NCBI GenBank assembly: GCA_003141555.1
Contig: PLMN01000012.1
Location: forward strand, 139,487 to 203,486
Reading direction: 5' to 3'
Source of the DNA: Candidatus Aminicenantes bacterium
GTDB lineage: Bacteria; Acidobacteriota; Aminicenantia; Aminicenantales; UBA4085
DNA: 64,000 bases
The notes under the pieces are model-generated. The model saw nothing but the letters and a program-made list of their open reading frames with translations, did no database searches and was not told where the DNA came from. Positions 1 to 64,000 of this stretch are shown piece by piece (within the stretch, counting starts at the first letter, position 1; each line of letters begins with the position of its first letter). A program made the translations under genes and the position numbers.

Positions 1-331
1 CGAGGGGACCGAAGCGGGCCTCGCCCATGGGGACCTTGTATTCCTTGGTCCCCTTGGTCTGGCGGATGATAACTTCGCTGTCGCCCTCTTGGGGCGAGAC
101 CATATAGGCGAACCACTGCCCGTCGGACGAGAGCGCGGTGCCGCGGATCGCCTTCCAAGCGAGGATGTCGTTGAGCTCGATCTGCCGCGGCACTTTGGGC
201 GCGGCCGGTTCGGCTTTGGCTTGGGCCGGAAGCTGGGGCTTTGCCGGCGCTGGGGGCGTTGTTTGCGCGCCGGCGAACAAGCCTAGGATCATGAGTACGA
301 TTAAAAAGGCGGGGATGGACATTTTCTTCAT
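1..331 (-). CDS. S9 family serine peptidase, N-terminal part only. The gene continues past the window start.
   Basis: Reverse-strand ATG at 329-331 with GGAGG 5-11 nt upstream. The translation MKKMSIPAFLIVLMILGLFAGAQ...WKAIRGTALSSDGQWFAYMVSPQEGDSEVIIRQ resembles the N-termini of the S9 peptidases at 13530 and 60243 (signal peptide plus beta-propeller start). Confidence 0.55.
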   Translation of the reverse strand, partial: MKKMSIPAFLIVLMILGLFAGAQTTPPAPAKPQLPAQAKAEPAAPKVPRQIELNDILAWKAIRGTALSSDGQWFAYMVSPQEGDSEVIIRQTKGTKEYKVPMGEARFGPL

Positions 332-400
332 GCGGGGCCTCCTTGAAAAACCTATTATGAATTATGGTGACAGGTATGGCAATACCAAAATAGGAATCAG

Positions 401-632
401 TGACAGTAACCTGATTTCCGAATTCATTTTGAAATTAAACGGTGACAGTTACTCCATTTCCGAATTTATCTCCTTTATTATCAACGTGAATTCATTCTAA
501 GAATTATTCAAGATCGTCTAGGCATACTTCGATTTGATGAAATCAGATGGACTCATTAGCTGCAATAAGGAAATCAGGTTGCTGGCTCGAATTCAAAGTC
601 GGGGAAATGCGGAAATCAGGTTACTGTCACCG
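401..632. repeat. AT-rich MITE-like element or operator array bounded by 21-bp perfect inverted repeats (GTGACAGTAACCTGATTTCCG)
   Basis: 401-421 is the exact reverse complement of 612-632. Degenerate internal copies lie at 441-467 and 569-594. GC content is far below the flanks. Confidence 0.4.
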
Positions 633-661
633 ATTTTAAGTAGTAGAATAGAGATCCGGAT

Positions 662-2212
662 ATGCGAACGATAATCCTATCGGTGATCTTTATCGTTGCC
701 CTATCGTGGGCGTGCGCGCCGGCGCCGCCCGTTGCCACCGGCTCCGCGCCCGAAATCTCGCTCAAGCTCGACGCGGCGCAGGCTCAAGTCGCCCGTGGCT
801 GCTATGTCGGCTTCAAGAACGCGCTCCGCCTGTACCAGGAGCTCTACGCCCAGCCCGCCCTGCGATCGCGCGTCGCCTCGCCTTACCTCAGCGCGGTCCT
901 GCTGATGATGATTCGCGAGCGCGAGGTCGGGATCCTCGACTTGGCGCAATACCCCAAGGCCGCGGCCATCGTCCGCGAGAACCCGTCGCTCGGCTCTCTC
1001 CTGCCGCTTTTCGACGTCGCCGACGCGCTTCCCATGCGCACGCGCGGAATCATGCAGGACATCAATCCGATCGCCGCAAAACGGCTGACCGACGACATCC
1101 TCGCCCCGGCCCGGGCCGATCTTCGGACCAAAGCCCCCCTGAACGACTACTACGCCTACCTTTATGTGGCGCTCTTCACGGGGTATGGATACTATCCCAC
1201 GCCCGAGGACGATTTCATCAAGGACCTCCTGAGGCGCTTCCCGCAGTCGATCCTTATGAAATACAAGAGCGCGATTCAACCGCGCCTGAACGGCGACGCC
1301 CTCCAGGCGCTCCTCGCGGCCGAGCCGGAATTCTATGAAGCCGACTACAACCTGGGCGAGCTCGCGCTCCGCGGCCAAGATCTCCTCGAGGCCGAGCAAT
1401 GCTTTCTAAAGGCCTACGATGGCTTTCGGGAATCCCCCCAGGTGACGGTCAACCTCGGCAGCATTTATCTCGCTACCGAGGAATACGACAAGAGCCTGGA
1501 CTTCTTCGATAAAACGATTTTCCTTTCGCCCGAGTACCGCGACGCCCTGCTCGGCAAAGGCATCTGCCTCAGCTCCTTGGGCCGCTACGGCGACGCCCTG
1601 CAGCCCCTCAACCGGATCGTGGAGCTCGGATTTTACATGCTTGGAGAGAGCCATTACTGGCTGGCCTGGAACTACCACGCCCTCAAGAACGACGCCAAGG
1701 CGGAGGCCGAGATCGAGGAATCGAAGCCGCGCCTCCCCACGAACAGCGAGGTCTACGGCCTCTCCGGCACGATCGCCCTGGATCTGGGAAAGCTCGACAA
1801 GGCCGAGAACGAATTCACCGAGGCCCTGAAATACAACGGGGCGAACACCGAGGCCCTCTTCGGCCTGGGCAATCTCAACGCCCTCAAGGAAAGATGGAAG
1901 GAATCCGGCGGCTTCTATGAAAAGGCCGCTTCGGTCTTCGAGCGCAACGAGGCCGCCCTCGCCGAAAAAATCGACCAGATCCGGAAATCCGCGTTGTCGG
2001 ACGAGCGGAAGGCCAAGCTCATAGCCAAGAAAGAGCAGCAGCTGAAAATCAACCAGGCCACCAAGGCCACGGCGCTCTATAATGCCGCGGCGAGCTATTT
2101 CAATGTCGGGTCACCCGACCTCAAGGCCAAGGCCGCGGAGATGGCGACGCGTGCCGCCGCCCACCCCCAGGTCAAGGAGAAAGCCGAGGCGCTCCTGAAG
2201 AAGATCAAGTAA
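662..2212 (+). CDS. Tetratricopeptide-repeat protein with N-terminal signal peptide (possible lipoprotein)
   Basis: The N-terminus is hydrophobic and contains ...ALSWAC. TPR-like repeats are present (YNLGELALRGQDLLEAEQCFLKAY, EALFGLGNLNA). Confidence 0.6.
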   Translation: MRTIILSVIFIVALSWACAPAPPVATGSAPEISLKLDAAQAQVARGCYVGFKNALRLYQELYAQPALRSRVASPYLSAVLLMMIREREVGILDLAQYPKAAAIVRENPSLGSLLPLFDVADALPMRTRGIMQDINPIAAKRLTDDILAPARADLRTKAPLNDYYAYLYVALFTGYGYYPTPEDDFIKDLLRRFPQSILMKYKSAIQPRLNGDALQALLAAEPEFYEADYNLGELALRGQDLLEAEQCFLKAYDGFRESPQVTVNLGSIYLATEEYDKSLDFFDKTIFLSPEYRDALLGKGICLSSLGRYGDALQPLNRIVELGFYMLGESHYWLAWNYHALKNDAKAEAEIEESKPRLPTNSEVYGLSGTIALDLGKLDKAENEFTEALKYNGANTEALFGLGNLNALKERWKESGGFYEKAASVFERNEAALAEKIDQIRKSALSDERKAKLIAKKEQQLKINQATKATALYNAAASYFNVGSPDLKAKAAEMATRAAAHPQVKEKAEALLKKIK

Positions 2213-2292
2213 AAAGCCCCCATTTTTTTCTTTCCTAAACACCCGTCCCCGTTCCGGCGTATCATTAGACGAGAACGGAATCCGCGGATCCG

Positions 2293-2838
2293 ATGGACGA
2301 CAACGAAATCGTAGCGGCCTGCCTGCGGGGCGAGAAGGAGGCTTTCCGTCGGATCATGGAAACGCACAGCGGACCGGCTCTGGCCCTGGCACTCAACATT
2401 CTGGGAAACCGCCAGGACGCCGAGGACGTTTGCCAGGAGGCGTTCGTCCAAGCGTACAAGAACCTGGCCCGCTTCGATGGACGAGCGCATTTCCGAACCT
2501 GGCTTCTAACCATCGTCTATCGGCGCTCCCTCGATCAATTGAAGCGGAAGAAGCGTTTCCGGATCGCCGCCGAAAGAGCCGGGCGCGAAATTTCCCCGGC
2601 TTCACGGGCCGGCGGCGATCCGCCAGCCGGCGTTGGTGGATTTTTGCTGCCGGATGAATGCCTCAGGCGCCTGAGCCCGAAGGAGCGGACAGTCCTTTGT
2701 TTATGGACGGATGAAGATCTCTCCGCGGTCGAAATCGCCGCTGTGCTCGGATGCGCCGCCTCGACCGCCCGGGTCACGCTCTTCAACGCGCGGCGGAAGC
2801 TCAAATCTTCCTTGGAGAAAGCCCATGCGGCATCATAG
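2293..2838 (+). CDS. ECF (RpoE-like) sigma-70 family sigma factor
   Basis: Region 2 reads ...DAEDVCQEAFVQAYKNLARFDGRAHFRTWLLTIVYRRSLD. Region 4 has the HTH ...LSAVEIAAVLGCAASTARVTLFNARRKL. Confidence 0.85.
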   Translation: MDDNEIVAACLRGEKEAFRRIMETHSGPALALALNILGNRQDAEDVCQEAFVQAYKNLARFDGRAHFRTWLLTIVYRRSLDQLKRKKRFRIAAERAGREISPASRAGGDPPAGVGGFLLPDECLRRLSPKERTVLCLWTDEDLSAVEIAAVLGCAASTARVTLFNARRKLKSSLEKAHAAS

Positions 2839-3316
2839 CTGGATCAATTTCCTCCTTCGAATCCTGCCGTTCGCAGCCTGGAAAGATGCCCTGATCCGCG
2901 GCCACGTCGAGCGCTGCCCGGAGTGCGGCCGTCGGCTGGTCACGGCCGAGGAGGCGCGGCGGGCGATTGTCCGAACGGAGAGCGTGGGCAATACGGACCG
3001 GCTGCAGCGGGAGATCGCGCTAACAATAGCGGGAATCGCGCCCGCGCCGGCCCCGACACAAGAGAGATCGACCTCCGCCCTCGCGCGTCCCTTGCGCTGG
3101 GCCGCGGCGGGCGCCGGGCTGATCACGGCCGCTTTCGCGACCGCCGCACTCGTATTCTTTTTCCGGCCGGCGCCGCCTTCGGGGGCCGCCGAGGCGAACG
3201 AGGCCGATCAGTTTCAGATCAATTATGCGATGATCGCGGACGAGCCCGCTCAAACATACATTTTCAAGCCCCATGACTCGGATGTCGTCATCATCTGGGC
3301 GGGGAAAACACATTGA
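2825..3316 (+). CDS. Zinc-finger anti-sigma factor (single transmembrane helix)
   Basis: The ATG at 2825 overlaps the end of the sigma gene. An HVERCPECGRRL (HxxxCxxC) motif is present. A TM segment (AAAGAGLITAAFATAALVFFF) follows. Confidence 0.55.
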   Translation: MRHHSWINFLLRILPFAAWKDALIRGHVERCPECGRRLVTAEEARRAIVRTESVGNTDRLQREIALTIAGIAPAPAPTQERSTSALARPLRWAAAGAGLITAAFATAALVFFFRPAPPSGAAEANEADQFQINYAMIADEPAQTYIFKPHDSDVVIIWAGKTH

Positions 3317-3336
3317 GTGGTCATAGGAGGGAAATC

Positions 3337-4584
3337 ATGACTAAGAGAGGGATCCTTTTATTGGTATCCTTGCTTCTCGTTCTAGGGACGGCGGTTCTCG
3401 CCTCGGCTCAAGCCAAGCCGCCGGCTGACGATTCTTGGACGATGAAAATGCGTGTCTACGAAGTCCCCGGTAAGGGAAGCGGGACACCTGTTAAATCCGT
3501 CACGTCGTCCTATTTAAATTACAAGCTGACAGCCACCATCAAGACCGAGTACGACCTGGCCGAGGAGATGAAGCAGATCCAGAAGACGTTCAACTACGCC
3601 GATGTCAAGCTTCTGACCGAGGCGGACTTCGCCTGGAAGCGGAACGATCGCGAGCGGGCTTTCCACATCTTCCGGCTGGACGGGCACGAATATGTCGTCC
3701 TGATCACCCCCATCGACGTCGTCCGCCGGCTGACTTTCCGGCTCGAAGTCCTCGAGCAGGGCGAAAAATCAAAGGTCAACCTATTTGATACGGAATTCAC
3801 CATCCCCGAGAAGAATATCGCTGTCTTCGGCTTCGAAGATTCGAAGGGCGGCGTTTATTTTCTGTCCTTCCGCGTTACGGGCTGGGCCCCGACACTCCCG
3901 GGTGTGATCGTCGAGAGCCGGCCGTTTCCTGAAGGCGTCGTCGCCGGCGGGACTGTGGGCGGCGTCCTGGGCGAAGGCCCCGTCCGCGCCGTAGGCGAGA
4001 TCAAGCCGCCGCGGCTTCTCAAGCAGGTCGATCCGGTTTATCCAGAGATTGCCCGCGTGGCTCAAGTCGAAGGTGTCGTCATCCTCGAGGCTATGACCGA
4101 TATCTATGGCCGTGTTTCGAACGTGAGGATCCTGCGCTCGATCCCGCTCCTCGACCAGGCGGCGATCGATTCTGTCCGGCAGTGGGTGTATGAGCCGTTC
4201 ATGCTCGAAGGCAAGCCGCACGGCGTCATCTTCACCGTCACGGTCAGGTTCGCGCTGGACGGCGGCCAGGGCAAGCCTGCGCCGCGGAAGGACGGCGAGC
4301 CGCTTAAGATCACGGGCGATGTCAAAGGCCCGAAGCTGATCAAGCAGGTCGACCCGATCTATCCCGAGATCGCGCGGCAATCGCAGGTCGAAGGCGTGGT
4401 CATACTCGAGACTACGACCGATATTTACGGCCGCGTCCAGAGCGTGAAGGTCCTGCGCTCGATCCCCCTCCTCGACCAGGCGGCGATCGACGCCGTCCGG
4501 CAATGGGTCTATGAGCCTCCGCTTATCGACGGCAAGCCTATCTCGGTGACGTTCACCGTGATGGTGAGCTTTAAATTGAAATAG
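3337..4584 (+). CDS. Secreted protein with two tandem TonB C-terminal domains
   Basis: The start MTKRGILLL is preceded by AGGAGGG, and a signal peptide is present. Two ~100-aa repeats (KPPRLLKQVDPVYPEIA...WVYEP and KGPKLIKQVDPIYPEIA...WVYEP) match the TonB_C fold signature. Confidence 0.65.
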   Translation: MTKRGILLLVSLLLVLGTAVLASAQAKPPADDSWTMKMRVYEVPGKGSGTPVKSVTSSYLNYKLTATIKTEYDLAEEMKQIQKTFNYADVKLLTEADFAWKRNDRERAFHIFRLDGHEYVVLITPIDVVRRLTFRLEVLEQGEKSKVNLFDTEFTIPEKNIAVFGFEDSKGGVYFLSFRVTGWAPTLPGVIVESRPFPEGVVAGGTVGGVLGEGPVRAVGEIKPPRLLKQVDPVYPEIARVAQVEGVVILEAMTDIYGRVSNVRILRSIPLLDQAAIDSVRQWVYEPFMLEGKPHGVIFTVTVRFALDGGQGKPAPRKDGEPLKITGDVKGPKLIKQVDPIYPEIARQSQVEGVVILETTTDIYGRVQSVKVLRSIPLLDQAAIDAVRQWVYEPPLIDGKPISVTFTVMVSFKLK

Positions 4585-4593
4585 GGGAAAAAC

Positions 4594-4632
4594 GGGACGG
4601 TTCTATTTTCTTCGGATAACGGAACCGTCCCC
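4594..4632. terminator. Bidirectional intrinsic terminator hairpin between convergent genes
   Basis: GGGACGGTTC...GAACCGTCCC forms a perfect 10-bp stem with a T-rich flank. It lies between the stop at 4584 (+) and the stop at 4649 (-). Confidence 0.5.
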
Positions 4633-4648
4633 TTTCTTATCTTTTGCC

Positions 4649-5650
4649 TTACTTCTGTACTTCGGCCTTCGCTGGCGGCGTCGTCTTCGAGTAATCGTAC
4701 TCCGATCCCAATACGCTGTGGGGGATGGAGTAGATGACCATGAGCAATACGGCCGCGGCGACCGTCCAGGTGCGAGCCTGCCGTCCCTTGCGCATCAGGT
4801 AGAGGACCCCGATCCAGAGGACGAGGGCGATGAGCGTCTTGTTGTCCGTCAGGTCGAATCCGATCGGAATGCCCGACCAGAAAACGCCGAAGCTGTACTT
4901 CTGAACGATCGGCCCGAGGACGAACCCGCCCAGGAAGAGCATGACCGCCGCCCCCTTGGCCCAGGAACGATGGTCGAAATCGAGCGGGAGAGCGGCCAGC
5001 AGGCTTCCGAGGCCGATGGCGACGGGGATGCAAAGCCAGAGCAGGTTCGTGCCCATAATCTTTGGGATTCCCACGATCTTGAGGATCGCATAGGCGGCCC
5101 CGATCCCGATCACGAACAGGAGGACACCCGGCAGGAGCCTGAATTTCGGCCATTCCTTGGCCTTGCCAAAGGCGGCCAGGCCGGCCAGCGTCGAGAAGAG
5201 CATGGCCAGGAACATGACGATCACGTGGGGGATGAGGATCCAGGATGGGACCACGCCCTTGAACCGGATGACGACGGGCGTGTCGCCGTTGAGAGCCGCC
5301 TCCTCGCCGTCCTGGACGAGAACCACCCGGTAGGCGAGCTTTCCGGCCGCGGGCTGTTTGGGAAGGCTGCCCGCCAGGCCGCCCTGCTTGTGCTCCATCG
5401 GGACCTTCGTCCAGGGGGCCTGGGTCTTATAGCGCATGTATTCGATATAGCCCTCGAGCCCGCCCGTCCCTCGAACCATGATTTCGCAGTCCGCGGCGTT
5501 CTCCGCGCTGCGGGGCAGGCGCGCTTTGACCACCTTGCCGCCGATCGTCGCCTGGCCGCCGGCGGGATACGTCGGTCCCGTCAGGCGCTGGTAGACGGCC
5601 GCGCCGAGGGTGATGAGGACGGCCAGGATCCAAAGCACGAGTCTCTTCAT
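4649..5650 (-). CDS. Hypothetical polytopic membrane protein with a periplasmic N-terminal domain
   Basis: A signal or TM segment is followed by a ~130-aa soluble region and about 6 hydrophobic helices. No family was recognised. Confidence 0.5.
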   Translation of the reverse strand: MKRLVLWILAVLITLGAAVYQRLTGPTYPAGGQATIGGKVVKARLPRSAENAADCEIMVRGTGGLEGYIEYMRYKTQAPWTKVPMEHKQGGLAGSLPKQPAAGKLAYRVVLVQDGEEAALNGDTPVVIRFKGVVPSWILIPHVIVMFLAMLFSTLAGLAAFGKAKEWPKFRLLPGVLLFVIGIGAAYAILKIVGIPKIMGTNLLWLCIPVAIGLGSLLAALPLDFDHRSWAKGAAVMLFLGGFVLGPIVQKYSFGVFWSGIPIGFDLTDNKTLIALVLWIGVLYLMRKGRQARTWTVAAAVLLMVIYSIPHSVLGSEYDYSKTTPPAKAEVQK

Positions 5651-5714
5651 CTCGATGTTTCCCTCTTCCCCTCGTCCGGGAGAAATATCGCCCGACTGCC
5701 GGCGGCCGGCGGGC

Positions 5715-6440
5715 TCAGTCCTTGATCGTGACCGCTCCCATGATCGCCGCGCCCTTGACGTAGAACGTGGCCTTGACTTCGGCGTCGGGCACGGCGGGAT
5801 GCTTATCGTCGAATCCGCCCAGGATCGGCGTGCCGTGCATCACCACGCGCCAATCGCGCGGGACGAAGATATCCACGGCGCCCATGATGGCCGTGGCGTC
5901 GAGCGTCGCCTTCCCCCCGTCGAGGCCCGCGCCCCGGAAATCGAGCTCGAGGCCGCCCATGATCGCCGTCACCCGCCCGCCGCGGAAATTCTGGGATTCG
6001 ATCCGGCGCTTCATCCCGCCGAGAAGGCAGGAGACGTCGATATCGGAATCGTGGATCTCCGGAAATTTGCCCGCATCCCCGCCGCCGCCCCCGGCCCGCC
6101 GGAATACGCCGCGGAACAGGATCCACAGGCCGACCAGGATGATCAGGACCGGCCACATGTATTCCCAGACGTCGTAGGCGAGAAGGTCGAGCGAATTCAG
6201 GAGGAAGAGGCCGCCGAGGACGATGAAGAACAGGCCCGCCCCCGGCCTCCGGAAGCCGTTCCCGATCAGGATGGAGACGCCCAGGATGATGATGATCACG
6301 GGCCAGTACGTCCCGATCAGGGTCCCGAAATCCAGCCCGCCGATCCGGTCGAGCAGGAAAAGGACGCCGAAGACGACCAGAATAAGCCCCCAGAAAATGC
6401 CGCCCTGGTGGTGGTGGTGATAATGTCTTTCTTCGGACAT
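5715..6440 (-). CDS. LiaF-like / DUF2154 (toastrack) membrane protein with a His-rich N-terminus
   Basis: The start MSEERHYHHHHQGG at 6440 is preceded by AAGGAGG. TM helices are followed by a C-terminal Gly-rich repeat domain (GGMKRRIESQNFRGGRVTAIMGGLELDFRGAGLDGGKATLDATAIMGAVDIFV). Confidence 0.5.
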   Translation of the reverse strand: MSEERHYHHHHQGGIFWGLILVVFGVLFLLDRIGGLDFGTLIGTYWPVIIIILGVSILIGNGFRRPGAGLFFIVLGGLFLLNSLDLLAYDVWEYMWPVLIILVGLWILFRGVFRRAGGGGGDAGKFPEIHDSDIDVSCLLGGMKRRIESQNFRGGRVTAIMGGLELDFRGAGLDGGKATLDATAIMGAVDIFVPRDWRVVMHGTPILGGFDDKHPAVPDAEVKATFYVKGAAIMGAVTIKD

Positions 6441-6516
6441 GCGATCCTCCTTCATGACGCGGACGCGCGTCCTATATACCATATATACGGGGCCGAGGCG
6501 AATAGGTTGCGGCCCC

Positions 6517-6602
6517 GAAATCGGTGACACGAAATCGGTGACATGACCCAATTCTCTTAATTTGGGATCGTGTCACCGATTTCCTGCCGCGTCACCGATT
6601 TC
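6517..6602. repeat. Palindromic array of four copies of GAAATCGGTGACA (two direct, then two inverted)
   Basis: Copies lie at 6517-6529, 6531-6543, 6571-6583 (rc) and 6590-6602 (rc). A related copy is at 625-637. Confidence 0.45.
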
Positions 6603-6608
6603 CGCGCG

Positions 6609-7397
6609 CTACAAGCGGGCGATGTCCATCCCCCCGCTGACCTCGAGGATGAGCCCCGTCGAATAGGGAAACGCGCCCCGGGCCAGGGCCGCGACGGCCT
6701 TGCCGACGTCCTCCGGGAAGCCCCATCGTTTCTGTGGAAGGAATCCCGCGGCGATCAAGGCGTCGTACTTTTCGCGCACGGCGGTCGTCATATCCGTCCG
6801 GATAATGCCCGGCCTGATCTCGTAGACGTTGATTCCGTACTCGGCCAGCCGATCGGCGTAGAGCCGGGCGGCCATGCTCAGGCCGGCCTTGGAAATGCAG
6901 TACTCGGCCCGCGACGTCGAGGAGACGCGGGCCGACGTCGAGGTGATAAAGACGATGGCCGGCTTCAGGTCCGGGGCCGGCGCCTGCTCGATCATGACCC
7001 GGGCTGCCTTCTGGGTGAGGAAAAATGCGCCCCGCAGGTTGATCCTCATGAGGCGGTCGAAGCTTTCGGGCGTCGTCTCCAGGACGTCCCGGCGCTCCGC
7101 CGGCGCGACGCCCGCGTTATTCACCAGGAGGTCGAGCCGGCCGTATCTCTCCCGGACGGCGGCGAGCAGCCCGGCGTGGGCTTCGAGCGCGGCGATATCG
7201 GCCGCGAGGGGCAGGAATTCCCCGCCGCGCTTTTCCACGGCCGCCTTCACCTCGAACAGGCCGTCCCCCGCGTTCGCGGGATCGAAGACGATGTCGCAGC
7301 CGGCCAGGTCGAAGCCTGCTCCGGCCAGCTCCAGGGCGATGCCGCGGCCGATGCCGCGCCCCGCCCCCGTGACGAGCGCTGCCGGTTTGTGGTGCAT
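6609..7397 (-). CDS. Short-chain dehydrogenase/reductase (SDR) family oxidoreductase
   Basis: TGAGRGIGRGIA Rossmann motif. NNAG motif. The catalytic S...YxxxK region reads YCISKAGL. The start MHHKPAAL has a GAGGAGG RBS. Confidence 0.8.
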   Translation of the reverse strand: MHHKPAALVTGAGRGIGRGIALELAGAGFDLAGCDIVFDPANAGDGLFEVKAAVEKRGGEFLPLAADIAALEAHAGLLAAVRERYGRLDLLVNNAGVAPAERRDVLETTPESFDRLMRINLRGAFFLTQKAARVMIEQAPAPDLKPAIVFITSTSARVSSTSRAEYCISKAGLSMAARLYADRLAEYGINVYEIRPGIIRTDMTTAVREKYDALIAAGFLPQKRWGFPEDVGKAVAALARGAFPYSTGLILEVSGGMDIARL

Positions 7398-7414
7398 GAG
7401 GCCTCCTCGCCGCT

Positions 7415-9418
7415 TCAGCGAATGACCCGGTCGTTCCGGAAGTCGTCCCAGACGTTCTCGAACCAGGCTTCGCCCGTCGGGATGGGCCGGACGGCGGTCC
7501 AGGCCGACTTGGGTTTGCCTCTCCCATCGAGCGCGATCTCCAGGATCCCGTCGTGGACGACGGACCCGGGAGAGGCGAGGGAGAACGTCCATTCGTCGCC
7601 GAGGCCCGGGCAAGGCGCCGCGCCGGACGGATCGATCACGAGATACGAGCCGCGGCTTGCCCCACCGCGGTATAGATATTCTTTGATCGCTTCGAGATAA
7701 ACGGCCTGGGTCAGGCAAAGATCGAGGGCCTTGAACGCCCCGGCCAGCCCGGCGGCCGATTCCGCCCGCAGGCCTTTCTTCAACCGGGCGAGCTGCCGCC
7801 AGGCGTTCGACGTCTCCCGGCCGATCGTCTTCGGGTCGCGGATTTCGGCGCCCTGCCGGGACATGCGCTCCCGGAGCTCCTCGAGGGCCGATGCTTCCGT
7901 CGTGGCGCCGGCCGCCTTCCGCTCCAGCATGGCCAGAGCCAGGAGGATCTTTTCCCGAATCCGGGCGCCCGCCGTCCGCAAAAACTCGGATACCGGGGGC
8001 GGATCGTCCCGGTAGCGCGCGGCGATGAACATCGCCGCCCGGGCGCTTCCGACCTGGCCGGCGTTCAAGGCCGAGCCTCCCGGTCGATAGACCCCGTGCG
8101 TCCCGCTGACCTCACCCACGGGGAAGAGATTTCTGATGTTCGACTCCCACCAAATGTTTCCTGCGAGGCCGCCGTTGTTGTGCTGGGCGCAGACCGCGAT
8201 TTCGAGCGGCTCGGCCGAGAGGTCGATGCCGTGACGGCGATATATTTCGACGGCGGGCGGGTTCATTTTGAGGAGCCGATCGATCGGCAAGGGGAGGAGG
8301 GCGCCCGATTTTTCGAGGTAGGTCCGCGCTTCGGGGGCCAGGGCGTCGAAACTGAAACTGCCGGCTGCTCCCCTCGGGTTCCGGCGGAAATCGAGCCAGA
8401 CGCGCCGGCCGAGGACGACGGTTTCCCGGTGGACGAGGATGTCGATGAGCGACGAGCCGCAGCCGGCGACCTTTCGGGGGTCAAAGGGCCATTGGTAGCC
8501 TTTAAAGAAGATGGCCGTCGTCAGCCGTCCCAAATCGGGAAAGAACGGGTTGAGAAATTCACGCTCGTCCCCGCCGTTGGAATCGGTGGAGACGTATCTC
8601 GGCACGGCCTGCTGATAGCTGCCGGAGAGGTTCCAACGGAACTTCAGCGAAGCGATCCCGAATTGGGATTCGGTCAGGTTCCGGCCGGCCGCGCCGATCT
8701 CGAAGGCCAGTCCATGCGATCCGGTCTGGCTCTCGGGATAGACCGAGGCCTCATAGATGCCCGCGGGCCCGCCCGTGCCCAGGATGATGTTGGCCGCGTT
8801 GAAGAGGACGAAGGCGGGCCGCCGACCCCGGCTTCGGCGCGCGTCGAGGGCGAGCGCTCCGATCACTTTTTTCCCGGCGCCGCGGCCGGCGGTGAGCAAG
8901 GCGATCACGGGATGGCCGTCGAAGACCCGGATTCGCTTCTTCCGCAGCTCGAAGGTCAGGGCCCGGCACATCATCCGCGACGTCAGCGGCCCGGCCGACG
9001 TGGCCCTCCGCCGCGAATCGTGGTCGGTCTTGTAGCCGACGTAGCCACCGTAACGGTCGTGAGGGAAGGGGACGCCGAGCGCCGCGAGGCGAAGGAAGGC
9101 CGCGGACGAGCCCAAGGCCTCGCAGAGGGCGATGTCGCCGTGCATGCAGCCGCCCCGGAACAAGTCCCCGGCCATTTCGAGCGGCGAGTCCGGCGACCCG
9201 CCGGCGAGCGACAGCTTGTAATAGGTCTGCTTGTCCGAGCCCGCATTGCGCGAGGTCCCGCCCTCGAAATCCTCCGTGACGAGGGCGATGTCGCGTTGCC
9301 CCCGGTCGTGGAGCGCCACGGCCGCGTTGAGCGAGGCGGCGCCGCTGCCGATGACGAGCGTGTTCAGGGAGTGGATCGGGATTCGAAGCCCCTCGATGAC
9401 GGCCCGTCCGTCGCGCAT
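7415..9418 (-). CDS. FAD-binding oxidoreductase (fumarate reductase / succinate dehydrogenase flavoprotein-like fold)
   Basis: N-terminal dinucleotide-binding motif VIGSGAASL. Internal HNNGGL-type active-site region. 667 aa. Confidence 0.6.
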   Translation of the reverse strand: MRDGRAVIEGLRIPIHSLNTLVIGSGAASLNAAVALHDRGQRDIALVTEDFEGGTSRNAGSDKQTYYKLSLAGGSPDSPLEMAGDLFRGGCMHGDIALCEALGSSAAFLRLAALGVPFPHDRYGGYVGYKTDHDSRRRATSAGPLTSRMMCRALTFELRKKRIRVFDGHPVIALLTAGRGAGKKVIGALALDARRSRGRRPAFVLFNAANIILGTGGPAGIYEASVYPESQTGSHGLAFEIGAAGRNLTESQFGIASLKFRWNLSGSYQQAVPRYVSTDSNGGDEREFLNPFFPDLGRLTTAIFFKGYQWPFDPRKVAGCGSSLIDILVHRETVVLGRRVWLDFRRNPRGAAGSFSFDALAPEARTYLEKSGALLPLPIDRLLKMNPPAVEIYRRHGIDLSAEPLEIAVCAQHNNGGLAGNIWWESNIRNLFPVGEVSGTHGVYRPGGSALNAGQVGSARAAMFIAARYRDDPPPVSEFLRTAGARIREKILLALAMLERKAAGATTEASALEELRERMSRQGAEIRDPKTIGRETSNAWRQLARLKKGLRAESAAGLAGAFKALDLCLTQAVYLEAIKEYLYRGGASRGSYLVIDPSGAAPCPGLGDEWTFSLASPGSVVHDGILEIALDGRGKPKSAWTAVRPIPTGEAWFENVWDDFRNDRVIR

Positions 9419-9419
9419 G

Positions 9420-10625
9420 TCAGTCGCTGGTGACGATGAACATCGGCCGATGGGCGAAGCTCTTGTAGAGCGGCCGGAGGCGCTGGCTGTCGTAGTACTT
9501 GTCGATATCCACGACCTTCTTGACGCTGGTCACGATGTCGATCGGGACGTTGTCGTACTCGCCGTTGCGGAGGCAGACCATCCGCCCGCTCCGATTCTCC
9601 ATGATCAGGTCGAGGGCGATGTTGCCATAGGCCATCGGGACGATCGAGTCGAAAGCGTCCGGGTCTCCGCAGCGAACCATGTAGCTCAGCCGCTGGCTGA
9701 TGACGTCAATCCGGCGCCCGTGGTTGAAGCGCGGCGAGAGCTCCTGGAGACGGTGGGCGATGACGTTCCCCACGCCGCCGAGCTTGCGGTGGCCGAACAT
9801 GTCCCGCTCATCGCTGGCGTAGACCATGTCGCCGGCCTCGTCGAACTTGGCCCCTTCGGACACCAGGACGACGGAATACAGGCTGGGATTGGTGGACCGG
9901 TCCTCGGTCAGGAGCTCGCACAGGTGCTCGACGTTGAACCGGGATTCGGGGATGACGCACCGGTTGGCCGCGCCGGCCATCGTCGGCAGGAGGGCCGTGA
10001 AGCCGGCGTAGCGGCCGAAGACCTCGATGACCAGGAAACGCTCGTGCGATCCGGCCGTGGTCCGGAGGGAATGGGTCAGGCTGATCGTCCGGGTGAGGCA
10101 GGTACTGAAGCCGATGCAGTAATCCGTCCCCGGCACATCGCCGTCCATGGTCTTCGGGATGCCGATGACCTTGACGCCCTTGTGGTGGAGATGGACGCCG
10201 TAGCTCAGCGTGTCGTCGCCGCCGATCGGGATGAGGAAATCGATGCCCAGGAAATCGAGGTTCTTGAGGACTTCTTCCGTCAGGTCATTCGTGGCGGCCG
10301 TGTACTGGTCGCGGAGGTGGGCCGGGACGGCGACATCGGGCACGTGGCTCGGCCGGGTGCGGGAGGTGTGGAGGAACGTCCCGCCCGTCCGACCCGCTTT
10401 GTTGACGATTTCCTCGGTCAGGTGCATGTAGTTCTCGGCGTTCGAGGCCGCGGCGTCCCGCTCGATGCCGATCAGGCCGCCCCAGCCGCGGCGGATGCCG
10501 ATGACCTCATAGCCCTCATGGAGGGCGCGTAGCGTGACCGCCCGGATGGCGGGGTTAAGACCGGGCACATCGCCGCCTCCGGTGAGGATCCCGATGATCC
10601 CCTTCTTCGTATTTATATTCGCCAT
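9420..10625 (-). CDS. 6-phosphofructokinase, probably pyrophosphate-dependent type
   Basis: PFK fold motifs ILTGGGDVPGLN, IGGDDTLSYG and PKTMDGD are present. The D in GGDDT and the K in PKTMDGD are the substitutions typical of PPi-PFK. Confidence 0.85.
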   Translation of the reverse strand: MANINTKKGIIGILTGGGDVPGLNPAIRAVTLRALHEGYEVIGIRRGWGGLIGIERDAAASNAENYMHLTEEIVNKAGRTGGTFLHTSRTRPSHVPDVAVPAHLRDQYTAATNDLTEEVLKNLDFLGIDFLIPIGGDDTLSYGVHLHHKGVKVIGIPKTMDGDVPGTDYCIGFSTCLTRTISLTHSLRTTAGSHERFLVIEVFGRYAGFTALLPTMAGAANRCVIPESRFNVEHLCELLTEDRSTNPSLYSVVLVSEGAKFDEAGDMVYASDERDMFGHRKLGGVGNVIAHRLQELSPRFNHGRRIDVISQRLSYMVRCGDPDAFDSIVPMAYGNIALDLIMENRSGRMVCLRNGEYDNVPIDIVTSVKKVVDIDKYYDSQRLRPLYKSFAHRPMFIVTSD

Positions 10626-10753
10626 GACCGTCTCCTATCGTATATGACTCTCTATTATACCGGAAAGGCGCGCTCGGATTAACAGAGATATCGAAAAAGA
10701 GTCATTCCCGGCGGGTCCTGGCGCCGGCCGGGGCACGATGAGGTATCACCGCT

Positions 10754-12076
10754 TCAGGTCATACGATATACGCCGCGATCGCGGACCACGCACCCCACGG
10801 GACGGCCCGCGCGCAGGAGCTCGGAACAATGGGAGCAGGCCACGCAGGCTTTTCGCGGGGGCAGCGCTCCCATCCGCCGCAGGTCGGCCGCGAAATCGGG
10901 GGCGGCAAAGGCCAGGCGGCCGAGGCCGGCAAAGGTAATCCGTTTTTTCCCGACGGCCCCGGCGGCGACGAACGGGAAATATTGCCGCAGCCAGGAAAAG
11001 CCCGTGCCGACGACGGGCAGGTCCGGGAATGAGGCCTGAAGGCCGGCTGCGGCGTTCAAGAGGCGGGCGACGCCCGCCAGCGGATGCTCGGTCGGAACCG
11101 CACCTCCCGCCGGTGGGCGATCGAACGGGCGGCCGAGATAAGGCTTGAAGGCGGGGATGCCCAGCGTGACGTTCAGCAGATCGAGTCCGCGCGCCCTGAG
11201 CTCCCGGACGACATGAACGGCCTCGGCGAGGTCGGGCGTCTCGGGTTCGCCCGCGGAGCCTCCGAAGCCGTAGGGCACGGCGAGTCCGTCGCAAGCGCCC
11301 AGCCGGACGGCGAGGACGAGATCGGGCCGCCGCCGCTTGATCTCGGCCGCCGTTTCGATGAGGAATCGGGCCCTGTTCTCCAAGGGCCCGCCGTAGCGGC
11401 TCTCCGTCCGGGCGCGGGCGGCGAGGAGCTCCCCGACGAGGTAGCCGTGGCAAGCCTTGAGATCGACGCCGTCAAAGCCGGCCTCGGCGGCCGTCTCCGC
11501 GGCTTCGGCGAAGCGCGTCCGGAGATCGTCGAGCTCGGCGTCCGTGATCAGCGGGAATTCGTGGTCGGTCTTCCGGAGCGGGTCGAGGAAGGGATTGCGC
11601 TGGGCGGCGGCGGGCGAGGGCCGTCCTCCGCGCTTGGCGAAGCGGCCGGTGTGCGTCAACTGAAGGATGAGCAGGGGACCGGGGCCGGGAGTGCCGCTTG
11701 CTTCCGCGGCGGTCCGGGTTTCTGAAACCAGCCGCTTGAAAGTCGGCAGATTGGAAGGGCTGATCAGGAGCTGATGGGCGTTTGACCGTCCGCCTCCGAC
11801 GACGGCCGCCGCTTCGAACCAGATCAGGCCCGCCCCGCCCGCCGCGTATCTTTTATAACGCCGGAAGGTCAGGGGGCCGGGCGCCCCATCCTCGCCGGCG
11901 TCCGCGCCTTCCATCGGCTGGATCACGAGCCGGTTGGGCACGGTCAGGCGGCCGAGGGGATTCGGAGCGAACAGGCTCTTGATATCTTGGGCGTAGGGAA
12001 GATCGAGCTTTAAGGCCAGGGCCTTGTCCCGCAGCTCATCGCCGGATCGGAACCGGAACCGCTCGTGGCCCGTCAT
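10754..12076 (-). CDS. Old Yellow Enzyme family NADH:flavin oxidoreductase
   Basis: OYE-like TIM-barrel motifs (LVIQPMEGADA, GFDGVDLKACHGYL). An ATGA overlap with the upstream gene places the start at MTGHERF. Confidence 0.75.
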   Translation of the reverse strand: MTGHERFRFRSGDELRDKALALKLDLPYAQDIKSLFAPNPLGRLTVPNRLVIQPMEGADAGEDGAPGPLTFRRYKRYAAGGAGLIWFEAAAVVGGGRSNAHQLLISPSNLPTFKRLVSETRTAAEASGTPGPGPLLILQLTHTGRFAKRGGRPSPAAAQRNPFLDPLRKTDHEFPLITDAELDDLRTRFAEAAETAAEAGFDGVDLKACHGYLVGELLAARARTESRYGGPLENRARFLIETAAEIKRRRPDLVLAVRLGACDGLAVPYGFGGSAGEPETPDLAEAVHVVRELRARGLDLLNVTLGIPAFKPYLGRPFDRPPAGGAVPTEHPLAGVARLLNAAAGLQASFPDLPVVGTGFSWLRQYFPFVAAGAVGKKRITFAGLGRLAFAAPDFAADLRRMGALPPRKACVACSHCSELLRAGRPVGCVVRDRGVYRMT

Positions 12077-13062
12077 GTCTCTCCGGCGATCTTCCGGACC
12101 GCCTTCAGGTCCCTCCGGACGCGGGCTTGGCAGGCTTCGGGCCAGCGCGCCCGGTCCAGGACGGCGAGCTCTTTCGCCTGGACGAGCTCCCCGGTGCGGA
12201 CCGCGATCTTCAGCAGGTCGGCGAGCTCGGAGACGTTCAGGTCCGGAAATTTCCCCAGGAAGGCCGGATTGAAGATCGGGAGGGAAAACGATCCGCCGTG
12301 GTCTTCGATGGACAGCCTGATCTCGCGGGGGAGCGAGGACAGGACCTCGAAAATCCGGGCGAGATCGACCAGGCCTTTGCCCGCTTCGGCGGTGAACGAG
12401 GTGAGGCCGTCGGGGCCGAGGAGCAGGCCGCCGTCCTTGACGTGCGTCGTCACGACCCACGGGAGGACACGGCGCGTCGCGGCCACGGGCTCCTCGAGCA
12501 TGGTCAGGAGATTCATCGTGTCGAGACAGATGCCGATCGGGCCGCCCGGCTCGGCGCCGCTCATCTCGAACGCGCGGAGGAGCTCGAAGGTCGTGAATTC
12601 AAAATGGGTTTCGACCGCGAGGACGACGCCGAGATCGCGGTAAACGGGCACTTGGGCGCTGAGGCCGCGGGCCGTCGCCTCGAGGAGATCCTCGGTCGGG
12701 AGGGAATCGTCCTTCCAGCGCATCAAGCCACCCGAGCAGGAGCGGATCGTTTTCACGCCCAGGAAGGCGGCCTGCTCGGCGACGCGCCGGTTGGCCGCGG
12801 CAATGTCCCTCGGCGCCCCCGTCGCCAGGTCGCAAGGGATGTGTTGGCCGCCGCCCCATTCCAGATAGAGGCCATTTTGGCGGGCATAATCCCGGAGCTC
12901 GGCAAGGAATCCCCGATCCTCGGCCTGGGCGGGAGGCTCGGAGAACTGGACTCCGCGGGCATCGTTGAGGAGCGCCCAATCCAGCAGCTCGAACGGGTCG
13001 AGAGCCAAGGGCTTGAGGCTGTAGGCGTCGATGCCGACCTTGAAGGGCTTCATGGCTTCCAT
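12073..13062 (-). CDS. Sugar phosphate isomerase/epimerase (xylose isomerase-like TIM barrel)
   Basis: AP-endonuclease-2/xylose isomerase-like barrel signature (VGIDAYSL..., HVKDGG). Start chosen at MEAMKPFKV. Confidence 0.65.
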   Translation of the reverse strand: MEAMKPFKVGIDAYSLKPLALDPFELLDWALLNDARGVQFSEPPAQAEDRGFLAELRDYARQNGLYLEWGGGQHIPCDLATGAPRDIAAANRRVAEQAAFLGVKTIRSCSGGLMRWKDDSLPTEDLLEATARGLSAQVPVYRDLGVVLAVETHFEFTTFELLRAFEMSGAEPGGPIGICLDTMNLLTMLEEPVAATRRVLPWVVTTHVKDGGLLLGPDGLTSFTAEAGKGLVDLARIFEVLSSLPREIRLSIEDHGGSFSLPIFNPAFLGKFPDLNVSELADLLKIAVRTGELVQAKELAVLDRARWPEACQARVRRDLKAVRKIAGET

Positions 13063-13089
13063 CTCGATTCTAGCACTATCTAACGTTCT

Positions 13090-13450
13090 GGGCGAGGGGG
13101 GAGAGGGCCGTCGGCACGCCGGTTTCCCCGGCGCGGAAACCGGCTCGGGTTCCGGCTCGCCGCCAGCGCCGCTTCGCGTCGCTGGTCCATGCCGGCTCGC
13201 CTCCACACGGCCTCCTTGCCCTCTCCCCCCTCGCCCTGCCCGCGGTCTTCTAGGCAAGTCCAAGGGTGATCGCCGGCCGCGCAGGGTCATCCCCAAGGCC
13301 CGCATAGCGGAGGGGGGGCCCCCCGGCGAAGCAGGGGGGGAACCGACGGGACTGGTTCCCCAGCGGGCCGGGGGATGCCCTGCGGAAGGCCGGCTGAAAC
13401 TCGGGTTTAGCGGGCGGGGAAGCCGGCGTGCCGACGGTCCTTTCCCCCCG
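13090..13450. repeat. GC-rich structured region with nested inverted repeats (possible cis-regulatory RNA or palindromic element)
   Basis: GGCGAGGGGGGAGAGGGC (13091-13108) pairs with GCCCTCTCCCCCCTCGCC (13219-13236). Internal hairpin CCGGTTTCC...GGAAACCGG. GCCGTCGGCACGCCGG pairs with CCGGCGTGCCGACGG roughly 320 nt apart. Hairpin GGGGAACC...GGTTCCCC. Confidence 0.3.
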
Positions 13451-13459
13451 AGCTCGGCG

Positions 13460-13488
13460 TTGACTTCGGATTACGGCTTGAATATAGT
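13460..13488 (+). promoter_or_regulatory. Sigma70-type promoter (TTGACT-N17-TATAGT)
   Basis: Near-consensus hexamers with 17-nt spacing lie about 40 nt upstream of the ATG at 13530. Confidence 0.4.
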
Positions 13489-13529
13489 CGAGGGAACTTT
13501 TGTGATGACACGTCTTGGGAGGAGGCCTC

Positions 13530-16457
13530 ATGCGTAAACCCCTGTCGCTTTTGCGTTGGACCTGCGTTTTCCTGATGATCGCTCTTTGGCCGCTGACCCG
13601 GGCGTCGGGGCAGGCGACGGGCAAGAAACCCATCACCTACGATGCATACGCCGGGTGGCGCTCGATCCAGGGCACCCAGCTCAGCCGCGACGGCATCTGG
13701 CTGGCCTATGCTCTGGTCGCCCAGGAAGGCGACGGCGAGCTCGTCGTCCGCAACCTGAAGAACGACAAGGAACACCGGCATCCGCGGGGCACGTCGCCGG
13801 TCATCACCTTCGACGGGAAATTCGCCGTGTTCACCATCGTCCCGCCCCAGGACGAAGTGGACAAGGCCAAGAAGGACAAGAAGAAGCCCGAGGAGATGCC
13901 CAAAAACGGCCTTGGCATCATGAATATCGCTACCGGCGAGGTCTCGACGGTCGAACGGGTAAAGAGCTTCAAAGTCGCCGATGAATCGGGCGCCTATGTA
14001 GCCTATCTTATGGAGCCCCCGCTCAAGGCGCCGGCAGATAAGGAGGCCGCGGTCAAGCCGGAGCCGGCGGCCAAGACCCTGCCCGCCAAGGAACCCGCGG
14101 CCAAGGACGAGGCCAAGAAGAAGAAGGAAAAGAAGCACGAGCCGGGCAACGACCTGTTCGTCCGGGAGCTGGCCACAGGGACCTTGACCGCGATTAAAGA
14201 GGCCACCGACTACGCCTGGTCGAAGAACGGGGCGCACTTGGCCGTGGCCGTGATGTCCAAGAAGCCCGAGGACGACGGCCTCTGCCTGTTCAGCGCCAAG
14301 GAGCCGCAGAAGGGCGCCGTTTCGCTGATGAAGGGCCAGGGGACTTATAAATCGATCGCCTTCGACGAGAAAGGGGCGCAGCTGGCCTTCGTGAGCGAGC
14401 GCGACGAATGGAAGAACGACGCTTCGGCCTTCAAGCTCTATTATTGGACCGAGGGGACGCCGGCCGCGGTCGAGATCGCGTCCGGCGCGACCAAGGGCAT
14501 GCCCGCCGGCATGGCCGTGGGCGAGAACGGGCGGACGAGCTTCGCCAAGGACGGGAGCAAACTTTTCTTCGGATACGCGCCCGCTCCCAAGGCCGAGCCC
14601 GAGGACGCGCCGGAGCCGGTGAAGGTCGACATCTGGACCTGGAAGGACCCCGAGTTCCAGCCGGCGCAGAAGGTCCAGGCGGACGAGGAGAAGAAGCGGA
14701 GCTTCCAGGCCGTCATTCACCTCAAGGAGAAAAAGCTCGTTCCGCTGGCCGGTCCCGATCTGCCGAACGTGATCTTGTCCGAAGAGGCGAAGCTCGCCCT
14801 GGGCACGTCGGAAATCCCGTACCGTCAGCTCGTCTCCTGGGACCAGAGCTATGATGATGTCTACCTTGTCAGTCTCGCGGACGGGACGCGCAAGAAGATC
14901 CTGGAGAAGTCGCCGAATTCGGTCACGATTTCGCCGGGGGCGAATTACCTCCTCTACTATGTGGATCAGGACCGGAGCTGGTACTCCTACCGCGTCCTCG
15001 ATGGCAAGACCTTCAACCTGACGGCCAAGCTCGGCGTTCGGTTCGAGAACGAAGAGCACGACACGCCGGACGATCCCCGCCCTTACGGCTCCGCCGGGTG
15101 GACCGAGGGCGACAAGACCGTGCTCCTGTACGATCGTTATGACATCTGGGAAGTCAAGCCCGACGGCTCCGGCGGCCGGAACGTTACGAACGGCGTCGGG
15201 CGGAAAAACGCCCTGACGCTCCGATATGCGCGGCTCGACCGCGAGGAGCGGGCCATCCCGACCAAGTCGTCCCTCTGGCTCATGGCCACGGACGAGAAGA
15301 CAAAAGCCTCGGGCTATTATCGGATGACCCTGTCCGCCACGGGCGATCCGGTCAAGGTTGCCATGCTCGATAAGCGGTTCGGGGGCCTGCAAAAAGCCAA
15401 GAATGCCGAGACATTCGTGTTCACCCTGTCCCGCTTCGAGGAATTCCCCGACCTGTGGGTGAGCGGTCCGGGGCTGACCGATATGAAAAAGGTGAGCGAC
15501 GCCAACCCGCAGCAGGCCCAATATATTTGGGGGAAGTCCGAGCTCATCCACTACGTCAACGACGACGGCCTCACCCTGGAAGCGCTCCTGATCAAGCCCG
15601 AGAACTTCGATCCCTCGAAGAAGTACCCCCTGATGGTCAACATCTACGAGAAGATGGCCTCCGGGCTGCACAGCTATGCCACCCCGGCGCCCGGGACGAG
15701 CATCAACATCGCCCGCTATGTCAGCAACGGCTACGTCATCCTCCAGCCGGACATTGTTTACGAGATCGGCTATCCGGGCTCGAGCGCCCTGAAGTGCGTC
15801 CTGCCGGCCGTCCAGAAGATTATGGGTGAAGGCTACATCGACCCGAAGCGGATCGGCATCCAGGGCCACAGCTGGGGCGGCTATCAGATCACCTACATGA
15901 TCACCCAGACCGACATCTTCGCCGCCGTCGAGGCGGGCGCCTCGGTCTCGAACATGACCAGCGCCTACGGTGGGATCCGGTGGGGGGCGGGAGTGTCCCG
16001 GGCGTTCCAGTACGAAAAGACGCAGAGCCGGATCGGCGCGCCGCTCTGGATGCGGGCCCTGCAGTTCATCGAGAATTCGCCCCTGTTCTGGGTCGAGCGG
16101 GTCAAGACGCCGTATTTGACGATCCACAACGATGAAGACGACGCGGTTCCCTGGTATCAGGGGATCGAGTTCTTCTCGGCCCTGCGCCACCTGGGCAAGG
16201 AAGCTTACATGTTCGTCTACAACGGCGAAAAGCACGGCCTGCGCGATCGGGAGAACCAGAAGAACTGGACTGTCCACATGGATGAGTTCTTCGACCACTA
16301 CCTGAAAGGCGGGCCGCTTCCGTCCTGGATGGACAAGGGCGTACCGTACCTCGAAAAGGGCAAGCGGGACGTCACGCCGCTTTTCAAGAAAGAGACGAAG
16401 AAGTCGTCGGGCGGCTCTCCGGAGGACGGCGATAAGCGCGATCAGCCGGGACGTTGA
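13530..16457 (+). CDS. S9 family serine peptidase (prolyl oligopeptidase/dipeptidyl peptidase-like) with N-terminal beta-propeller
   Basis: Signal peptide. GHSWGGYQ nucleophile elbow. The C-terminal catalytic domain carries the H of the triad (GEKHGL). GGGAGGAGG RBS. Confidence 0.8.
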   Translation: MRKPLSLLRWTCVFLMIALWPLTRASGQATGKKPITYDAYAGWRSIQGTQLSRDGIWLAYALVAQEGDGELVVRNLKNDKEHRHPRGTSPVITFDGKFAVFTIVPPQDEVDKAKKDKKKPEEMPKNGLGIMNIATGEVSTVERVKSFKVADESGAYVAYLMEPPLKAPADKEAAVKPEPAAKTLPAKEPAAKDEAKKKKEKKHEPGNDLFVRELATGTLTAIKEATDYAWSKNGAHLAVAVMSKKPEDDGLCLFSAKEPQKGAVSLMKGQGTYKSIAFDEKGAQLAFVSERDEWKNDASAFKLYYWTEGTPAAVEIASGATKGMPAGMAVGENGRTSFAKDGSKLFFGYAPAPKAEPEDAPEPVKVDIWTWKDPEFQPAQKVQADEEKKRSFQAVIHLKEKKLVPLAGPDLPNVILSEEAKLALGTSEIPYRQLVSWDQSYDDVYLVSLADGTRKKILEKSPNSVTISPGANYLLYYVDQDRSWYSYRVLDGKTFNLTAKLGVRFENEEHDTPDDPRPYGSAGWTEGDKTVLLYDRYDIWEVKPDGSGGRNVTNGVGRKNALTLRYARLDREERAIPTKSSLWLMATDEKTKASGYYRMTLSATGDPVKVAMLDKRFGGLQKAKNAETFVFTLSRFEEFPDLWVSGPGLTDMKKVSDANPQQAQYIWGKSELIHYVNDDGLTLEALLIKPENFDPSKKYPLMVNIYEKMASGLHSYATPAPGTSINIARYVSNGYVILQPDIVYEIGYPGSSALKCVLPAVQKIMGEGYIDPKRIGIQGHSWGGYQITYMITQTDIFAAVEAGASVSNMTSAYGGIRWGAGVSRAFQYEKTQSRIGAPLWMRALQFIENSPLFWVERVKTPYLTIHNDEDDAVPWYQGIEFFSALRHLGKEAYMFVYNGEKHGLRDRENQKNWTVHMDEFFDHYLKGGPLPSWMDKGVPYLEKGKRDVTPLFKKETKKSSGGSPEDGDKRDQPGR

Positions 16458-16536
16458 AGCAATGCCCCGGCGCGTAGCGCATAGCGCCGCTGGCCGGAGC
16501 GATGGCTTCATCGTCCCCCCGCGTTAGCCGGGACGA

Positions 16537-16566
16537 TTGAAACAATCGCCGGGCGTGTGCTATATT
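16537..16566 (+). promoter_or_regulatory. Sigma70-type promoter (TTGAAA-N18-TATATT)
   Basis: Hexamers lie 45 nt upstream of the ATG at 16611. A direct repeat TTGAAGCAATGCCCCGGCG / TTGAAACAATCGCCGGGCG occupies the same spacer. Confidence 0.35.
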
Positions 16567-16610
16567 GGCCTCTCTTTTGAGAGACCGAAATCGACGAGAG
16601 GAGCACGATC

Positions 16611-17234
16611 ATGCTGGAGAAGATCCAGGAAGCCTTGATGGCCGGCCGGAAAGCCGAAGTGGAGACCCTGGTGGACCAGGCGCTGGCGTCGGGCATCCCG
16701 ACCCGCCGGATCCTGAACGAGGGGCTGATCGCGGGAATGGAAAAGCTCGGGGTGCTGTTTAAAAACAACGAAGTCTTCATCCCCGAGGTCCTGGTGGCGG
16801 CCCGGGCGATGAATGCCGGCCTGACCAAGCTCGAACCCAACCTGATCAAGGAGAAGATCGAGCCCAAGGGGCTGGTGGTGATCGGCACGGTCAAAGGCGA
16901 TCTCCACGACATCGGCAAGAACTTGGTCGCCATGATGCTCAAGGGCGCGGGCTACAAGATCGTGGACCTCGGGGCGGATGTTTCTTCTGAGAAGTTCGTC
17001 GACGCCCTCCGGGCGAACAAGGCCGACATCCTGGCCCTGTCCGCGCTCCTGACCACGACCATGGTCCAGATGAAGACCGTGATCCTGGCCGTCCAAGGCG
17101 CCGGCTTGGGCGTTCCGATCATCGTCGGCGGCGCCCCCCTGACCCAGGATTTCGCCGACCAGATCGGGGCCCGGGGATACGCTTCCGACGCCGCGAGCGC
17201 CGTGGACATCGTCCACCGCCTGCTGGCCCGCTGA
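16611..17234 (+). CDS. Cobalamin-binding (corrinoid) protein: B12-binding_2 cap plus B12-binding Rossmann domain
   Basis: DxHxxG motif (DLHDIGKN). A GxxxSxL...GG-type B12-binding fold follows. GAGGAG RBS. Confidence 0.8.
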   Translation: MLEKIQEALMAGRKAEVETLVDQALASGIPTRRILNEGLIAGMEKLGVLFKNNEVFIPEVLVAARAMNAGLTKLEPNLIKEKIEPKGLVVIGTVKGDLHDIGKNLVAMMLKGAGYKIVDLGADVSSEKFVDALRANKADILALSALLTTTMVQMKTVILAVQGAGLGVPIIVGGAPLTQDFADQIGARGYASDAASAVDIVHRLLAR

Positions 17235-17309
17235 TCCGCCGCCTCCGTTTGCCCCTCCGCGGGGAGTGGGATTAGGATATTTTTCGATGAAACAGCGCCT
17301 CCCAAGGAG

Positions 17310-18170
17310 ATGGCCATGACGAACTTCCAACGGATCGGATTCATCATCGCGGTCTGCGCCCTGATAATTCCCGCGGCCGCCAAGGACAAGATCATCATCG
17401 AAAGCCGCCCGATGACGGTCCCCATCCAGGTCGACGGCAATCCGGCCGAATGGCCCCCGGAAAGCCTGGCCCTCGAGAAGGACGTCAACGTCAGCTATGC
17501 GTTCCAGAATAACGCCGCCAACCTCTATGTGCTCTTCCAGTTCAATGAGGCCAGATACGTGAGCTCGATCGAGGCGACGGGGCTGACGCTCTGGATCAAC
17601 AACGACGGAAAGGAAAAGAATAACTACGGTCTCCACTTCTACCGCAAGACCGTCCCGGCCGCGGAGCTGATCAGGATTCTGGAGAGCGACGGCCAGACCC
17701 TGACCGACGACAAAAAGAAGGAGTTCATGAGCCGGCCCCAATACATGATCTGGGCATCCGACGTCATCAACAAGAAGGGCGAAGCCATCCCGCATCCGGG
17801 CATCTCCGGCGGGACATTCCGCATGGCCAAGACCCCGAAGACCGTGGTCTACGAGCTCATCCTGCCCCTGGCTCTCCTGAGCGATCCCGGCGCCGAGAAG
17901 AAATGGGACGCGTCCCAGCCCCTCAAGGTCGGGTTCGAGTGGGGTGGGCTGACCGAGGAGATGAGAAGGGACCAGGCGGCCAATATCGGCGACCAGAGTG
18001 TTCGGGCGAGCGGCGGGGCGACCGATCTCGGCTCCGAGATCAGCGGCGGCGGCGGCGAGGGAGCCGGTTTCCGCGCTCCCGGCAGCTCGCTGGCCGGCAT
18101 GCGGGGCATCGCCTCCAAGTATAAGAAATACGATTTTTGGATCGACCTCAAGATCTTCCAGAGCAAGTAA
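17310..18170 (+). CDS. Secreted hypothetical protein (possible DOMON/CBM9-like N-terminal domain)
   Basis: Signal peptide. VQVDGNPAEWP motif. AAGGAG RBS. Confidence 0.5.
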   Translation: MAMTNFQRIGFIIAVCALIIPAAAKDKIIIESRPMTVPIQVDGNPAEWPPESLALEKDVNVSYAFQNNAANLYVLFQFNEARYVSSIEATGLTLWINNDGKEKNNYGLHFYRKTVPAAELIRILESDGQTLTDDKKKEFMSRPQYMIWASDVINKKGEAIPHPGISGGTFRMAKTPKTVVYELILPLALLSDPGAEKKWDASQPLKVGFEWGGLTEEMRRDQAANIGDQSVRASGGATDLGSEISGGGGEGAGFRAPGSSLAGMRGIASKYKKYDFWIDLKIFQSK

Positions 18171-18177
18171 TCATCAC

Positions 18178-18211
18178 GTCCTCGCTCGCGATTGTAGGCG
18201 CGAGCGAGGAC
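18178..18211. terminator. GC-rich perfect 13-bp stem hairpin between convergent genes, with no U-tract
   Basis: GTCCTCGCTCGCG attgtagg CGCGAGCGAGGAC. Confidence 0.4.
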
Positions 18212-18255
18212 GGCGGAACCTGATCGGACTGAAGCGTCCGCCCCTGCCGCCGCCG

Positions 18256-19173
18256 TCAGACGACGAGCGCGACGATCATCGCTCCGGCGAACGCCAGGGC
18301 TACCGCCGCGAGCTTCAAGGCGGTGATCTTTTCCTTGAGGAAGATCGCTCCCAGGATGAAGATGAAGACCGTGTTCAGCTGATTGAGTGCCGAGGCGATC
18401 GAGGCCTGGGCATATTTCATCCCCGCCAGCCACAACAGCATGGAACAGTAGGACGCCAGGACCGTGGCCGGCACAAGCAGGGCAATCGTCCGTCCGGAGG
18501 CGAGCGGTGCGAGCAGGGCCCGCCGCCGACGATGGACGGCGACCGCGAAGGCCAGCGAAACCGCGCCCGCGAGCGTCCGGACAAGCCCGGCCCAGACGAT
18601 GGAGTCGTCCGGCAGGAGCGGCTTCATGATGACAATCCCCACAGCTGAAAGGAGCATCGACAGGACGCCCAAGGCCAGGCCAGTCCGCAGGTCCCGGCGC
18701 GGGATCTGGGAATCGCCGCGCTGTCCGGAGATCAGGGCCACGGCCGCGACGATCAGGATGACGCCCCCGGCCTGGATGGGGGAGATTCGTTCGCCGAGGA
18801 CGAAGAACGACAGGACGATCACGAACGGGACGTACGAACAATCGACGATGGCCGTCAGCTCAGCGCCGAGCCTGTTCAGGGCGGCGAAGAGGATCGTGTC
18901 CGACAGGGCGATGCCGATGATGCCGCTCAGGACCATCAGGGCGTAGTGCCGGAACGGAAGCGGAGGGAAAAGCGGCAGGCCCAGGGCGGCGAGCGTGGCG
19001 AGGAGGAGAACGACGGCCAAGACGTTCTTGAACAGGCTTAGGGCATAGGGATGCACCGTCCGCCCGCACACCCGGAACAGGATGACCGCCACGGCCCAGA
19101 TCAGGGCGGACGCGGCCGAGAGCGTCTCCCCGGGATGGGGGAGGGTCCGGAGCGCCTGGACGATGTGGCCCAT
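18256..19173 (-). CDS. EamA/DMT family transporter
   Basis: Ten predicted TM helices and the two-EamA-domain architecture. Confidence 0.8.
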   Translation of the reverse strand: MGHIVQALRTLPHPGETLSAASALIWAVAVILFRVCGRTVHPYALSLFKNVLAVVLLLATLAALGLPLFPPLPFRHYALMVLSGIIGIALSDTILFAALNRLGAELTAIVDCSYVPFVIVLSFFVLGERISPIQAGGVILIVAAVALISGQRGDSQIPRRDLRTGLALGVLSMLLSAVGIVIMKPLLPDDSIVWAGLVRTLAGAVSLAFAVAVHRRRRALLAPLASGRTIALLVPATVLASYCSMLLWLAGMKYAQASIASALNQLNTVFIFILGAIFLKEKITALKLAAVALAFAGAMIVALVV

Positions 19174-19214
19174 GGGAATCGCCCCCTTATAGCAGAACGA
19201 CGGGTGAAATTAAA

Positions 19215-19255
19215 GGGACGGCCTTATTTTTTAGGAAAAAAATAGAACCGTCCCC
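19215..19255. repeat. Hairpin element sharing a 20-nt core with the element at 4594-4632
   Basis: The reverse complement begins GGGACGGTTCTATTTTTTTC, and 4594 begins GGGACGGTTCTATTTTCTTC. It sits between divergent genes, so it is not a canonical terminator. Confidence 0.35.
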
Positions 19256-19293
19256 ATTTTGACTTTGGCCGGACGTTCGTGTTTAATGGCCGC

Positions 19294-21399
19294 ATGCGGA
19301 TTTTCGGCCTGCACTGGGTCGACCTGAGCATCGTCGCCCTGTACTTCGTCGTCATGCTGGGCCTGGGCTTTTTCGCCCTGCGCCGGACGAAGACCGAGGG
19401 CGATTTTTACATGGCCGGCCGCCGGCTCGGCAAGTTCTACCAGTTCTTCCTCAACCTGGGTTGCTCGACGAACGCCGACCAGGCCGTGGCCGTGTCTCGC
19501 GAGATCTATCGCCAGGGGATCGGGGGGATGTGGATCCAGTACCTGGTCCTGTTCCTGACTCCGTTCTACTGGTTCACGACGGCCTTCATGCGCCGCTCGC
19601 GGCTCATCACCCTGGGCGATTTCTTCACGGAGCGCTTCCGGAGCAAATTCCTGGGAGGGGCGTTCGCCGTGTTCACCCTGATCATGGCCTTCGTCGGCGG
19701 GGGGGCGGGCTACATGATCGCGGGCAAGACGGTCATGGCCCTGACTCCGAAGCCCCTGGCCGAATGCACGGCCGAGGAGCGGCTGAGCGTTGATCGCTTT
19801 CGGGAATTCCAGAAGCTCAAGGCGGATCTGGACCGCGGACTGTCCGCCGAGGACCGGGCGCGCTACGACGAGTTGAACAACCTGGACAAGAAGGGCCAGC
19901 TCAAGTCCTTCATCTCCTATACCAACCCCGTCGTCGTCTACGTCGGCTTCGCCGTCATCGTCAGCATCTATACCATGATGGGCGGATTCTTCGCCGCGAC
20001 GCTGACCGACGTCGTCCAGGGGGTCCTCATCATCGTCTTCTCGGTGCTGCTCATCCCCCTCGGGCTGGCCCGGATCGGCGGCTTCGCCGGGCTCCACGCC
20101 CAGGTCCCCGACTACATGTTCAAGATCTTCGGCGCGGGCGCGATGTCGGAGTACGCCTGGTACACGATCCTGGCCATGGTCCTGGCGAACCTCGTCTCGA
20201 TCATCGCCTCGGCCCCCATGATGCAGACCGCGGGCTCGGCCAAGAACGAGATGACCGCCCGCTTCGGGATGATCATGGGCATGTTCACCAAGCGGGTCCT
20301 GATGATCTTCTGGGCGCTGGCCGGGCTGCTCGCGGTCGGCCTGTTCGCCGGGCAGCTCCACGATCCCGACCTGATCTGGGGCCTAATGACGCGCGAGCTC
20401 CTGTTCACCGGGGGGATCGGGCTGATGCTGGCCGGGGTCCTCGCGGCGAGCATGTCCAGCCTCGGCGCCTCGTCGGTGACGTATGCGGCCCTGTTCATCC
20501 GGAACATCTACCAGCCCCTCCGTCCGCGCCATTCGGAGAAGCACTTCATGGCCGTGGGCAAGGTTGTCGTGGCCGTCACCCTCCTCGGGGGGGTCGGGGT
20601 GGCACTCTTCATCGGGAACCTCCTCTATCTCTTCCAGTATTTCATCTCCCTGCCGGCCGTCTTCGGTGCCTCGATCTGGCTCGGCTTCCTGTGGCGGCGG
20701 CTGACGAAAACGGCGGTGATCGTCCAGATCCTGGTCTGCTTCATGATCTATGCCGTCGTCCCCAACGCCTTCCAGTCCTGGAACGCGGCCCGGACCAACT
20801 CCGCGTTTCTCCTGGAGACCCGGCCCCGGACCGTGGCCATCACGACCGAAGCCCTGGCCGATGATGTGGCCGCGGGCCGCGCGGCCCGGGTGGGGGAGCC
20901 GCTTCGCCGCGGGCACGTCATCGAGCCGGCGGCCGTTTTTTATGAGAAAGTGGCCCGCATCGATCCGGCCGATCCTGCTTCTCCCAAGATCGGCCTCGGC
21001 CGGTTCAACGCCGAGATCTGGGTCCTGAGCTGGCTTGGAATCGACTTTGCCGGCTGCACCAAGGCCCAGCTGAGCGCCGTGCGCTTCGGGTTCGACGCCC
21101 TGTTCCCGTTCATCCTGCTCTTCCTCTTGAGCCTCGTGACCAAGCCCGTGCCCCGGGCCGATCTCGACCGGTTCTTCGTCCGCATCCACACGCCCGTCCA
21201 GGCGACGCCCGAGCTTGACGAGCGGACCGTGCAGGAGGCCTACGCCGATCCCGACCGGTTCCGGGGGCGAAAGATCTGGCCGCGTTCCGCATGGGAAATC
21301 CTCAAACCGGGTAAATGGGACATCATCGGTTTCGGCGGGAGCTGGCTTCTCGTCGGCGTGATCATCGCCCTGCTTTGGCTCATGGTGACCATCCGATGA
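19294..21399 (+). CDS. Sodium:solute symporter family (SSF) transporter
   Basis: About 13 TM helices. SSF-like N-terminal region (GDFYMAGRRLG). An alternative GTG start at 19279 is possible. Confidence 0.8.
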   Translation: MRIFGLHWVDLSIVALYFVVMLGLGFFALRRTKTEGDFYMAGRRLGKFYQFFLNLGCSTNADQAVAVSREIYRQGIGGMWIQYLVLFLTPFYWFTTAFMRRSRLITLGDFFTERFRSKFLGGAFAVFTLIMAFVGGGAGYMIAGKTVMALTPKPLAECTAEERLSVDRFREFQKLKADLDRGLSAEDRARYDELNNLDKKGQLKSFISYTNPVVVYVGFAVIVSIYTMMGGFFAATLTDVVQGVLIIVFSVLLIPLGLARIGGFAGLHAQVPDYMFKIFGAGAMSEYAWYTILAMVLANLVSIIASAPMMQTAGSAKNEMTARFGMIMGMFTKRVLMIFWALAGLLAVGLFAGQLHDPDLIWGLMTRELLFTGGIGLMLAGVLAASMSSLGASSVTYAALFIRNIYQPLRPRHSEKHFMAVGKVVVAVTLLGGVGVALFIGNLLYLFQYFISLPAVFGASIWLGFLWRRLTKTAVIVQILVCFMIYAVVPNAFQSWNAARTNSAFLLETRPRTVAITTEALADDVAAGRAARVGEPLRRGHVIEPAAVFYEKVARIDPADPASPKIGLGRFNAEIWVLSWLGIDFAGCTKAQLSAVRFGFDALFPFILLFLLSLVTKPVPRADLDRFFVRIHTPVQATPELDERTVQEAYADPDRFRGRKIWPRSAWEILKPGKWDIIGFGGSWLLVGVIIALLWLMVTIR

Positions 21400-21427
21400 C
21401 GTCGCCGGACGCCGGGATGTCCCGCCC

Positions 21428-22480
21428 ATGATCGAGGGCCTTTCGCCGAAGCCCCACGTGGGCGACCTGACGCTCGACGAGCTTCGGTCGACGCTCGCCG
21501 CGCTCGGGGAGCCGGCCTACCGCGCCGACCAGGTATTCGGCTGGCTCTACAAGAAAGGGGCCGTGGACTTCGAGGCCATGAGCAACCTGCCCAAGGCTTT
21601 CCGGGCCAAGCTGGCCGGGGCCTTTCGGTGCGGGCCGCTCGAGGTCTTCGGCGTGGCCCGGGCCAAAGACCGGACGGAAAAGCACCTCTTTCGGCTGGCG
21701 GACGGGCCGTGCATCGAGACCGTGCTCATTCCGGCCGGCGATCGGATCACGATCTGCGTCTCGACCCAGGTCGGTTGCCGCCGGGCCTGCGCTTTCTGCG
21801 CCAGCGGCCGGAATGGCTTCGTCCGGAACCTCGCCCCCTCGGAGATCGTGGGCCAGGTGCTGCCTTTCCGGGCCGGGGAGGGCGCGGACGTGACCAATAT
21901 CGTCTTCATGGGGATGGGCGAGCCCTTCGACAACTTCGACAACGTGGCCCGGGCCCTGCGCATCCTCAACGCGCCGCAGGGATTGGGAATCGCGGCCCGC
22001 CGGATGACGGTCTCCACGGCCGGACTCATCCCGGGCCTCCTCCGTTTCAAGGAGCTCGATCTTCAGGTGAATCTGTCCATCTCGCTCCACGCCCCGACCG
22101 ATGCGGTCCGGGGCGAGCTCATGCCGGTGAACAAGAAGTATCCCCTGGAGAAGCTCATCGCCGCGGCCAAGGACTATAGCGCCGGCGGAGGGCGGAAGAT
22201 CACGCTCGAGTATATCCTCTTCCGCGGGATCAACGACCGGGTCCAAGACGCCGACGGCCTGGCCCGGATCGCGGCCCGCCTCAAGGCGAAGGTCAACCTG
22301 ATCCCCTACAGCCCCGTGAGCGGCCTGCCGTTCGAGCGCCCGGGCGAGGCCGAGATCCAGGCCTTCATCGGGCGGCTGGAACAGATCGGCACGCCGGTGA
22401 GCCTGCGCAGCTCCAAGGGCCGCGACATCCAGGCGGCCTGCGGCCAACTGGCCGGCGCATACTTGAAGGGGAACTCTTAG
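21428..22480 (+). CDS. rlmN: 23S rRNA (adenine2503-C2)-methyltransferase RlmN (radical SAM)
   Basis: CRRACAFC radical-SAM cluster motif. Overall RlmN/Cfr architecture. Confidence 0.9.
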   Translation: MIEGLSPKPHVGDLTLDELRSTLAALGEPAYRADQVFGWLYKKGAVDFEAMSNLPKAFRAKLAGAFRCGPLEVFGVARAKDRTEKHLFRLADGPCIETVLIPAGDRITICVSTQVGCRRACAFCASGRNGFVRNLAPSEIVGQVLPFRAGEGADVTNIVFMGMGEPFDNFDNVARALRILNAPQGLGIAARRMTVSTAGLIPGLLRFKELDLQVNLSISLHAPTDAVRGELMPVNKKYPLEKLIAAAKDYSAGGGRKITLEYILFRGINDRVQDADGLARIAARLKAKVNLIPYSPVSGLPFERPGEAEIQAFIGRLEQIGTPVSLRSSKGRDIQAACGQLAGAYLKGNS

Positions 22481-22481
22481 C

Positions 22482-23759
22482 TTATTTCTTTTCTAAAACC
22501 GCCAGCGTTTCGATGTGGGGCGTGTGGGGGAAGAAGTCGTATCCGCGGACGAGCGCGATCGCGTAAGCCGGCGCCAGCGCTTTCAGGTCGCGGGCCAAGG
22601 TCGTCGGATTGCACGAGAGATAGAACAAGCGGGCCGGCGGCGAGGCGAGCAGGCTCCGGACGATCTCCGGGCCGAGCCCTTTCCGCGGAGGATCGAAGAC
22701 CGCGGCGTCCATCCCCCCGGCGAGGAGAGGCGCCGCCCATTCCTCGGCCGGCCCCTCGTACATCTTGAAGTTGCGGACCTTGTTGCGCTCGATATTGCGG
22801 CGGAGGCAGGCGATGTTCGCCGGATCGGACTCGACGCCGTGCACCTCCCGGACCGCTGCGGCCAGGGCCAACCCGAAGGTTCCCAAGCCGCAATAGAGAT
22901 CGGCCAGGCGCTCGGTCCCCTCAAACCGGGCAGCCGCCGCGATATCGGCGATGACGCGCTCGAGAAGCGGCCTGTTGACCTGGAAGAAGGACCGTGCGCC
23001 GACGAGAAACTCCGTCCCCGCAACCCGGTCTTCGACCCAGCCTCGTCCCCATTCCGTGGCTTCGGCAAAAGCCCGGCCCTTTCGGCGCTGGGAGACGATC
23101 CCGACGAGCGGGGTCCGGCTGGAGAGTCCCGCGACGATACCGTCGATGTCGCGCCGGGCGGGGGAGCCGGACCAGAACAGATTGAGCAGGATCTCGCGTC
23201 CATTCTCGCCCTGCTTCGCCTCGACTTCGGCCAGGGACTGGAAATTCCCGGCGCGGACGATGTCCAGCAGGGCCTGAAGAAGCTCCGCGACCGGACGCGC
23301 GACGAGGCGGCAGTCGTCAACGGGGACGAGTTGGTTCCGCGAGCCCGGGACATTGTAGGCCAGTTGAACCGTTCCGCCGCTCCGCAGGACGGCGAAGCGG
23401 GCTTTGTTTCGATAATCCCAGATTTCGGGCGATGGGACGAATTCGAAGCCGGCCGCCGGAGTTTCGACCGTCCCGGCCAAGATCTCGGCGAGCTGTGCTC
23501 TCTTGACCTCGATTTGGGCCGCATAGTCCAGGGGCTGGTAAAGCGAACAGGCTCGATAGTGCGCGCAGCGGGGCGCGACGCGAGAGGGAGAAGGGCGCAC
23601 GATCTTCGTCGTGCGGGCTTCGAGATAATTCTTCCGGTCTCCGGCCGGCTCGGCTTCGACGATCTCCCCGGGCAGGCCCTCATCGGTGAAGACCACTTTC
23701 CCGTCCAGGACCGCCATGCTCCGGCCGGGGTAGACCAGCTTTTCGATGGTGAGAATCAT
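22482..23759 (-). CDS. rlmD: 23S rRNA (uracil-C5)-methyltransferase, RlmD/RumA family (TRAM plus MTase)
   Basis: Fe-S Cys motif (CAHYRACSLYQ). SAM-binding DLYCGLGTFG. C-terminal PPRKG and SCNPTT motifs. Confidence 0.8.
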   Translation of the reverse strand: MILTIEKLVYPGRSMAVLDGKVVFTDEGLPGEIVEAEPAGDRKNYLEARTTKIVRPSPSRVAPRCAHYRACSLYQPLDYAAQIEVKRAQLAEILAGTVETPAAGFEFVPSPEIWDYRNKARFAVLRSGGTVQLAYNVPGSRNQLVPVDDCRLVARPVAELLQALLDIVRAGNFQSLAEVEAKQGENGREILLNLFWSGSPARRDIDGIVAGLSSRTPLVGIVSQRRKGRAFAEATEWGRGWVEDRVAGTEFLVGARSFFQVNRPLLERVIADIAAAARFEGTERLADLYCGLGTFGLALAAAVREVHGVESDPANIACLRRNIERNKVRNFKMYEGPAEEWAAPLLAGGMDAAVFDPPRKGLGPEIVRSLLASPPARLFYLSCNPTTLARDLKALAPAYAIALVRGYDFFPHTPHIETLAVLEKK

Positions 23760-23764
23760 GGGCC

Positions 23765-24982
23765 TTACCCGGGCCGGGACGGGAACTGCCGATACCCGCG
23801 GAGGTCGATCCGGCCGGCGGGCCGGCTCCAGGGCGCGCCGATCTCGGAGGGGAGCTTCCCTTCCTCGTGGCATCGGCTGAAGGCATCGTCAAGGCCTTCG
23901 ACCCATCGACGCCCGCCCGCCGGTGACGGCTCGAACCGGACGAGCGCCTTCGGGAATTCGACGATGCCCGGCGCGGCGTCCTGCATGCCGTCGATGGCGA
24001 GCGCCTGGCCCAGGACGGCCTCCAATCCGCACACGGGCGCCGCGCCCGTATGGACGGCCGCGATCGCGTCCCATAGCTTTTTCAAGGGGTCGGCGTCCGG
24101 AGCGCCGTAGTTCCGCGCTCCGCCGTCGGAGAACGAGGCCAGGAGGTCGGATTTGCGGCCGTGGGCCGTGACTTCCCCGCGCTCGAATTCGTATCGGAGG
24201 ATGGGCCCCGCATCGGTCCGCGAAACATGGGACACGAGGAACAGGGCGGCGGCGCCGCCCTCGAGCCGGATGCGGACCGCGGCGGTGTCGAAATTGTCGA
24301 TGTCGTAGGCCCGGTAGAGTTCGGCTTCGAGCTCGATGGGCAGGGCGCATCCATCGACCTCCCGTCCGAGGACGTAAAAGATGTTGTGCAGGTCGTGGGC
24401 CATGGCGTTGTTGGCCGGGCTGTCCAGGATCCAGGCCCCGGCGGCATCGCGCCGTTTTCCCGCCCAGTCGTTGCGGCCGTAATAGGCGAAGTCGCGCGGC
24501 CACGTATACAGGCATCTCATCCGCTTGGCCGCTCCGAACCGGCCGCGCCGGATGTCGGTTTTCAAGGCCTGGACGGCGTCGCTCGACGACCACTGGAAGC
24601 CGACCGCCACCCAGAGGCCGGCGCGGTCGCGCGCTTCGATCATGTCCCGGATCTCCTGGACGGTGGCCGCGGCCGGCTTCTCGCAGAGGACGCGGCTGCC
24701 GCGCTCCAGGGCCAGGCGGGTCTGGGGCGCGTGGAATTGGATCGGCGAGGAGATGATGGCCAGCTCGGCCTCGTGCCTCAGGTAGAAGCTTTCGAGATCG
24801 GGGTAGACGGGGACATGGAGCTCTTTCAGCCGGGCGAGATGAGGCGAGCGCTCGGGGACGGGGTCGACCGTTCCTTCGAGGCGGAAGAGGCCTCCATCCC
24901 AAGCGTCAAGGAGAGCTTTGAGATACACGGCTCCCATGCCGCCGATTCCGGACAGCACGAGCGAAACCGGGGCGGGACTCAC
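23765..24982 (-). CDS. Gfo/Idh/MocA family NAD(P)-dependent oxidoreductase
   Basis: N-terminal Rossmann motif (LSGIGGMGAVYL). EKP motif (LCEKPAAAT). Confidence 0.8.
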   Translation of the reverse strand: MSPAPVSLVLSGIGGMGAVYLKALLDAWDGGLFRLEGTVDPVPERSPHLARLKELHVPVYPDLESFYLRHEAELAIISSPIQFHAPQTRLALERGSRVLCEKPAAATVQEIRDMIEARDRAGLWVAVGFQWSSSDAVQALKTDIRRGRFGAAKRMRCLYTWPRDFAYYGRNDWAGKRRDAAGAWILDSPANNAMAHDLHNIFYVLGREVDGCALPIELEAELYRAYDIDNFDTAAVRIRLEGGAAALFLVSHVSRTDAGPILRYEFERGEVTAHGRKSDLLASFSDGGARNYGAPDADPLKKLWDAIAAVHTGAAPVCGLEAVLGQALAIDGMQDAAPGIVEFPKALVRFEPSPAGGRRWVEGLDDAFSRCHEEGKLPSEIGAPWSRPAGRIDLRGYRQFPSRPG

Positions 24983-27465
24983 GGCCGCCGCCTCTCAAGG
25001 AGATCGACCTCCCTGAACTTTCTCGTCTTGGGGTGAAAGGCCAGCGTCCTGATTTCAAAGCCCTCGAGCGCGACGCGGGTTTCGGCTCCGGCGAAGGGGA
25101 GGGCGACCGTCGTCGTCCTCGGCCGGCCCGTGGGCTCGAACAGGCGGAGGATGAGCTCCGGCCCGCGCTCGGCCTTTTTCGCGGCCGCGAGCCGGACGGC
25201 CGGGTCACCGACGACGACGAAGGGCTTGGCTTTTTTCCCGCGGCCCGGAGGAAAATAGGCCAGAACGTACGGCTTCTCGCTCCGGACGAGCGCTTCCCGG
25301 TCGACCGCTTCGAGCCGTTCGTCCGCCGGACCGGCATTGATCCAGAAGCGAAACACCCGTTCGCCTTGGTCGATCCGGGGAATCAGGCGGTCTTGACGGA
25401 GCATCGGCGGAGGGCCGCCGGGATCGGCGGCATGGGCCGGCGACCGGAGCAGGGACAGCCGTAGCTCCCCCCCTTCGTAATCCGATCCATAGGTCGCGTC
25501 GTTGATCACAGTGAGGGCCGCGTTCGCCTCGCGCGATACAACGGCGCACCATTTTTGGGAAACGGCTTCGTCTCCGCAGCCGGGAAGCTCCTGGACCCCG
25601 TAGGCGACCTGCCCGATATAGACGGCGGGCGGGAGCAGGGTCGGCAGAGCCAGCTTGAGCATCCTGTCCTTTTCGTTCCAGAAGACGCGAGCCTCGAGCC
25701 CGACTTCGGTACCCTTCTTGGGGAGCGTATAGGTCAGGACCATGAACGAGCGGCTGTAGCCGAAGAGGGCTTCGACGACCGTCCTGACCTCGCCGTCCTC
25801 GATCACCCGGACCGGGGAAAGGGCCCCGCCGGCGATGCCTGAGAACTTCGCGGCGGCTTCGGCGTCGAGCAGCTCGAACGCCCCGGCTTCATCGCGAAAG
25901 CGGCGGACGCCCATGCCCCAGGGATCGGCGTTGTCGGCGAGGACGACCGGCCGGAACGCGCCGGCGCCGAGGTAGTCCCGGCCCTTGATCCTGAACCGGT
26001 CGACAAGCCCCGTCGCCGCGTCGATGGCGACTTCGAGCCCGCCGTTGGCGAAGCGGATCGCCCCGTCGACGATCTCCGTGCGGGGGGCAGGCGCGGCTTC
26101 GATTCTCTCGAGGCGGCAGGAAAACCTGTTCAACCGGCCGGCCTCGAGCTCGGCTTCGAAGACGACTTTCTTGCGCCACTCGAGGCTCAGGTTGCTGAGT
26201 TCCTTTTCAGGCTGGCAGGGGAGGGGACGGCCTTCGCCTACGATCCGGGGGAGGAGATATCCCCCTCGGACGTTGGGCTCGTGCTCCTCGAATTCGCATT
26301 CGACGACCGTCCGCACCCGGAACGGGTGGGGATTGTGGACGAAGATGGGGATTTCGCCCTCGGCCGCGGGCGGCTCTCCGGCCGCCAGGGCGAAGAAGGC
26401 CCGGCCCTTGACCCTGGACGCGATTTCGAGTCCGTGGTCGAGCAGCCGGACGGCGCCTTCCTCGGCCGGGCCGATCGCCGAGCCGGGCAGGATGTCGTGG
26501 AATTCGGCGAAGAGGAGATCGTGCAGCGCATCCCCGAGCTCGGCCGAGGGATACACCGCCAGGCCTTGAAAGGCGGCGGCCGAGGCCATCTTTTCCGCGG
26601 AGAAAAGCTCGTTTTCGAGCTCGCGGTGCTTCCGCTTGACCCGGGCCATCGTCGTATAACAGCCGACGGCCCAGGGATTCAGGTCCCGGGCCACGCGAGG
26701 GAGGAGGACGCCGCTTCCGGCCAGATCGGCGAAATAGGCTTCGGCCGTCGAGTGCCGGATGCCGGCCTCCGGCCGGGCGGCCATGAGCGCCCGGAGCTCG
26801 TCGAGGTCCCGGCGGGATGCGCCCCCGCCGTGGTCGCCGATACCCCAGAGGAGGATCGTGGGCCTGTCGCCGGGATGGCCGTCCAGCCATTTTTCGACCT
26901 TGGTCCGGGCACCGCCTTCGGACGAGTTGTAATGAGCTTCCACCCGGACGGCCCTGATTTCCGAGCCGTCGAAGCCGATCCAGAGGAAATCCTCCGCAGG
27001 GAGCTCCAGGAAATTCCTGTCCGGCCGGCAGAAGACGTAGGAGTCGTATCCGCACCGGGCCAGGATCTGGACGAGACCGCGCCCATGGCCGAAGGGGTCT
27101 AGGTTCGCCCCGGTCCGGACGTCGACCCCGAACTTCTCCCGGAAATATCGCTTTCCAAGGAGAATCTGCCGGACGAAGGATTCGCCGCTCGGCATGTTGC
27201 AGTCCGGCTGAAGGTACCATCCTCCCAGGATGTTCCAGCGGCCCTTCCGGACGAGCGTCCGGATGCGAGCGAACAGGGAAGGCTCGAATTCCTCGACCCA
27301 GCGGTAAAGGATCGCCTCGTTGTGGCAAAAGATGAACCCCGCGTCGCGCTCGCAGAATTCCGCGGCCGTCCGGAATGTGGACACGGCCTCGCCGGCGCCT
27401 TCGGGCCATTCCCAGAGCCAGACGGGGTCGATGTGGGCGTTGCAGACGAGATGGAGCCGCTTCAC
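24979..27465 (-). CDS. Glycoside hydrolase family 38 alpha-mannosidase (cytoplasmic type)
   Basis: N-terminal GH38 signature (VCNAHIDPVWLW, GDHGGG). 828 aa. 4-bp overlaps with both neighbours. Confidence 0.8.
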   Translation of the reverse strand: MKRLHLVCNAHIDPVWLWEWPEGAGEAVSTFRTAAEFCERDAGFIFCHNEAILYRWVEEFEPSLFARIRTLVRKGRWNILGGWYLQPDCNMPSGESFVRQILLGKRYFREKFGVDVRTGANLDPFGHGRGLVQILARCGYDSYVFCRPDRNFLELPAEDFLWIGFDGSEIRAVRVEAHYNSSEGGARTKVEKWLDGHPGDRPTILLWGIGDHGGGASRRDLDELRALMAARPEAGIRHSTAEAYFADLAGSGVLLPRVARDLNPWAVGCYTTMARVKRKHRELENELFSAEKMASAAAFQGLAVYPSAELGDALHDLLFAEFHDILPGSAIGPAEEGAVRLLDHGLEIASRVKGRAFFALAAGEPPAAEGEIPIFVHNPHPFRVRTVVECEFEEHEPNVRGGYLLPRIVGEGRPLPCQPEKELSNLSLEWRKKVVFEAELEAGRLNRFSCRLERIEAAPAPRTEIVDGAIRFANGGLEVAIDAATGLVDRFRIKGRDYLGAGAFRPVVLADNADPWGMGVRRFRDEAGAFELLDAEAAAKFSGIAGGALSPVRVIEDGEVRTVVEALFGYSRSFMVLTYTLPKKGTEVGLEARVFWNEKDRMLKLALPTLLPPAVYIGQVAYGVQELPGCGDEAVSQKWCAVVSREANAALTVINDATYGSDYEGGELRLSLLRSPAHAADPGGPPPMLRQDRLIPRIDQGERVFRFWINAGPADERLEAVDREALVRSEKPYVLAYFPPGRGKKAKPFVVVGDPAVRLAAAKKAERGPELILRLFEPTGRPRTTTVALPFAGAETRVALEGFEIRTLAFHPKTRKFREVDLLERRRP

Positions 27466-28085
27466 AGCTTCAGGTTGACGAAAAGGGAGAGCAGAGTATA
27501 GGCGGCCAAGCCGAAGAGCGAGATGGCCAGGACTAAAAAGATGACGCGGAACGTCTTGGCCTTGAACTGGTGGTGGTATTTGGCCACGTAGTAGGTGAGG
27601 ATGAAATACCAGGTCAGGCCTCCGATCCCGACGGAGAGAGCGAACAGTAGGGGGGATCCCAAGTAATGGCTGGATACTATTCCGGCGACGAAGATCCAGA
27701 AGGCGTAAAGCGTGGGATTGGTGACGTAGAGCAGGATGACGCCTAGTATGGCCCGGGCGGAAAAAGAGCTGGATTTCTTATCGGGAAGGGCGTCCTTGTA
27801 GGTCCTTGACTGGAGATAGAGGCGGATTCCCATGGCGATCAGGACGGCGGCCGCGATGATCTTCATGATCGGGAAGCGCATGTATTTGTCCAGGTTGAAG
27901 GTCACCTGGGAGATGCCGACGAGGGAGGCGAAACAGTAGAGCGTGTCCAGGATCGCCGCCGTCAATCCTCCCATGAAGCCATGGAAGAAGTCACGCTTGA
28001 GAGTCTGCGAAATGACGAAAACATTGACCGGCCCCAAGGGGATCGCGGCTACAAATCCGAACATCAGGCCGATCAGGACAAACAT
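27462..28085 (-). CDS. LysE/RhtB family amino-acid exporter
   Basis: Six-TM LysE topology and N-terminal PGP-like motif (IPLGPVNVFVI). Confidence 0.8.
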   Translation of the reverse strand: MFVLIGLMFGFVAAIPLGPVNVFVISQTLKRDFFHGFMGGLTAAILDTLYCFASLVGISQVTFNLDKYMRFPIMKIIAAAVLIAMGIRLYLQSRTYKDALPDKKSSSFSARAILGVILLYVTNPTLYAFWIFVAGIVSSHYLGSPLLFALSVGIGGLTWYFILTYYVAKYHHQFKAKTFRVIFLVLAISLFGLAAYTLLSLFVNLKL

Positions 28086-28197
28086 GGCGCTAGGCTTGGC
28101 TGAATTCCTTTAGCGGTTCGCTCGTCTAGGGAAAATAACAAAATGAAAGACTTTTTGTCAATTTATTATTCAAAGATATATCGGATGGCGCGGCAGG

Positions 28198-29307
28198 CTA
28201 AAAGGCTTCATTGGCCGTGAAATAGACGCCAGAGCCTTGCTTTCCGTAGCCGATATCCATTCTCAGGTTGATTCCCTCGCCGGATGAAATCTTGAAGCGG
28301 AGCCCCCAGCCCCAGGCCAGTTTGAACTCGGCCGGATTGATCCGGCCCAGGCTGTCGGCCACGCCGCCCGCCGCGGCGAAAACGACCCCGCCGAAGCGCC
28401 ACCAGACGGGGAAGCGGAACTCGGCCTGAACTGCCGTCAGGACGTTGTCCCTGTAGCGGCCCTTGTAGTATCCCCGCATCATACTGTCGCCTCCGAGCTT
28501 GGGCAGCATGAGGAGCGGCGCCGTGCCGACCGCGGCCTCCATGATCCCCTGGACGGCCAAGACGGAAGGTCCGAACAGGGGAAAGAACGACCGGAGATCG
28601 GCCTTCACTTTGAGATAATCAAAGCTCGAACCGAGGACCGAATTGTTGAGCTCGGCCGAAAGCTGATGGTAGCTCCCCGAGGATGGGGCGAAAACGCTGT
28701 CCCGGCTGTCGAAGCGGACCATGGCCCCCAGGCCCGACGTCCGTCCTGCCCCGGCGCCGGGGACGACTTCCCGGGCGAGCTGGCCGCCGGGATCGAAAGG
28801 ATCAAAGCGGAAAAAATCTCCCACGTAGCGAATGCCGGCGAACAAGCCGGCGACCGCCTTGATCCGCCAGACCCAGTTCGCCTCGATCGAGATGTGCCGC
28901 GGGGTGAAGTTCTCCCGGGCGCCGTCGGGCGTATTTCCCCCGATCCCGTAGAAATCGGCCGGGAACTTGCTGTATTCGAAATACCCGTAGAGGACGGACG
29001 CCCCTCCTCCGAGGTAGAACTCCGGCGTGATGCTTACGGAATGCTGCCGGCGCTCGGTTGCCACGGCGGCGAACAGGATCGACGAGGGGTGCGCCTCGCG
29101 GGGAGCATCGGACCGGCGGAGCGCGACAAGGCCGCCGACGCCGGCCGCCCAACCCGTTTCCGGAGTCCTGTAGACGATGGGGAGGACTAGGAACGAGCTC
29201 GCAGGCGCGACGGTCTTGACCTCAGGCTCTTGGGCGGCGAAGGTTTCCGCCGTCCCCGCCCCAAAGGCGAGGAAGACGAGGAGACACGTAACAATATGGC
29301 GGCGCAT
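28198..29307 (-). CDS. Outer-membrane beta-barrel protein (bacterial surface antigen/Omp85-like C-terminal barrel)
   Basis: Signal peptide. Alternating-hydrophobic strands. C-terminal aromatic residue (...NEAF). Confidence 0.45.
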   Translation of the reverse strand: MRRHIVTCLLVFLAFGAGTAETFAAQEPEVKTVAPASSFLVLPIVYRTPETGWAAGVGGLVALRRSDAPREAHPSSILFAAVATERRQHSVSITPEFYLGGGASVLYGYFEYSKFPADFYGIGGNTPDGARENFTPRHISIEANWVWRIKAVAGLFAGIRYVGDFFRFDPFDPGGQLAREVVPGAGAGRTSGLGAMVRFDSRDSVFAPSSGSYHQLSAELNNSVLGSSFDYLKVKADLRSFFPLFGPSVLAVQGIMEAAVGTAPLLMLPKLGGDSMMRGYYKGRYRDNVLTAVQAEFRFPVWWRFGGVVFAAAGGVADSLGRINPAEFKLAWGWGLRFKISSGEGINLRMDIGYGKQGSGVYFTANEAF

Positions 29308-29451
29308 GATTTAGATACTAGGAATATATCATATTCGACGTCATAGTGAAGAGCCCCGCTTTGATGAATTTCAAGCCGCCGGCTATGGACGAGATACCTC
29401 CCCAGATGGCCCCATTATTCCCCCCTATCTTGTCAAATAGATAAAAGGCGG

Positions 29452-29480
29452 TTGACGAAGCGGGCACCCTCGGGCTAAAT
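29452..29480 (+). promoter_or_regulatory. Sigma70-type promoter (TTGACG-N17-CTAAAT)
   Basis: Hexamers lie 20 nt upstream of the ATG at 29502. Confidence 0.3.
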
Positions 29481-29501
29481 TGGCAGGAAGGCGGGAGAGC
29501 G

Positions 29502-30653
29502 ATGACATCGAAAGAGCGGATGGCCCGGGCGATGGCCGGCGATCGCCCCGACCGCGTCCCGGTGATGTGCCAGATGAGCATCGGGCACATGCTTCTCCAG
29601 ACGGGGATCCCGCCCCACGAATTCTGGTTCTCCGAGGAGCGCTTCCGCGAGGGCCTGCTCGCCCTGCGCCGGCGGTATGATTTCGACGGCATCCTGGTCA
29701 GCCTCCACGGCCATGCGCCCGATTGGGAGAAGGGGATCGCGAGGATGGCGCGGGAGGGGGACTTGACCGTCGTCCGCTGGGCGGACGGAGGGCGGACGGA
29801 ATTCCCTCCGGACGACCTGCCGCGGCATTATCCGGGCGTGCCCGCCGCGCGGCCCGATATCGCCCGCTTCGATCCCGACTGCGTCCCCGAACGGATCGAA
29901 TATATCCCGGTGTCCCCGGGGCTCGCGTTCCGGCTTGATCCCGACCACCGCCTCGATGCGTTCCGCAACGTCCGGGATGCCGCCGGAGCCGGGTTCTCGA
30001 TCCATGGCGAGGTCACCTCGCCCCTGGACTATTTCCTCGACCTCTTCGGCTTCGCCGAGGGCTTCCTGGCATTGGCCGACCATCCCGAGCGTTCGTTGGC
30101 CGTGCTCGAGAGGTTTGCCGCGGGTGTCGCCGATCTCGCCATCAAGCAGGCCCGGCTCGGCCTCGACGCGATCAAAATCTCGTCGCCCTATGCCGGCGCG
30201 GCCTTCATTTCGCCCGCGTTCTACCGGCGTTTCGTCCTGCCTTTCGAATCCCGGATCGCCCGGGCCGTGCGCGCCGCGGGGGTCCCGGTCTACACCCACA
30301 CCTGCGGCGCCGTCCGCGACCGGCTGGAGATGATGGCCGAGGCGGGCGTCTCCGGGATCGAGTGTCTGGATCCGCCCCCCCTCGGCAACGTGGAGCTCGA
30401 GGACGCCAAAGCCCGGCTCGGAGGGTCGGTCTTCATCAAGGGCAACATCGATCCCGTGAACACGCTCCTCTTCGGGGCGGCCGCGGCCGTGGAAGCCGAC
30501 GTCCGCCGCCGCCTCGCGGCCGGGATGCCGGGCGGGGGATTTATCCTCAGCACGGCCTGTTCCATCGCGCCCCGGACGCCGGCCGCGAACGTCGAGCTCC
30601 TGGCGCCGCTCGCCGCCGAGGCCGGGCGCTATCCCGCCGGCCCGTCCGCCTGA
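29502..30653 (+). CDS. Uroporphyrinogen decarboxylase (URO-D) family protein (MtaA/CmuA-like methyltransferase fold)
   Basis: URO-D TIM-barrel family features. 383 aa. GGAAGG RBS. Confidence 0.65.
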   Translation: MTSKERMARAMAGDRPDRVPVMCQMSIGHMLLQTGIPPHEFWFSEERFREGLLALRRRYDFDGILVSLHGHAPDWEKGIARMAREGDLTVVRWADGGRTEFPPDDLPRHYPGVPAARPDIARFDPDCVPERIEYIPVSPGLAFRLDPDHRLDAFRNVRDAAGAGFSIHGEVTSPLDYFLDLFGFAEGFLALADHPERSLAVLERFAAGVADLAIKQARLGLDAIKISSPYAGAAFISPAFYRRFVLPFESRIARAVRAAGVPVYTHTCGAVRDRLEMMAEAGVSGIECLDPPPLGNVELEDAKARLGGSVFIKGNIDPVNTLLFGAAAAVEADVRRRLAAGMPGGGFILSTACSIAPRTPAANVELLAPLAAEAGRYPAGPSA

Positions 30654-30695
30654 GCCGGGCCCCGTTCCGGGCATTTATGGCTTGCATAAAATATA

Positions 30696-30724
30696 TTGAC
30701 TTTATCAAATTAATAGTATATATA
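30696..30724 (+). promoter_or_regulatory. Sigma70 consensus promoter (TTGACT-N17-TATATA) inside an AT-rich island
   Basis: Near-perfect hexamers with 17-nt spacing. Confidence 0.4.
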
Positions 30725-30843
30725 TATGCCATTCCTGTTGTGCTGGCTGGGCAGGACCCACCCTCCTTATTACCCCCTTTAATTTAATTCCCTGAAACAG
30801 CCAGCCTTTCCTCTCCTCCGGGGACCCTGGCCAATCACCGGAA

Positions 30844-30872
30844 TTGACAGGGGCCGGGGGCCGCATTATAAA
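30844..30872 (+). promoter_or_regulatory. Sigma70 consensus promoter (TTGACA-N17-TATAAA)
   Basis: It lies 25 nt upstream of the ATG at 30897. The spacer is the palindrome GGCCGGGGGCC. Confidence 0.45.
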
Positions 30873-30896
30873 GGTCTTGCAGGCTAAGGAGAACCA

Positions 30897-32297
30897 ATGG
30901 TCCAGCGCGGCGCCCCGAAAATCGATAAGAGGCGGACCCTGAGGGAGCCGCTCCGGTTCTCGCTCCTGTTCTGGCTCCAGGACCGCGAAGAGCTTCCCGC
31001 CGAGACGGCCACGACTCTCGACATCAGCCCCCGGAGCCTTGCATTCCGGAGTGCGAAGACGATTCCCATGGAAACGCGGCTCGTGCTCAGGCTGCCCAAC
31101 CCCTCGAGCGGGCGAAATCTCCAGGTCAAGGGCAGGGTCTGCCGCATCGAGAAGGACCCCGGGGCGGCCTCCACGGTCTACGGCGTGCAGTTTGAACAGA
31201 TCGACGGCCGCGACCTGGCCCTTCTGGAGCGGTTCGTCCAGGTCGGCAGCATCAATGCCATCTTGAGCGCCGCGGCTCGGAAGAAAGCGACTGACATCCA
31301 CCTCCTGGCCGGCGCGCCGCCCGTGTTCCGGATCGGCGGAGAGGTCGAGGTTGAGGACATGTTCCCGCTCGGCGCGACGGACCTCCAGGATATGATCGCC
31401 GTGATCCTGAGCCCACGTCAGAGGGAGAACTTCGAACGGGACATGGAGCTGGATTTTTCCTACCAGGCCCTCGACGGCCTGCGTTTTCGGGGCAATGTCC
31501 ATCGGGACAAGGGGAGCGTCGCGGCGTCTTTCCGGGCCATCCCCGCCTGCGTGCTGATGCCCTCCGAGCTGGGCCTGCCGCCCGCGGTCGAGGCGATGTC
31601 CGGGCTGAAGAAGGGCCTGATCCTGGTCGCCGGGCTTCCCGGGAGCGGCCGGTCGACCACCCTGGCGTCCCTCATTGACTCCATCAACCGCGGCTCCCGG
31701 CGCGTCGTCCTGAGCCTCGAGGACTCCATTGAATTCGTCCACCGTCCCGCCCGGGGGATCGTCATCCAACGCGAGATCGGCCTGGATACGCAATCGTATG
31801 AGGAAGGGCTCAGCCGCGCCATCCGCCAAGACGCGGATGTGATCGCCATAGGAGAGCTGCAGACCGCCGCCGAGCTGGGGTTGGTCCTCGGCGCGGCCGA
31901 GGCCGGCCGCCTCGTCCTGGCCGCCGTCCAGGCTTCGAATACGGTCGATGCCCTCGACAGCCTGATCGGCGTTCTCCCGGACGATCAGCGCGCCCGGGCT
32001 TCCGCGAGGCTGGCGGGCTGCCTCGTCGGCGCCGTCGCCCAGCTCCTGCTGCCGAAGAAGGGCGCCTCCGGCCGCGTCCTCGCGACCGAGGTCCTGGTCG
32101 CGACCCCCGAAATCCGGAACCTCATTCGGACTCGCTCCTTGGAGGGGATCCCGGCAATGATCGAGTCGAGCGCCGCGCGCGGCATGCGGACGATGGACAA
32201 GGCGCTGGCAGATCTTACCGAGCGGGGAGTGATCACTCGGGAAATGGCCCTGAGCTATGCTCGGGAACCCAGGAAACTCCAGGCCGGCGGCTCGTGA
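30897..32297 (+). CDS. PilZ domain fused to a PilT-like (type IV pilus retraction ATPase family) domain with degenerate catalytic motifs
   Basis: The N-terminal RRTLR...DISPRS region is PilZ-like. The PilT N-domain reads IHLLAGAPPVFRIGGEVE. Walker A is GLPGSGRSTT (K to R). The Asp box GEMRD is replaced by GELQT. The His box is replaced by GRLVLAAVQ. Confidence 0.7.
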   Translation: MVQRGAPKIDKRRTLREPLRFSLLFWLQDREELPAETATTLDISPRSLAFRSAKTIPMETRLVLRLPNPSSGRNLQVKGRVCRIEKDPGAASTVYGVQFEQIDGRDLALLERFVQVGSINAILSAAARKKATDIHLLAGAPPVFRIGGEVEVEDMFPLGATDLQDMIAVILSPRQRENFERDMELDFSYQALDGLRFRGNVHRDKGSVAASFRAIPACVLMPSELGLPPAVEAMSGLKKGLILVAGLPGSGRSTTLASLIDSINRGSRRVVLSLEDSIEFVHRPARGIVIQREIGLDTQSYEEGLSRAIRQDADVIAIGELQTAAELGLVLGAAEAGRLVLAAVQASNTVDALDSLIGVLPDDQRARASARLAGCLVGAVAQLLLPKKGASGRVLATEVLVATPEIRNLIRTRSLEGIPAMIESSAARGMRTMDKALADLTERGVITREMALSYAREPRKLQAGGS

Positions 32298-33337
32298 CCG
32301 TTTTCAAGAGAAGGCTGGCCAAGGCCGCCCTCGTCCTGATCTCCGCCGTCGCGGCGCTGGCGGCCGCCGAAATCGCAGTTCGGATCGCCTCTCCGCTTCG
32401 CTTCCGGCCGAGGGGGGACGCCCCGCTCTTCGCTTCGCGCACCTACCGGCTCTCGAAAAACAAGGAGCTGGTCTACGAGCTCAAGCCCAATACTCAGGCG
32501 ACCGCCAACGGGCTCGATTTCGCGGTCAATCCCTCAGGGTTTCGCGACCGGCGCTATCCCCGGGACGCGGGGGGGGACGCGCGGATCGTCTGCGTCGGGG
32601 ATTCGCTGACCTACGGCTGGCTCGTCCCGCTCCGGGCGACTTACCACAAGCAGCTCGAGCGGCTGATGAAAGCCGATGGCTTCGGCGTCGAGGTGATGGG
32701 GATGGGGGTGGTCGGCTACAATACGGTCCAGGAATATTTCGTCATCCGAGACAAGATCCCCCGCCTGAAGCCCGACCTCGTCCTGCTCCAGATGGGGCCG
32801 AATGATTTTGAGAGGACGGTCGGCATCAAGACCGTTCCCGAGACCGGCAAGCTGGTCCTCATCCCCTACAACGACCTCATCATCCCCTATATGACCGCGA
32901 AAACGGGGCTGACGAATCTCCTGATGCGGACGTCCCACCTGTTCCGGCTGGCCAACCTCGGGCTTTTCAACGTGAAGTTCAAGCGCTCGCCGGATTTCGT
33001 CCCGTCCGACGTGTTCCTGATGGGGGAGGACAAATCCTTCCTATATCTGAACAAGATTAAATCGTTCCTCGATGCCCAAGGCATTCCGTTCGCCGTGGCC
33101 GTTTTCCCCTACCGGAACGTCGGGACGGCGCCCTACCTCTACGCCGCGCTGACCCGCAGGATCCGCGACCGGCTCGAGCTCCTCCGGATCCCCTATCTCG
33201 ACCTCTATGACCGCCTGAACTCGGAGACGGCGAAGGACATCTGGATCGACGGCCTCCATTTCAACGAGGACGGCTATGCGATCATCGCCGCGGAGCTTCG
33301 GACGTTCATCGAGCCTCTTCTGGCGAAGAAAAAATAG
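32294..33337 (+). CDS. SGNH/GDSL family hydrolase
   Basis: GDS motif (VCVGDSLTYG). DxxH catalytic block (DGLHFNEDGY). GTG start overlaps the upstream stop (GTGA). Confidence 0.75.
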   Translation: MTVFKRRLAKAALVLISAVAALAAAEIAVRIASPLRFRPRGDAPLFASRTYRLSKNKELVYELKPNTQATANGLDFAVNPSGFRDRRYPRDAGGDARIVCVGDSLTYGWLVPLRATYHKQLERLMKADGFGVEVMGMGVVGYNTVQEYFVIRDKIPRLKPDLVLLQMGPNDFERTVGIKTVPETGKLVLIPYNDLIIPYMTAKTGLTNLLMRTSHLFRLANLGLFNVKFKRSPDFVPSDVFLMGEDKSFLYLNKIKSFLDAQGIPFAVAVFPYRNVGTAPYLYAALTRRIRDRLELLRIPYLDLYDRLNSETAKDIWIDGLHFNEDGYAIIAAELRTFIEPLLAKKK

Positions 33338-33387
33338 GGCATGGGTCCCGGCCGCCGGACCGTCGGCCGTCCCATCTCCCCTCGATA

Positions 33388-33416
33388 TTGACAGGCCCGC
33401 GGGGGCGGGCTATAGT
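33388..33416 (+). promoter_or_regulatory. Sigma70 consensus promoter (TTGACA-N17-TATAGT)
   Basis: It lies about 70 nt upstream of the ATG at 33490. Confidence 0.45.
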
Positions 33417-33489
33417 CGAGCGAGGCGTGCGGCCGGGGCCGCGCTGCCGCCGGCTTGATTTGGAATCGAATTCCCAGCGAGGTGACGCC

Positions 33490-36400
33490 ATGAAATCCGC
33501 CTTCCGGCTCGGTCTTCTGATCCTGGCCTTGACGTCGGTCCTGCTGTTCCCCCAGCAGAATGACCTGTCCAAGACCAAGGTTCTCTACACGGTCGGGTAC
33601 GCCCACCTGGACACTCAATGGCGGTGGGATTACCAGACGACCATCAATGAGTACATCTGGAACACGATGGCCTTCAACTTCAAGCTCTTCGAGAAGTACC
33701 CCGATTATGTATTCAACTTCAGCGGGGCCAACCGCTACAAGATGATGAAGGAATATTACCCCGAGGAATTCGAGCGGGTGAAGAAGTACGCGGCGGCCGG
33801 CCGCTGGTTCCCGTCCGGGGCCTCGATGGAGGAGAACGACGTGCTCGCGCCGTCGCATGAGTCCATCATCCGCCAGATCCTCCTCGGGAGCGGCTTCTTC
33901 CGCCGGGAGCTCGGCGTGACGAGCCAGGAATTCATGATCCCCGACTGCTTCGGCTTTCCGGCCTCGCTGCCTTCGATCCTGGCCCATTGCGGCCTTCAGG
34001 GCTTCTCCACCCAGAAACTCACCTGGGGATCGGCCGTCGGGATCCCGTTCAACGTCGGGACCTGGATCGGGCCGGATGGCCGGTCCGTCACCGCCGCCTT
34101 AAACCCGGGCGACTATAGCGGCTTGGTCTCCGAGGACCTTAGCGCCAACGCCCAATGGAAGGCGCGGATCGAGGGTCTCGGAGCCAAGGCGGGCGCCTTC
34201 ACGGACTATATGTATTACGGGACGGGCGACGTCGGCGGGTCCCCGTCGGACGACTCGGTCGCCTGGATCGAGAAGAGCCTGAAGAGTAACCGGGATTTCA
34301 AGGTCGTCTCGGCCCCGTCCGACCAGATGTTCAAGGACCTGACGCCCGCCCAGAAGGCGAAGCTCCCGACCTACAAGGGCGAGATGCTCCTGACGAACCA
34401 TTCGTCCGGGTCGATCACCTCGCAGGCCGCCATGAAGCGCTGGAACCGGAAGAACGAGCTGGCCGCGGCACGGGCCGAGTCGGCCGCCGTCGTCGGCGAG
34501 TGGCTCGGCGGCCTGGCCTATCCGCGGGAGCGCCTGGACGAAGCCTGGCGCCTGGTGTTGGGCGGTCAATTCCACGACATCCTCCCGGGCACGAGCATTC
34601 CCCGGGCCTATGAATTCTCTTGGAACGACGAGCTCGTCGCGTCGAACCAGTTCAACGCCGTGTTCGCCGGGGCGGCCGGGGCTGTGGTCCGCGCCCTGGA
34701 CACCGAGGTGAAGGGGATCCCGTTCGTCGTAGCCAACCCCTTGGCCCTCGAGCGAGAAGATTCCGTCGAAGCCCAGGTCGCGTTCGACGCAGCGCCCAAG
34801 GCCGTCAGGGTCTTCGACCGCGACGGCAAGGAAGTCCCCTCCCAAGTGACCCGGGCCGACGGCTCCGCGCTGACGGTCCTTTTCCTGGCGAAGGTTCCCT
34901 CGCTGGGCTATGCGGTGTTCGACATTCGGCCGGCGGAGTCGCCCTGCGCCCTGGCAACGGGCTTGAAGGCGAGCGGGTTGTCGCTTGAAAACGGGAAATA
35001 CTTGGTCAAGCTCGACGCCGCGGGCGATGTCGTCAGCATCTTCGACAAGATCGCCGGCCGGGAGCTCCTTGCCGCGCCGGCCCGCCTGGAGTTCCACTAT
35101 GAGCGGCCTGCCCAATGGCCTGCCTGGAACATGGACTGGGAGGACCGGATCAAGCCGGCCTCGGGCTTCGTCGGAGGGCCGGCGAAGATCACGATCGTCG
35201 AGAACGGCCCGGCCCGGGTCGCGCTGGCCGTGGAGCGAGAGTCCCGCCATTCCAAGGTCGTCCAGGTCATACGCCTGTCCGCGGCCGGGAGCCGGGACCG
35301 GGTCGAGTTCGCATCGACCATCGATTGGGCGACGAAGGAATCCTCCCTGAAGGCGTCCTTCCCCCTGACCGTGGCCAATCCCAAGGCGACTTACAACTGG
35401 GGCGTCGGGACGATCGAGCGGGGCAACAACGATCCCGTCAAGTTCGAGGTCCCCTCGCACCAGTGGTTCGACCTGACGGACACGGACGGCCGCTACGGCG
35501 TGGCGGTCCTCGAGGACTGCAAATACGGATCCGACAAACCGGCGGACAACATCGTCCGCCTGACGCTTCTCTATACCCCCGGCGTCCGGGGATCCTACCG
35601 GGAACAGGCCTACCAGGATTTCGGACGTCACGAGATCCTCTATGCCCTTTACGGCCATTCGGGCGACTGGCGGGCGGCCGACGTCAACCTGCAGGGAGAC
35701 CGCCTAAACCAGCCCCTGGTCGTGTTCCGGGCCGCTTCCCATATCGGCTCCGCCGGCAAGGCCCTCTCGTTCCTCGCGGTCAACAACAAGGACGTCGTCG
35801 TATCCGCGGTCAAGAAAGCGGAAGCGGGTGACGAGGTGATCGTGCGCGTGGTCGAAGCGAAGGGCAAGGCGGCAAAAGGGGTGGCCCTGGCCTTCGCCGC
35901 TCCGGTCGCGGCGGCGCGCGAAGTGAACGGCCAGGAACAGGAGCTTGGCCCGGCCGCGGTCAAGGACGGGAAGCTCGTCTTCGACATCACGCCTTACAGC
36001 CTTAGGACGTTCGCCTTGAAGCTCCAGCCGCCCGCTTCGCCCCTCGCCCCGGCCGTGTCCGCGCCGGTCGACCTCCCGTACAACGTCGACGTCATCAGCC
36101 CGGACAAGCACAAATCCGACGGAGATTTCGACGGGACGGGCAGATCCTTCCCGGCCGAGCTTATTCCCGACACCATCACGAGCGACGGCATCCTCTTCAA
36201 GATGGGACCCAAGGCCGACGGCGCCCTGAACGCCGTCGCCTGCGCTGGCCAGACCATCAATCTGCCCGCAGGAAATTTCAATCGGCTCTACCTGTTGGCG
36301 GCGGCTCAGGAGGGCGGCGCCCGGGGAGGCGATCCCGCGGTCCCGACCTCTGGCTCGCGGTCCGTCTTCAAGGTGGGAGGCAAGCCGCTGGAGATCACGG

Positions 36401-37497
36401 TTGAAGCCTGGGCCGGCTTCTATGGCCAATGGGACAAGCGGCTCTGGGACGGCGACAGCGCCTCGACGAGCTTCGACCGCGGGATCAACTACGTGGGTCT
36501 CGCCCCGGCTTACGTCCGTAAGGACGCGATCGCCTGGTTTACGACCCATCGGCACCTCCGCAGCGGGGCCAATGATCCTTATATGTATGCGTACATCTAC
36601 AAATACCGGGTCGACCTCCCGGCCGGAGCGAAAGAGATCACGTTTCCGTCGAACGAGCGGATCAAGGTCTTCGCCCTCACGGCCGCGGCCAACCAGAACG
36701 ACGACGCCGCGCCAGCCCAGCCCCTGTCCGACACGCTGGCCCGCGACCGGCGTGGATTCGGCCGATTCGCGGCCGTCCCGAAGCCGCTGATCTCTCCCGA
36801 AAAGGCTTTCATCGACTACGCCCGGCCTCTCGCCGTGACCATGCTGGTCCCCGACGAGGCGGCCGAGATCCGCTACACGCTCGACGGGAGCGTGCCGACC
36901 GAGACGTCCCCCCTCTACACCGGTCCCATCAGCCTAACCCAATCGACCGTCGTCACTGCGGCCGCGTTCGACCCGGTAAGGCTTCCGAGCGTCCCCGCCG
37001 TCGCGACGTTCAGCCGGTCGCTTCCGGTCAAGAGCGCCCGCTATATCGTCCCGCCGCCCGCGGGGCGGGGAGGGGGGGGCGCGTCCGGCGGCCGGGCGCT
37101 GATCGATCTCGTCCGGGCCGCGGAACCCGGCGACCGAGCCTGGCAGATGTTCGGGCCGGCCGACCTCGACGTCGTCCTCGACCTCGGCCAGGTCCGGACC
37201 GTTGAGGGCCTCGTCCTCGGGACCCTGGAGAACCACGGCGGAAGGGTGTTCCTGCCCGTGGCCGTCGAAATCGCGACCTCGCTCGACGACAAGGACTATA
37301 AGATTGCGCTCTCTGAGAAGCTCGATCCGCCCTCGGCGGCCCGGCCGCTCTCGCTGAAAAGTCTGGCCTACGATTTGAAGAAGACGCCCGCCCGGTTCAT
37401 CCGGGTCAAGGCGAAGAATATCGGGACGCTGCCGGCCTGGCATCAGAATGCCGGGCAGCCGGCCCAGATGGCCTTCGACGAGATCCTGATCAAATAG
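33490..37497 (+). CDS. Secreted glycoside hydrolase family 38 alpha-mannosidase with C-terminal accessory domains
   Basis: Signal peptide MKSAFRLGLLILALTS. GH38 N-terminal signature (YTVGYAHLDTQWRW). 1335 aa. C-terminal CHB_HEX_C-like segment (EIRYTLDGSVPT...YTGPISL). Confidence 0.8.
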   Translation: MKSAFRLGLLILALTSVLLFPQQNDLSKTKVLYTVGYAHLDTQWRWDYQTTINEYIWNTMAFNFKLFEKYPDYVFNFSGANRYKMMKEYYPEEFERVKKYAAAGRWFPSGASMEENDVLAPSHESIIRQILLGSGFFRRELGVTSQEFMIPDCFGFPASLPSILAHCGLQGFSTQKLTWGSAVGIPFNVGTWIGPDGRSVTAALNPGDYSGLVSEDLSANAQWKARIEGLGAKAGAFTDYMYYGTGDVGGSPSDDSVAWIEKSLKSNRDFKVVSAPSDQMFKDLTPAQKAKLPTYKGEMLLTNHSSGSITSQAAMKRWNRKNELAAARAESAAVVGEWLGGLAYPRERLDEAWRLVLGGQFHDILPGTSIPRAYEFSWNDELVASNQFNAVFAGAAGAVVRALDTEVKGIPFVVANPLALEREDSVEAQVAFDAAPKAVRVFDRDGKEVPSQVTRADGSALTVLFLAKVPSLGYAVFDIRPAESPCALATGLKASGLSLENGKYLVKLDAAGDVVSIFDKIAGRELLAAPARLEFHYERPAQWPAWNMDWEDRIKPASGFVGGPAKITIVENGPARVALAVERESRHSKVVQVIRLSAAGSRDRVEFASTIDWATKESSLKASFPLTVANPKATYNWGVGTIERGNNDPVKFEVPSHQWFDLTDTDGRYGVAVLEDCKYGSDKPADNIVRLTLLYTPGVRGSYREQAYQDFGRHEILYALYGHSGDWRAADVNLQGDRLNQPLVVFRAASHIGSAGKALSFLAVNNKDVVVSAVKKAEAGDEVIVRVVEAKGKAAKGVALAFAAPVAAAREVNGQEQELGPAAVKDGKLVFDITPYSLRTFALKLQPPASPLAPAVSAPVDLPYNVDVISPDKHKSDGDFDGTGRSFPAELIPDTITSDGILFKMGPKADGALNAVACAGQTINLPAGNFNRLYLLAAAQEGGARGGDPAVPTSGSRSVFKVGGKPLEITVEAWAGFYGQWDKRLWDGDSASTSFDRGINYVGLAPAYVRKDAIAWFTTHRHLRSGANDPYMYAYIYKYRVDLPAGAKEITFPSNERIKVFALTAAANQNDDAAPAQPLSDTLARDRRGFGRFAAVPKPLISPEKAFIDYARPLAVTMLVPDEAAEIRYTLDGSVPTETSPLYTGPISLTQSTVVTAAAFDPVRLPSVPAVATFSRSLPVKSARYIVPPPAGRGGGGASGGRALIDLVRAAEPGDRAWQMFGPADLDVVLDLGQVRTVEGLVLGTLENHGGRVFLPVAVEIATSLDDKDYKIALSEKLDPPSAARPLSLKSLAYDLKKTPARFIRVKAKNIGTLPAWHQNAGQPAQMAFDEILIK

Positions 37498-37596
37498 AGG
37501 ATCGAGAGCGGCCGACCGCAAAGCCCCGCGCCGGCGAATTGTCAAATTAGCTGAGTGAATTCAGAGAACCGTCTCGATACGAATGGGGAAAATGAA

Positions 37597-39183
37597 ATGA
37601 AAAAGCTGAACAGGGTTTTATGGTTATGTCTATTCCTGGCTGCTCTTACGCCCGTGTTCTCGCAGTCCGGCATCGTTCGGGGGCAGGGGATGAAAGTGGG
37701 CTCCGCGTATTTAGCCACGAACATCCATGTTACGCTCAACCCCTACGGCATGGCCCCGCTTGCGGCCTTGGCGGAGTTCACGACCCAGTTCCCTTGCGAC
37801 GTCATGGTCCAGGTGCAAGGCGACATTCCGATCAACAAGGACTTCAAGGACAACAGCACCTCCCATTCCATCCCGATCGTCGGACTGTATCCCGGCCAGG
37901 TGAACTCGGTCGTCCTGACCCTCTACCGTCATCATGGCGATCCGGAGATCCAGACGCTCTCGATCCTGACGGCCCCTCTTCCCGCCTGGTTTCCGACGAT
38001 CGAGATCAATACCGCCGTTCCCGCCCTCATGGAGCCGGGCTTCAATGTCTGCGATTTCGCCTACACCACGGGCACGGGCGTCATCGTCGATCCGTACATC
38101 TTCGACGCCGAAGGCCAGGTCCGGGCTTATTTCGACTTGTCGAATACGCCGGGGCAGGCCTTCCCCTTCGAGCGGATGGCGAACGGGAACTTCATCTTCG
38201 GCGTCGGGCCGTCGATCTACGAGATCGACATCATGGGCAAGATCCGGAACAAGCTCACCTTGCCCGGCTACGGCTTCCACCACGACATCCGGGAGATGCC
38301 CGATGGAAGCCTCATCGCCAACGTGAACAAGGACGGCACCCAGATCATCAACAGCACGGGCGTCGTCAACAGCATCGAGGACCGTATGATCCAGATCAAC
38401 CGGACGACCGGGGCCATCATGGGTGAATGGGACATGCGGGCCCTGCTCACCGTGAGCCGCAATGAGGTCATCAACAACACCGGCGATTGGTTCCACATGA
38501 ACGGAATCTGGTACAGCGTCCCGGACGATTGCTTCATCATCTCGGGCCGTCACCAGGCCGTGATCAAGGTCACGCGCGACAACAAGCTCAAGTGGATCCT
38601 GGCCGGCCACGACGGCTGGGGGAACTCCGGCTGGGACGGATCGGGCCCCAGTCCCGCGCCGTATCTCCTCACCGCCCTCGACCCCAACGGCAATCCGGAA
38701 CCCGACATCGTCCAGAACGGCGAGGCCGCCGCCGCCGACTTCGACTGGACCTGGGGCCAGCATTGTCCCAGCCTTTTGCCGAACGGGGACCTCTTCTGCT
38801 TCGACAACGGCTTCCGCCGCTGGTTCCAGGGCATCGGCGGCTTGTACTCCCGCGGCGCGGAATTCGCCATCGACGAGAAGGCCATGACGGTCCGGCAGAT
38901 CTGGCAATACGGCGCGGATCGAGGAGTCGAGACGTATTCGACGATCATCAGCTCCGCCGACCGCCTGCCGATCACCCAGAACCGCCTGATCTCGCCCGGA
39001 ATCGTCCAGATTCCGCCCGGGAGCACTGCTGTTTGCTATTCCAAGATGATTGAGGTCACGTATCCGGCCGGGCAGATCGTCTTCGAGGCCACCTCCCATT
39101 TCAAGAACCTGCTGTCCCAGACGGCCGGCAACGGGGGATTCGACCTGACCTATCGCTCGCACCGGATCCCGTCCCTTTACTGA
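37597..39183 (+). CDS. Aryl-sulfate sulfotransferase (ASST)-like beta-propeller protein
   Basis: Signal peptide. Motifs resembling the ASST family (FHHDIREMPDGS, GDWFHMNGI). Confidence 0.5.
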   Translation: MKKLNRVLWLCLFLAALTPVFSQSGIVRGQGMKVGSAYLATNIHVTLNPYGMAPLAALAEFTTQFPCDVMVQVQGDIPINKDFKDNSTSHSIPIVGLYPGQVNSVVLTLYRHHGDPEIQTLSILTAPLPAWFPTIEINTAVPALMEPGFNVCDFAYTTGTGVIVDPYIFDAEGQVRAYFDLSNTPGQAFPFERMANGNFIFGVGPSIYEIDIMGKIRNKLTLPGYGFHHDIREMPDGSLIANVNKDGTQIINSTGVVNSIEDRMIQINRTTGAIMGEWDMRALLTVSRNEVINNTGDWFHMNGIWYSVPDDCFIISGRHQAVIKVTRDNKLKWILAGHDGWGNSGWDGSGPSPAPYLLTALDPNGNPEPDIVQNGEAAAADFDWTWGQHCPSLLPNGDLFCFDNGFRRWFQGIGGLYSRGAEFAIDEKAMTVRQIWQYGADRGVETYSTIISSADRLPITQNRLISPGIVQIPPGSTAVCYSKMIEVTYPAGQIVFEATSHFKNLLSQTAGNGGFDLTYRSHRIPSLY

Positions 39184-39293
39184 CGGGCGGGGCGGTCGAT
39201 TTCCCGCCGCGCGCCGCCCGGGTTGATTTTCAGCCCGTTGTCCTTTATGCTGGCCTTGCCCGCGTTTCGGGCCTTGAGCTCGCCATCACGCCC

Positions 39294-40634
39294 ATGAACG
39301 GACCATTGAACATCCTCGTCGTCGACGACGAAGCCAACATTCGGAGGACCCTGTCGGTCTATCTGGAAACCGAAGGGCACCGGGTCGTCGGCGTCGGCAA
39401 TTCCCGGGACGCCCTGGCCGAGGCGCGGCGCCGCTCGTTCGATCTCGCGTTCGTCGACCTGCGCCTCGGGACTTCGGACGGAATGGATCTCATCCCCGCC
39501 CTCCTGGCCGCGACGCCGTGGCTGAAGATCGTGGTCATCACCGCCTTCGCCTCGATCGACACGGCGGTCGAAGCCATCCGCCGCGGCGCGACCGATTACA
39601 TCCCCAAGCCGTTCACGCCGGCTCAGATCGGCCTGTCCGTCCGGAAGGCGTTCGAGATGAGGACGCTCGAGCAACGCGTGGCCACCCTCCAGGAAGATCT
39701 CGTCCGGACGAGGCCGGAGTTCGACTTCGCGAGCGCCCATCCCGCCATGAGGAAAGCCGTGGAGCTCGCCCGCCAGGCGGCGGCCTCGGAGGCGACGATC
39801 CTTCTCCGCGGAGAGAGTGGGACGGGAAAGACCGTCCTGGCCCGGGCGGTCCACGCCTGGAGCCCGCGGGCCGCGCGTCCGTTCGGCGTCGTGTCCTGCC
39901 CCGCCTTCTCGTCGGAGCTCCTGGAAAGCGAGCTTTTCGGCCATGCAAAAGGCGCATTCACGGGTGCGGTTCGGGAGAATCCCGGCCGCATCGCCGTCTG
40001 CGAAGGGGGCACGCTCTTCCTCGACGAGATCGGGGATCTGCCGCTCGGGCTCCAGCCGAAAATCCTGAGATTCGTCCAGGACCGGGGGTACGAGCGCGTG
40101 GGCGATCCTGTCCCGCGGCGAGCGGACGTGCGCCTGATTGCCGCCACGAACCTCGACCTCGAGCGCGCGATGAAAGAGGGCCGCTTCCGGGAGGACCTCT
40201 ACTACCGACTGGCCGTCATTCCCATCGATCTCCCTCCCTTGCGGGAACGGCCGGACGATGTGGAGGCTCTGGCCGGCCGGCTGCTGGCGTTTTATGCCCG
40301 GGCCAACCACCGGACCTTTGCCGGATTCTCGCCCGAGGCCTTGCGCGCGCTCCAGAGCTATTCCTGGCCGGGCAACATCCGGGAGCTCAGCAACGTCATC
40401 GAGCGGGCGGCCATCATGTGCCGGACCGACCGCATCGGGATCGAATTCCTCCCTGCCGGGCTGCAGCCCGGGGAGTCCGCACCGAAGGTCGGCGATAGGA
40501 TCTCCCTGGACAAAGTCGAGGAACAGCACATCCGCAAGGTTCTCGCTTCCGCGAAGTCCCTGCAGGAAGCCGCTGACATTCTTGGGATCGACCAAGCCAC
40601 CCTCTGGCGTCGCCGCAAAAAATACGATATCTGA
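39294..40634 (+). CDS. Sigma54-dependent Fis-family response regulator (NtrC-type: REC plus AAA+ plus HTH)
   Basis: REC domain (ILVVDDE...D54). Sigma54-interaction motifs GESGTGKT and GAFTGA. C-terminal Fis-type HTH. Confidence 0.9.
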   Translation: MNGPLNILVVDDEANIRRTLSVYLETEGHRVVGVGNSRDALAEARRRSFDLAFVDLRLGTSDGMDLIPALLAATPWLKIVVITAFASIDTAVEAIRRGATDYIPKPFTPAQIGLSVRKAFEMRTLEQRVATLQEDLVRTRPEFDFASAHPAMRKAVELARQAAASEATILLRGESGTGKTVLARAVHAWSPRAARPFGVVSCPAFSSELLESELFGHAKGAFTGAVRENPGRIAVCEGGTLFLDEIGDLPLGLQPKILRFVQDRGYERVGDPVPRRADVRLIAATNLDLERAMKEGRFREDLYYRLAVIPIDLPPLRERPDDVEALAGRLLAFYARANHRTFAGFSPEALRALQSYSWPGNIRELSNVIERAAIMCRTDRIGIEFLPAGLQPGESAPKVGDRISLDKVEEQHIRKVLASAKSLQEAADILGIDQATLWRRRKKYDI

Positions 40635-40784
40635 CCTTTCTCCCGCCGGATTTCCGCCAACTAACTTATTTTTTGCGTTGCAAAATTCAATGTTATTTTG
40701 TATCGCCCATTGCATAATGCAATATGGGGTGTTTTAAATAGTGTTTATTTTACTTATATTCAGATGGTTACCGACGCATCCGCT

Positions 40785-40800
40785 TGGCATGGGACTTGCA
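40785..40800 (+). promoter_or_regulatory. Sigma54 (-24/-12) promoter TGGCAT-N5-TTGCA
   Basis: The CTTGGCATGGGACTTGCATTG match lies about 25-40 nt upstream of the kinase start. Upstream palindromes TTGCATAATGCAA (40717-40729) and TTTTGCgtTGCAAAA are candidate enhancer sites. Confidence 0.5.
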
Positions 40801-40822
40801 TTGTAAATAGACGGCGAGGAGT

Positions 40823-42673
40823 ATGAATATGCTTGGAATTCGTCAAAAAGTCATCCTTGGTTTTGCCGGCCTGTTAATCATCATCCTGGCCATCGGCGTC
40901 CAAAGCATCGTGACCCTGACCGGCTTGGGAGAATCGATCGATGTCATCTTGAGGGAAAACTACCTGAGCGTCATCGCCTGCCAGGAGATGAAGGAAGGTC
41001 TCGAGCGGATCGACAGCGGCCTGCTTTTCACTCTCCTCGGCGACCGGGCCCAGGGCGAAGATCTCATCCTCAAAAACGAAGCCGTGTTCGAGAAGGCCCT
41101 CCAGACCGAGCTGAACAACATCACCGTGCCGGGGGAAGGCAAGACGGCCGAAAGGCTCCGGGGCCTTTATGCCACGTACCGGGACACGCTGCCCCAGGCC
41201 GTCGCCGCGGATCGGCCCCTGGCCCTGCGCCACGATGCTTATTTTTCATCGCTCTTCCCTCTGTTCGGTCAAATCAAGGCGGCGGCCGAAGAGATCCTCC
41301 AGATGAACCAGCGGAACATGAGCGAGGCGAACGACCGGGCGCGCCTGAGCGCCTCCCAGGCCCGAAGCGGCATGTATCTCCTCCTCGGCTTGTGCACCCT
41401 CATCGCCATCGCGTTCATGCATTTCACCGGCCGCTGGATCCTGAGGCCCGTGAAGCGTTTGACCCTCTCCGCGGACGAGATCCGGCGGGGAAACCTCGAT
41501 CTCGTCGTCCCCAGCGATTCTCATGACGAGATTGGAACTCTGGCGGAATCGTTCAATGCGATGGCCGCCAGCCTGCGCGAACTCCGCCGGACCGACCAGG
41601 CTCGTCTCCTCCGCGTCCAGCGCGCGACACAGGAGGCCTTTGACCGGCTCCCCGATGCCGTCGCGGTCGTCGACCTCGAAGGCCGCGTCGAGGTGTCGAC
41701 CGAATCGGCCAAGACCGTCTTCGGCCTCCGGCCGGGCGCGCCGATCTTCGATTTGCCGTACGGGCTGGCCGATTACTTCAAGGAAGCGCTGGCGGAAGGC
41801 CGGCCCGTTCCGGCCGAATCCCAGGCGCCGATGATCCAACGGTTCGTGGGCGGAGAGGAGCGCTTCTTCCGCCCGGAGGCGGTTCCCATCCGGGACGCCG
41901 ACCGGCAGCCGACCGGAGCGATTTTCGTTCTCCACGACGTCACCCAGCTCCGCCAGCAAAACGAGCTGAAGACGAGCGTCATCCGCGCGGTTTCCCACCA
42001 GCTCAAGACGCCCATGACGTCCATCCGGATGGCAATCCACGTCCTCCTCGAGGAAAAGATCGGAAGCTTGAGCGAGAAGCAGGCCGAAGTCCTCTTGGCA
42101 GCGCGCGAAGACAGCGACCGGCTCCAGGAAATCTTGAGCAATCTCCTCGATATCGGCCGAACGGAGTCGGGCAAGGCCGAGGTCTACAACTATCAGTCCT
42201 TCTCCCCGCAGTCGCTGGTTATGGACGCCTTGGAACCGTTCCGGCGGACGGCCCAGGAGAAGGGCATCGCCCTGGGAGTCGAACTCCGCGGCAACCTTCC
42301 CGACGTCTGGACGGACCGGACCCGCACCAGTCACGTTTTCGCCAACCTCCTCTCCAACGCCATCCGCCACACGCCGGCGGGCGGGCGCCTTTTCCTCGCG
42401 GCAAAAGAGGAAGAGGACGTCGTCCGGTTCGTGGTTTCCGATACGGGGGAAGGTATCCCGGCCGAGTTCGTGGGCCATGTTTTCGAGCCGCTGTTCCGCG
42501 TCCCCGGCCGCGATTCCGCTGGCGGCCCGGGGCTCGGCCTAGCCACCGCCAAGGAGATCGTCGAGGCCCAGGGAGGGACGATCTCCGTCGAAAGCCGGGA
42601 GGGGAAGGGGACGACGTTCTCGTTCACCCTTCGCCGGACGGATCGGATCGATTCCAAGGAGGTTTCCCAATGA
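40823..42673 (+). CDS. Sensor histidine kinase (periplasmic sensor, HAMP, PAS-like, HisKA, HATPase_c)
   Basis: Two TM segments flank a ~150-aa loop. H-box AVSHQLKTPMTSI. N, G1 and G2 boxes (LLSNAIRHT, DTGEGI, GGPGLGLA). An alternative start at 40829 has better RBS spacing. Confidence 0.85.
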   Translation: MNMLGIRQKVILGFAGLLIIILAIGVQSIVTLTGLGESIDVILRENYLSVIACQEMKEGLERIDSGLLFTLLGDRAQGEDLILKNEAVFEKALQTELNNITVPGEGKTAERLRGLYATYRDTLPQAVAADRPLALRHDAYFSSLFPLFGQIKAAAEEILQMNQRNMSEANDRARLSASQARSGMYLLLGLCTLIAIAFMHFTGRWILRPVKRLTLSADEIRRGNLDLVVPSDSHDEIGTLAESFNAMAASLRELRRTDQARLLRVQRATQEAFDRLPDAVAVVDLEGRVEVSTESAKTVFGLRPGAPIFDLPYGLADYFKEALAEGRPVPAESQAPMIQRFVGGEERFFRPEAVPIRDADRQPTGAIFVLHDVTQLRQQNELKTSVIRAVSHQLKTPMTSIRMAIHVLLEEKIGSLSEKQAEVLLAAREDSDRLQEILSNLLDIGRTESGKAEVYNYQSFSPQSLVMDALEPFRRTAQEKGIALGVELRGNLPDVWTDRTRTSHVFANLLSNAIRHTPAGGRLFLAAKEEEDVVRFVVSDTGEGIPAEFVGHVFEPLFRVPGRDSAGGPGLGLATAKEIVEAQGGTISVESREGKGTTFSFTLRRTDRIDSKEVSQ

Positions 42674-42753
42674 CGGATTTTATCCTGGTCCTGGCCATTG
42701 TCGTACTGTTCTGGCTCGGCGCTCTCTACGTCCGGGCGTGCGACAAGCTGTAA
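42670..42753 (+). CDS. 27-aa hydrophobic peptide translationally coupled to the kinase (KdpF-like or leader peptide)
   Basis: ATGA overlap with the kinase stop. Sequence MTDFILVLAIVVLFWLGALYVRACDKL. Confidence 0.35.
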   Translation: MTDFILVLAIVVLFWLGALYVRACDKL

Positions 42754-42758
42754 CTCCC

Positions 42759-42842
42759 ATGTTCGAACTCATCGCCCTCCTCGCCGGCCTCTTGCTTATC
42801 GGCTATTTGATCTTTACGGTCCTCCGACCGGAGAAATTTTAA
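42759..42842 (+). CDS. kdpF: KdpF, K+-transporting ATPase small subunit
   Basis: MFELIALLAGLLLIGYLIFTVLRPEKF has the typical KdpF length and C-terminal LLRPEKF-like ending. It lies immediately upstream of kdpA. Confidence 0.6.
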   Translation: MFELIALLAGLLLIGYLIFTVLRPEKF

Positions 42843-42857
42843 AGCGATAGGTGACCC

Positions 42858-44585
42858 ATGAATATCCCCGGATGGATCCAACTGGTTCTCTTCCTCGGCG
42901 TCCTCTGCCTGCTGACCAAGCCGGTCGGCCTGCTCCTCAGCCGGGTCCTGGATCCCGAGGGCCGGACGCCGTTCGATCCCGTGCTCAAGCCCATCGAACG
43001 GCTCCTGTATCGTCTCCTCGGCGTCGATCCCAAAGCGGAACAGACCTGGAAACAATACGCCTTTTCGCTCTTCGCCTTCAGCCTGGTCGGCTTGCTGTTC
43101 ACCTATGCCGTTCTCCGCCTTCAACACATCCTGCCCTTGAACCCCCAGAAGCTCGGGCCGGTCCCGCCCGACCTGGCCTTCAACACGGCCGTCAGCTTCT
43201 CGACCAACACCAACTGGCAGAACTATGCGGGCGAGAGCACGCTCTCCTATTTTTCGCAGATGGTGGGGCTCGCTTTCCATAATTTCGCTTCGGCGGCCGC
43301 GGGCATCGCCGTGGCGGCGGCCCTCGTCCGCGGCATCGCCCGGCGTTCGGCAAAAACGCTCGGCTCCTTCTGGGCGGATCTCGTCCGGGTGAACCTCTAC
43401 CTCCTCCTCCCGATCTGCCTCGTCCTATCGCTCGTCCTGGTGTCGCAGGGCGTCATCCAGAATTTCCAGCCCGCCCGCCAGGCGGCCCTGATCGAGCCGG
43501 CCGGGACTGTCGCGACGCAGACGATCCCCCAGGGCCCGGCCGCCTCGCAGATCGCGATCAAGATGCTGGGCACGAACGGGGGCGGGTTCTTCAACGCCAA
43601 TGCCGCCCATCCCTATGAAAACCCGACGCCGTTCTCGAATTTCCTCCAGATGCTGGCCATCTTCCTCATCCCGGCCGGCCTGACCTATTACCTGGGGACG
43701 AGCGTCAAGAACCGAAGGCACGGCTGGGCGGTCTGGACGGCGATGGCCGTCCTGTTCCTGGCCGGGGTTTTCGTCTGCTGGCGGGCTGAAAGCGTCGGCA
43801 ATCCCCGCCTGACGGCTCTTGGCCTGGATTCGGCCGGCGGCAATATGGAAGGCAAGGAAGTCCGGTTCGGCATTTTCAATTCGAGCCTCTTCGCCACGGT
43901 CACGACCGACGCTTCCTGCGGCGCGGTCAACGCCATGCACGACTCGTTCACGCCCCTCGGCGGATTGGTCCCCCTGTTCAACATGCAGCTCGGCGAGGTG
44001 GTATTCGGGGGGGTGGGCGCGGGATTGTATGGGATTCTCGTCTTCGTCGTCCTGGCGGTGTTCCTGACCGGCCTGATGGTCGGGCGGACGCCGGAATACC
44101 TGGGCAAGAAGATCGAGGGTTATGACGTGAAAGTCGCCGTCCTGACCCTGCTCATCCTGATCTTCAGCATCCTCGGCTTCGCCGCTTGGGGCGCGGTCAG
44201 CCGGCCGGGGTTGGCCGGCCTTGGGAATAAAGGCCCCCACGGTCTGAGTGAGATCCTCTATGCATTCTCCTCGGCGACCGGCAACAACGGCAGCGCCTTC
44301 GGCGGATTGAGCGGGAACTCGCCCTGGTACAATGTGACCTTGGGACTGGCCATGTTCTTAGGCCGGTTTTTCATGATCGTTCCGGTCCTGGCCTTGGCCG
44401 GCAGCCTCGGCCGGAAAAAGCTCCTCCCTCCGAGTGAAGCGAGCTTTCCGGTGGGCGGGACGATGTTCATCATCATCCTGATCGGCACGATCGTCATCGT
44501 CGGGGCGCTGACCTACCTTCCCGCTCTGGCCCTCGGCCCGATCGTCGAGCATTTCACGATGTCCGGGTCGGCTCTCGTCTATTAG
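42858..44585 (+). CDS. kdpA: Potassium-transporting ATPase subunit KdpA
   Basis: KdpA N-terminus (WIQLVLFLGVL...) with a multi-TM K+ channel-like fold. 575 aa. Confidence 0.9.
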   Translation: MNIPGWIQLVLFLGVLCLLTKPVGLLLSRVLDPEGRTPFDPVLKPIERLLYRLLGVDPKAEQTWKQYAFSLFAFSLVGLLFTYAVLRLQHILPLNPQKLGPVPPDLAFNTAVSFSTNTNWQNYAGESTLSYFSQMVGLAFHNFASAAAGIAVAAALVRGIARRSAKTLGSFWADLVRVNLYLLLPICLVLSLVLVSQGVIQNFQPARQAALIEPAGTVATQTIPQGPAASQIAIKMLGTNGGGFFNANAAHPYENPTPFSNFLQMLAIFLIPAGLTYYLGTSVKNRRHGWAVWTAMAVLFLAGVFVCWRAESVGNPRLTALGLDSAGGNMEGKEVRFGIFNSSLFATVTTDASCGAVNAMHDSFTPLGGLVPLFNMQLGEVVFGGVGAGLYGILVFVVLAVFLTGLMVGRTPEYLGKKIEGYDVKVAVLTLLILIFSILGFAAWGAVSRPGLAGLGNKGPHGLSEILYAFSSATGNNGSAFGGLSGNSPWYNVTLGLAMFLGRFFMIVPVLALAGSLGRKKLLPPSEASFPVGGTMFIIILIGTIVIVGALTYLPALALGPIVEHFTMSGSALVY

Positions 44586-44594
44586 GGGACGAAT

Positions 44595-46616
44595 ATGATC
44601 GCCAAAACTCATTCGCTGTTCGATCGCCGGATCATCGGCCCGGCCGTGATCGATTCCTTCCGGAAGCTGAATCCGGTCTTTCTCCTCAAGAATCCGGTCA
44701 TCTTCGTGACCGAAGTCGGCGCGGCCCTCTGCACCCTGGCCGTGGCGTTCCGCGGGGCCGGCGAAGCGCCGGGATTCATCTTCCAGATCGCCCTCTGGCT
44801 CTGGTTCACCGTGCTCTTCGCCAATTTCGCCGAAGCCATGGCCGAGGGCCGGGGCAAGGCCCAGGCCGACGAGCTCCGCAAGGCTCGGACGCGGACCCAG
44901 GCCAGTTTGCTCCAGGCCGACGGTTCGGTCCGCATCGTCGCCGCGGAGGAGCTGCGAAAGGGCGACTTCATCGTCGTCGTCGCCCGGGAAGTCATTCCCG
45001 CGGACGGCGAAATTGTCGAAGGTGCGGCTACGGTGGATGAATCGGCCATCACCGGGGAGTCCGCCCCTGTCATCCGGGAAGCGGGCGGCGACCGGAGCGC
45101 CGTGACCGGCGGCACCCGGGTGCTGTCCGATCGGATCAAGGTCCGGGTCACGGCCAACCCCGGCGAGAGTTTCCTTGATCGGATGATCGGGCTGGTCGAG
45201 GGCGCCCACCGCCAGAGAACGCCGAACGAAATCGCCCTGACCATCCTGCTCGCGGCGCTCACGATCATCTTTCTGGTCGTGGTCATCAGTCTTCGGCCCT
45301 TCGGAACCTATTCGGGCGTGTCCTTGACCGTGACGGTTCTCGTGGCCCTCCTTGTCTGTCTCATTCCGACGACCATCGGCGGCCTGCTCAACGCCATCGG
45401 GATCGCGGGCATTGACCGGATGGTCCAGAAAAACGTCCTGGCCATGAGCGGCCGGGCCGTCGAGGCGGCCGGTGACGTCGACGTCCTTCTCCTGGATAAA
45501 ACCGGGACGATCACCCTGGGCGATCGCCAGGCATCGGCCTTCATCCCAGCGCCTGAGGTCACCGTCGAGGACCTGGCCAACGCGGCCCAGCTCGCCTCCC
45601 TGGCCGACGAGACGCCCGAGGGGCGGAGCATCGTCGTCCTGGCCAAAAAATACGGCTTCCGCGGCCGGACCATTTCCGAAATGCCCGGGGCCGTGTTCAT
45701 TCCCTTCTCGGCCCAGACGCGGATGAGCGGCCTGGATTTCGAGGGGCGCCGCATCCGCAAAGGCGCGGCCGTCGCCATCCAGGGATTCACCGGGAAGCCG
45801 ATCGCCGTTGAAGTCCAGGACGCGGTCAGCTACATCTCCCTTTCGGGCGGGACTCCGCTCCTCGTCGCGGACGGTTCGAATGTTCTAGGGGCCATCCATT
45901 TAAAAGACATCGTCAAGGGGGGCCTTCGCGACCGCTTCGAGCGATTCCGGGCCATGGGCATCAAGACGGTCATGATCACCGGGGACAACCGCCTGACCGC
46001 GGCCGCCATCGCCCGCGAGGCGGGCGTCGACGACTTCGTGGCCGAGGCCAAGCCCGAGGACAAGCTCACTTTGATCCGGCGGGAGCAGACGGCCGGCCAC
46101 CTCGTGGCCATGACCGGCGACGGGACGAACGACGCGCCGGCCCTTGCCCAGGCGGACGTCGGGATGGCCATGAACACCGGAACGCAAGCGGCCAAAGAGG
46201 CGGGCAACATGGTCGACCTCGACTCCAATCCCACCAAGCTGATCGAGGTCGTGGAGATCGGAAAACAAATGCTCATCACCCGCGGGGCACTGACGACGTT
46301 CAGCATCGCCAACGATGTGGCCAAGTATTTCGCCATCATCCCCGCCCTGCTGGTCGGCGTCTTCCCGGTCATCGCCCCGCTCAACATCATGGGCCTCCGT
46401 TCCCCGCAGAGCGCGATCCTGAGCGCGGTCATCTTCAATGCGCTCATCATCGTCGCCCTGATTCCCCTGGCCCTCCGTGGGGTGAAGTTCCGGCCTTTGG
46501 GGGCGGCCGCGCTTCTCCGGCGGAACCTCTTGATCTACGGCCTCGGCGGGCTCATCGCCCCCTTCCCGGGCATCAAGATCGTGGATATCATCGTGAACGC
46601 TCTCCATCTCGTGTGA
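44595..46616 (+). CDS. kdpB: Potassium-transporting P-type ATPase subunit KdpB
   Basis: DKTGTIT phosphorylation motif, [18 protein letters not shown] hinge and TGES motif. Confidence 0.9.
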
Positions 46617-46638
46617 GCGGGCGAAAGGCGGACGAACT

Positions 46639-47232
46639 ATGAAATCCTGGATTCGAGAGATTCGGACATCGCTCCGGGCAACGGCGGCCCTGGTGGTGCT
46701 TCTTTGCGGGCTTTATCCCCTGGCCGTCTGGGGGCCGGCCCAGATCCTCTTCCCGGCGAAGGCCAACGGCTCGCTTCTCGTTCGCGACGGAAAAGTCGTC
46801 GGCTCCGAGCTCATCGGCCAGGGATTCACGGGCGCGGGGTATTTCCATCCCCGTCCTTCGGCCGCGGGCGGTGGATACGACGCCCTGGCCTCGGGGGGCA
46901 GCAACCTGGGACCGTTGTCGAAAGACTTAATCGAAAGCGTCCGGGGGCGCGCGGCCGCCTATCGCGCCGAGAACGGTCTGGAGCCCGGCGCGGCGGTCCC
47001 GGCCGATGCCGTGACCGCTTCGGGCAGCGGACTCGACCCCCATATCTCGCTTCAAAACGCTGGCCTCCAGACTCCGCGCGTTGCCCGGGCCCGGGGCTTG
47101 ACCGAAGCCGCGGTCCGGGAGCTGATCGGATCATTGGCCGAAGGCCGCGACCTGGGGATCTTCGGCGAGGCGAGGGTGAATGTCTTGAAGCTCAATCTCA
47201 CCTTGGATGAAAAACGCGATGGCGGACGATAG
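46639..47232 (+). CDS. kdpC: Potassium-transporting ATPase subunit KdpC
   Basis: Single N-terminal TM. KdpC signature (GSGLDPHIS). 197 aa. Confidence 0.85.
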   Translation: MKSWIREIRTSLRATAALVVLLCGLYPLAVWGPAQILFPAKANGSLLVRDGKVVGSELIGQGFTGAGYFHPRPSAAGGGYDALASGGSNLGPLSKDLIESVRGRAAAYRAENGLEPGAAVPADAVTASGSGLDPHISLQNAGLQTPRVARARGLTEAAVRELIGSLAEGRDLGIFGEARVNVLKLNLTLDEKRDGGR

Positions 47233-48934
47233 GGCCAACGAGTTCCTGCAGCTGATCCGACAATCGCAGCGCGGACGTCTGAAGATCTATCTCGGCTACA
47301 GCGCCGGCGTGGGGAAGACCTACCAGATGCTCCAGGAGGGCCACCGCCTTAAGAGCGACGGCATCGATGTCGTGATCGGCCTGCTCGAGACGCATGGCCG
47401 GACGGCGATCGCCGAGCTGGCCAAGGGACTCGAAGTCGTACCGCGGCGCCGCCGGGATTATCGGGGGATCGCCGTCGAGGAAATGGACGTGGATGCCGTC
47501 CTAGCCCGAAAACCGCAGGTCGCCCTGATCGACGAGCTGGCCCACACCAACGCTCCCGGCAGCCGGAACCCGAAGCGCTATGAGGACGTGCTGGACGTGC
47601 TGGCCGCGGGAATCCACGTCATCACCACCTTGAACGTCCAGCACCTGGAAAGCCTTTACAACATCGTGGAGAATGCCGTCGGGGTCAAGGTGCGGGAACG
47701 GATCCCGGATTCGGTGCTGGTCGAGGCCGACCAGATCGTCGACGTGGATCTGGCGACCGAGGATCTCCGCAAGCGCCTGGAGGACGGCAAGATCTATCCG
47801 CAGGAGCGCATCGCGACCGCTTTGAGCAATTTTTTCATCCCTTCCAACCTCGAGAAGCTGCGAGAACTGACCTTGCGCGAGCTGGCCGCCCAGATCGATT
47901 TCCGCCGGAGGGAAGCCAAGAGCGAGGCGGGCGAGACCGAAGGGGACCAGGTGATGGTCTGCCTGAGCTCGCATGGCCCGAACAGCGAAAAGCTCCTCCG
48001 GTACGGTTCGCGTCTCGCCGGAAAGCTCAACCGCAACTGGTACGCGGTCTATGTCCAGACCCCTTCCGAAGAGGCCACGGTCATCGACGCGAAAGTCCAG
48101 CGCATGCTCTCGGATACGCTGACCTTGGCCAAACAGCTAGGCGCGCTCGTGTTCACCTACAAGGGGGAGAATATCGCGGATACGATCCTCCGCTTCGCCC
48201 GGGAATACCGCGTTGGCCACATCGTCGTCGGCAAGTCGGTCCCCAAGCCGGTTTGGAAGAGGATCGGCCGGAACAAGGCCGTCGTGGAGGACCTCATTGC
48301 TGAGGCGAGGGGGGTGACGGTGATCGTCGTCGATCCCTGCCCGGCCGTCGCGCCGGCCCTCGCCCGGCCCCGGCCGGAGGATGACCGGCGGGAAGAGGGG
48401 TTCGGGAAGGCGGACGCCGAAGGGCCGGAGGCAGCCCCCTCGGCGCCCATCGTGCGCGATCTGCTCAGCCCTTGGCTTTCCCCGCGGCGCATCGTCCTAT
48501 GGGGAGTCCCCGTCGCCAAAGAACAGGTCCTTCGGACGCTTGCCGAGACGGTCAAAAACGAAGACGGCGTTTCCGACCCGGAGAAGCTCTACGCGGACAT
48601 CCTGATCCGGGAGGAGCAGGGATCCACGTTCTTCAACGAGGGCGTCGCTTTCCCTCACGTCCGGGTCGAAGACCTGGCCGCTCCGGTCGTAGCCCTGGGA
48701 TTGACGCGCGGGGGCGTGGCGGATATCTCGACCGACAAGCCGATCGAGCTCGTCTTCCTCATCCTTTCTCCCGCCGGGAACCCTCCCCTTCAAGTGAAGC
48801 TGCTGGGGGCGGCGAGCCGGGCCGCCCAGAGCCGTCCTCTTCTTCAAGCCCTGCGCTCGGCGGAGACGCCCGACGAAGTCCTGCGGGCCATCGTGAACTG
48901 GGAAGCGTCGATTCCGCGCTCCCTGGGCGCGTAA
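47207..48934 (+). CDS. KdpD N-terminal sensor domain plus Usp domain fused to a PTS EIIA(Ntr)/PtsN-like domain, with no TM or histidine-kinase region
   Basis: The KdpD-N P-loop region reads LKIYLGYSAGVGKTYQM...ALIDELAHTN. The Usp domain reads VMVCLSSHGPNSEKL.... The C-terminal EGVAFPHVRVE...ELVFLILSPAGNPPLQVKLL... matches the PTS_EIIA_2 His-site pattern. Confidence 0.8.
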   Translation: MKNAMADDRANEFLQLIRQSQRGRLKIYLGYSAGVGKTYQMLQEGHRLKSDGIDVVIGLLETHGRTAIAELAKGLEVVPRRRRDYRGIAVEEMDVDAVLARKPQVALIDELAHTNAPGSRNPKRYEDVLDVLAAGIHVITTLNVQHLESLYNIVENAVGVKVRERIPDSVLVEADQIVDVDLATEDLRKRLEDGKIYPQERIATALSNFFIPSNLEKLRELTLRELAAQIDFRRREAKSEAGETEGDQVMVCLSSHGPNSEKLLRYGSRLAGKLNRNWYAVYVQTPSEEATVIDAKVQRMLSDTLTLAKQLGALVFTYKGENIADTILRFAREYRVGHIVVGKSVPKPVWKRIGRNKAVVEDLIAEARGVTVIVVDPCPAVAPALARPRPEDDRREEGFGKADAEGPEAAPSAPIVRDLLSPWLSPRRIVLWGVPVAKEQVLRTLAETVKNEDGVSDPEKLYADILIREEQGSTFFNEGVAFPHVRVEDLAAPVVALGLTRGGVADISTDKPIELVFLILSPAGNPPLQVKLLGAASRAAQSRPLLQALRSAETPDEVLRAIVNWEASIPRSLGA

Positions 48935-49005
48935 GTCGGGGGGAGCAATAAAGCAGATTTTCCGGCCTTAAAATTTCGTAAGATCAGCTCTGAAAGGGGA
49001 TGTCC

Positions 49006-49908
49006 ATGAAAAAACTTATTACCGCTTTCGCGGCCTCGGCGCTTTTCCTTGCTTCCGCAACGGTTTTCGCCCAAGCCTCTCCCGCCGATGAACCCAAATC
49101 GCCGTACACGTTTACCGGCAATATTTCCTTAGCCAGCCAATACATCTTCCGCGGACTCGCCCAGACCAACGGTTATCCCGCGCTCCAGGGAGGAATGGAT
49201 TTTTCCCATGCGAGCGGATTCTATGCCGGCATCTGGCTCTCCAACATTTCCTGGTTCACGGACCAGAACGCCAACATCAAGTCGGCCCCGGTTTCGCTCG
49301 CCTCGCCCGGCAGCGTCGGCGCCCCCTATGCGCCGAATCAAAGCAATGCGGCCAGCCTCGAGTGGGATTTCTACGCGGGTTTTAAGAACAGTTTTGCCGG
49401 CGGCAATTGGAACTATGACATAGGCATCATCCAGTACTACTACCCGGGCCGCTACGAAAACATCGGGGCCTACCGCAACCCAAACACGATCGAAATCTAC
49501 GGCTTGATCGGGTACAAATGGGTGTCCTTGAAGTATTCCAAAGGGATAAGCGCCACCACGTTTGGGGTTAACGATTCCAAGGGCGCCGATTATATTGACC
49601 TCTCCGCGACGATTCCCCTGGGCGAGAGTGGTTTCAACCTGTTGGCCCATGTCGGCAAATACAATTTTCCGGGCAAGGCCAATGTCGGATACTGGGGAAC
49701 CTCCGGCGGCAACAACGACTTCTTTGACTATACCGACTACAAGTTGGGGTTAACAAAAGAACTATGGGGCTGTGTCTTCGGATTCGCTTGGACGCATGCC
49801 AACACAAAGGACACCGCCCCAGATGGCCAGACGACCGCTTACTTGAACGCGTTTGGCAAGAACATCGGGGGCCATCGTGTCGGGCTGTCCGTCACAAAGA
49901 CCTTTTGA
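49006..49908 (+). CDS. TorF-family putative outer-membrane porin
   Basis: Signal peptide. Motif ...SQYIFRGLAQTNGYPALQGGMDFSHASGFYAGIWLSN is typical of the TIGR02001/TorF porin family. C-terminal F. Confidence 0.6.
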   Translation: MKKLITAFAASALFLASATVFAQASPADEPKSPYTFTGNISLASQYIFRGLAQTNGYPALQGGMDFSHASGFYAGIWLSNISWFTDQNANIKSAPVSLASPGSVGAPYAPNQSNAASLEWDFYAGFKNSFAGGNWNYDIGIIQYYYPGRYENIGAYRNPNTIEIYGLIGYKWVSLKYSKGISATTFGVNDSKGADYIDLSATIPLGESGFNLLAHVGKYNFPGKANVGYWGTSGGNNDFFDYTDYKLGLTKELWGCVFGFAWTHANTKDTAPDGQTTAYLNAFGKNIGGHRVGLSVTKTF

Positions 49909-50071
49909 TCTGGAGAATTCTCGAGAACTACCTCGAATGCGGCAGTCCATCCTGCGGGCTCGCCCGGCTCCGCCGTCGTCCGTAGATAGAAGGGCGAGCT
50001 GGAGGCTGGCCCTTGACTGGACTTTTCTCCCGATTCCGGCTAAATATGGACGAAGTTTCAAGGAGGACCCA

Positions 50072-50392
50072 ATGGCCGAACATCCCCTGAAGACGATGCA
50101 AAAACTCGATCCCGCGCTGATGAAGCACCTGGACGAATGCCAGGATCTGTTCTATGGCGAGGGGGCCCTGCCCAAAAAGGTCAAGCTCCTGATCGCCATG
50201 GCCTTCGACGCCGCCCACGGCGCCGATCGCGGCGTCCAGGCCCTGGCGCGGGCCGCGATGCGGGAAGGGGCGACGAAAGCGGAGATCGTCGAAACGATCC
50301 GGGTCGCCTATCACTTGACGGGCGTCGGGACGATCTACACGGCTTCGCTGGGCCTGCGGGAGCTTGTGGCCGAAACCACCCCCATCGTCTGA
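50072..50392 (+). CDS. Carboxymuconolactone decarboxylase (CMD/AhpD-like) family protein
   Basis: AhpD-like helical core (ALPKKVKLLIAMAFDAAHGADRGVQA). GGAGGA RBS. Confidence 0.7.
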   Translation: MAEHPLKTMQKLDPALMKHLDECQDLFYGEGALPKKVKLLIAMAFDAAHGADRGVQALARAAMREGATKAEIVETIRVAYHLTGVGTIYTASLGLRELVAETTPIV

Positions 50393-50581
50393 TCAGCCGT
50401 CGGCCTGCCGTTTGATGAAATCGACGACGGTCTCTTCCAGCGGCTTCAGGTCGATGATCTTGTTGATGACGTCGCGGTGAGTTTCGATCCTGTCGTCCCG
50501 GACCGTGGCCAGGACGCCTTTTGTCTTGCGGTCGATGACGTAGTAGACGTCGCCCAAGCGCAGGAACAGAAATCTCCTCAT
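50393..50581 (-). CDS. Small hypothetical protein (62 aa)
   Basis: Start MRRFLFLRLGD is preceded by GGGGAGG. An upstream TTGACA lies on the same strand. No family was recognised. Confidence 0.35.
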   Translation of the reverse strand: MRRFLFLRLGDVYYVIDRKTKGVLATVRDDRIETHRDVINKIIDLKPLEETVVDFIKRQADG

Positions 50582-50691
50582 CACCAACCTCCCCGCATTC
50601 ATGATGATCCGGCTTCCGGGCGAATGTCAAGAGATTTGCATCATGATGATCGCGCGCCGGGCTCGCTTTCATGGGCTTGGTTCCCGCCGCC

Positions 50692-50721
50692 TTGACACCC
50701 GTCGGCGGCAGGTCCTATAGT
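50692..50721 (+). promoter_or_regulatory. Sigma70 consensus promoter (TTGACA-N18-TATAGT)
   Basis: It lies 40 nt upstream of the ATG at 50761. Confidence 0.4.
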
Positions 50722-50760
50722 TCAAGAGCTTTGAGGTTGACGTTGCGAGGAGACATCACG

Positions 50761-53520
50761 ATGCGAAAGACGGCCCCCTGGATTCTCGCCCTGCTCCTGA
50801 TGAGCCGGGCCCTCGCCCTCTCGGGCGCGCCCCAGGTCCCCGCGCCCGAATCGGTCTTTGGCTTCAAGCCGGGGGCCGACATGAAGCTGGCGACCTACGA
50901 TCAGTCGATCGCGTATTTCAAACAGCTGGCCGCGGCTTCCCGGTGCGTGAGGCTCGTGGAGGCCGGGCGGACGAGCCAGGGGCGGATCGCGTATTTCGCC
51001 CTTGTTTCGAGCCCCGAGAACCTGATCCGGATCGATCAGTACCGTGAAATCGCCCAGCGCCTGGCCCATCCCGAGGGATTGACCGACGACGAGGCGCGCC
51101 GGCTGGCGCGCGACGGCCGGTCCTTCGTCCACATCGACGGCGGATGCCATTCGAGCGAGGTGGCCGGGGCCCAGATGATGCCTCAGCTCGCCTATGACTT
51201 GGTCCGGCGGGCCGACGAGCCCGAGGCCCGGGAAATCCTTGATAACGTGGTCTTCTTCCTCTGGCCGACCATGAACCCCGACGGCCAGCAGATGATCGGG
51301 GAGTGGCACTTGAAAAACCTGGGGACGCCCTACGAACAGTCCGGCCTGCCGCGCCTCTATCAGGAATACGTCGGCCACGACAACAACCGCGACGGCTACA
51401 TGCTCAACATGATCGAGTCGCGGATGATGGAGCACTTCTGGCGGCAATGGGAGCCGCAGATCGTCTATGTCCACCACCAGACGGCGCCGTTCCCGACGCG
51501 CATCTGGCTTCCGCCGTTCTCCGAGCCGGTGGGATTGGAGGCGCCCTACATCTCCTCGCGCGAGGTGAACATGATCGGCATGGCGATCGCCCAGGGCCTG
51601 GAGGAGCGGGGGATGGTCGGCGCGACCCACATGGGGACGAATTTCGACGCCTGGTATCCGGGCTATGTCGACTATGCGCCGATCTTCAAGAATATCCCGG
51701 CCTTCTGGACCGAGACGGCGGGCAACATGGCCATGCCGCGCGAGTACGCGCCGAACGACATCCCCGCGGGATTCCGGGACCTCCGGACCCAAAGCCTCTA
51801 CGTCAGCCCCTGGCCGGCGGGCTGGTGGCGCCTGGCCGACGCCGTGGCCTACGACGAGGCAGCTTCGTGGTCGGTGCTCGAATACGCGGCGAAATACCGG
51901 GAATCGCTTCTCTACAACCGTTATCAGGCCGGGCGGGACCAGATCGCGCGCGGGAGGAAATCCGGGCCGTTCGCCTACGTCGTCCCGCAGGACCAGCGCG
52001 ATCCGGTCGCGGCCGTCGAGCTCCTCCGCCGCCTCGCTTTCGCCGGGGTGCGCGTCTGGCAGCTCACGGCGCCGGCCGCGCTGGACGGGGTGACGTATCC
52101 GGCGGGCGCGTGGATCGTGCCCACGGACCAGGAATTCGCGGCGATGGCCCGCGAGCTGCTGGACGTGCAGAAATACCCCGACCTCCGCCAGTATCCGGGC
52201 GGGCCGCCGCTCCGGCCCTACGACGCGGCGGGCTGGACCCTGCCCCTCCAGATGGGCGTCAAATGGGCGGGCGTCGCGGCGCCGCTCGGCGACGACGTCC
52301 GATCCAACATGAAGCTCCTGGGGACAAAACCCGACCCGAAGGCCCGGCCCACGGCCTATAACCTGGAGCCGGCCGTCGACGCGGCGGTCTTCGACAGCGT
52401 CCCGGGCATCGGCTTCGACGCCAGCCCTTCGGCCGCGGCCATCATCCCCCCGCCGGGGAAGATCACTGGCTCGGGGCGGGCGCTCGCCGTGGACCCGGCC
52501 CAGAACAACGCCTTCCGCGCCCTTAACAAGGCCTGGAAGCAAGGCGGTCAGGTGGCGTTTCTCGCAGGCGGGCCGGGAGCCGAACCGAAATATCTCATCA
52601 CCGGGCTATCCGTCTCGGCGCAGGAGGAGATGGTCCGATCGCTGGCCCTGAGCGCCGAGCGGACCTCTCCGGGGGGCGTTCCGGTGAAGAAGCCCCGGAT
52701 CGGCCTGGTTCAGCCGTGGAGCGGAAGCCTGGACGAAGGCTGGACCCGCTGGCTCCTCGAGCGGTACGGTTTTGAATTCGTGACCCTTCACCCCGAGGAC
52801 TTCCACGCCCCGCTTCGGAACAAGGTCGACGTGGTCATCCTCGCCGATGATGTCCGGCTGCCCGTGGCGGGCGGCGGCGCGGCCCAGGGCGGGCGCGGCG
52901 GCGGAGGCGGGATGCCCCCGGAGGGCGGGCCGCCGACAGGGATGCCTCCCGCGGGCGGGCCGCCGGCCGGAGGGGCGGGGCAGATGGGCGGAGGACGGGG
53001 CGGCGCGCGAGCCGTCCGGCCCGAATATGCCTACGCGCTCACAAGCGAGGACCTGCAGGCGTTCGAGGCGTTCGTTCGCGGGGGCGGGACCGTGGTCTGC
53101 TTCAGCTCGGCCGCGCGCTTCGCGATCCAGCAGTTCAAGCTTCCCGTCAAGAACGGCATCGAGGGCTTGAAGTCCGAGGAGTTCTTCCTGCGCGGATCGA
53201 TCGTCAGCCTCGTCGTGGACACGAAACACCCGGTCATGGCCGGGATGCCCGAGAAGGCGGCTGTGTTCGTGGACGGAAGCCCGGTTTTCGACAGGCTCGA
53301 GGGCTTCAAGGGAACGGTCCTGGCGAAATATCCCGATACGGGCTCGCCTCTGTTGTCGGGGTGCCTGATCGGGGAGAAGTACGTCCAGGGGAAGGCGGCG
53401 GCGCTCGATGTCGAGCTCGATCAGGGACATATCGTCCTGTTGGGCTTCAAGCCGGAGTGGCGCGCCCAGCCCTTCGGGACGTTCCGCGTGGTGTTCAACG
53501 CCGCGCTCTACGGCAAGTGA
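50761..53520 (+). CDS. Secreted M14 family zinc carboxypeptidase with a C-terminal extension containing a Gly/Pro-rich low-complexity insert
   Basis: Signal peptide. Zinc-binding HxxE (GGCHSSEV). M14 core. A low-complexity stretch at 52861-53010. Confidence 0.75.
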   Translation: MRKTAPWILALLLMSRALALSGAPQVPAPESVFGFKPGADMKLATYDQSIAYFKQLAAASRCVRLVEAGRTSQGRIAYFALVSSPENLIRIDQYREIAQRLAHPEGLTDDEARRLARDGRSFVHIDGGCHSSEVAGAQMMPQLAYDLVRRADEPEAREILDNVVFFLWPTMNPDGQQMIGEWHLKNLGTPYEQSGLPRLYQEYVGHDNNRDGYMLNMIESRMMEHFWRQWEPQIVYVHHQTAPFPTRIWLPPFSEPVGLEAPYISSREVNMIGMAIAQGLEERGMVGATHMGTNFDAWYPGYVDYAPIFKNIPAFWTETAGNMAMPREYAPNDIPAGFRDLRTQSLYVSPWPAGWWRLADAVAYDEAASWSVLEYAAKYRESLLYNRYQAGRDQIARGRKSGPFAYVVPQDQRDPVAAVELLRRLAFAGVRVWQLTAPAALDGVTYPAGAWIVPTDQEFAAMARELLDVQKYPDLRQYPGGPPLRPYDAAGWTLPLQMGVKWAGVAAPLGDDVRSNMKLLGTKPDPKARPTAYNLEPAVDAAVFDSVPGIGFDASPSAAAIIPPPGKITGSGRALAVDPAQNNAFRALNKAWKQGGQVAFLAGGPGAEPKYLITGLSVSAQEEMVRSLALSAERTSPGGVPVKKPRIGLVQPWSGSLDEGWTRWLLERYGFEFVTLHPEDFHAPLRNKVDVVILADDVRLPVAGGGAAQGGRGGGGGMPPEGGPPTGMPPAGGPPAGGAGQMGGGRGGARAVRPEYAYALTSEDLQAFEAFVRGGGTVVCFSSAARFAIQQFKLPVKNGIEGLKSEEFFLRGSIVSLVVDTKHPVMAGMPEKAAVFVDGSPVFDRLEGFKGTVLAKYPDTGSPLLSGCLIGEKYVQGKAAALDVELDQGHIVLLGFKPEWRAQPFGTFRVVFNAALYGK

Positions 53521-53804
53521 GCTTGAAGAATGCCGTCGGGAAGCCGCCAAACCGCGGGCTGCGGTCGTATGTCGCCTTCCTGCGCGGCCTCAATATGGGA
53601 GGACGGAGGGTGATCGCCATGGCGGATCTCCGGGCGGCGTTTGCTTCGCTGGGTTTCGCGAGCCCCCGAACGATCCTGGCCGGCGGCAATGTGGTGTTCG
53701 AGTTTCCGAACGGGAACGGCGCCCATCTCGCTCGTGACGTCCAGCGCGGCTTGAAATCCTCGACTGCAAAGGCCTGTCATCGGAGGATCATCAAAGGTAA
53801 ATGA
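53517..53804 (+). pseudogene. Truncated DUF1697-family remnant
   Basis: RSYVAFLRGLNMGGRRVIAMADLRAAFASLGFASPRTILAGGNVVFE matches the N-terminus of DUF1697. It stops after about 95 codons, whereas the family is typically about 180 aa. Confidence 0.35.
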
Positions 53805-53859
53805 AGAAATTCCTGGCCGGAATTCTGGCGGCTGGAGCGATCTTCGCCTTCGGGCCGGC

Positions 53860-54996
53860 GTGGCCGGCTCGGGCTGCGATCGCTTCGGCGGATACACGGA
53901 CACCCGGGCTCGGGCAACGGGCTTTTTCCGCGTCGAGCGGATCGACGGCCGGTGGTGGTTCATCGACCCGGAGGGGCATCTCTTCCTGTCGACCGGGGCC
54001 AACAGTATTCGGCCAGGGGAAGGGGCGGACGGAGCCGATCTGGTCTCCCGGAGAATGAGCGCCTGGGGCTTGAACACGATCGGGAACTGGTCCTCCCTGA
54101 AGCCGTCTTCGGACGGGGCGCGGAAAGCCTACGTGACCACGTTCCGATCGCCCCGCTCCGATCCCGTTTATCTGGGCATGCCGGATGTCTATTCCGAGGA
54201 ATTCGCCCGGGGCGTCGAGCGGGCCGCCGAGACGCAGTGTGCGCCCCTCAAGGACGATCCTTGGCTGCTTGGTTATTTCCTCGGCAACGAGCCGCCCTGG
54301 TCTCGCCGGGAAAGCGAGCTGGCGGACATGTTCCTCAAGGGGCCCGATTCGGCCGCCGGGCAAAAGCTACGGGAATTCCTGGCCAAGGGCGATACCCCCC
54401 GCCGCCGTGAGGAATTCGTCTGGGGCATGTTCGAGCGGTACCTCGACCTGATGGCCCGGGCCATCAAGAAGGCCGATCCGAACCATCTGAATCTCGGCAT
54501 CCGCTTCGGAGGCATTCCCGCGGACGAAATCCTCAAGCTCGACCGGTCGTTCGACGTCTGCAGCCTCAACGTCTATGAGTATGAGCCCACGCGCCAGCTG
54601 AAGAAGGTGGCCGACGTCACGGGCCGCCCCCTGCTCATCGGCGAATTCCATTTCGGCGTTCCGGCCGACGGGCTCGGCGCCGGGCTTGTCCAGACGGCCG
54701 ACCAGGCGGAGCGGGCCAAGGGCTATCGCTATTACATGGAACAGGCGGCCGCCCTTCCGTGCTTCGTCGGGGCCCACTGGTTCGAGTGGGCGGACGAGCC
54801 GGTCCTCGGCCGCATGGACGGGGAAAACTACAATATCGGGTTCGTGGACGCCACGAACCGGCCCTACCGCGAGCTGGCGGACGCGGCCGCCGCGACGCAC
54901 GCCCGGCTTTCCGAGGTGCATGCGGGAAGGATGCCGCCGTTCGCGGAGAGGCCGCGCGCTTCCGAACACGGCAACCCCGCATCCCCCTGGGACTGA
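53860..54996 (+). CDS. GH5-like (clan GH-A) glycoside hydrolase. The catalytic body is in frame 1, and a probable cognate signal peptide starts at the ATG at 53801 in another frame.
   Basis: NEP acid/base motif (GYFLGNEPPW) and nucleophile in LIGEFHFG. The upstream ORF MKKFLAGILAAGAIFAFGPAWPARA (from 53801) overlaps as ATGA with the preceding ORF and then loses frame. Confidence 0.65.
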   Translation: MAGSGCDRFGGYTDTRARATGFFRVERIDGRWWFIDPEGHLFLSTGANSIRPGEGADGADLVSRRMSAWGLNTIGNWSSLKPSSDGARKAYVTTFRSPRSDPVYLGMPDVYSEEFARGVERAAETQCAPLKDDPWLLGYFLGNEPPWSRRESELADMFLKGPDSAAGQKLREFLAKGDTPRRREEFVWGMFERYLDLMARAIKKADPNHLNLGIRFGGIPADEILKLDRSFDVCSLNVYEYEPTRQLKKVADVTGRPLLIGEFHFGVPADGLGAGLVQTADQAERAKGYRYYMEQAAALPCFVGAHWFEWADEPVLGRMDGENYNIGFVDATNRPYRELADAAAATHARLSEVHAGRMPPFAERPRASEHGNPASPWD

Positions 54997-55286
54997 TCGA
55001 GGCCGGGTCAACGCCTAGGATTTTCTTCCAAGGGGGCGGGAATGCTCCCGGCGGCTTTCCGGATCCGGCCGTCCCGGAAATGACCAAGGCCTTCCCGGCC
55101 CGACACTTGAAGGACGAGCAAGCCAACATTGTCGATAGGAATCTTTTAGGGTTGGAACGAAGCCGCGGATTTGAGGACACCGCTCCGCACACCGCTTCAA
55201 AAGCTTCAACGCCGGGGTGTGGGCCGCCGCGTTCCCCTCCCGAAACTCATGACTTCCTATCGGCAATCTGCGGCCGCTCCGGGCGC

Positions 55287-55316
55287 TTGACTCACGGCCA
55301 GCCCCGGGACTATAAG
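55287..55316 (+). promoter_or_regulatory. Sigma70-type promoter (TTGACT-N18-TATAAG)
   Basis: It lies about 45 nt upstream of the ATG at 55362. Confidence 0.35.
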
Positions 55317-55361
55317 GTGGACATCAGGGAGTTTCCGATCTTCGGCGGCGAGGAGGCGATC

Positions 55362-55992
55362 ATGAGCAAATCAGCGGGCCGCATCGCGCGCCTCGTTTTA
55401 ATCCTGGCCGGGGCGCTGGCCCTCGGAGCTCAGGACCTCGCCGTCAGGGAGATCATCCGGTTGAAGCGGCTGGGATTCAGCGATGCGGACGTCAAGACGT
55501 CGATCCGGCCGTCATCCTTGCTTTGAAGGGCAAGCCCTTGGGCTTGAACGAGCTGAAGCTGTTGGCCGAGGGCCGCGTTCCGGAAGGGATCTATCTCAAG
55601 CTGAAGCAAGCCGTCGGCTTTGAAGCCGCAGATCTCAGCGCAGGCAATGCGCTTGCCCTGGACCGAGCCGGCGTCCCTGAAGCGGTCTTGGCCCTGCTCC
55701 GGCAGCCGCCGAAGAAGACGAGCATCCCGCCGCCCTGGTGGGGACATGGGAAGGGACGTGGATCATGGGGACGATGTACGTGAAGGTCCAGATCACGTTC
55801 AAGGCGAACGGCGATTTTCACCTGTTGATGGGCTCGGGCATTTACGAGCAGGGCATCTGGGCGGTGCGCGATACGGTCCTCCTCCTCACGCCCGACAACA
55901 GCGAGACGGAAGGGGATAACATGGAGTTGAACGGTAATCGGCTAAAGATCAAGGGGCGGATGGGGACCCTGGACCTCACGAAGGTCCGGTAA
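55362..55992 (+). pseudogene. Possible fragmented gene for a small secreted protein (signal peptide, LKxLGF repeats and a beta-rich C-terminal domain) split over three frames
   Basis: The ATG at 55362 has GAGGAGG-5-ATG. Consecutive overlapping ORFs lie at 55362-55526 (frame 0), 55523-55783 (frame 2) and 55738-55992 (frame 1). Confidence 0.3.
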
Positions 55993-56004
55993 GCGCCGGC
56001 GGCC

Positions 56005-57099
56005 ATGCCTTCCGAATTCAAGGACCGCCTGCTTTCCCTCGACCTCTTCCGCGGAATGACGATGTTCTTCCTCATCGGGGAGAGTACCCGCATCTACGAG
56101 CACCTCGTCGATCCCGCCCTCAAGGGCTCGATCCTCTACGCGATCGGCACCCAGTTCGAGCATCATCCCTGGAACGGACTCCGGGCCTGGGATCTGGTCC
56201 AGCCGTTCTTCATGTTCGTCGTGGGCGTGGCCTTGGCCTTCTCGGTCGTCTCGCGCGAGGGCCGGGGCGAGCCCCGCTCCCGGATCACGGGGCACGCCGT
56301 CCGGCGGGCCCTGCTCCTGCTTCTTCTCGGCTGGGCGCTCTATTGCATCGAGCCAGGCCGGATCACGTTCCGTTTCCAAAATGTCCTGGCCCAGCTCTCC
56401 GTGACCTACCTTATCGCCTATTTCATGATGAGGCGTCCCGCGCGCGCCCAGATCGCCCTGAGCTTCGGTCTGCTCATCTTGACCGAAGTCCTCTACCGGA
56501 CCTTCGCCGCGCCGGGCTTCAACCAGCCGTTCGTCCCGGACCACAACTTCGGCTCGTGGGTGGACATGCTGATCTCGGGCGAGCTGTCGGCCGGGCACTG
56601 GGTGTCGTTCAACGCCATCCCGACCGCGGCCCACACGATCTGGGGCGTCCTCGCCGGGCAGCTGCTGATGAGCGCCCGGCCGCCCCGCCGGAAGTTCTCG
56701 ATCCTGGCCTTGACCGGCCTGGCCGGCATCGCGGCCGGGTTCGCCTTGAATCCCGTGACGCCGGTCATCAAGCGCATCGCCACGAGCTCGTTCGTGATCA
56801 CGAGCGGCGGCTTCTGCCTCCTGACGCTCGCCTTGTGCTACGGGTTCGTGGATATCCTCGGTTTCCGGAGATGGACCAAACTCTTCGCCCTCGTCGGGAC
56901 GAACTGCCTGGCCATCTATCTGTTCACCGAGAGCGGCGGCACGTCCTGGATTCTAGGGCTGGTCCAGCCGTTCACGGTCCTTCTTTTTTCCTGGGCGGGC
57001 GATCTACCGGCCGCGATCGCGACCAGCCTTGCCGCTTGGTCCGTTCTCTGGCTGATGTGCTATTGGTTGTATCAGCGGAAGATCGTCATAAAAATATAA
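56005..57099 (+). CDS. Membrane acyltransferase-like protein (DUF1624/DUF5009, HGSNAT-like)
   Basis: N-terminal SLDLFRGMTMFFLI motif followed by about 10 TM helices. Confidence 0.55.
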   Translation: MPSEFKDRLLSLDLFRGMTMFFLIGESTRIYEHLVDPALKGSILYAIGTQFEHHPWNGLRAWDLVQPFFMFVVGVALAFSVVSREGRGEPRSRITGHAVRRALLLLLLGWALYCIEPGRITFRFQNVLAQLSVTYLIAYFMMRRPARAQIALSFGLLILTEVLYRTFAAPGFNQPFVPDHNFGSWVDMLISGELSAGHWVSFNAIPTAAHTIWGVLAGQLLMSARPPRRKFSILALTGLAGIAAGFALNPVTPVIKRIATSSFVITSGGFCLLTLALCYGFVDILGFRRWTKLFALVGTNCLAIYLFTESGGTSWILGLVQPFTVLLFSWAGDLPAAIATSLAAWSVLWLMCYWLYQRKIVIKI

Positions 57100-57102
57100 T
57101 CG

Positions 57103-57126
57103 GCTTCGACGGGCGAAGCCCGGGCC
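57103..57126. terminator. Hairpin between convergent genes (GGCTTCG acggg CGAAGCC)
   Basis: A 7-bp perfect stem lies between the stop at 57099 (+) and the stop at 57175 (-). Confidence 0.35.
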
Positions 57127-57174
57127 ATCGACGGCGGCCAAGTCCCCGGGCATCGCCCGGCGGCGGTTTCCGAT

Positions 57175-60100
57175 CTACTTGGCCGGTTCCCGGCTCGCTT
57201 CTTTCTTCAGGAAGGACACGCCTTCGGTCAGCCACTTGGGCGCCGGCGCGCCCTTGAGGTAGTGGTCGAAGAACTCGAAATACCGGACCGTCAGGTCCTT
57301 CCGGTTCCCCAGCCCGCGCAACCCGTGCCCTTCGCCAGGGTATGAGAGGAAAACGGCTTTCTTGCCGTTGTATCGGAGCGCATTGTAGAAGCCGAGGCCG
57401 TTGTGAAAATCGACGGTCGGGTCGGCCCCGCCGTGCATGATCAGGAACGGCGCGGTCACGTTCGGCACGTGGGTGATCGCCGATTCGTAGATATAGCGCT
57501 CGGGCTGGTCCCACGGGGAGAAGCCCCAGCGCCCCTGATCGTAGAGGTAATAGTCGAACGCGTTGTCGCCGCTGCCGCCGTTGACCGCGTAGGCCCAGCC
57601 CCAGTTCTGAGTGAAGTCATAGGTGAGGTCGATGACCCCCGCGCCCATGCCCACGGCCGCGAACATCTTGGACATCGTCCCGATGAAGGCCGCGCCCTCG
57701 CCGCCGTAGCTGTGGCCGGTGACGGCGATCCGCTTCGGGTCGGCATAGCCCATCTCGATCACCTTGCGCGTGGCGGCTTCGACGCACTCGAGCATGTCGG
57801 TGTGCGAGGATCCGGTCCGGAAGTGGACGTCGGGCAGCATCGTGAGATAGCCGTCGCTCACCGCCTGCATGGGCGATCCGCCCATGCCGGTGAGATACGA
57901 CGGCGGATTGTAGCGGTGCATGGCCTGGGAGTTCTTCTCGTAGAACGTCACGATCATGGGCCGCTTCTCGCCCGGCTTGTAGTCGTCGGGGAGGGCCAGG
58001 ATGCCCTGCAGCCGCACGCCGTCCTTGTTCTTGAAGCCGAAGAGGAGGCGATGGCCCCACAGGAATCCGGCCTGCTGCGGATTCGCGTCGCTGATCTTCT
58101 TCGCGTCCTTGAAGCCCGGGCCGGAGACGCGCAGATCGGGAAACTCGACGAATGTCTGCCGGGTGAACAGATACTTGTCGGCCTTCATGGCCCGGACAGG
58201 GGGGCTGAACGACGCGTCCTCATAGATGATCTCCTTCAGCGCCCCGCCGGAAAGCTCGTAGAAACCGGATTTCTTCGTCCACTCGCCGTAAGCCGACAGC
58301 GTGATCGGCTTGGCCAGGTCGATCGATCCGCGCGGACCGACCGAGCGGGGGAGGGTCGGGTCCGGCGGCTCGGGGCGGACGATACGGAATCGGATCTCCT
58401 TTTCGTTCCCGAGCCCGGCGGTCAGGTTCTTAGGGGCGGAACCGTCGAGCGGGAGAACCCAGAGATCATACTTGTGCTGGAGGATGACCGCCTTGCCGTC
58501 GCTCGTGAATCCTGCGAGGCCGAAGGACGGCTTCGGCCCCGGATGGTCGTACTCGGTGTCGATGAAGCTCGGCGCGCGTCCGGCGCCGAGCATCCTGGTC
58601 GCGCCCGTCTCGAACTCATAGGCCTGGAAATTGCCGTTCTTCCAGAAAAGGAAGTGCGTTCCCTGGGGCGAAATACCGAATGCGTGGGCGCCGGTCAGCT
58701 GCCCCTTGGTGATCAGCGTCCGCTCCCCGGTGGCCGTGTTCACGCGGTAAAAGTCCGCCGCCGGCCGTCGGTAGTCGTGGATGTAGCCGCGCGTGTCGCG
58801 GCCGATGGCCCACTTGCCGTCCGGGGCGACGTCGAGCTCCCGCATCGTCTCATCCGCGAGTTTGATCAAGCGCTTGGCGGCGACGTCGAACGCCTGGCGG
58901 AACGTGAAATTGCGGTCCTGGTCCGCGCGGACCATCTGGGCCGATTGGACCCGCTCGTCGCCCGTATTCCAGACGTCGACGTCGGCCGCCTCGTCCGTCG
59001 AGCGGCGCGTGGTATCGGGCGCCGCAACCTGTTCCTTTATTCCGAAGAAGACGCGCTTGTTGTCTTCGCTCCAGGCGAGCGCCGCCCGATCGCTGATGAC
59101 CCAGCCCTTCGGAAAGCCGTCCGTCTTCGCCGCCTCGAGGACGATGGGCCCGACGGCGGCGCCCTCCTTCACGGCCGCCGCGACGTCCGGGAAGGCGAGG
59201 AGCAGGCTGTCCTTCTCCCGCATCTTTTCGACTTCGCTCCCTTTGAGGACGGCGAGGGAATTGCCCTCATCGCTCCAGGCGATGCGGCTGTAGCTCTTGG
59301 CCTCGTTGTCGAGCGGCGTGATGCGCCCGCTGCGCGCGTCGAAGACGAAGACGCCGTTGCCGTCCTTGACGGCGGCGTCCACGGCATAGGCGAGGAGCTC
59401 CCCGGTGCGATTGAAGGCGATGTCGGCCACGCTGCCGAGAAGGATGTGCCGGCCGGTCCGAAGGTCCAGCAGGATAACGTCGAGCCCGCGGGGCCCGGCG
59501 CCCGCCGCATTCGGATCAACCCCGGCCGGAGCCCCGCCGCCCGGAGGAGGAGGAAAGCCGCCGCCCCGCGCTCCCGTCGGAGCCGCCGTCTCCGTTCCCC
59601 GTCGGCGGAGGGCCAGGTAATTTGATGTCGGAGCGAAGATGATCGTCCCGATCTCCTGCCAGGACCGCACCGCGCCGGTCTCCAGGTTGCGCAGCTCGAC
59701 GCGCCTGGGAGGAATGGCGGGGGCCGCCCCGCCGCGGCCGCCCTGGGCCTGTTGTCCGGCCGGGACGGCGGCTTGGACGGGGGTCGGGGTTGTCGAACCG
59801 GGCTGCGCGGGCGAGGTCGCGCCGGGCGTCGCCGATCCCGTTCCCGCGCCGGCCCGGTTTGCGCGAGCCCGTTGGGCGGCGCCGGGGTCGACCTGGTAGG
59901 CGATCCACTTCGAGTCGGCCGAGAAAACGGGGTCCGCGGCGTCGGGCACCGTCACATCGGCGCCGGTCTCGAGATTGAGGATGTGCAAGACGGGCTTGGC
60001 CTCGGCCGGGATGGTGTTGGTGAGCTGGAGGACGTAGGAGGCCCACTTCCCGTCGGCCGAGATCGCCTGGCTCGCGATGGAGCGCCATTGGGCATAGTCG

Positions 60101-60243
60101 TCGATGGCCATGGCTTTCTTCTTTGCGTCGGTCCCGGCGGCTTGGGGCAGGGCATAAGCCGCCGTCAGCGCGACGGCCAGAGCGAGGACGAAGGTCACGA
60201 TCCGGCGGCGCGTGATCAGGGATTTCGGGGCATTCTTGTTCAT
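57175..60243 (-). CDS. S9 family serine peptidase with N-terminal beta-propeller and low-complexity inserts
   Basis: Signal peptide. GHSYGGEG nucleophile elbow. Ala/Gly/Pro-rich linkers. It is a paralog of the genes at 13530 and 1-331. Confidence 0.8.
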   Translation of the reverse strand: MNKNAPKSLITRRRIVTFVLALAVALTAAYALPQAAGTDAKKKAMAIDDYAQWRSIASQAISADGKWASYVLQLTNTIPAEAKPVLHILNLETGADVTVPDAADPVFSADSKWIAYQVDPGAAQRARANRAGAGTGSATPGATSPAQPGSTTPTPVQAAVPAGQQAQGGRGGAAPAIPPRRVELRNLETGAVRSWQEIGTIIFAPTSNYLALRRRGTETAAPTGARGGGFPPPPGGGAPAGVDPNAAGAGPRGLDVILLDLRTGRHILLGSVADIAFNRTGELLAYAVDAAVKDGNGVFVFDARSGRITPLDNEAKSYSRIAWSDEGNSLAVLKGSEVEKMREKDSLLLAFPDVAAAVKEGAAVGPIVLEAAKTDGFPKGWVISDRAALAWSEDNKRVFFGIKEQVAAPDTTRRSTDEAADVDVWNTGDERVQSAQMVRADQDRNFTFRQAFDVAAKRLIKLADETMRELDVAPDGKWAIGRDTRGYIHDYRRPAADFYRVNTATGERTLITKGQLTGAHAFGISPQGTHFLFWKNGNFQAYEFETGATRMLGAGRAPSFIDTEYDHPGPKPSFGLAGFTSDGKAVILQHKYDLWVLPLDGSAPKNLTAGLGNEKEIRFRIVRPEPPDPTLPRSVGPRGSIDLAKPITLSAYGEWTKKSGFYELSGGALKEIIYEDASFSPPVRAMKADKYLFTRQTFVEFPDLRVSGPGFKDAKKISDANPQQAGFLWGHRLLFGFKNKDGVRLQGILALPDDYKPGEKRPMIVTFYEKNSQAMHRYNPPSYLTGMGGSPMQAVSDGYLTMLPDVHFRTGSSHTDMLECVEAATRKVIEMGYADPKRIAVTGHSYGGEGAAFIGTMSKMFAAVGMGAGVIDLTYDFTQNWGWAYAVNGGSGDNAFDYYLYDQGRWGFSPWDQPERYIYESAITHVPNVTAPFLIMHGGADPTVDFHNGLGFYNALRYNGKKAVFLSYPGEGHGLRGLGNRKDLTVRYFEFFDHYLKGAPAPKWLTEGVSFLKKEASREPAK

Positions 60244-60627
60244 GGCGGATCCTTTCAGGCGGGATCTACTTGGGGCCCCTCTGGAAGGGACCCCGGCTCT
60301 TCGAAGGCGTTCATTCTCTTGAATCCTAGTGGGTGTTCAGGTGCAAGTCAAGGCAAACAAAAAAGATGTCAAAATGGAAGAATTTTCTTTCGTTGTCGTC
60401 TAAAAGTTAGATTAAGACTTTCTTTTGCCGGTTGTAGGAAGTCCGCGATTCTGGTTCCCCTAACCCCCCTTGCTAAAACAACCGGCCTCAACCCCCCGGG
60501 CCGTTTTCCGACGGTCGAACATCGGTTCGGCGAGCCGATCGCTGGATTCCGGGCTCTCCGGATCGCCGGGCATTTGAGAAAAAAGGCGAGAATCAATAAA
60601 CTGAGAATACGGTGAGGCGAAAATCGA

Positions 60628-62436
60628 ATGTCCTTTGAGCGAGTTCTCCTGGTCATGCCTTCGGGACGGCATGGGCTCGGTTTCGCCTTGGACATCATCC
60701 CCACCGGGCTGGAGTACCTGGCCGCGTCCATTGAAGAGTGCGTTTCCGATGTCCACATCGTCGATCTCAAGATGGAAGATCGGCCCTTCGATTATTTCTT
60801 GCGGAGGTTCAAGCCCGATCTGGTGGGCATCTCGATGTGCGCCACGGAGCATGCCGAAGGCCTGGAGATCGCCCGACAGGCCCGGAAGCGGGGGGCCGTC
60901 ACGGTCGTCGGCAATTATCACCCGACGGGACTCGCCGGCTTTTTCGCCTCCGAGCCCGACCTCGATTTCGTCGTCCGCGGCGAGGGGGAAGCCACGTTTC
61001 GGGATCTTGTCGCCCGGGGAGGGGCGGAGGGCGTGGCCGGCGTGTCTTACAGGGCGCAATCGGGCGCGGTGGTCCATAACCCGGATCGGCCTCTGATCGA
61101 GGATTTGGACGCCCTGCCGTTTCCCGCGCGGCATCTTCGACGGCACGCGTACGTGAAGAGGATCGACAGGACGGCCAGGCGGGACGTTCTCACCTTGTCC
61201 CGCGGCTGTCGGGGCCGATGCACATTCTGCTGCGAGCCGTCCATGTCGAAGAGCGTCCCCCGATTCAGATCGCCCGAGCCGATCTTGAACGAGATCGTCG
61301 AGGTCTATGCCCGGCATGGGAAAGGGCGTCTTTCGTTCAGCGTCACCGATCCGAATGCCCTGGGAAACGCGGAGATCATGGCTGCGCTGTGCGATCGTCT
61401 CGCCCCCCTCCGCCTGGATGTGGAATTCGGCTGCCATATCAGGGCGGACGCCGTCGTCGCCCATCCCGAGGTGATCGAAAAGATGGTCAAGGCGGGGTTC
61501 TTCTCCTTTGAAATGGGGATTGAAAGCCCGAATCCGAGGGACCTTCAAGCGACGAAAAAGGGGTCGGGAACGGAGCTTCATGAAAAGGCCTGTCGGATCA
61601 TCCGGGCCTGCGGTGCTCAGCCTCTCGGCACGTTCGTGATCGGACTCCCGGATCAAACCGAGGCCGAGATTCTGACGTTCCCGGATTATGGGCGGCGGAT
61701 CGGACTTTCCAAGGCGGCGTTCGGCATCGCCACGCCGTTCCCGGGGACGGCGTTCTACAAAGACCTGGACGAGCAGGGCCTGATCTTTGAAAGCGACTGG
61801 ACCAAATTCGATGAAATGCACTCGGTGTTTCACAACTCCTCGCTTCCCGACCGGCGCGTCGAACATCTGGCGACCCGGTGCATGTCAAGATTTTGGACCG
61901 CGGACCAGCTGTTGGATATCGAATATCTGGACAAGATCCGGAAAGGCCGAAAGAAATCTATCTCCCAGTTTGGGCGACACGTCCGGGAACTCATCGACAT
62001 GGGGCAGAACGCCCTTGTGCAGCTCCAGGAGGGAGACTCCCTTTCCCATATCCTGGAATTCCTGAGAGACGCGCCGGATCCCTCCACGGAAGAAAAGACG
62101 AGGGCGCTCAAGATTCATGAGCTGATCGAGATGGACAGGTTTTTGAGAATCCTCGGAGATCAAGTCATCGAAATCACGTTCGACTACAAGGCCCAAGCCC
62201 TCACGAGCTGGATCCTGGAGCTCAAGAATAGGGCCGTGGATTGCATCAAGGTGATCTCCGGCGCGCAGGACGGCGCGACCGTCCATTTCCGGCTGGATCT
62301 GGCCTTCCTCGAGCGCCACCCCCGGCCATCCTGGGGCCAGAGAATTCTCCTCGCGGGAAAGCTCCTCCGTTCGAATCGGGGCTTGGCCCGGCGGGTCAAC
62401 CTAGCCCGGCTGATCCTGGCCGCCGCGTTCAATTAG
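60628..62436 (+). CDS. B12-binding radical SAM protein (class B rSAM) with a ~150-aa C-terminal extension
   Basis: N-terminal cobalamin-binding Rossmann region (PDLVGISMCATEHAEGL). CRGRCTFC radical-SAM motif. 602 aa. Confidence 0.8.
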   Translation: MSFERVLLVMPSGRHGLGFALDIIPTGLEYLAASIEECVSDVHIVDLKMEDRPFDYFLRRFKPDLVGISMCATEHAEGLEIARQARKRGAVTVVGNYHPTGLAGFFASEPDLDFVVRGEGEATFRDLVARGGAEGVAGVSYRAQSGAVVHNPDRPLIEDLDALPFPARHLRRHAYVKRIDRTARRDVLTLSRGCRGRCTFCCEPSMSKSVPRFRSPEPILNEIVEVYARHGKGRLSFSVTDPNALGNAEIMAALCDRLAPLRLDVEFGCHIRADAVVAHPEVIEKMVKAGFFSFEMGIESPNPRDLQATKKGSGTELHEKACRIIRACGAQPLGTFVIGLPDQTEAEILTFPDYGRRIGLSKAAFGIATPFPGTAFYKDLDEQGLIFESDWTKFDEMHSVFHNSSLPDRRVEHLATRCMSRFWTADQLLDIEYLDKIRKGRKKSISQFGRHVRELIDMGQNALVQLQEGDSLSHILEFLRDAPDPSTEEKTRALKIHELIEMDRFLRILGDQVIEITFDYKAQALTSWILELKNRAVDCIKVISGAQDGATVHFRLDLAFLERHPRPSWGQRILLAGKLLRSNRGLARRVNLARLILAAAFN

Positions 62437-62459
62437 GAAAAAGGGGCGGCGATCCCGCT

Positions 62460-63299
62460 TTACTGCTTGACCAGCTCCACCCGGCGATTCTTCGCTTTCC
62501 CGTCCGCGGTGTCGTTCGCGGCGACCGGGGCCAGCGGCCCGACGCCGAAAGCCTTCAGGCGCCCGGGGGCGATGCCGTACTTGCCGGCCAGCGCCTGGAC
62601 GACCGCCGCGGCCCGGGCTTCGGACAGCTTCATGTTGATGTCCAGCGAGCCGTCATTGTCGGTGTGCCCGACGACGTTCAATTTCAGCCCGGGGTCGCCT
62701 TTCAACAGCTTGGCGATTTCTCCCAGGGCCGGATCGGAGGCGGGCTTGATCTCCGATTTCCCCGAGTCGAAGTAGATGCCGTAAACGGCGGCGTGACCCG
62801 TCGTCCGGATGTCATTGGAGAAGGCGGCGGCGTCGGCCACGACCTGCTGCTGCATGCCGGCCTTCTCGATGATCCAGAGGCTGTATTGCGAGGTGATGTA
62901 GGCGTCCACGTGCACCCAGATCTCCTTCTCTCCCTGGGTGACCTTCAGGTACGAGCTGCCGTCGCGGTCGTGGTTCAAGACGGTCCCGCCGATCTTCTTG
63001 ATGGCGCTCTCGTACTGTCGGAGGATCTCCAGCCGGCTCGGCTCTTTTCCATTGGGCTGGAGGACATAGAAGATGAAGGAGCTCTTCCCTTCCACCTCCA
63101 CTTTCTTGTCGCCCTCGAGATAGAAGTCATGGGCCTCGAAATCCTTGGTCTCCGCCCGGGAGATATAGAACCCCGGCATGCGGCTGAGCAAGGGATGGTC
63201 CTTGGTTCCCTCGGCATCGGTTTCCTGGGCTCCGGCGGTCCCCACCGCGAGGACGAACAGCCCGGCCAAAAGAAGAGAAAGACATGCCGGCTTTTTCAT
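62460..63299 (-). CDS. OmpA-family protein (periplasmic or outer-membrane, peptidoglycan-associated)
   Basis: Signal peptide. C-terminal OmpA-like domain (NVVGHTDNDGS...LSEARAAAV...NRRVELV). Confidence 0.8.
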   Translation of the reverse strand: MKKPACLSLLLAGLFVLAVGTAGAQETDAEGTKDHPLLSRMPGFYISRAETKDFEAHDFYLEGDKKVEVEGKSSFIFYVLQPNGKEPSRLEILRQYESAIKKIGGTVLNHDRDGSSYLKVTQGEKEIWVHVDAYITSQYSLWIIEKAGMQQQVVADAAAFSNDIRTTGHAAVYGIYFDSGKSEIKPASDPALGEIAKLLKGDPGLKLNVVGHTDNDGSLDINMKLSEARAAAVVQALAGKYGIAPGRLKAFGVGPLAPVAANDTADGKAKNRRVELVKQ

Positions 63300-63575
63300 G
63301 GGTGAACTCCTTCACTCCGGGTTCGGCGAATTCCCCGGGGCTCTTAATCTTAATCCGCATCGGAGCCTTGTCAAGCGCGGGCGTTTCCGGCAGGGGAGGA
63401 CTTGACAAGCGGGATCCAGGTCGGGCGTTGACCCGCCCCCCGATCCGAAAGCGGCAATTTTATTAAGGAAGGTCTATTTGGCCGGCTTTTTTCCAACGGC
63501 CCGATGATACGAATATGATGATCTCAAGGAGGGAGCGTTGTCGAATGAAACATGCCTGGAAATGCCGGGCGGGAC

Positions 63576-64000
63576 CTAGCTTCGGGCGATCATCTCCGTG
63601 AGGAGCTGGATGTGGCGCTGGTCCTCCCCGGAGAGATGGCGAAACAGCTTCTGGAGGGAAGCGTCCTTGATTTCGACCGCGGTATCGAGGTGGACCTGTT
63701 CGAAGCGTTTCTCGAGAGCGAGGAGCCTGCGGAGCCCGGAGATCGGATTTTCCCCCTTGTCGAGGTCCAGGAGCAGGGCTTCGAGCAGCCCGATCCCCGC
63801 CTTGATGTCGGCAACTTGGATGAGCTCTTTTCCAAAGAGATCGGGGAGCCGGAGGGCATAGACTTTGCCCGAACGGAGGACGCTCGAATGGTTGAGCTCG
63901 TCCTGGGCGATTTGGCGCAGGATCGCGGCGTCGGAATCCGTTTTCACGGAAAATTCCAGCTTGGCGTAACAAGCCGAAAGCTTGAGCTCGAACTCGGCGC
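63576..64000 (-). CDS. Hypothetical helical (possibly ferritin-like) protein, partial. The open frame continues past the window end.
   Basis: There is no in-frame stop between 63947 and 64000 on the minus strand. The composition is alpha-helical with charged residues. Family assignment is uncertain. Confidence 0.3.
   Translation of the reverse strand, partial: AEFELKLSACYAKLEFSVKTDSDAAILRQIAQDELNHSSVLRSGKVYALRLPDLFGKELIQVADIKAGIGLLEALLLDLDKGENPISGLRRLLALEKRFEQVHLDTAVEIKDASLQKLFRHLSGEDQRHIQLLTEMIARS

Follow-up and report, generated by a model that had tools for sequence, protein, structure and literature searches.

A soluble KdpD paralogue with a PtsN-like EIIA domain, encoded at the end of a sigma-54-dependent kdp operon

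The N-terminal domain of KdpD acts as an atypical serine kinase on KdpB, which it inhibits by phosphorylation (Silberberg 2024, PMC11018627). In E. coli, mutation of the Walker A/B residues or of R190 abolishes phosphorylation of KdpB-S162, adenine is coordinated by the pair W39/R190, and the isolated domain (residues 1-230) is enough for KdpB phosphorylation in vitro (PMC11018627). The inputs known are K+, acting through the TM/GAF part in E. coli, and c-di-AMP, acting through the Usp domain in Deinococcus and Firmicutes; the c-di-AMP-binding Usp motif is the S. aureus-type SxS-x20-FTAxY (Moscoso 2015, PMC4686210). Short KdpD/Usp proteins are post-translational regulators only and need an outsourced signal, which in Deinococcus is c-di-AMP (PMC11018627). 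A link between PTS(Ntr) and Kdp is established in Proteobacteria, and ptsN2 lies within rhizobial kdp clusters (PMC13104625); according to that review's citation of Mork-Morkenstein 2017, PtsN of E. coli acts through the KdpD transmitter domain. In Desulfovibrio vulgaris the kdp response regulator binds its own operon (PMC3333781). We found no description of a fusion of KdpD with EIIA (PTS_EIIA_2) in the literature, domain-architecture surveys included, and such a fusion is mentioned neither in the 2024 KdpD survey (PMC11018627) nor in the 2026 PTS-Ntr review (PMC13104625).

The window analysed here, a stretch of 64 kb, carries such a gene at 47207..48934 on the + strand. It encodes a soluble protein of 575 amino acids, and an alternative ATG at 47219 would give the 571-aa form present in databases. 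From the N-terminus the protein consists of a KdpD N-terminal domain (residues 21-230, 47267..47896), a Usp domain (about residues 249-375, 47951..48331), a variable Pro/Ala/Glu-rich linker (about residues 376-425, 48332..48481), and an EIIA type-2, PtsN-like domain (about residues 426-570, 48482..48916), all on the + strand. The first-pass annotation had proposed this order of KdpD, Usp, and EIIA domains, and Pfam matches bore it out for the two ends with E-values that chance cannot account for (PF02702, E 2e-90; PF00359, E 1e-18); the Usp domain was marginal in Pfam but well matched by fold (TM 0.85). It had also proposed that the TM/GAF/HisKA/HATPase half of KdpD was absent, and indeed no TM segment was found (maximum hydropathy 1.36), nor did Pfam and NCBIfam scans match any GAF, HisKA, HATPase, DHp, or CA domain in the protein. 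With the full-length KdpD model NF007793 the protein scored 350 bits, below the cutoff of 1123, and the alignment was limited to model positions 10-362 of 895. The KdpD_non_kinase model NF038185 was aligned over positions 7-370 of 373 with 359.6 bits, again below its cutoff (550), and the protein runs on for 200 further residues beyond this match. The gene product is a soluble KdpD paralogue without the histidine kinase, and the names given to the family, 'PTS sugar transporter subunit IIA' in RefSeq and 'sensor histidine kinase KdpD' in IMG, both misfit its architecture. The linker, described earlier as Pro/Ala-rich, proved to be variable and disordered as well: its conservation (0.45-0.52) was the poorest in the family, as measured, like the other conservation figures, on 126 full-length homologues of the fusion, and roughly 45 residues were modelled as disordered, with pLDDT below 50 at 379-416. 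The full-length AlphaFold model had a pTM of 0.34 and a pLDDT below 50 in the N-terminal domain, which the shallow input alignment (at least 70% identity) left unmodelled; because of this shallow alignment and low pTM, docking between the domains cannot be read from the model.

The KdpD part of the fusion is complete. The PF02702 match at residues 21-230 spanned all of the model (positions 1-210 of 210) and scored 302 bits (cutoff 26.1), the sequence was 44% identical to residues 21-353 of E. coli KdpD with collinear numbering, and Foldseek matched the domain to 2r8r at 51% identity. Walker A is present as G30-x5-G36 K37 T38 (nt 47294-47320) and the Walker B pair as D109 E110 (nt 47531-47536); K37, T38, D109, E110, and R190 were unchanged in 126/126 homologues. 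Position 39, W39 in E. coli KdpD, is occupied by Tyr, an aromatic replacement, in the window protein and in 120 of the 126. The KdpB encoded in the window keeps the TGES motif (residues 153-156, nt 45051-45062), in which Ser156 is the counterpart of Ser162, the residue that the KdpD serine kinase targets in E. coli. From these residues we infer that the fusion has serine-kinase activity. The earlier description of the protein as lacking the kinase therefore held for the histidine kinase, which is gone, but not for the serine-kinase domain, which is retained with its catalytic residues conserved. The Usp domain was just short of the PF00582 threshold at residues 249-343 (23.6 versus 24 bits), and its assignment was backed by a fold match to the KdpD USP 7ji4 (TM 0.85). 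Its motif, R265-xxx-R269-x8-W278-x-AVY (RYGSR-x8-WYAVY), is of the E. coli type, and the S. aureus-type c-di-AMP motif was absent from the window protein and found in none of the 126 family members.

At the other end, PF00359 matched residues 437-563 with 68.1 bits against a cutoff of 27. The motif EGVAFPHVRV, singled out by the first-pass annotation for a phosphorylatable His, holds His484 (codon nt 48656-48658), and in the alignment this residue indeed fell on His73, the phosphorylated residue of E. coli PtsN; Arg468 was aligned with PtsN Arg57, and both residues were unchanged in 126/126 homologues. The segment around His484 was the best-conserved stretch of the domain, and His484, Pro483, Arg468, and a GST motif were invariant even though the EIIA domains of the homologues were only 29-40% identical. 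On this pattern we take His484 to be a likely site of phosphorylation. Residue 529, at the position of PtsN His120, was Gln in the window protein and in 121 of the 126 homologues, and His in 4. The domain was modelled confidently (pLDDT 85-95), and in Foldseek comparisons it gave TM scores of 0.82-0.85 to PtsN structures versus 0.72-0.75 to sugar EIIA, with the cytoplasmic domains of anion exchangers also among the structural matches. The family profile, run against the PDB, likewise gave four PtsN structures 66-77 bits (E 1e-17 to 1e-20), whereas sugar EIIA proteins (EIIA-Mtl and others) gave about 32 bits (E about 1e-6). In single-sequence NCBIfam scans the domain was under every EIIA and PtsN cutoff; it missed the PtsN cutoffs of TIGR01419 (36.6 versus 138.7 bits) and NF008145 (32.9 versus 221 bits), and the fructose IIA model, at 49.7 bits, scored slightly above the PtsN models. 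Read by themselves, these NCBIfam scores would place the domain no nearer to PtsN than to fructose IIA, a reading that was overruled by the profile and fold comparisons. Thus, the parallel with PtsN drawn earlier stood as far as likeness goes, since PtsN is nearest by both profile and predicted fold, but the missed cutoffs make the domain PtsN-like and not an orthologue.

The fusion gene closes a sigma-54-dependent operon comprising the genes for a histidine kinase and a small ORF, kdpFABC, and the fusion itself, which may be written kdpD'. Ahead of this operon, at 39294..40634 (+), lies the gene for a sigma-54-dependent response regulator with REC, AAA+, and HTH_8 domains, which matched the AtoC, NtrC, and ZraR-type NCBIfam models (E about 1e-115) and the Sigma54_activat domain, and which has its GAFTGA motif at residue 220; it is presumed to be the activator of the kdp operon. 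In the AT-rich intergenic region that follows, we read from the sequence a perfect palindrome, ATTGCATAATGCAAT (40709..40723), about 60-90 nt upstream of a -24/-12 element, and this palindrome may be the upstream activating sequence for the regulator. The -24/-12 promoter itself, TGGCATGGGACTTGCA (40785..40800, +), has one mismatch to TGGCACG-N4-TTGCW and ends 23 nt ahead of the start codon of the kinase gene; a search with the exact consensus TGGCAC-N5-TTGC gave no match, and the promoter was located with a mismatch-tolerant pattern. With the strict pattern, 32 of 57 related loci had this sigma-54 element at -33 to -41 from the kinase start, and near-matches occurred at the same position in most of the remainder. 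The kinase gene (40823..42673, +) encodes a membrane sensor histidine kinase with HAMP, PAS, HisKA, and HATPase_c domains by Pfam, the HisKA assignment coming from the Pfam match since a simple H-box regular expression missed it. Two TM segments (about residues 8-30 and 180-205) flank a 4HB_MCP-like extracytoplasmic domain, and likeness to E. coli KdpD was confined to the generic DHp/CA part at 27% identity; on sequence, this kinase is not of the KdpD type. The proposal that a kinase and a response regulator belong to the kdp operon was thus confirmed.

Overlapping the stop codon of the kinase gene is a small hydrophobic ORF of 27 aa (42670..42753, +), whose C-terminal motif YVRxC[ED]RL recurs, identically placed, in 6 related loci. 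It is followed by kdpF (42760..42842, +; 27 aa, ending in LIGYLIFTVLRPEKF), which lies directly upstream of kdpA in 39 related loci, then by kdpA (42858..44585, +; Pfam KdpA, E 1e-235), by kdpB for the P-type ATPase subunit (44595..46616, +; NCBIfam TIGR01497, 1013 bits), and by kdpC (46639..47232, +; Pfam KdpC, E 3e-70). The fusion gene begins inside the 3' end of kdpC, the overlap being 26 nt, or 14 nt from the alternative start, an arrangement consistent with translational coupling. Downstream of the fusion, after 65 nt, lies a gene of the Gcw_chp family (49000..49908, +; PF09694). No convincing terminator was seen between the two, so that this gene is possibly co-transcribed; among the related loci, L003 and L009 alone have it after the fusion, and since the linkage is limited to such close relatives the gene probably lies outside the system. 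A tblastn search of the window and of related loci totalling about 1.3 Mb gave no KdpE. In our reading, transcription of this kdp operon is governed by two-component proteins of another kind, a membrane HAMP-PAS kinase paired with an enhancer-binding regulator of the NtrC type, and not by KdpD/KdpE.

The fusion recurs in hundreds of anaerobic bacterial species, at least 503 by GTDB, its carriers including Aminicenantes, Syntrophorhabdus, Thermodesulfobacteriota, and Krumholzibacteria, and it was almost always accompanied by the same cassette of sigma-54 response regulator, membrane histidine kinase, and kdpFABC. In the 57 related loci with enough flanking sequence the whole cassette was kept 46 times, in different phyla, and the response regulator lay upstream of the fusion 50 times.

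Which signal does the EIIA domain bring to this protein? We propose, as our best model and with confidence that goes no further than an even balance, that the fusion works as a serine kinase gated by the PTS and shuts KdpFABC off. It would be produced together with the pump from the sigma-54-dependent operon and would phosphorylate the serine of the KdpB TGES motif (Ser156), so that a ready-made pump is switched off. The EIIA domain, on its flexible linker, would serve as the regulatory input, as the protein has neither the K+-sensing TM/GAF part nor the c-di-AMP Usp motif. A carrier of the HPr/NPr type, fed from PEP by EI or EI-Ntr, would reversibly phosphorylate His484 and thereby alter the contact of EIIA with the kinase/Usp module, and inactivation of the pump would be gated by the phosphorylation state of the PTS, that is, by carbon/nitrogen and possibly K+ status. 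The fusion probably links metabolic state to pump shut-off in this way. In favor of a PTS-gated kinase are the invariant catalytic residues, the TGES motif kept in KdpB, the high-confidence PtsN-like fold, the overlap with kdpC, the conserved cassette, and the positional conservation of the sigma-54 promoter; against it are the Tyr in place of W39, the Gln in place of PtsN His120, the missed PtsN cutoffs, and the absence of donor genes from the window and from the 10 kb around 86 related loci. The phosphodonor is accordingly an assumption of the model. With E. coli queries (tblastn, to E 0.05), searches for PtsP, PtsI, HPr, NPr, RapZ, and RpoN across the window and the roughly 1.3 Mb of related loci turned up only the EIIA domain itself. 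Genes for EI, HPr/NPr, HprK, and RpoN were likewise missing from the window and from the 10 kb around each of the 86 loci, a search that covered the window and related loci and says nothing of the remaining genomes; nor were PTS, rpoN, or diadenylate cyclase genes found among twenty further large ORFs of the window. PTS components have been reported in one Aminicenantes MAG and also in Geobacter.

The EIIA domain could instead have the co-encoded kinase as its target, given that PtsN of E. coli acts on the transmitter and not on the N-terminal domain of KdpD. It would then bind the DHp/CA transmitter of the HAMP-PAS kinase and tune phosphorylation of the sigma-54 regulator, leaving the KdpD-N/Usp part as a scaffold or ATP sensor; we consider this possible but rather unlikely. 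Free PtsN of E. coli binds the transmitters of KdpD and PhoR; it activates KdpD through this domain (Mork-Morkenstein 2017, as cited in PMC13104625), and the operon kinase has a transmitter of the HisKA type. The kinase and the fusion occurred together in 55 of the 57 loci, and they remained adjacent even in L029, L050, and L069, where the cassette is without a kdpABC of its own and is followed by a canonical kdpABC-kdpD. In D. vulgaris a kinase and a KdpD-N/Usp protein encoded apart from it have been read as one split sensor (PMC3333781). However, a pure scaffold would leave the strict invariance of Walker A/B, R190, and the KdpB TGES motif unexplained, and most loci place the fusion after kdpC, away from the kinase gene. 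Such a co-regulatory role could also run alongside the serine-kinase function. For the same reason the earlier notion that two known partners had been joined must be qualified: KdpD-N and EIIA are fused, but what is missing here is the transmitter domain, the part of E. coli KdpD through which, by the cited account, PtsN acts. Since the KdpD-N serine kinase is retained and the transmitter domain is not, the protein is likely to act on the pump post-translationally, on the co-encoded non-KdpD kinase, or on both, and not in KdpD/KdpE signalling.

We also doubt, more strongly, that the EIIA-like domain is a degenerate module, not phosphorylated and serving dimerization, ligand binding, or autoinhibition, which would make the protein another short 'non-kinase' KdpD with no PTS link. 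The lack of nearby donor genes, the Gln at the His120 position, and scores short of every NCBIfam cutoff for EIIA and PtsN would fit such a module, as would the non-PTS regulatory roles that EIIA-2 folds have in other proteins, such as the cytoplasmic domains of anion exchangers; but invariance of His484, Pro483, Arg468, and GST at such low overall identity is unexpected for an unused active site, and the nearest relatives in both sequence and fold are bona fide PtsN proteins. That a frameshift, misassembly, or wrong gene call had joined a short kdpD to a neighboring ptsN had nothing found in its favor, was raised only because the window is likely to come from a metagenome-assembled genome, and is ruled out for practical purposes by recurrence of the same uninterrupted ORF in at least 503 species genomes, among them closed MAG chromosomes and the genome of the isolate Syntrophorhabdus aromaticivorans UI, by thousands of metagenome proteins, and by an identical protein on independent contigs.

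If the PTS-gated serine kinase is correct, then the fused EIIA(Ntr) domain would add a third, so far unrecognized class of input for the KdpD serine kinase, with PTS phosphorylation of a His deciding serine phosphorylation of KdpB and pump shut-off, a generalization that we offer more tentatively than the model itself. The PTS(Ntr)-potassium link would then be wired to the pump post-translationally in several anaerobic phyla, and free PtsN in Proteobacteria might also modulate the serine-kinase activity of KdpD, not just its histidine kinase. The fusion, which keeps its phospho-His site intact in hundreds of species outside the Proteobacteria, unites the recently discovered KdpD serine-kinase shut-off of KdpFABC with the old and mechanistically disputed link between PtsN and K+ transport, and so offers a compact soluble system for asking whether PTS phosphorylation controls the pump post-translationally; the loci also document a widespread type of sigma-54-controlled kdp operon.

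Among known systems, E. coli KdpD shares the kdpFABC target operon and, over its N-terminal 350 residues, 44% identity in collinear register, but it has the TM, GAF, DHp, and CA domains and the KdpE partner, all of which are missing here, where a sigma-54 promoter, an NtrC-type activator, and an unrelated sensor kinase drive the operon instead. The short KdpD of Deinococcus geothermalis (PMC11018627) resembles the fusion in being soluble, in lacking TM/GAF/DHp/CA while keeping Walker A/B and Usp, in a context without KdpE, and in depending on an outsourced signal for KdpB phosphorylation; it ends after the Usp domain, however, and is stimulated by c-di-AMP, whereas the fusion has an E. coli-type Usp domain and an extra EIIA domain with an invariant His. 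In D. vulgaris (DVU3334-3339; Rajeev 2011, PMC3333781), kdpFABC is likewise encoded with a response regulator of its own, and the histidine kinase and the KdpD-N/Usp module are two separate proteins, but the gene order differs and the KdpD-N/Usp protein, by its description, is a K+-sensor plus UspA with no EIIA mentioned. Free PtsN of E. coli, Pseudomonas putida, and rhizobia (PMC13104625) has the same EIIA-2 fold and His/Arg site and is tied to Kdp; in the fusion, by contrast, EIIA is joined covalently to the serine-kinase half of KdpD and not to the transmitter domain, Gln replaces PtsN His120, and no linkage to rpoN was seen in the window. PTS-Ntr has been studied in alpha-, beta-, and gamma-Proteobacteria, whereas the hosts of the fusion are Acidobacteriota (Aminicenantes) and Desulfobacterota. 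Judging by the fusion, PTS(Ntr) and Kdp would have been connected for longer, and in more lineages, than one would gather from the proteobacterial model organisms.

The fusion gene lies on the forward strand at 47207-48934 and encodes 575 aa; public databases carry a 571-aa form, corresponding to a start at a second ATG (47219). Pfam searches placed a KdpD N-terminal domain at residues 21-230 (E 2e-90) and a PTS_EIIA_2 domain at residues 437-563 (E 1e-18, 68 bits relative to a cutoff of 27). The Pfam Usp match at residues 249-343 was marginal (23.6 vs 24 bits), and we accepted it because the predicted fold of this region superimposed on the KdpD USP structure 7ji4 with a TM of 0.85, so that the model confirms it as a Usp domain. 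The Pro/Ala/Glu-rich linker at residues 376-425 showed the lowest conservation in the family and was modelled as disordered. No transmembrane (TM) segment was found in the protein, and neither Pfam nor NCBIfam detected GAF, HisKA or HATPase domains in it. The first-pass annotation had described a KdpD N-terminal domain, a Usp domain, a linker and an EIIA domain without the membrane and kinase half of KdpD; since these domain matches were found and TM, GAF, HisKA and HATPase were absent, that description was accurate throughout.

For the proposal that the C-terminus is PtsN-like the evidence was mixed. NCBIfam scores for the single EIIA sequence were higher for fructose IIA (49.7 bits) than for PtsN (36.6 bits), all below cutoff. 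In contrast, a fusion-family profile gave 66-77 bits (E 1e-17 to 1e-20) with four solved PtsN proteins and about 32 bits or less with EIIA-Mtl and other sugar EIIAs, and the domain, predicted at pLDDT 85-95, superimposed with a TM of 0.82-0.85 on PtsN relative to 0.72-0.75 on sugar EIIAs. As the family profile and predicted fold favor PtsN and the single-sequence scores do not, we lean toward a PtsN-like domain that is not a PtsN orthologue. Alignment to E. coli PtsN placed the phosphorylated His73 at fusion His484, Arg57 at Arg468, and His120 at Gln529. Across 126 full-length homologues, including some with EIIA domains just 29-40% identical to that of the window fusion, residues K37, T38, D109, E110, R190, R468, T474, P483, and H484 were invariant, bearing out the expected phosphorylatable His, and residue 529 was Gln in 121 and His in 4. 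Searches of the window, and of 86 loci out to 10 kb from the fusion, detected no genes for EI, EI-Ntr, HPr, or NPr. As indirect hints of a phosphodonor, one Aminicenantes MAG is reported to have a mannose PTS, and Geobacter to have EI-Ntr, HPr, and HprK. The strongest argument that His484 may be phosphorylated is the invariance of His484 and Arg468.

Serine-kinase activity of an atypical Walker A/B kind resides in the N-terminal domain of KdpD, which phosphorylates KdpB Ser162 in the TGES loop, inhibiting KdpFABC; KdpD residues 1-230 are sufficient, Walker A, D109, E110, and W39/R190 are necessary, and in species lacking KdpE short KdpD/Usp proteins act post-translationally only (Silberberg et al. 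2024, PMC11018627). E. coli KdpD 21-353 aligned collinearly with the fusion, with 44% identity and identical numbering; the unusual Walker A (G30-x5-G36-K37-T38), the Walker B pair D109/E110, and R190 were retained, and W39 was replaced by Tyr. The target loop TGES was kept at residues 153-156 of the window KdpB. The Usp motif of c-di-AMP-binding proteins is SxS-x20-FTAxY and that of the E. coli type RxxxR-x8-WxAVY (Moscoso et al. 2015, PMC4686210); the window fusion has RYGSR-x8-WYAVY, and the c-di-AMP motif occurred in 0 of 126 fusion family members. Because this motif, the TM segments, and GAF are absent, the fusion, as judged from its sequence, is without both known serine-kinase inputs and has the EIIA domain in their place.

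From the regulator through the fusion every gene is on the forward strand with no large gaps. The NtrC-type response regulator (39294-40634, with a GAFTGA motif) is followed by an AT-rich spacer of 189 nt and then by the membrane histidine kinase (40823-42673), in which two TM segments flank a 4HB_MCP-like domain and are followed by HAMP, PAS, HisKA, and HATPase. Downstream are kdpF (42760-42842), kdpA, kdpB, and kdpC; the fusion gene comes last and begins before kdpC ends. The kinase start codon lies 23 nt beyond the end of the near-consensus sigma-54 promoter TGGCATGGGACTTGCA (40785-40800). A perfect palindrome, ATTGCATAATGCAAT, at 40709-40723, 60-90 nt upstream of the promoter, and a TTGC-N3-GCAA element at 40673-40683 in the same spacer are candidates for sites where the enhancer-binding regulator binds. 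Of 57 loci, 32 had a strict −24/−12 pattern located −33 to −41 relative to the kinase start, and most of the remainder had near-matches at the same position. Genes for KdpE, canonical KdpD, PTS proteins, RpoN, and diadenylate cyclase were not found within the 64-kb window. Immediately before kdpF, and overlapping the stop codon of the kinase gene, is a hydrophobic ORF of 27 aa, MTDFILVLAIVVLFWLGALYVRACDKL (42670-42753, forward strand). The motif YVRxC[ED]RL at its C-terminus is conserved in the corresponding place in at least six related loci (L009, L012, L029, L038, L039, and L066); the ORF may encode a further small membrane subunit of the Kdp complex or a regulator of it. A Gcw_chp family gene (PF09694; 49000-49908, forward strand) for a predicted outer-membrane-type protein begins 65 nt after the fusion with no clear terminator between them, and adjoins the fusion only in the closest relatives (L003 and L009). 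Elsewhere in the window, two GH38 alpha-mannosidase genes (24979-27465, reverse; 33388-37497, forward), one of them coding for 1369 aa with C-terminal domains of chitobiase type, neighbor genes for an arylsulfotransferase (37555-39183) and a PilZ-T2SSE ATPase (30897-32297); they suggest a glycan-degrading lifestyle and are unrelated to the fusion.

PtsN in its unphosphorylated form binds KdpD and raises kdp expression in E. coli and rhizobia, in P. putida phosphorylated PtsN is the active form, and a ptsN2 gene is located within the rhizobial kdp cluster (PMC13104625); given this binding and gene location, the fusion is a natural next step. The idea that two known partners had been joined oversimplifies this. 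The PtsN target on KdpD is described as the transmitter domain (Mork-Morkenstein 2017, as cited in PMC13104625), and because the fusion lacks that domain, the E. coli interaction surfaces have not simply been joined. We propose instead that the EIIA domain would gate the neighboring serine kinase, so that the pump would be controlled post-translationally. We rank such gating first because the catalytic residues and KdpB target are strictly conserved, the fusion gene stands at the end of the pump operon, and the other inputs are missing. Alternatively, the EIIA domain may contact the HisKA transmitter of the co-encoded HAMP-PAS kinase and control transcription, which could coexist with serine-kinase gating; kinase and fusion remain adjacent in three loci where a canonical kdpABC-kdpD replaces the cassette's kdpABC, and a related arrangement in D. 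vulgaris was interpreted as a split sensor (PMC3333781).

A database search returned thousands of relatives of the fusion. The best 120 were 556-577 aa with KdpD and EIIA_2, save one 467-aa truncated match with the KdpD domain only, and an exhaustive search with the EIIA part alone gave nearest relatives that were almost all fusions or fusion fragments. The fusion was confirmed in at least 503 genomes in a scan of one genome per GTDB species, and this recurrence excludes an assembly or gene-calling artefact. The best 80 of these loci were mostly from Candidatus Aminicenantes, the closest being isolate Chersky_507 (87% identity across the query segment), which makes an Aminicenantes origin of the window very probable; other carriers were Syntrophorhabdus, including cultured S. 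aromaticivorans UI (NZ_KI867150), Thermodesulfobacteriota and "delta proteobacteria", Krumholzibacteria, Deferrimicrobium, and Syntrophobacteraceae. Among the Aminicenantes chromosomes with the fusion are OY970261.1, OY969586.1, OY969762.1, OY969696.1, and OY970122.1. Near-identical cassettes also occurred in several genomes labelled "uncultured Eubacteriales" or "Actinomycetota" (L017, L025, L028, L038, L065, L067, and L078 among them), probably mislabelled or mis-binned MAGs, as their sequences group with Aminicenantes. In all examined loci with upstream sequence the fusion followed kdpC or the histidine kinase, and among the 57 with enough such sequence 50 had the regulator, 55 the kinase, 54 kdpB, and 46 the complete set. 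In L029, L050, and L069 the kinase directly adjoins the fusion, the cassette's own kdpABC is missing, and a second, more divergent kdpABC with a canonical full-length kdpD lies downstream; a sigma-54 regulator match was detected upstream in L050 and L069 and none in L029. Evidently a classical Kdp system can also be paired with the regulatory module. Six MAGs, delta-proteobacterial or Thermodesulfobacteriota (L043, at 7615-8874, L047, L051, L057, L063, and L068), have an extra gene between kdpC and the fusion. It encodes a 419-aa protein that has Usp, DUF4118 (the KdpD membrane domain), and GAF and lacks both DHp/CA and the N-terminal domain of KdpD; KdpD's K+-sensing core appears to be present there as a stand-alone protein.

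Full-text literature searches found no paper describing a KdpD-EIIA fusion, and it is unmentioned in a 2024 survey of KdpD architectures in 5495 species (PMC11018627) and in a 2026 PTS-Ntr review (PMC13104625); database copies are named "PTS sugar transporter subunit IIA" (RefSeq WP_242839724.1) or "sensor histidine kinase KdpD". Every component domain is already known, as is the PTS-Kdp link; what is new is the covalent architecture, its pairing with the serine-kinase half of KdpD, the sigma-54 cassette, and its distribution across Acidobacteriota and Desulfobacterota. In E. coli, PtsN contacts the transmitter domain of KdpD, whereas the window fusion has no transmitter domain; and the short KdpD of Deinococcus is stimulated by c-di-AMP in place of K+ (PMC11018627), whereas the fusion lacks the c-di-AMP motif and carries an extra EIIA domain.
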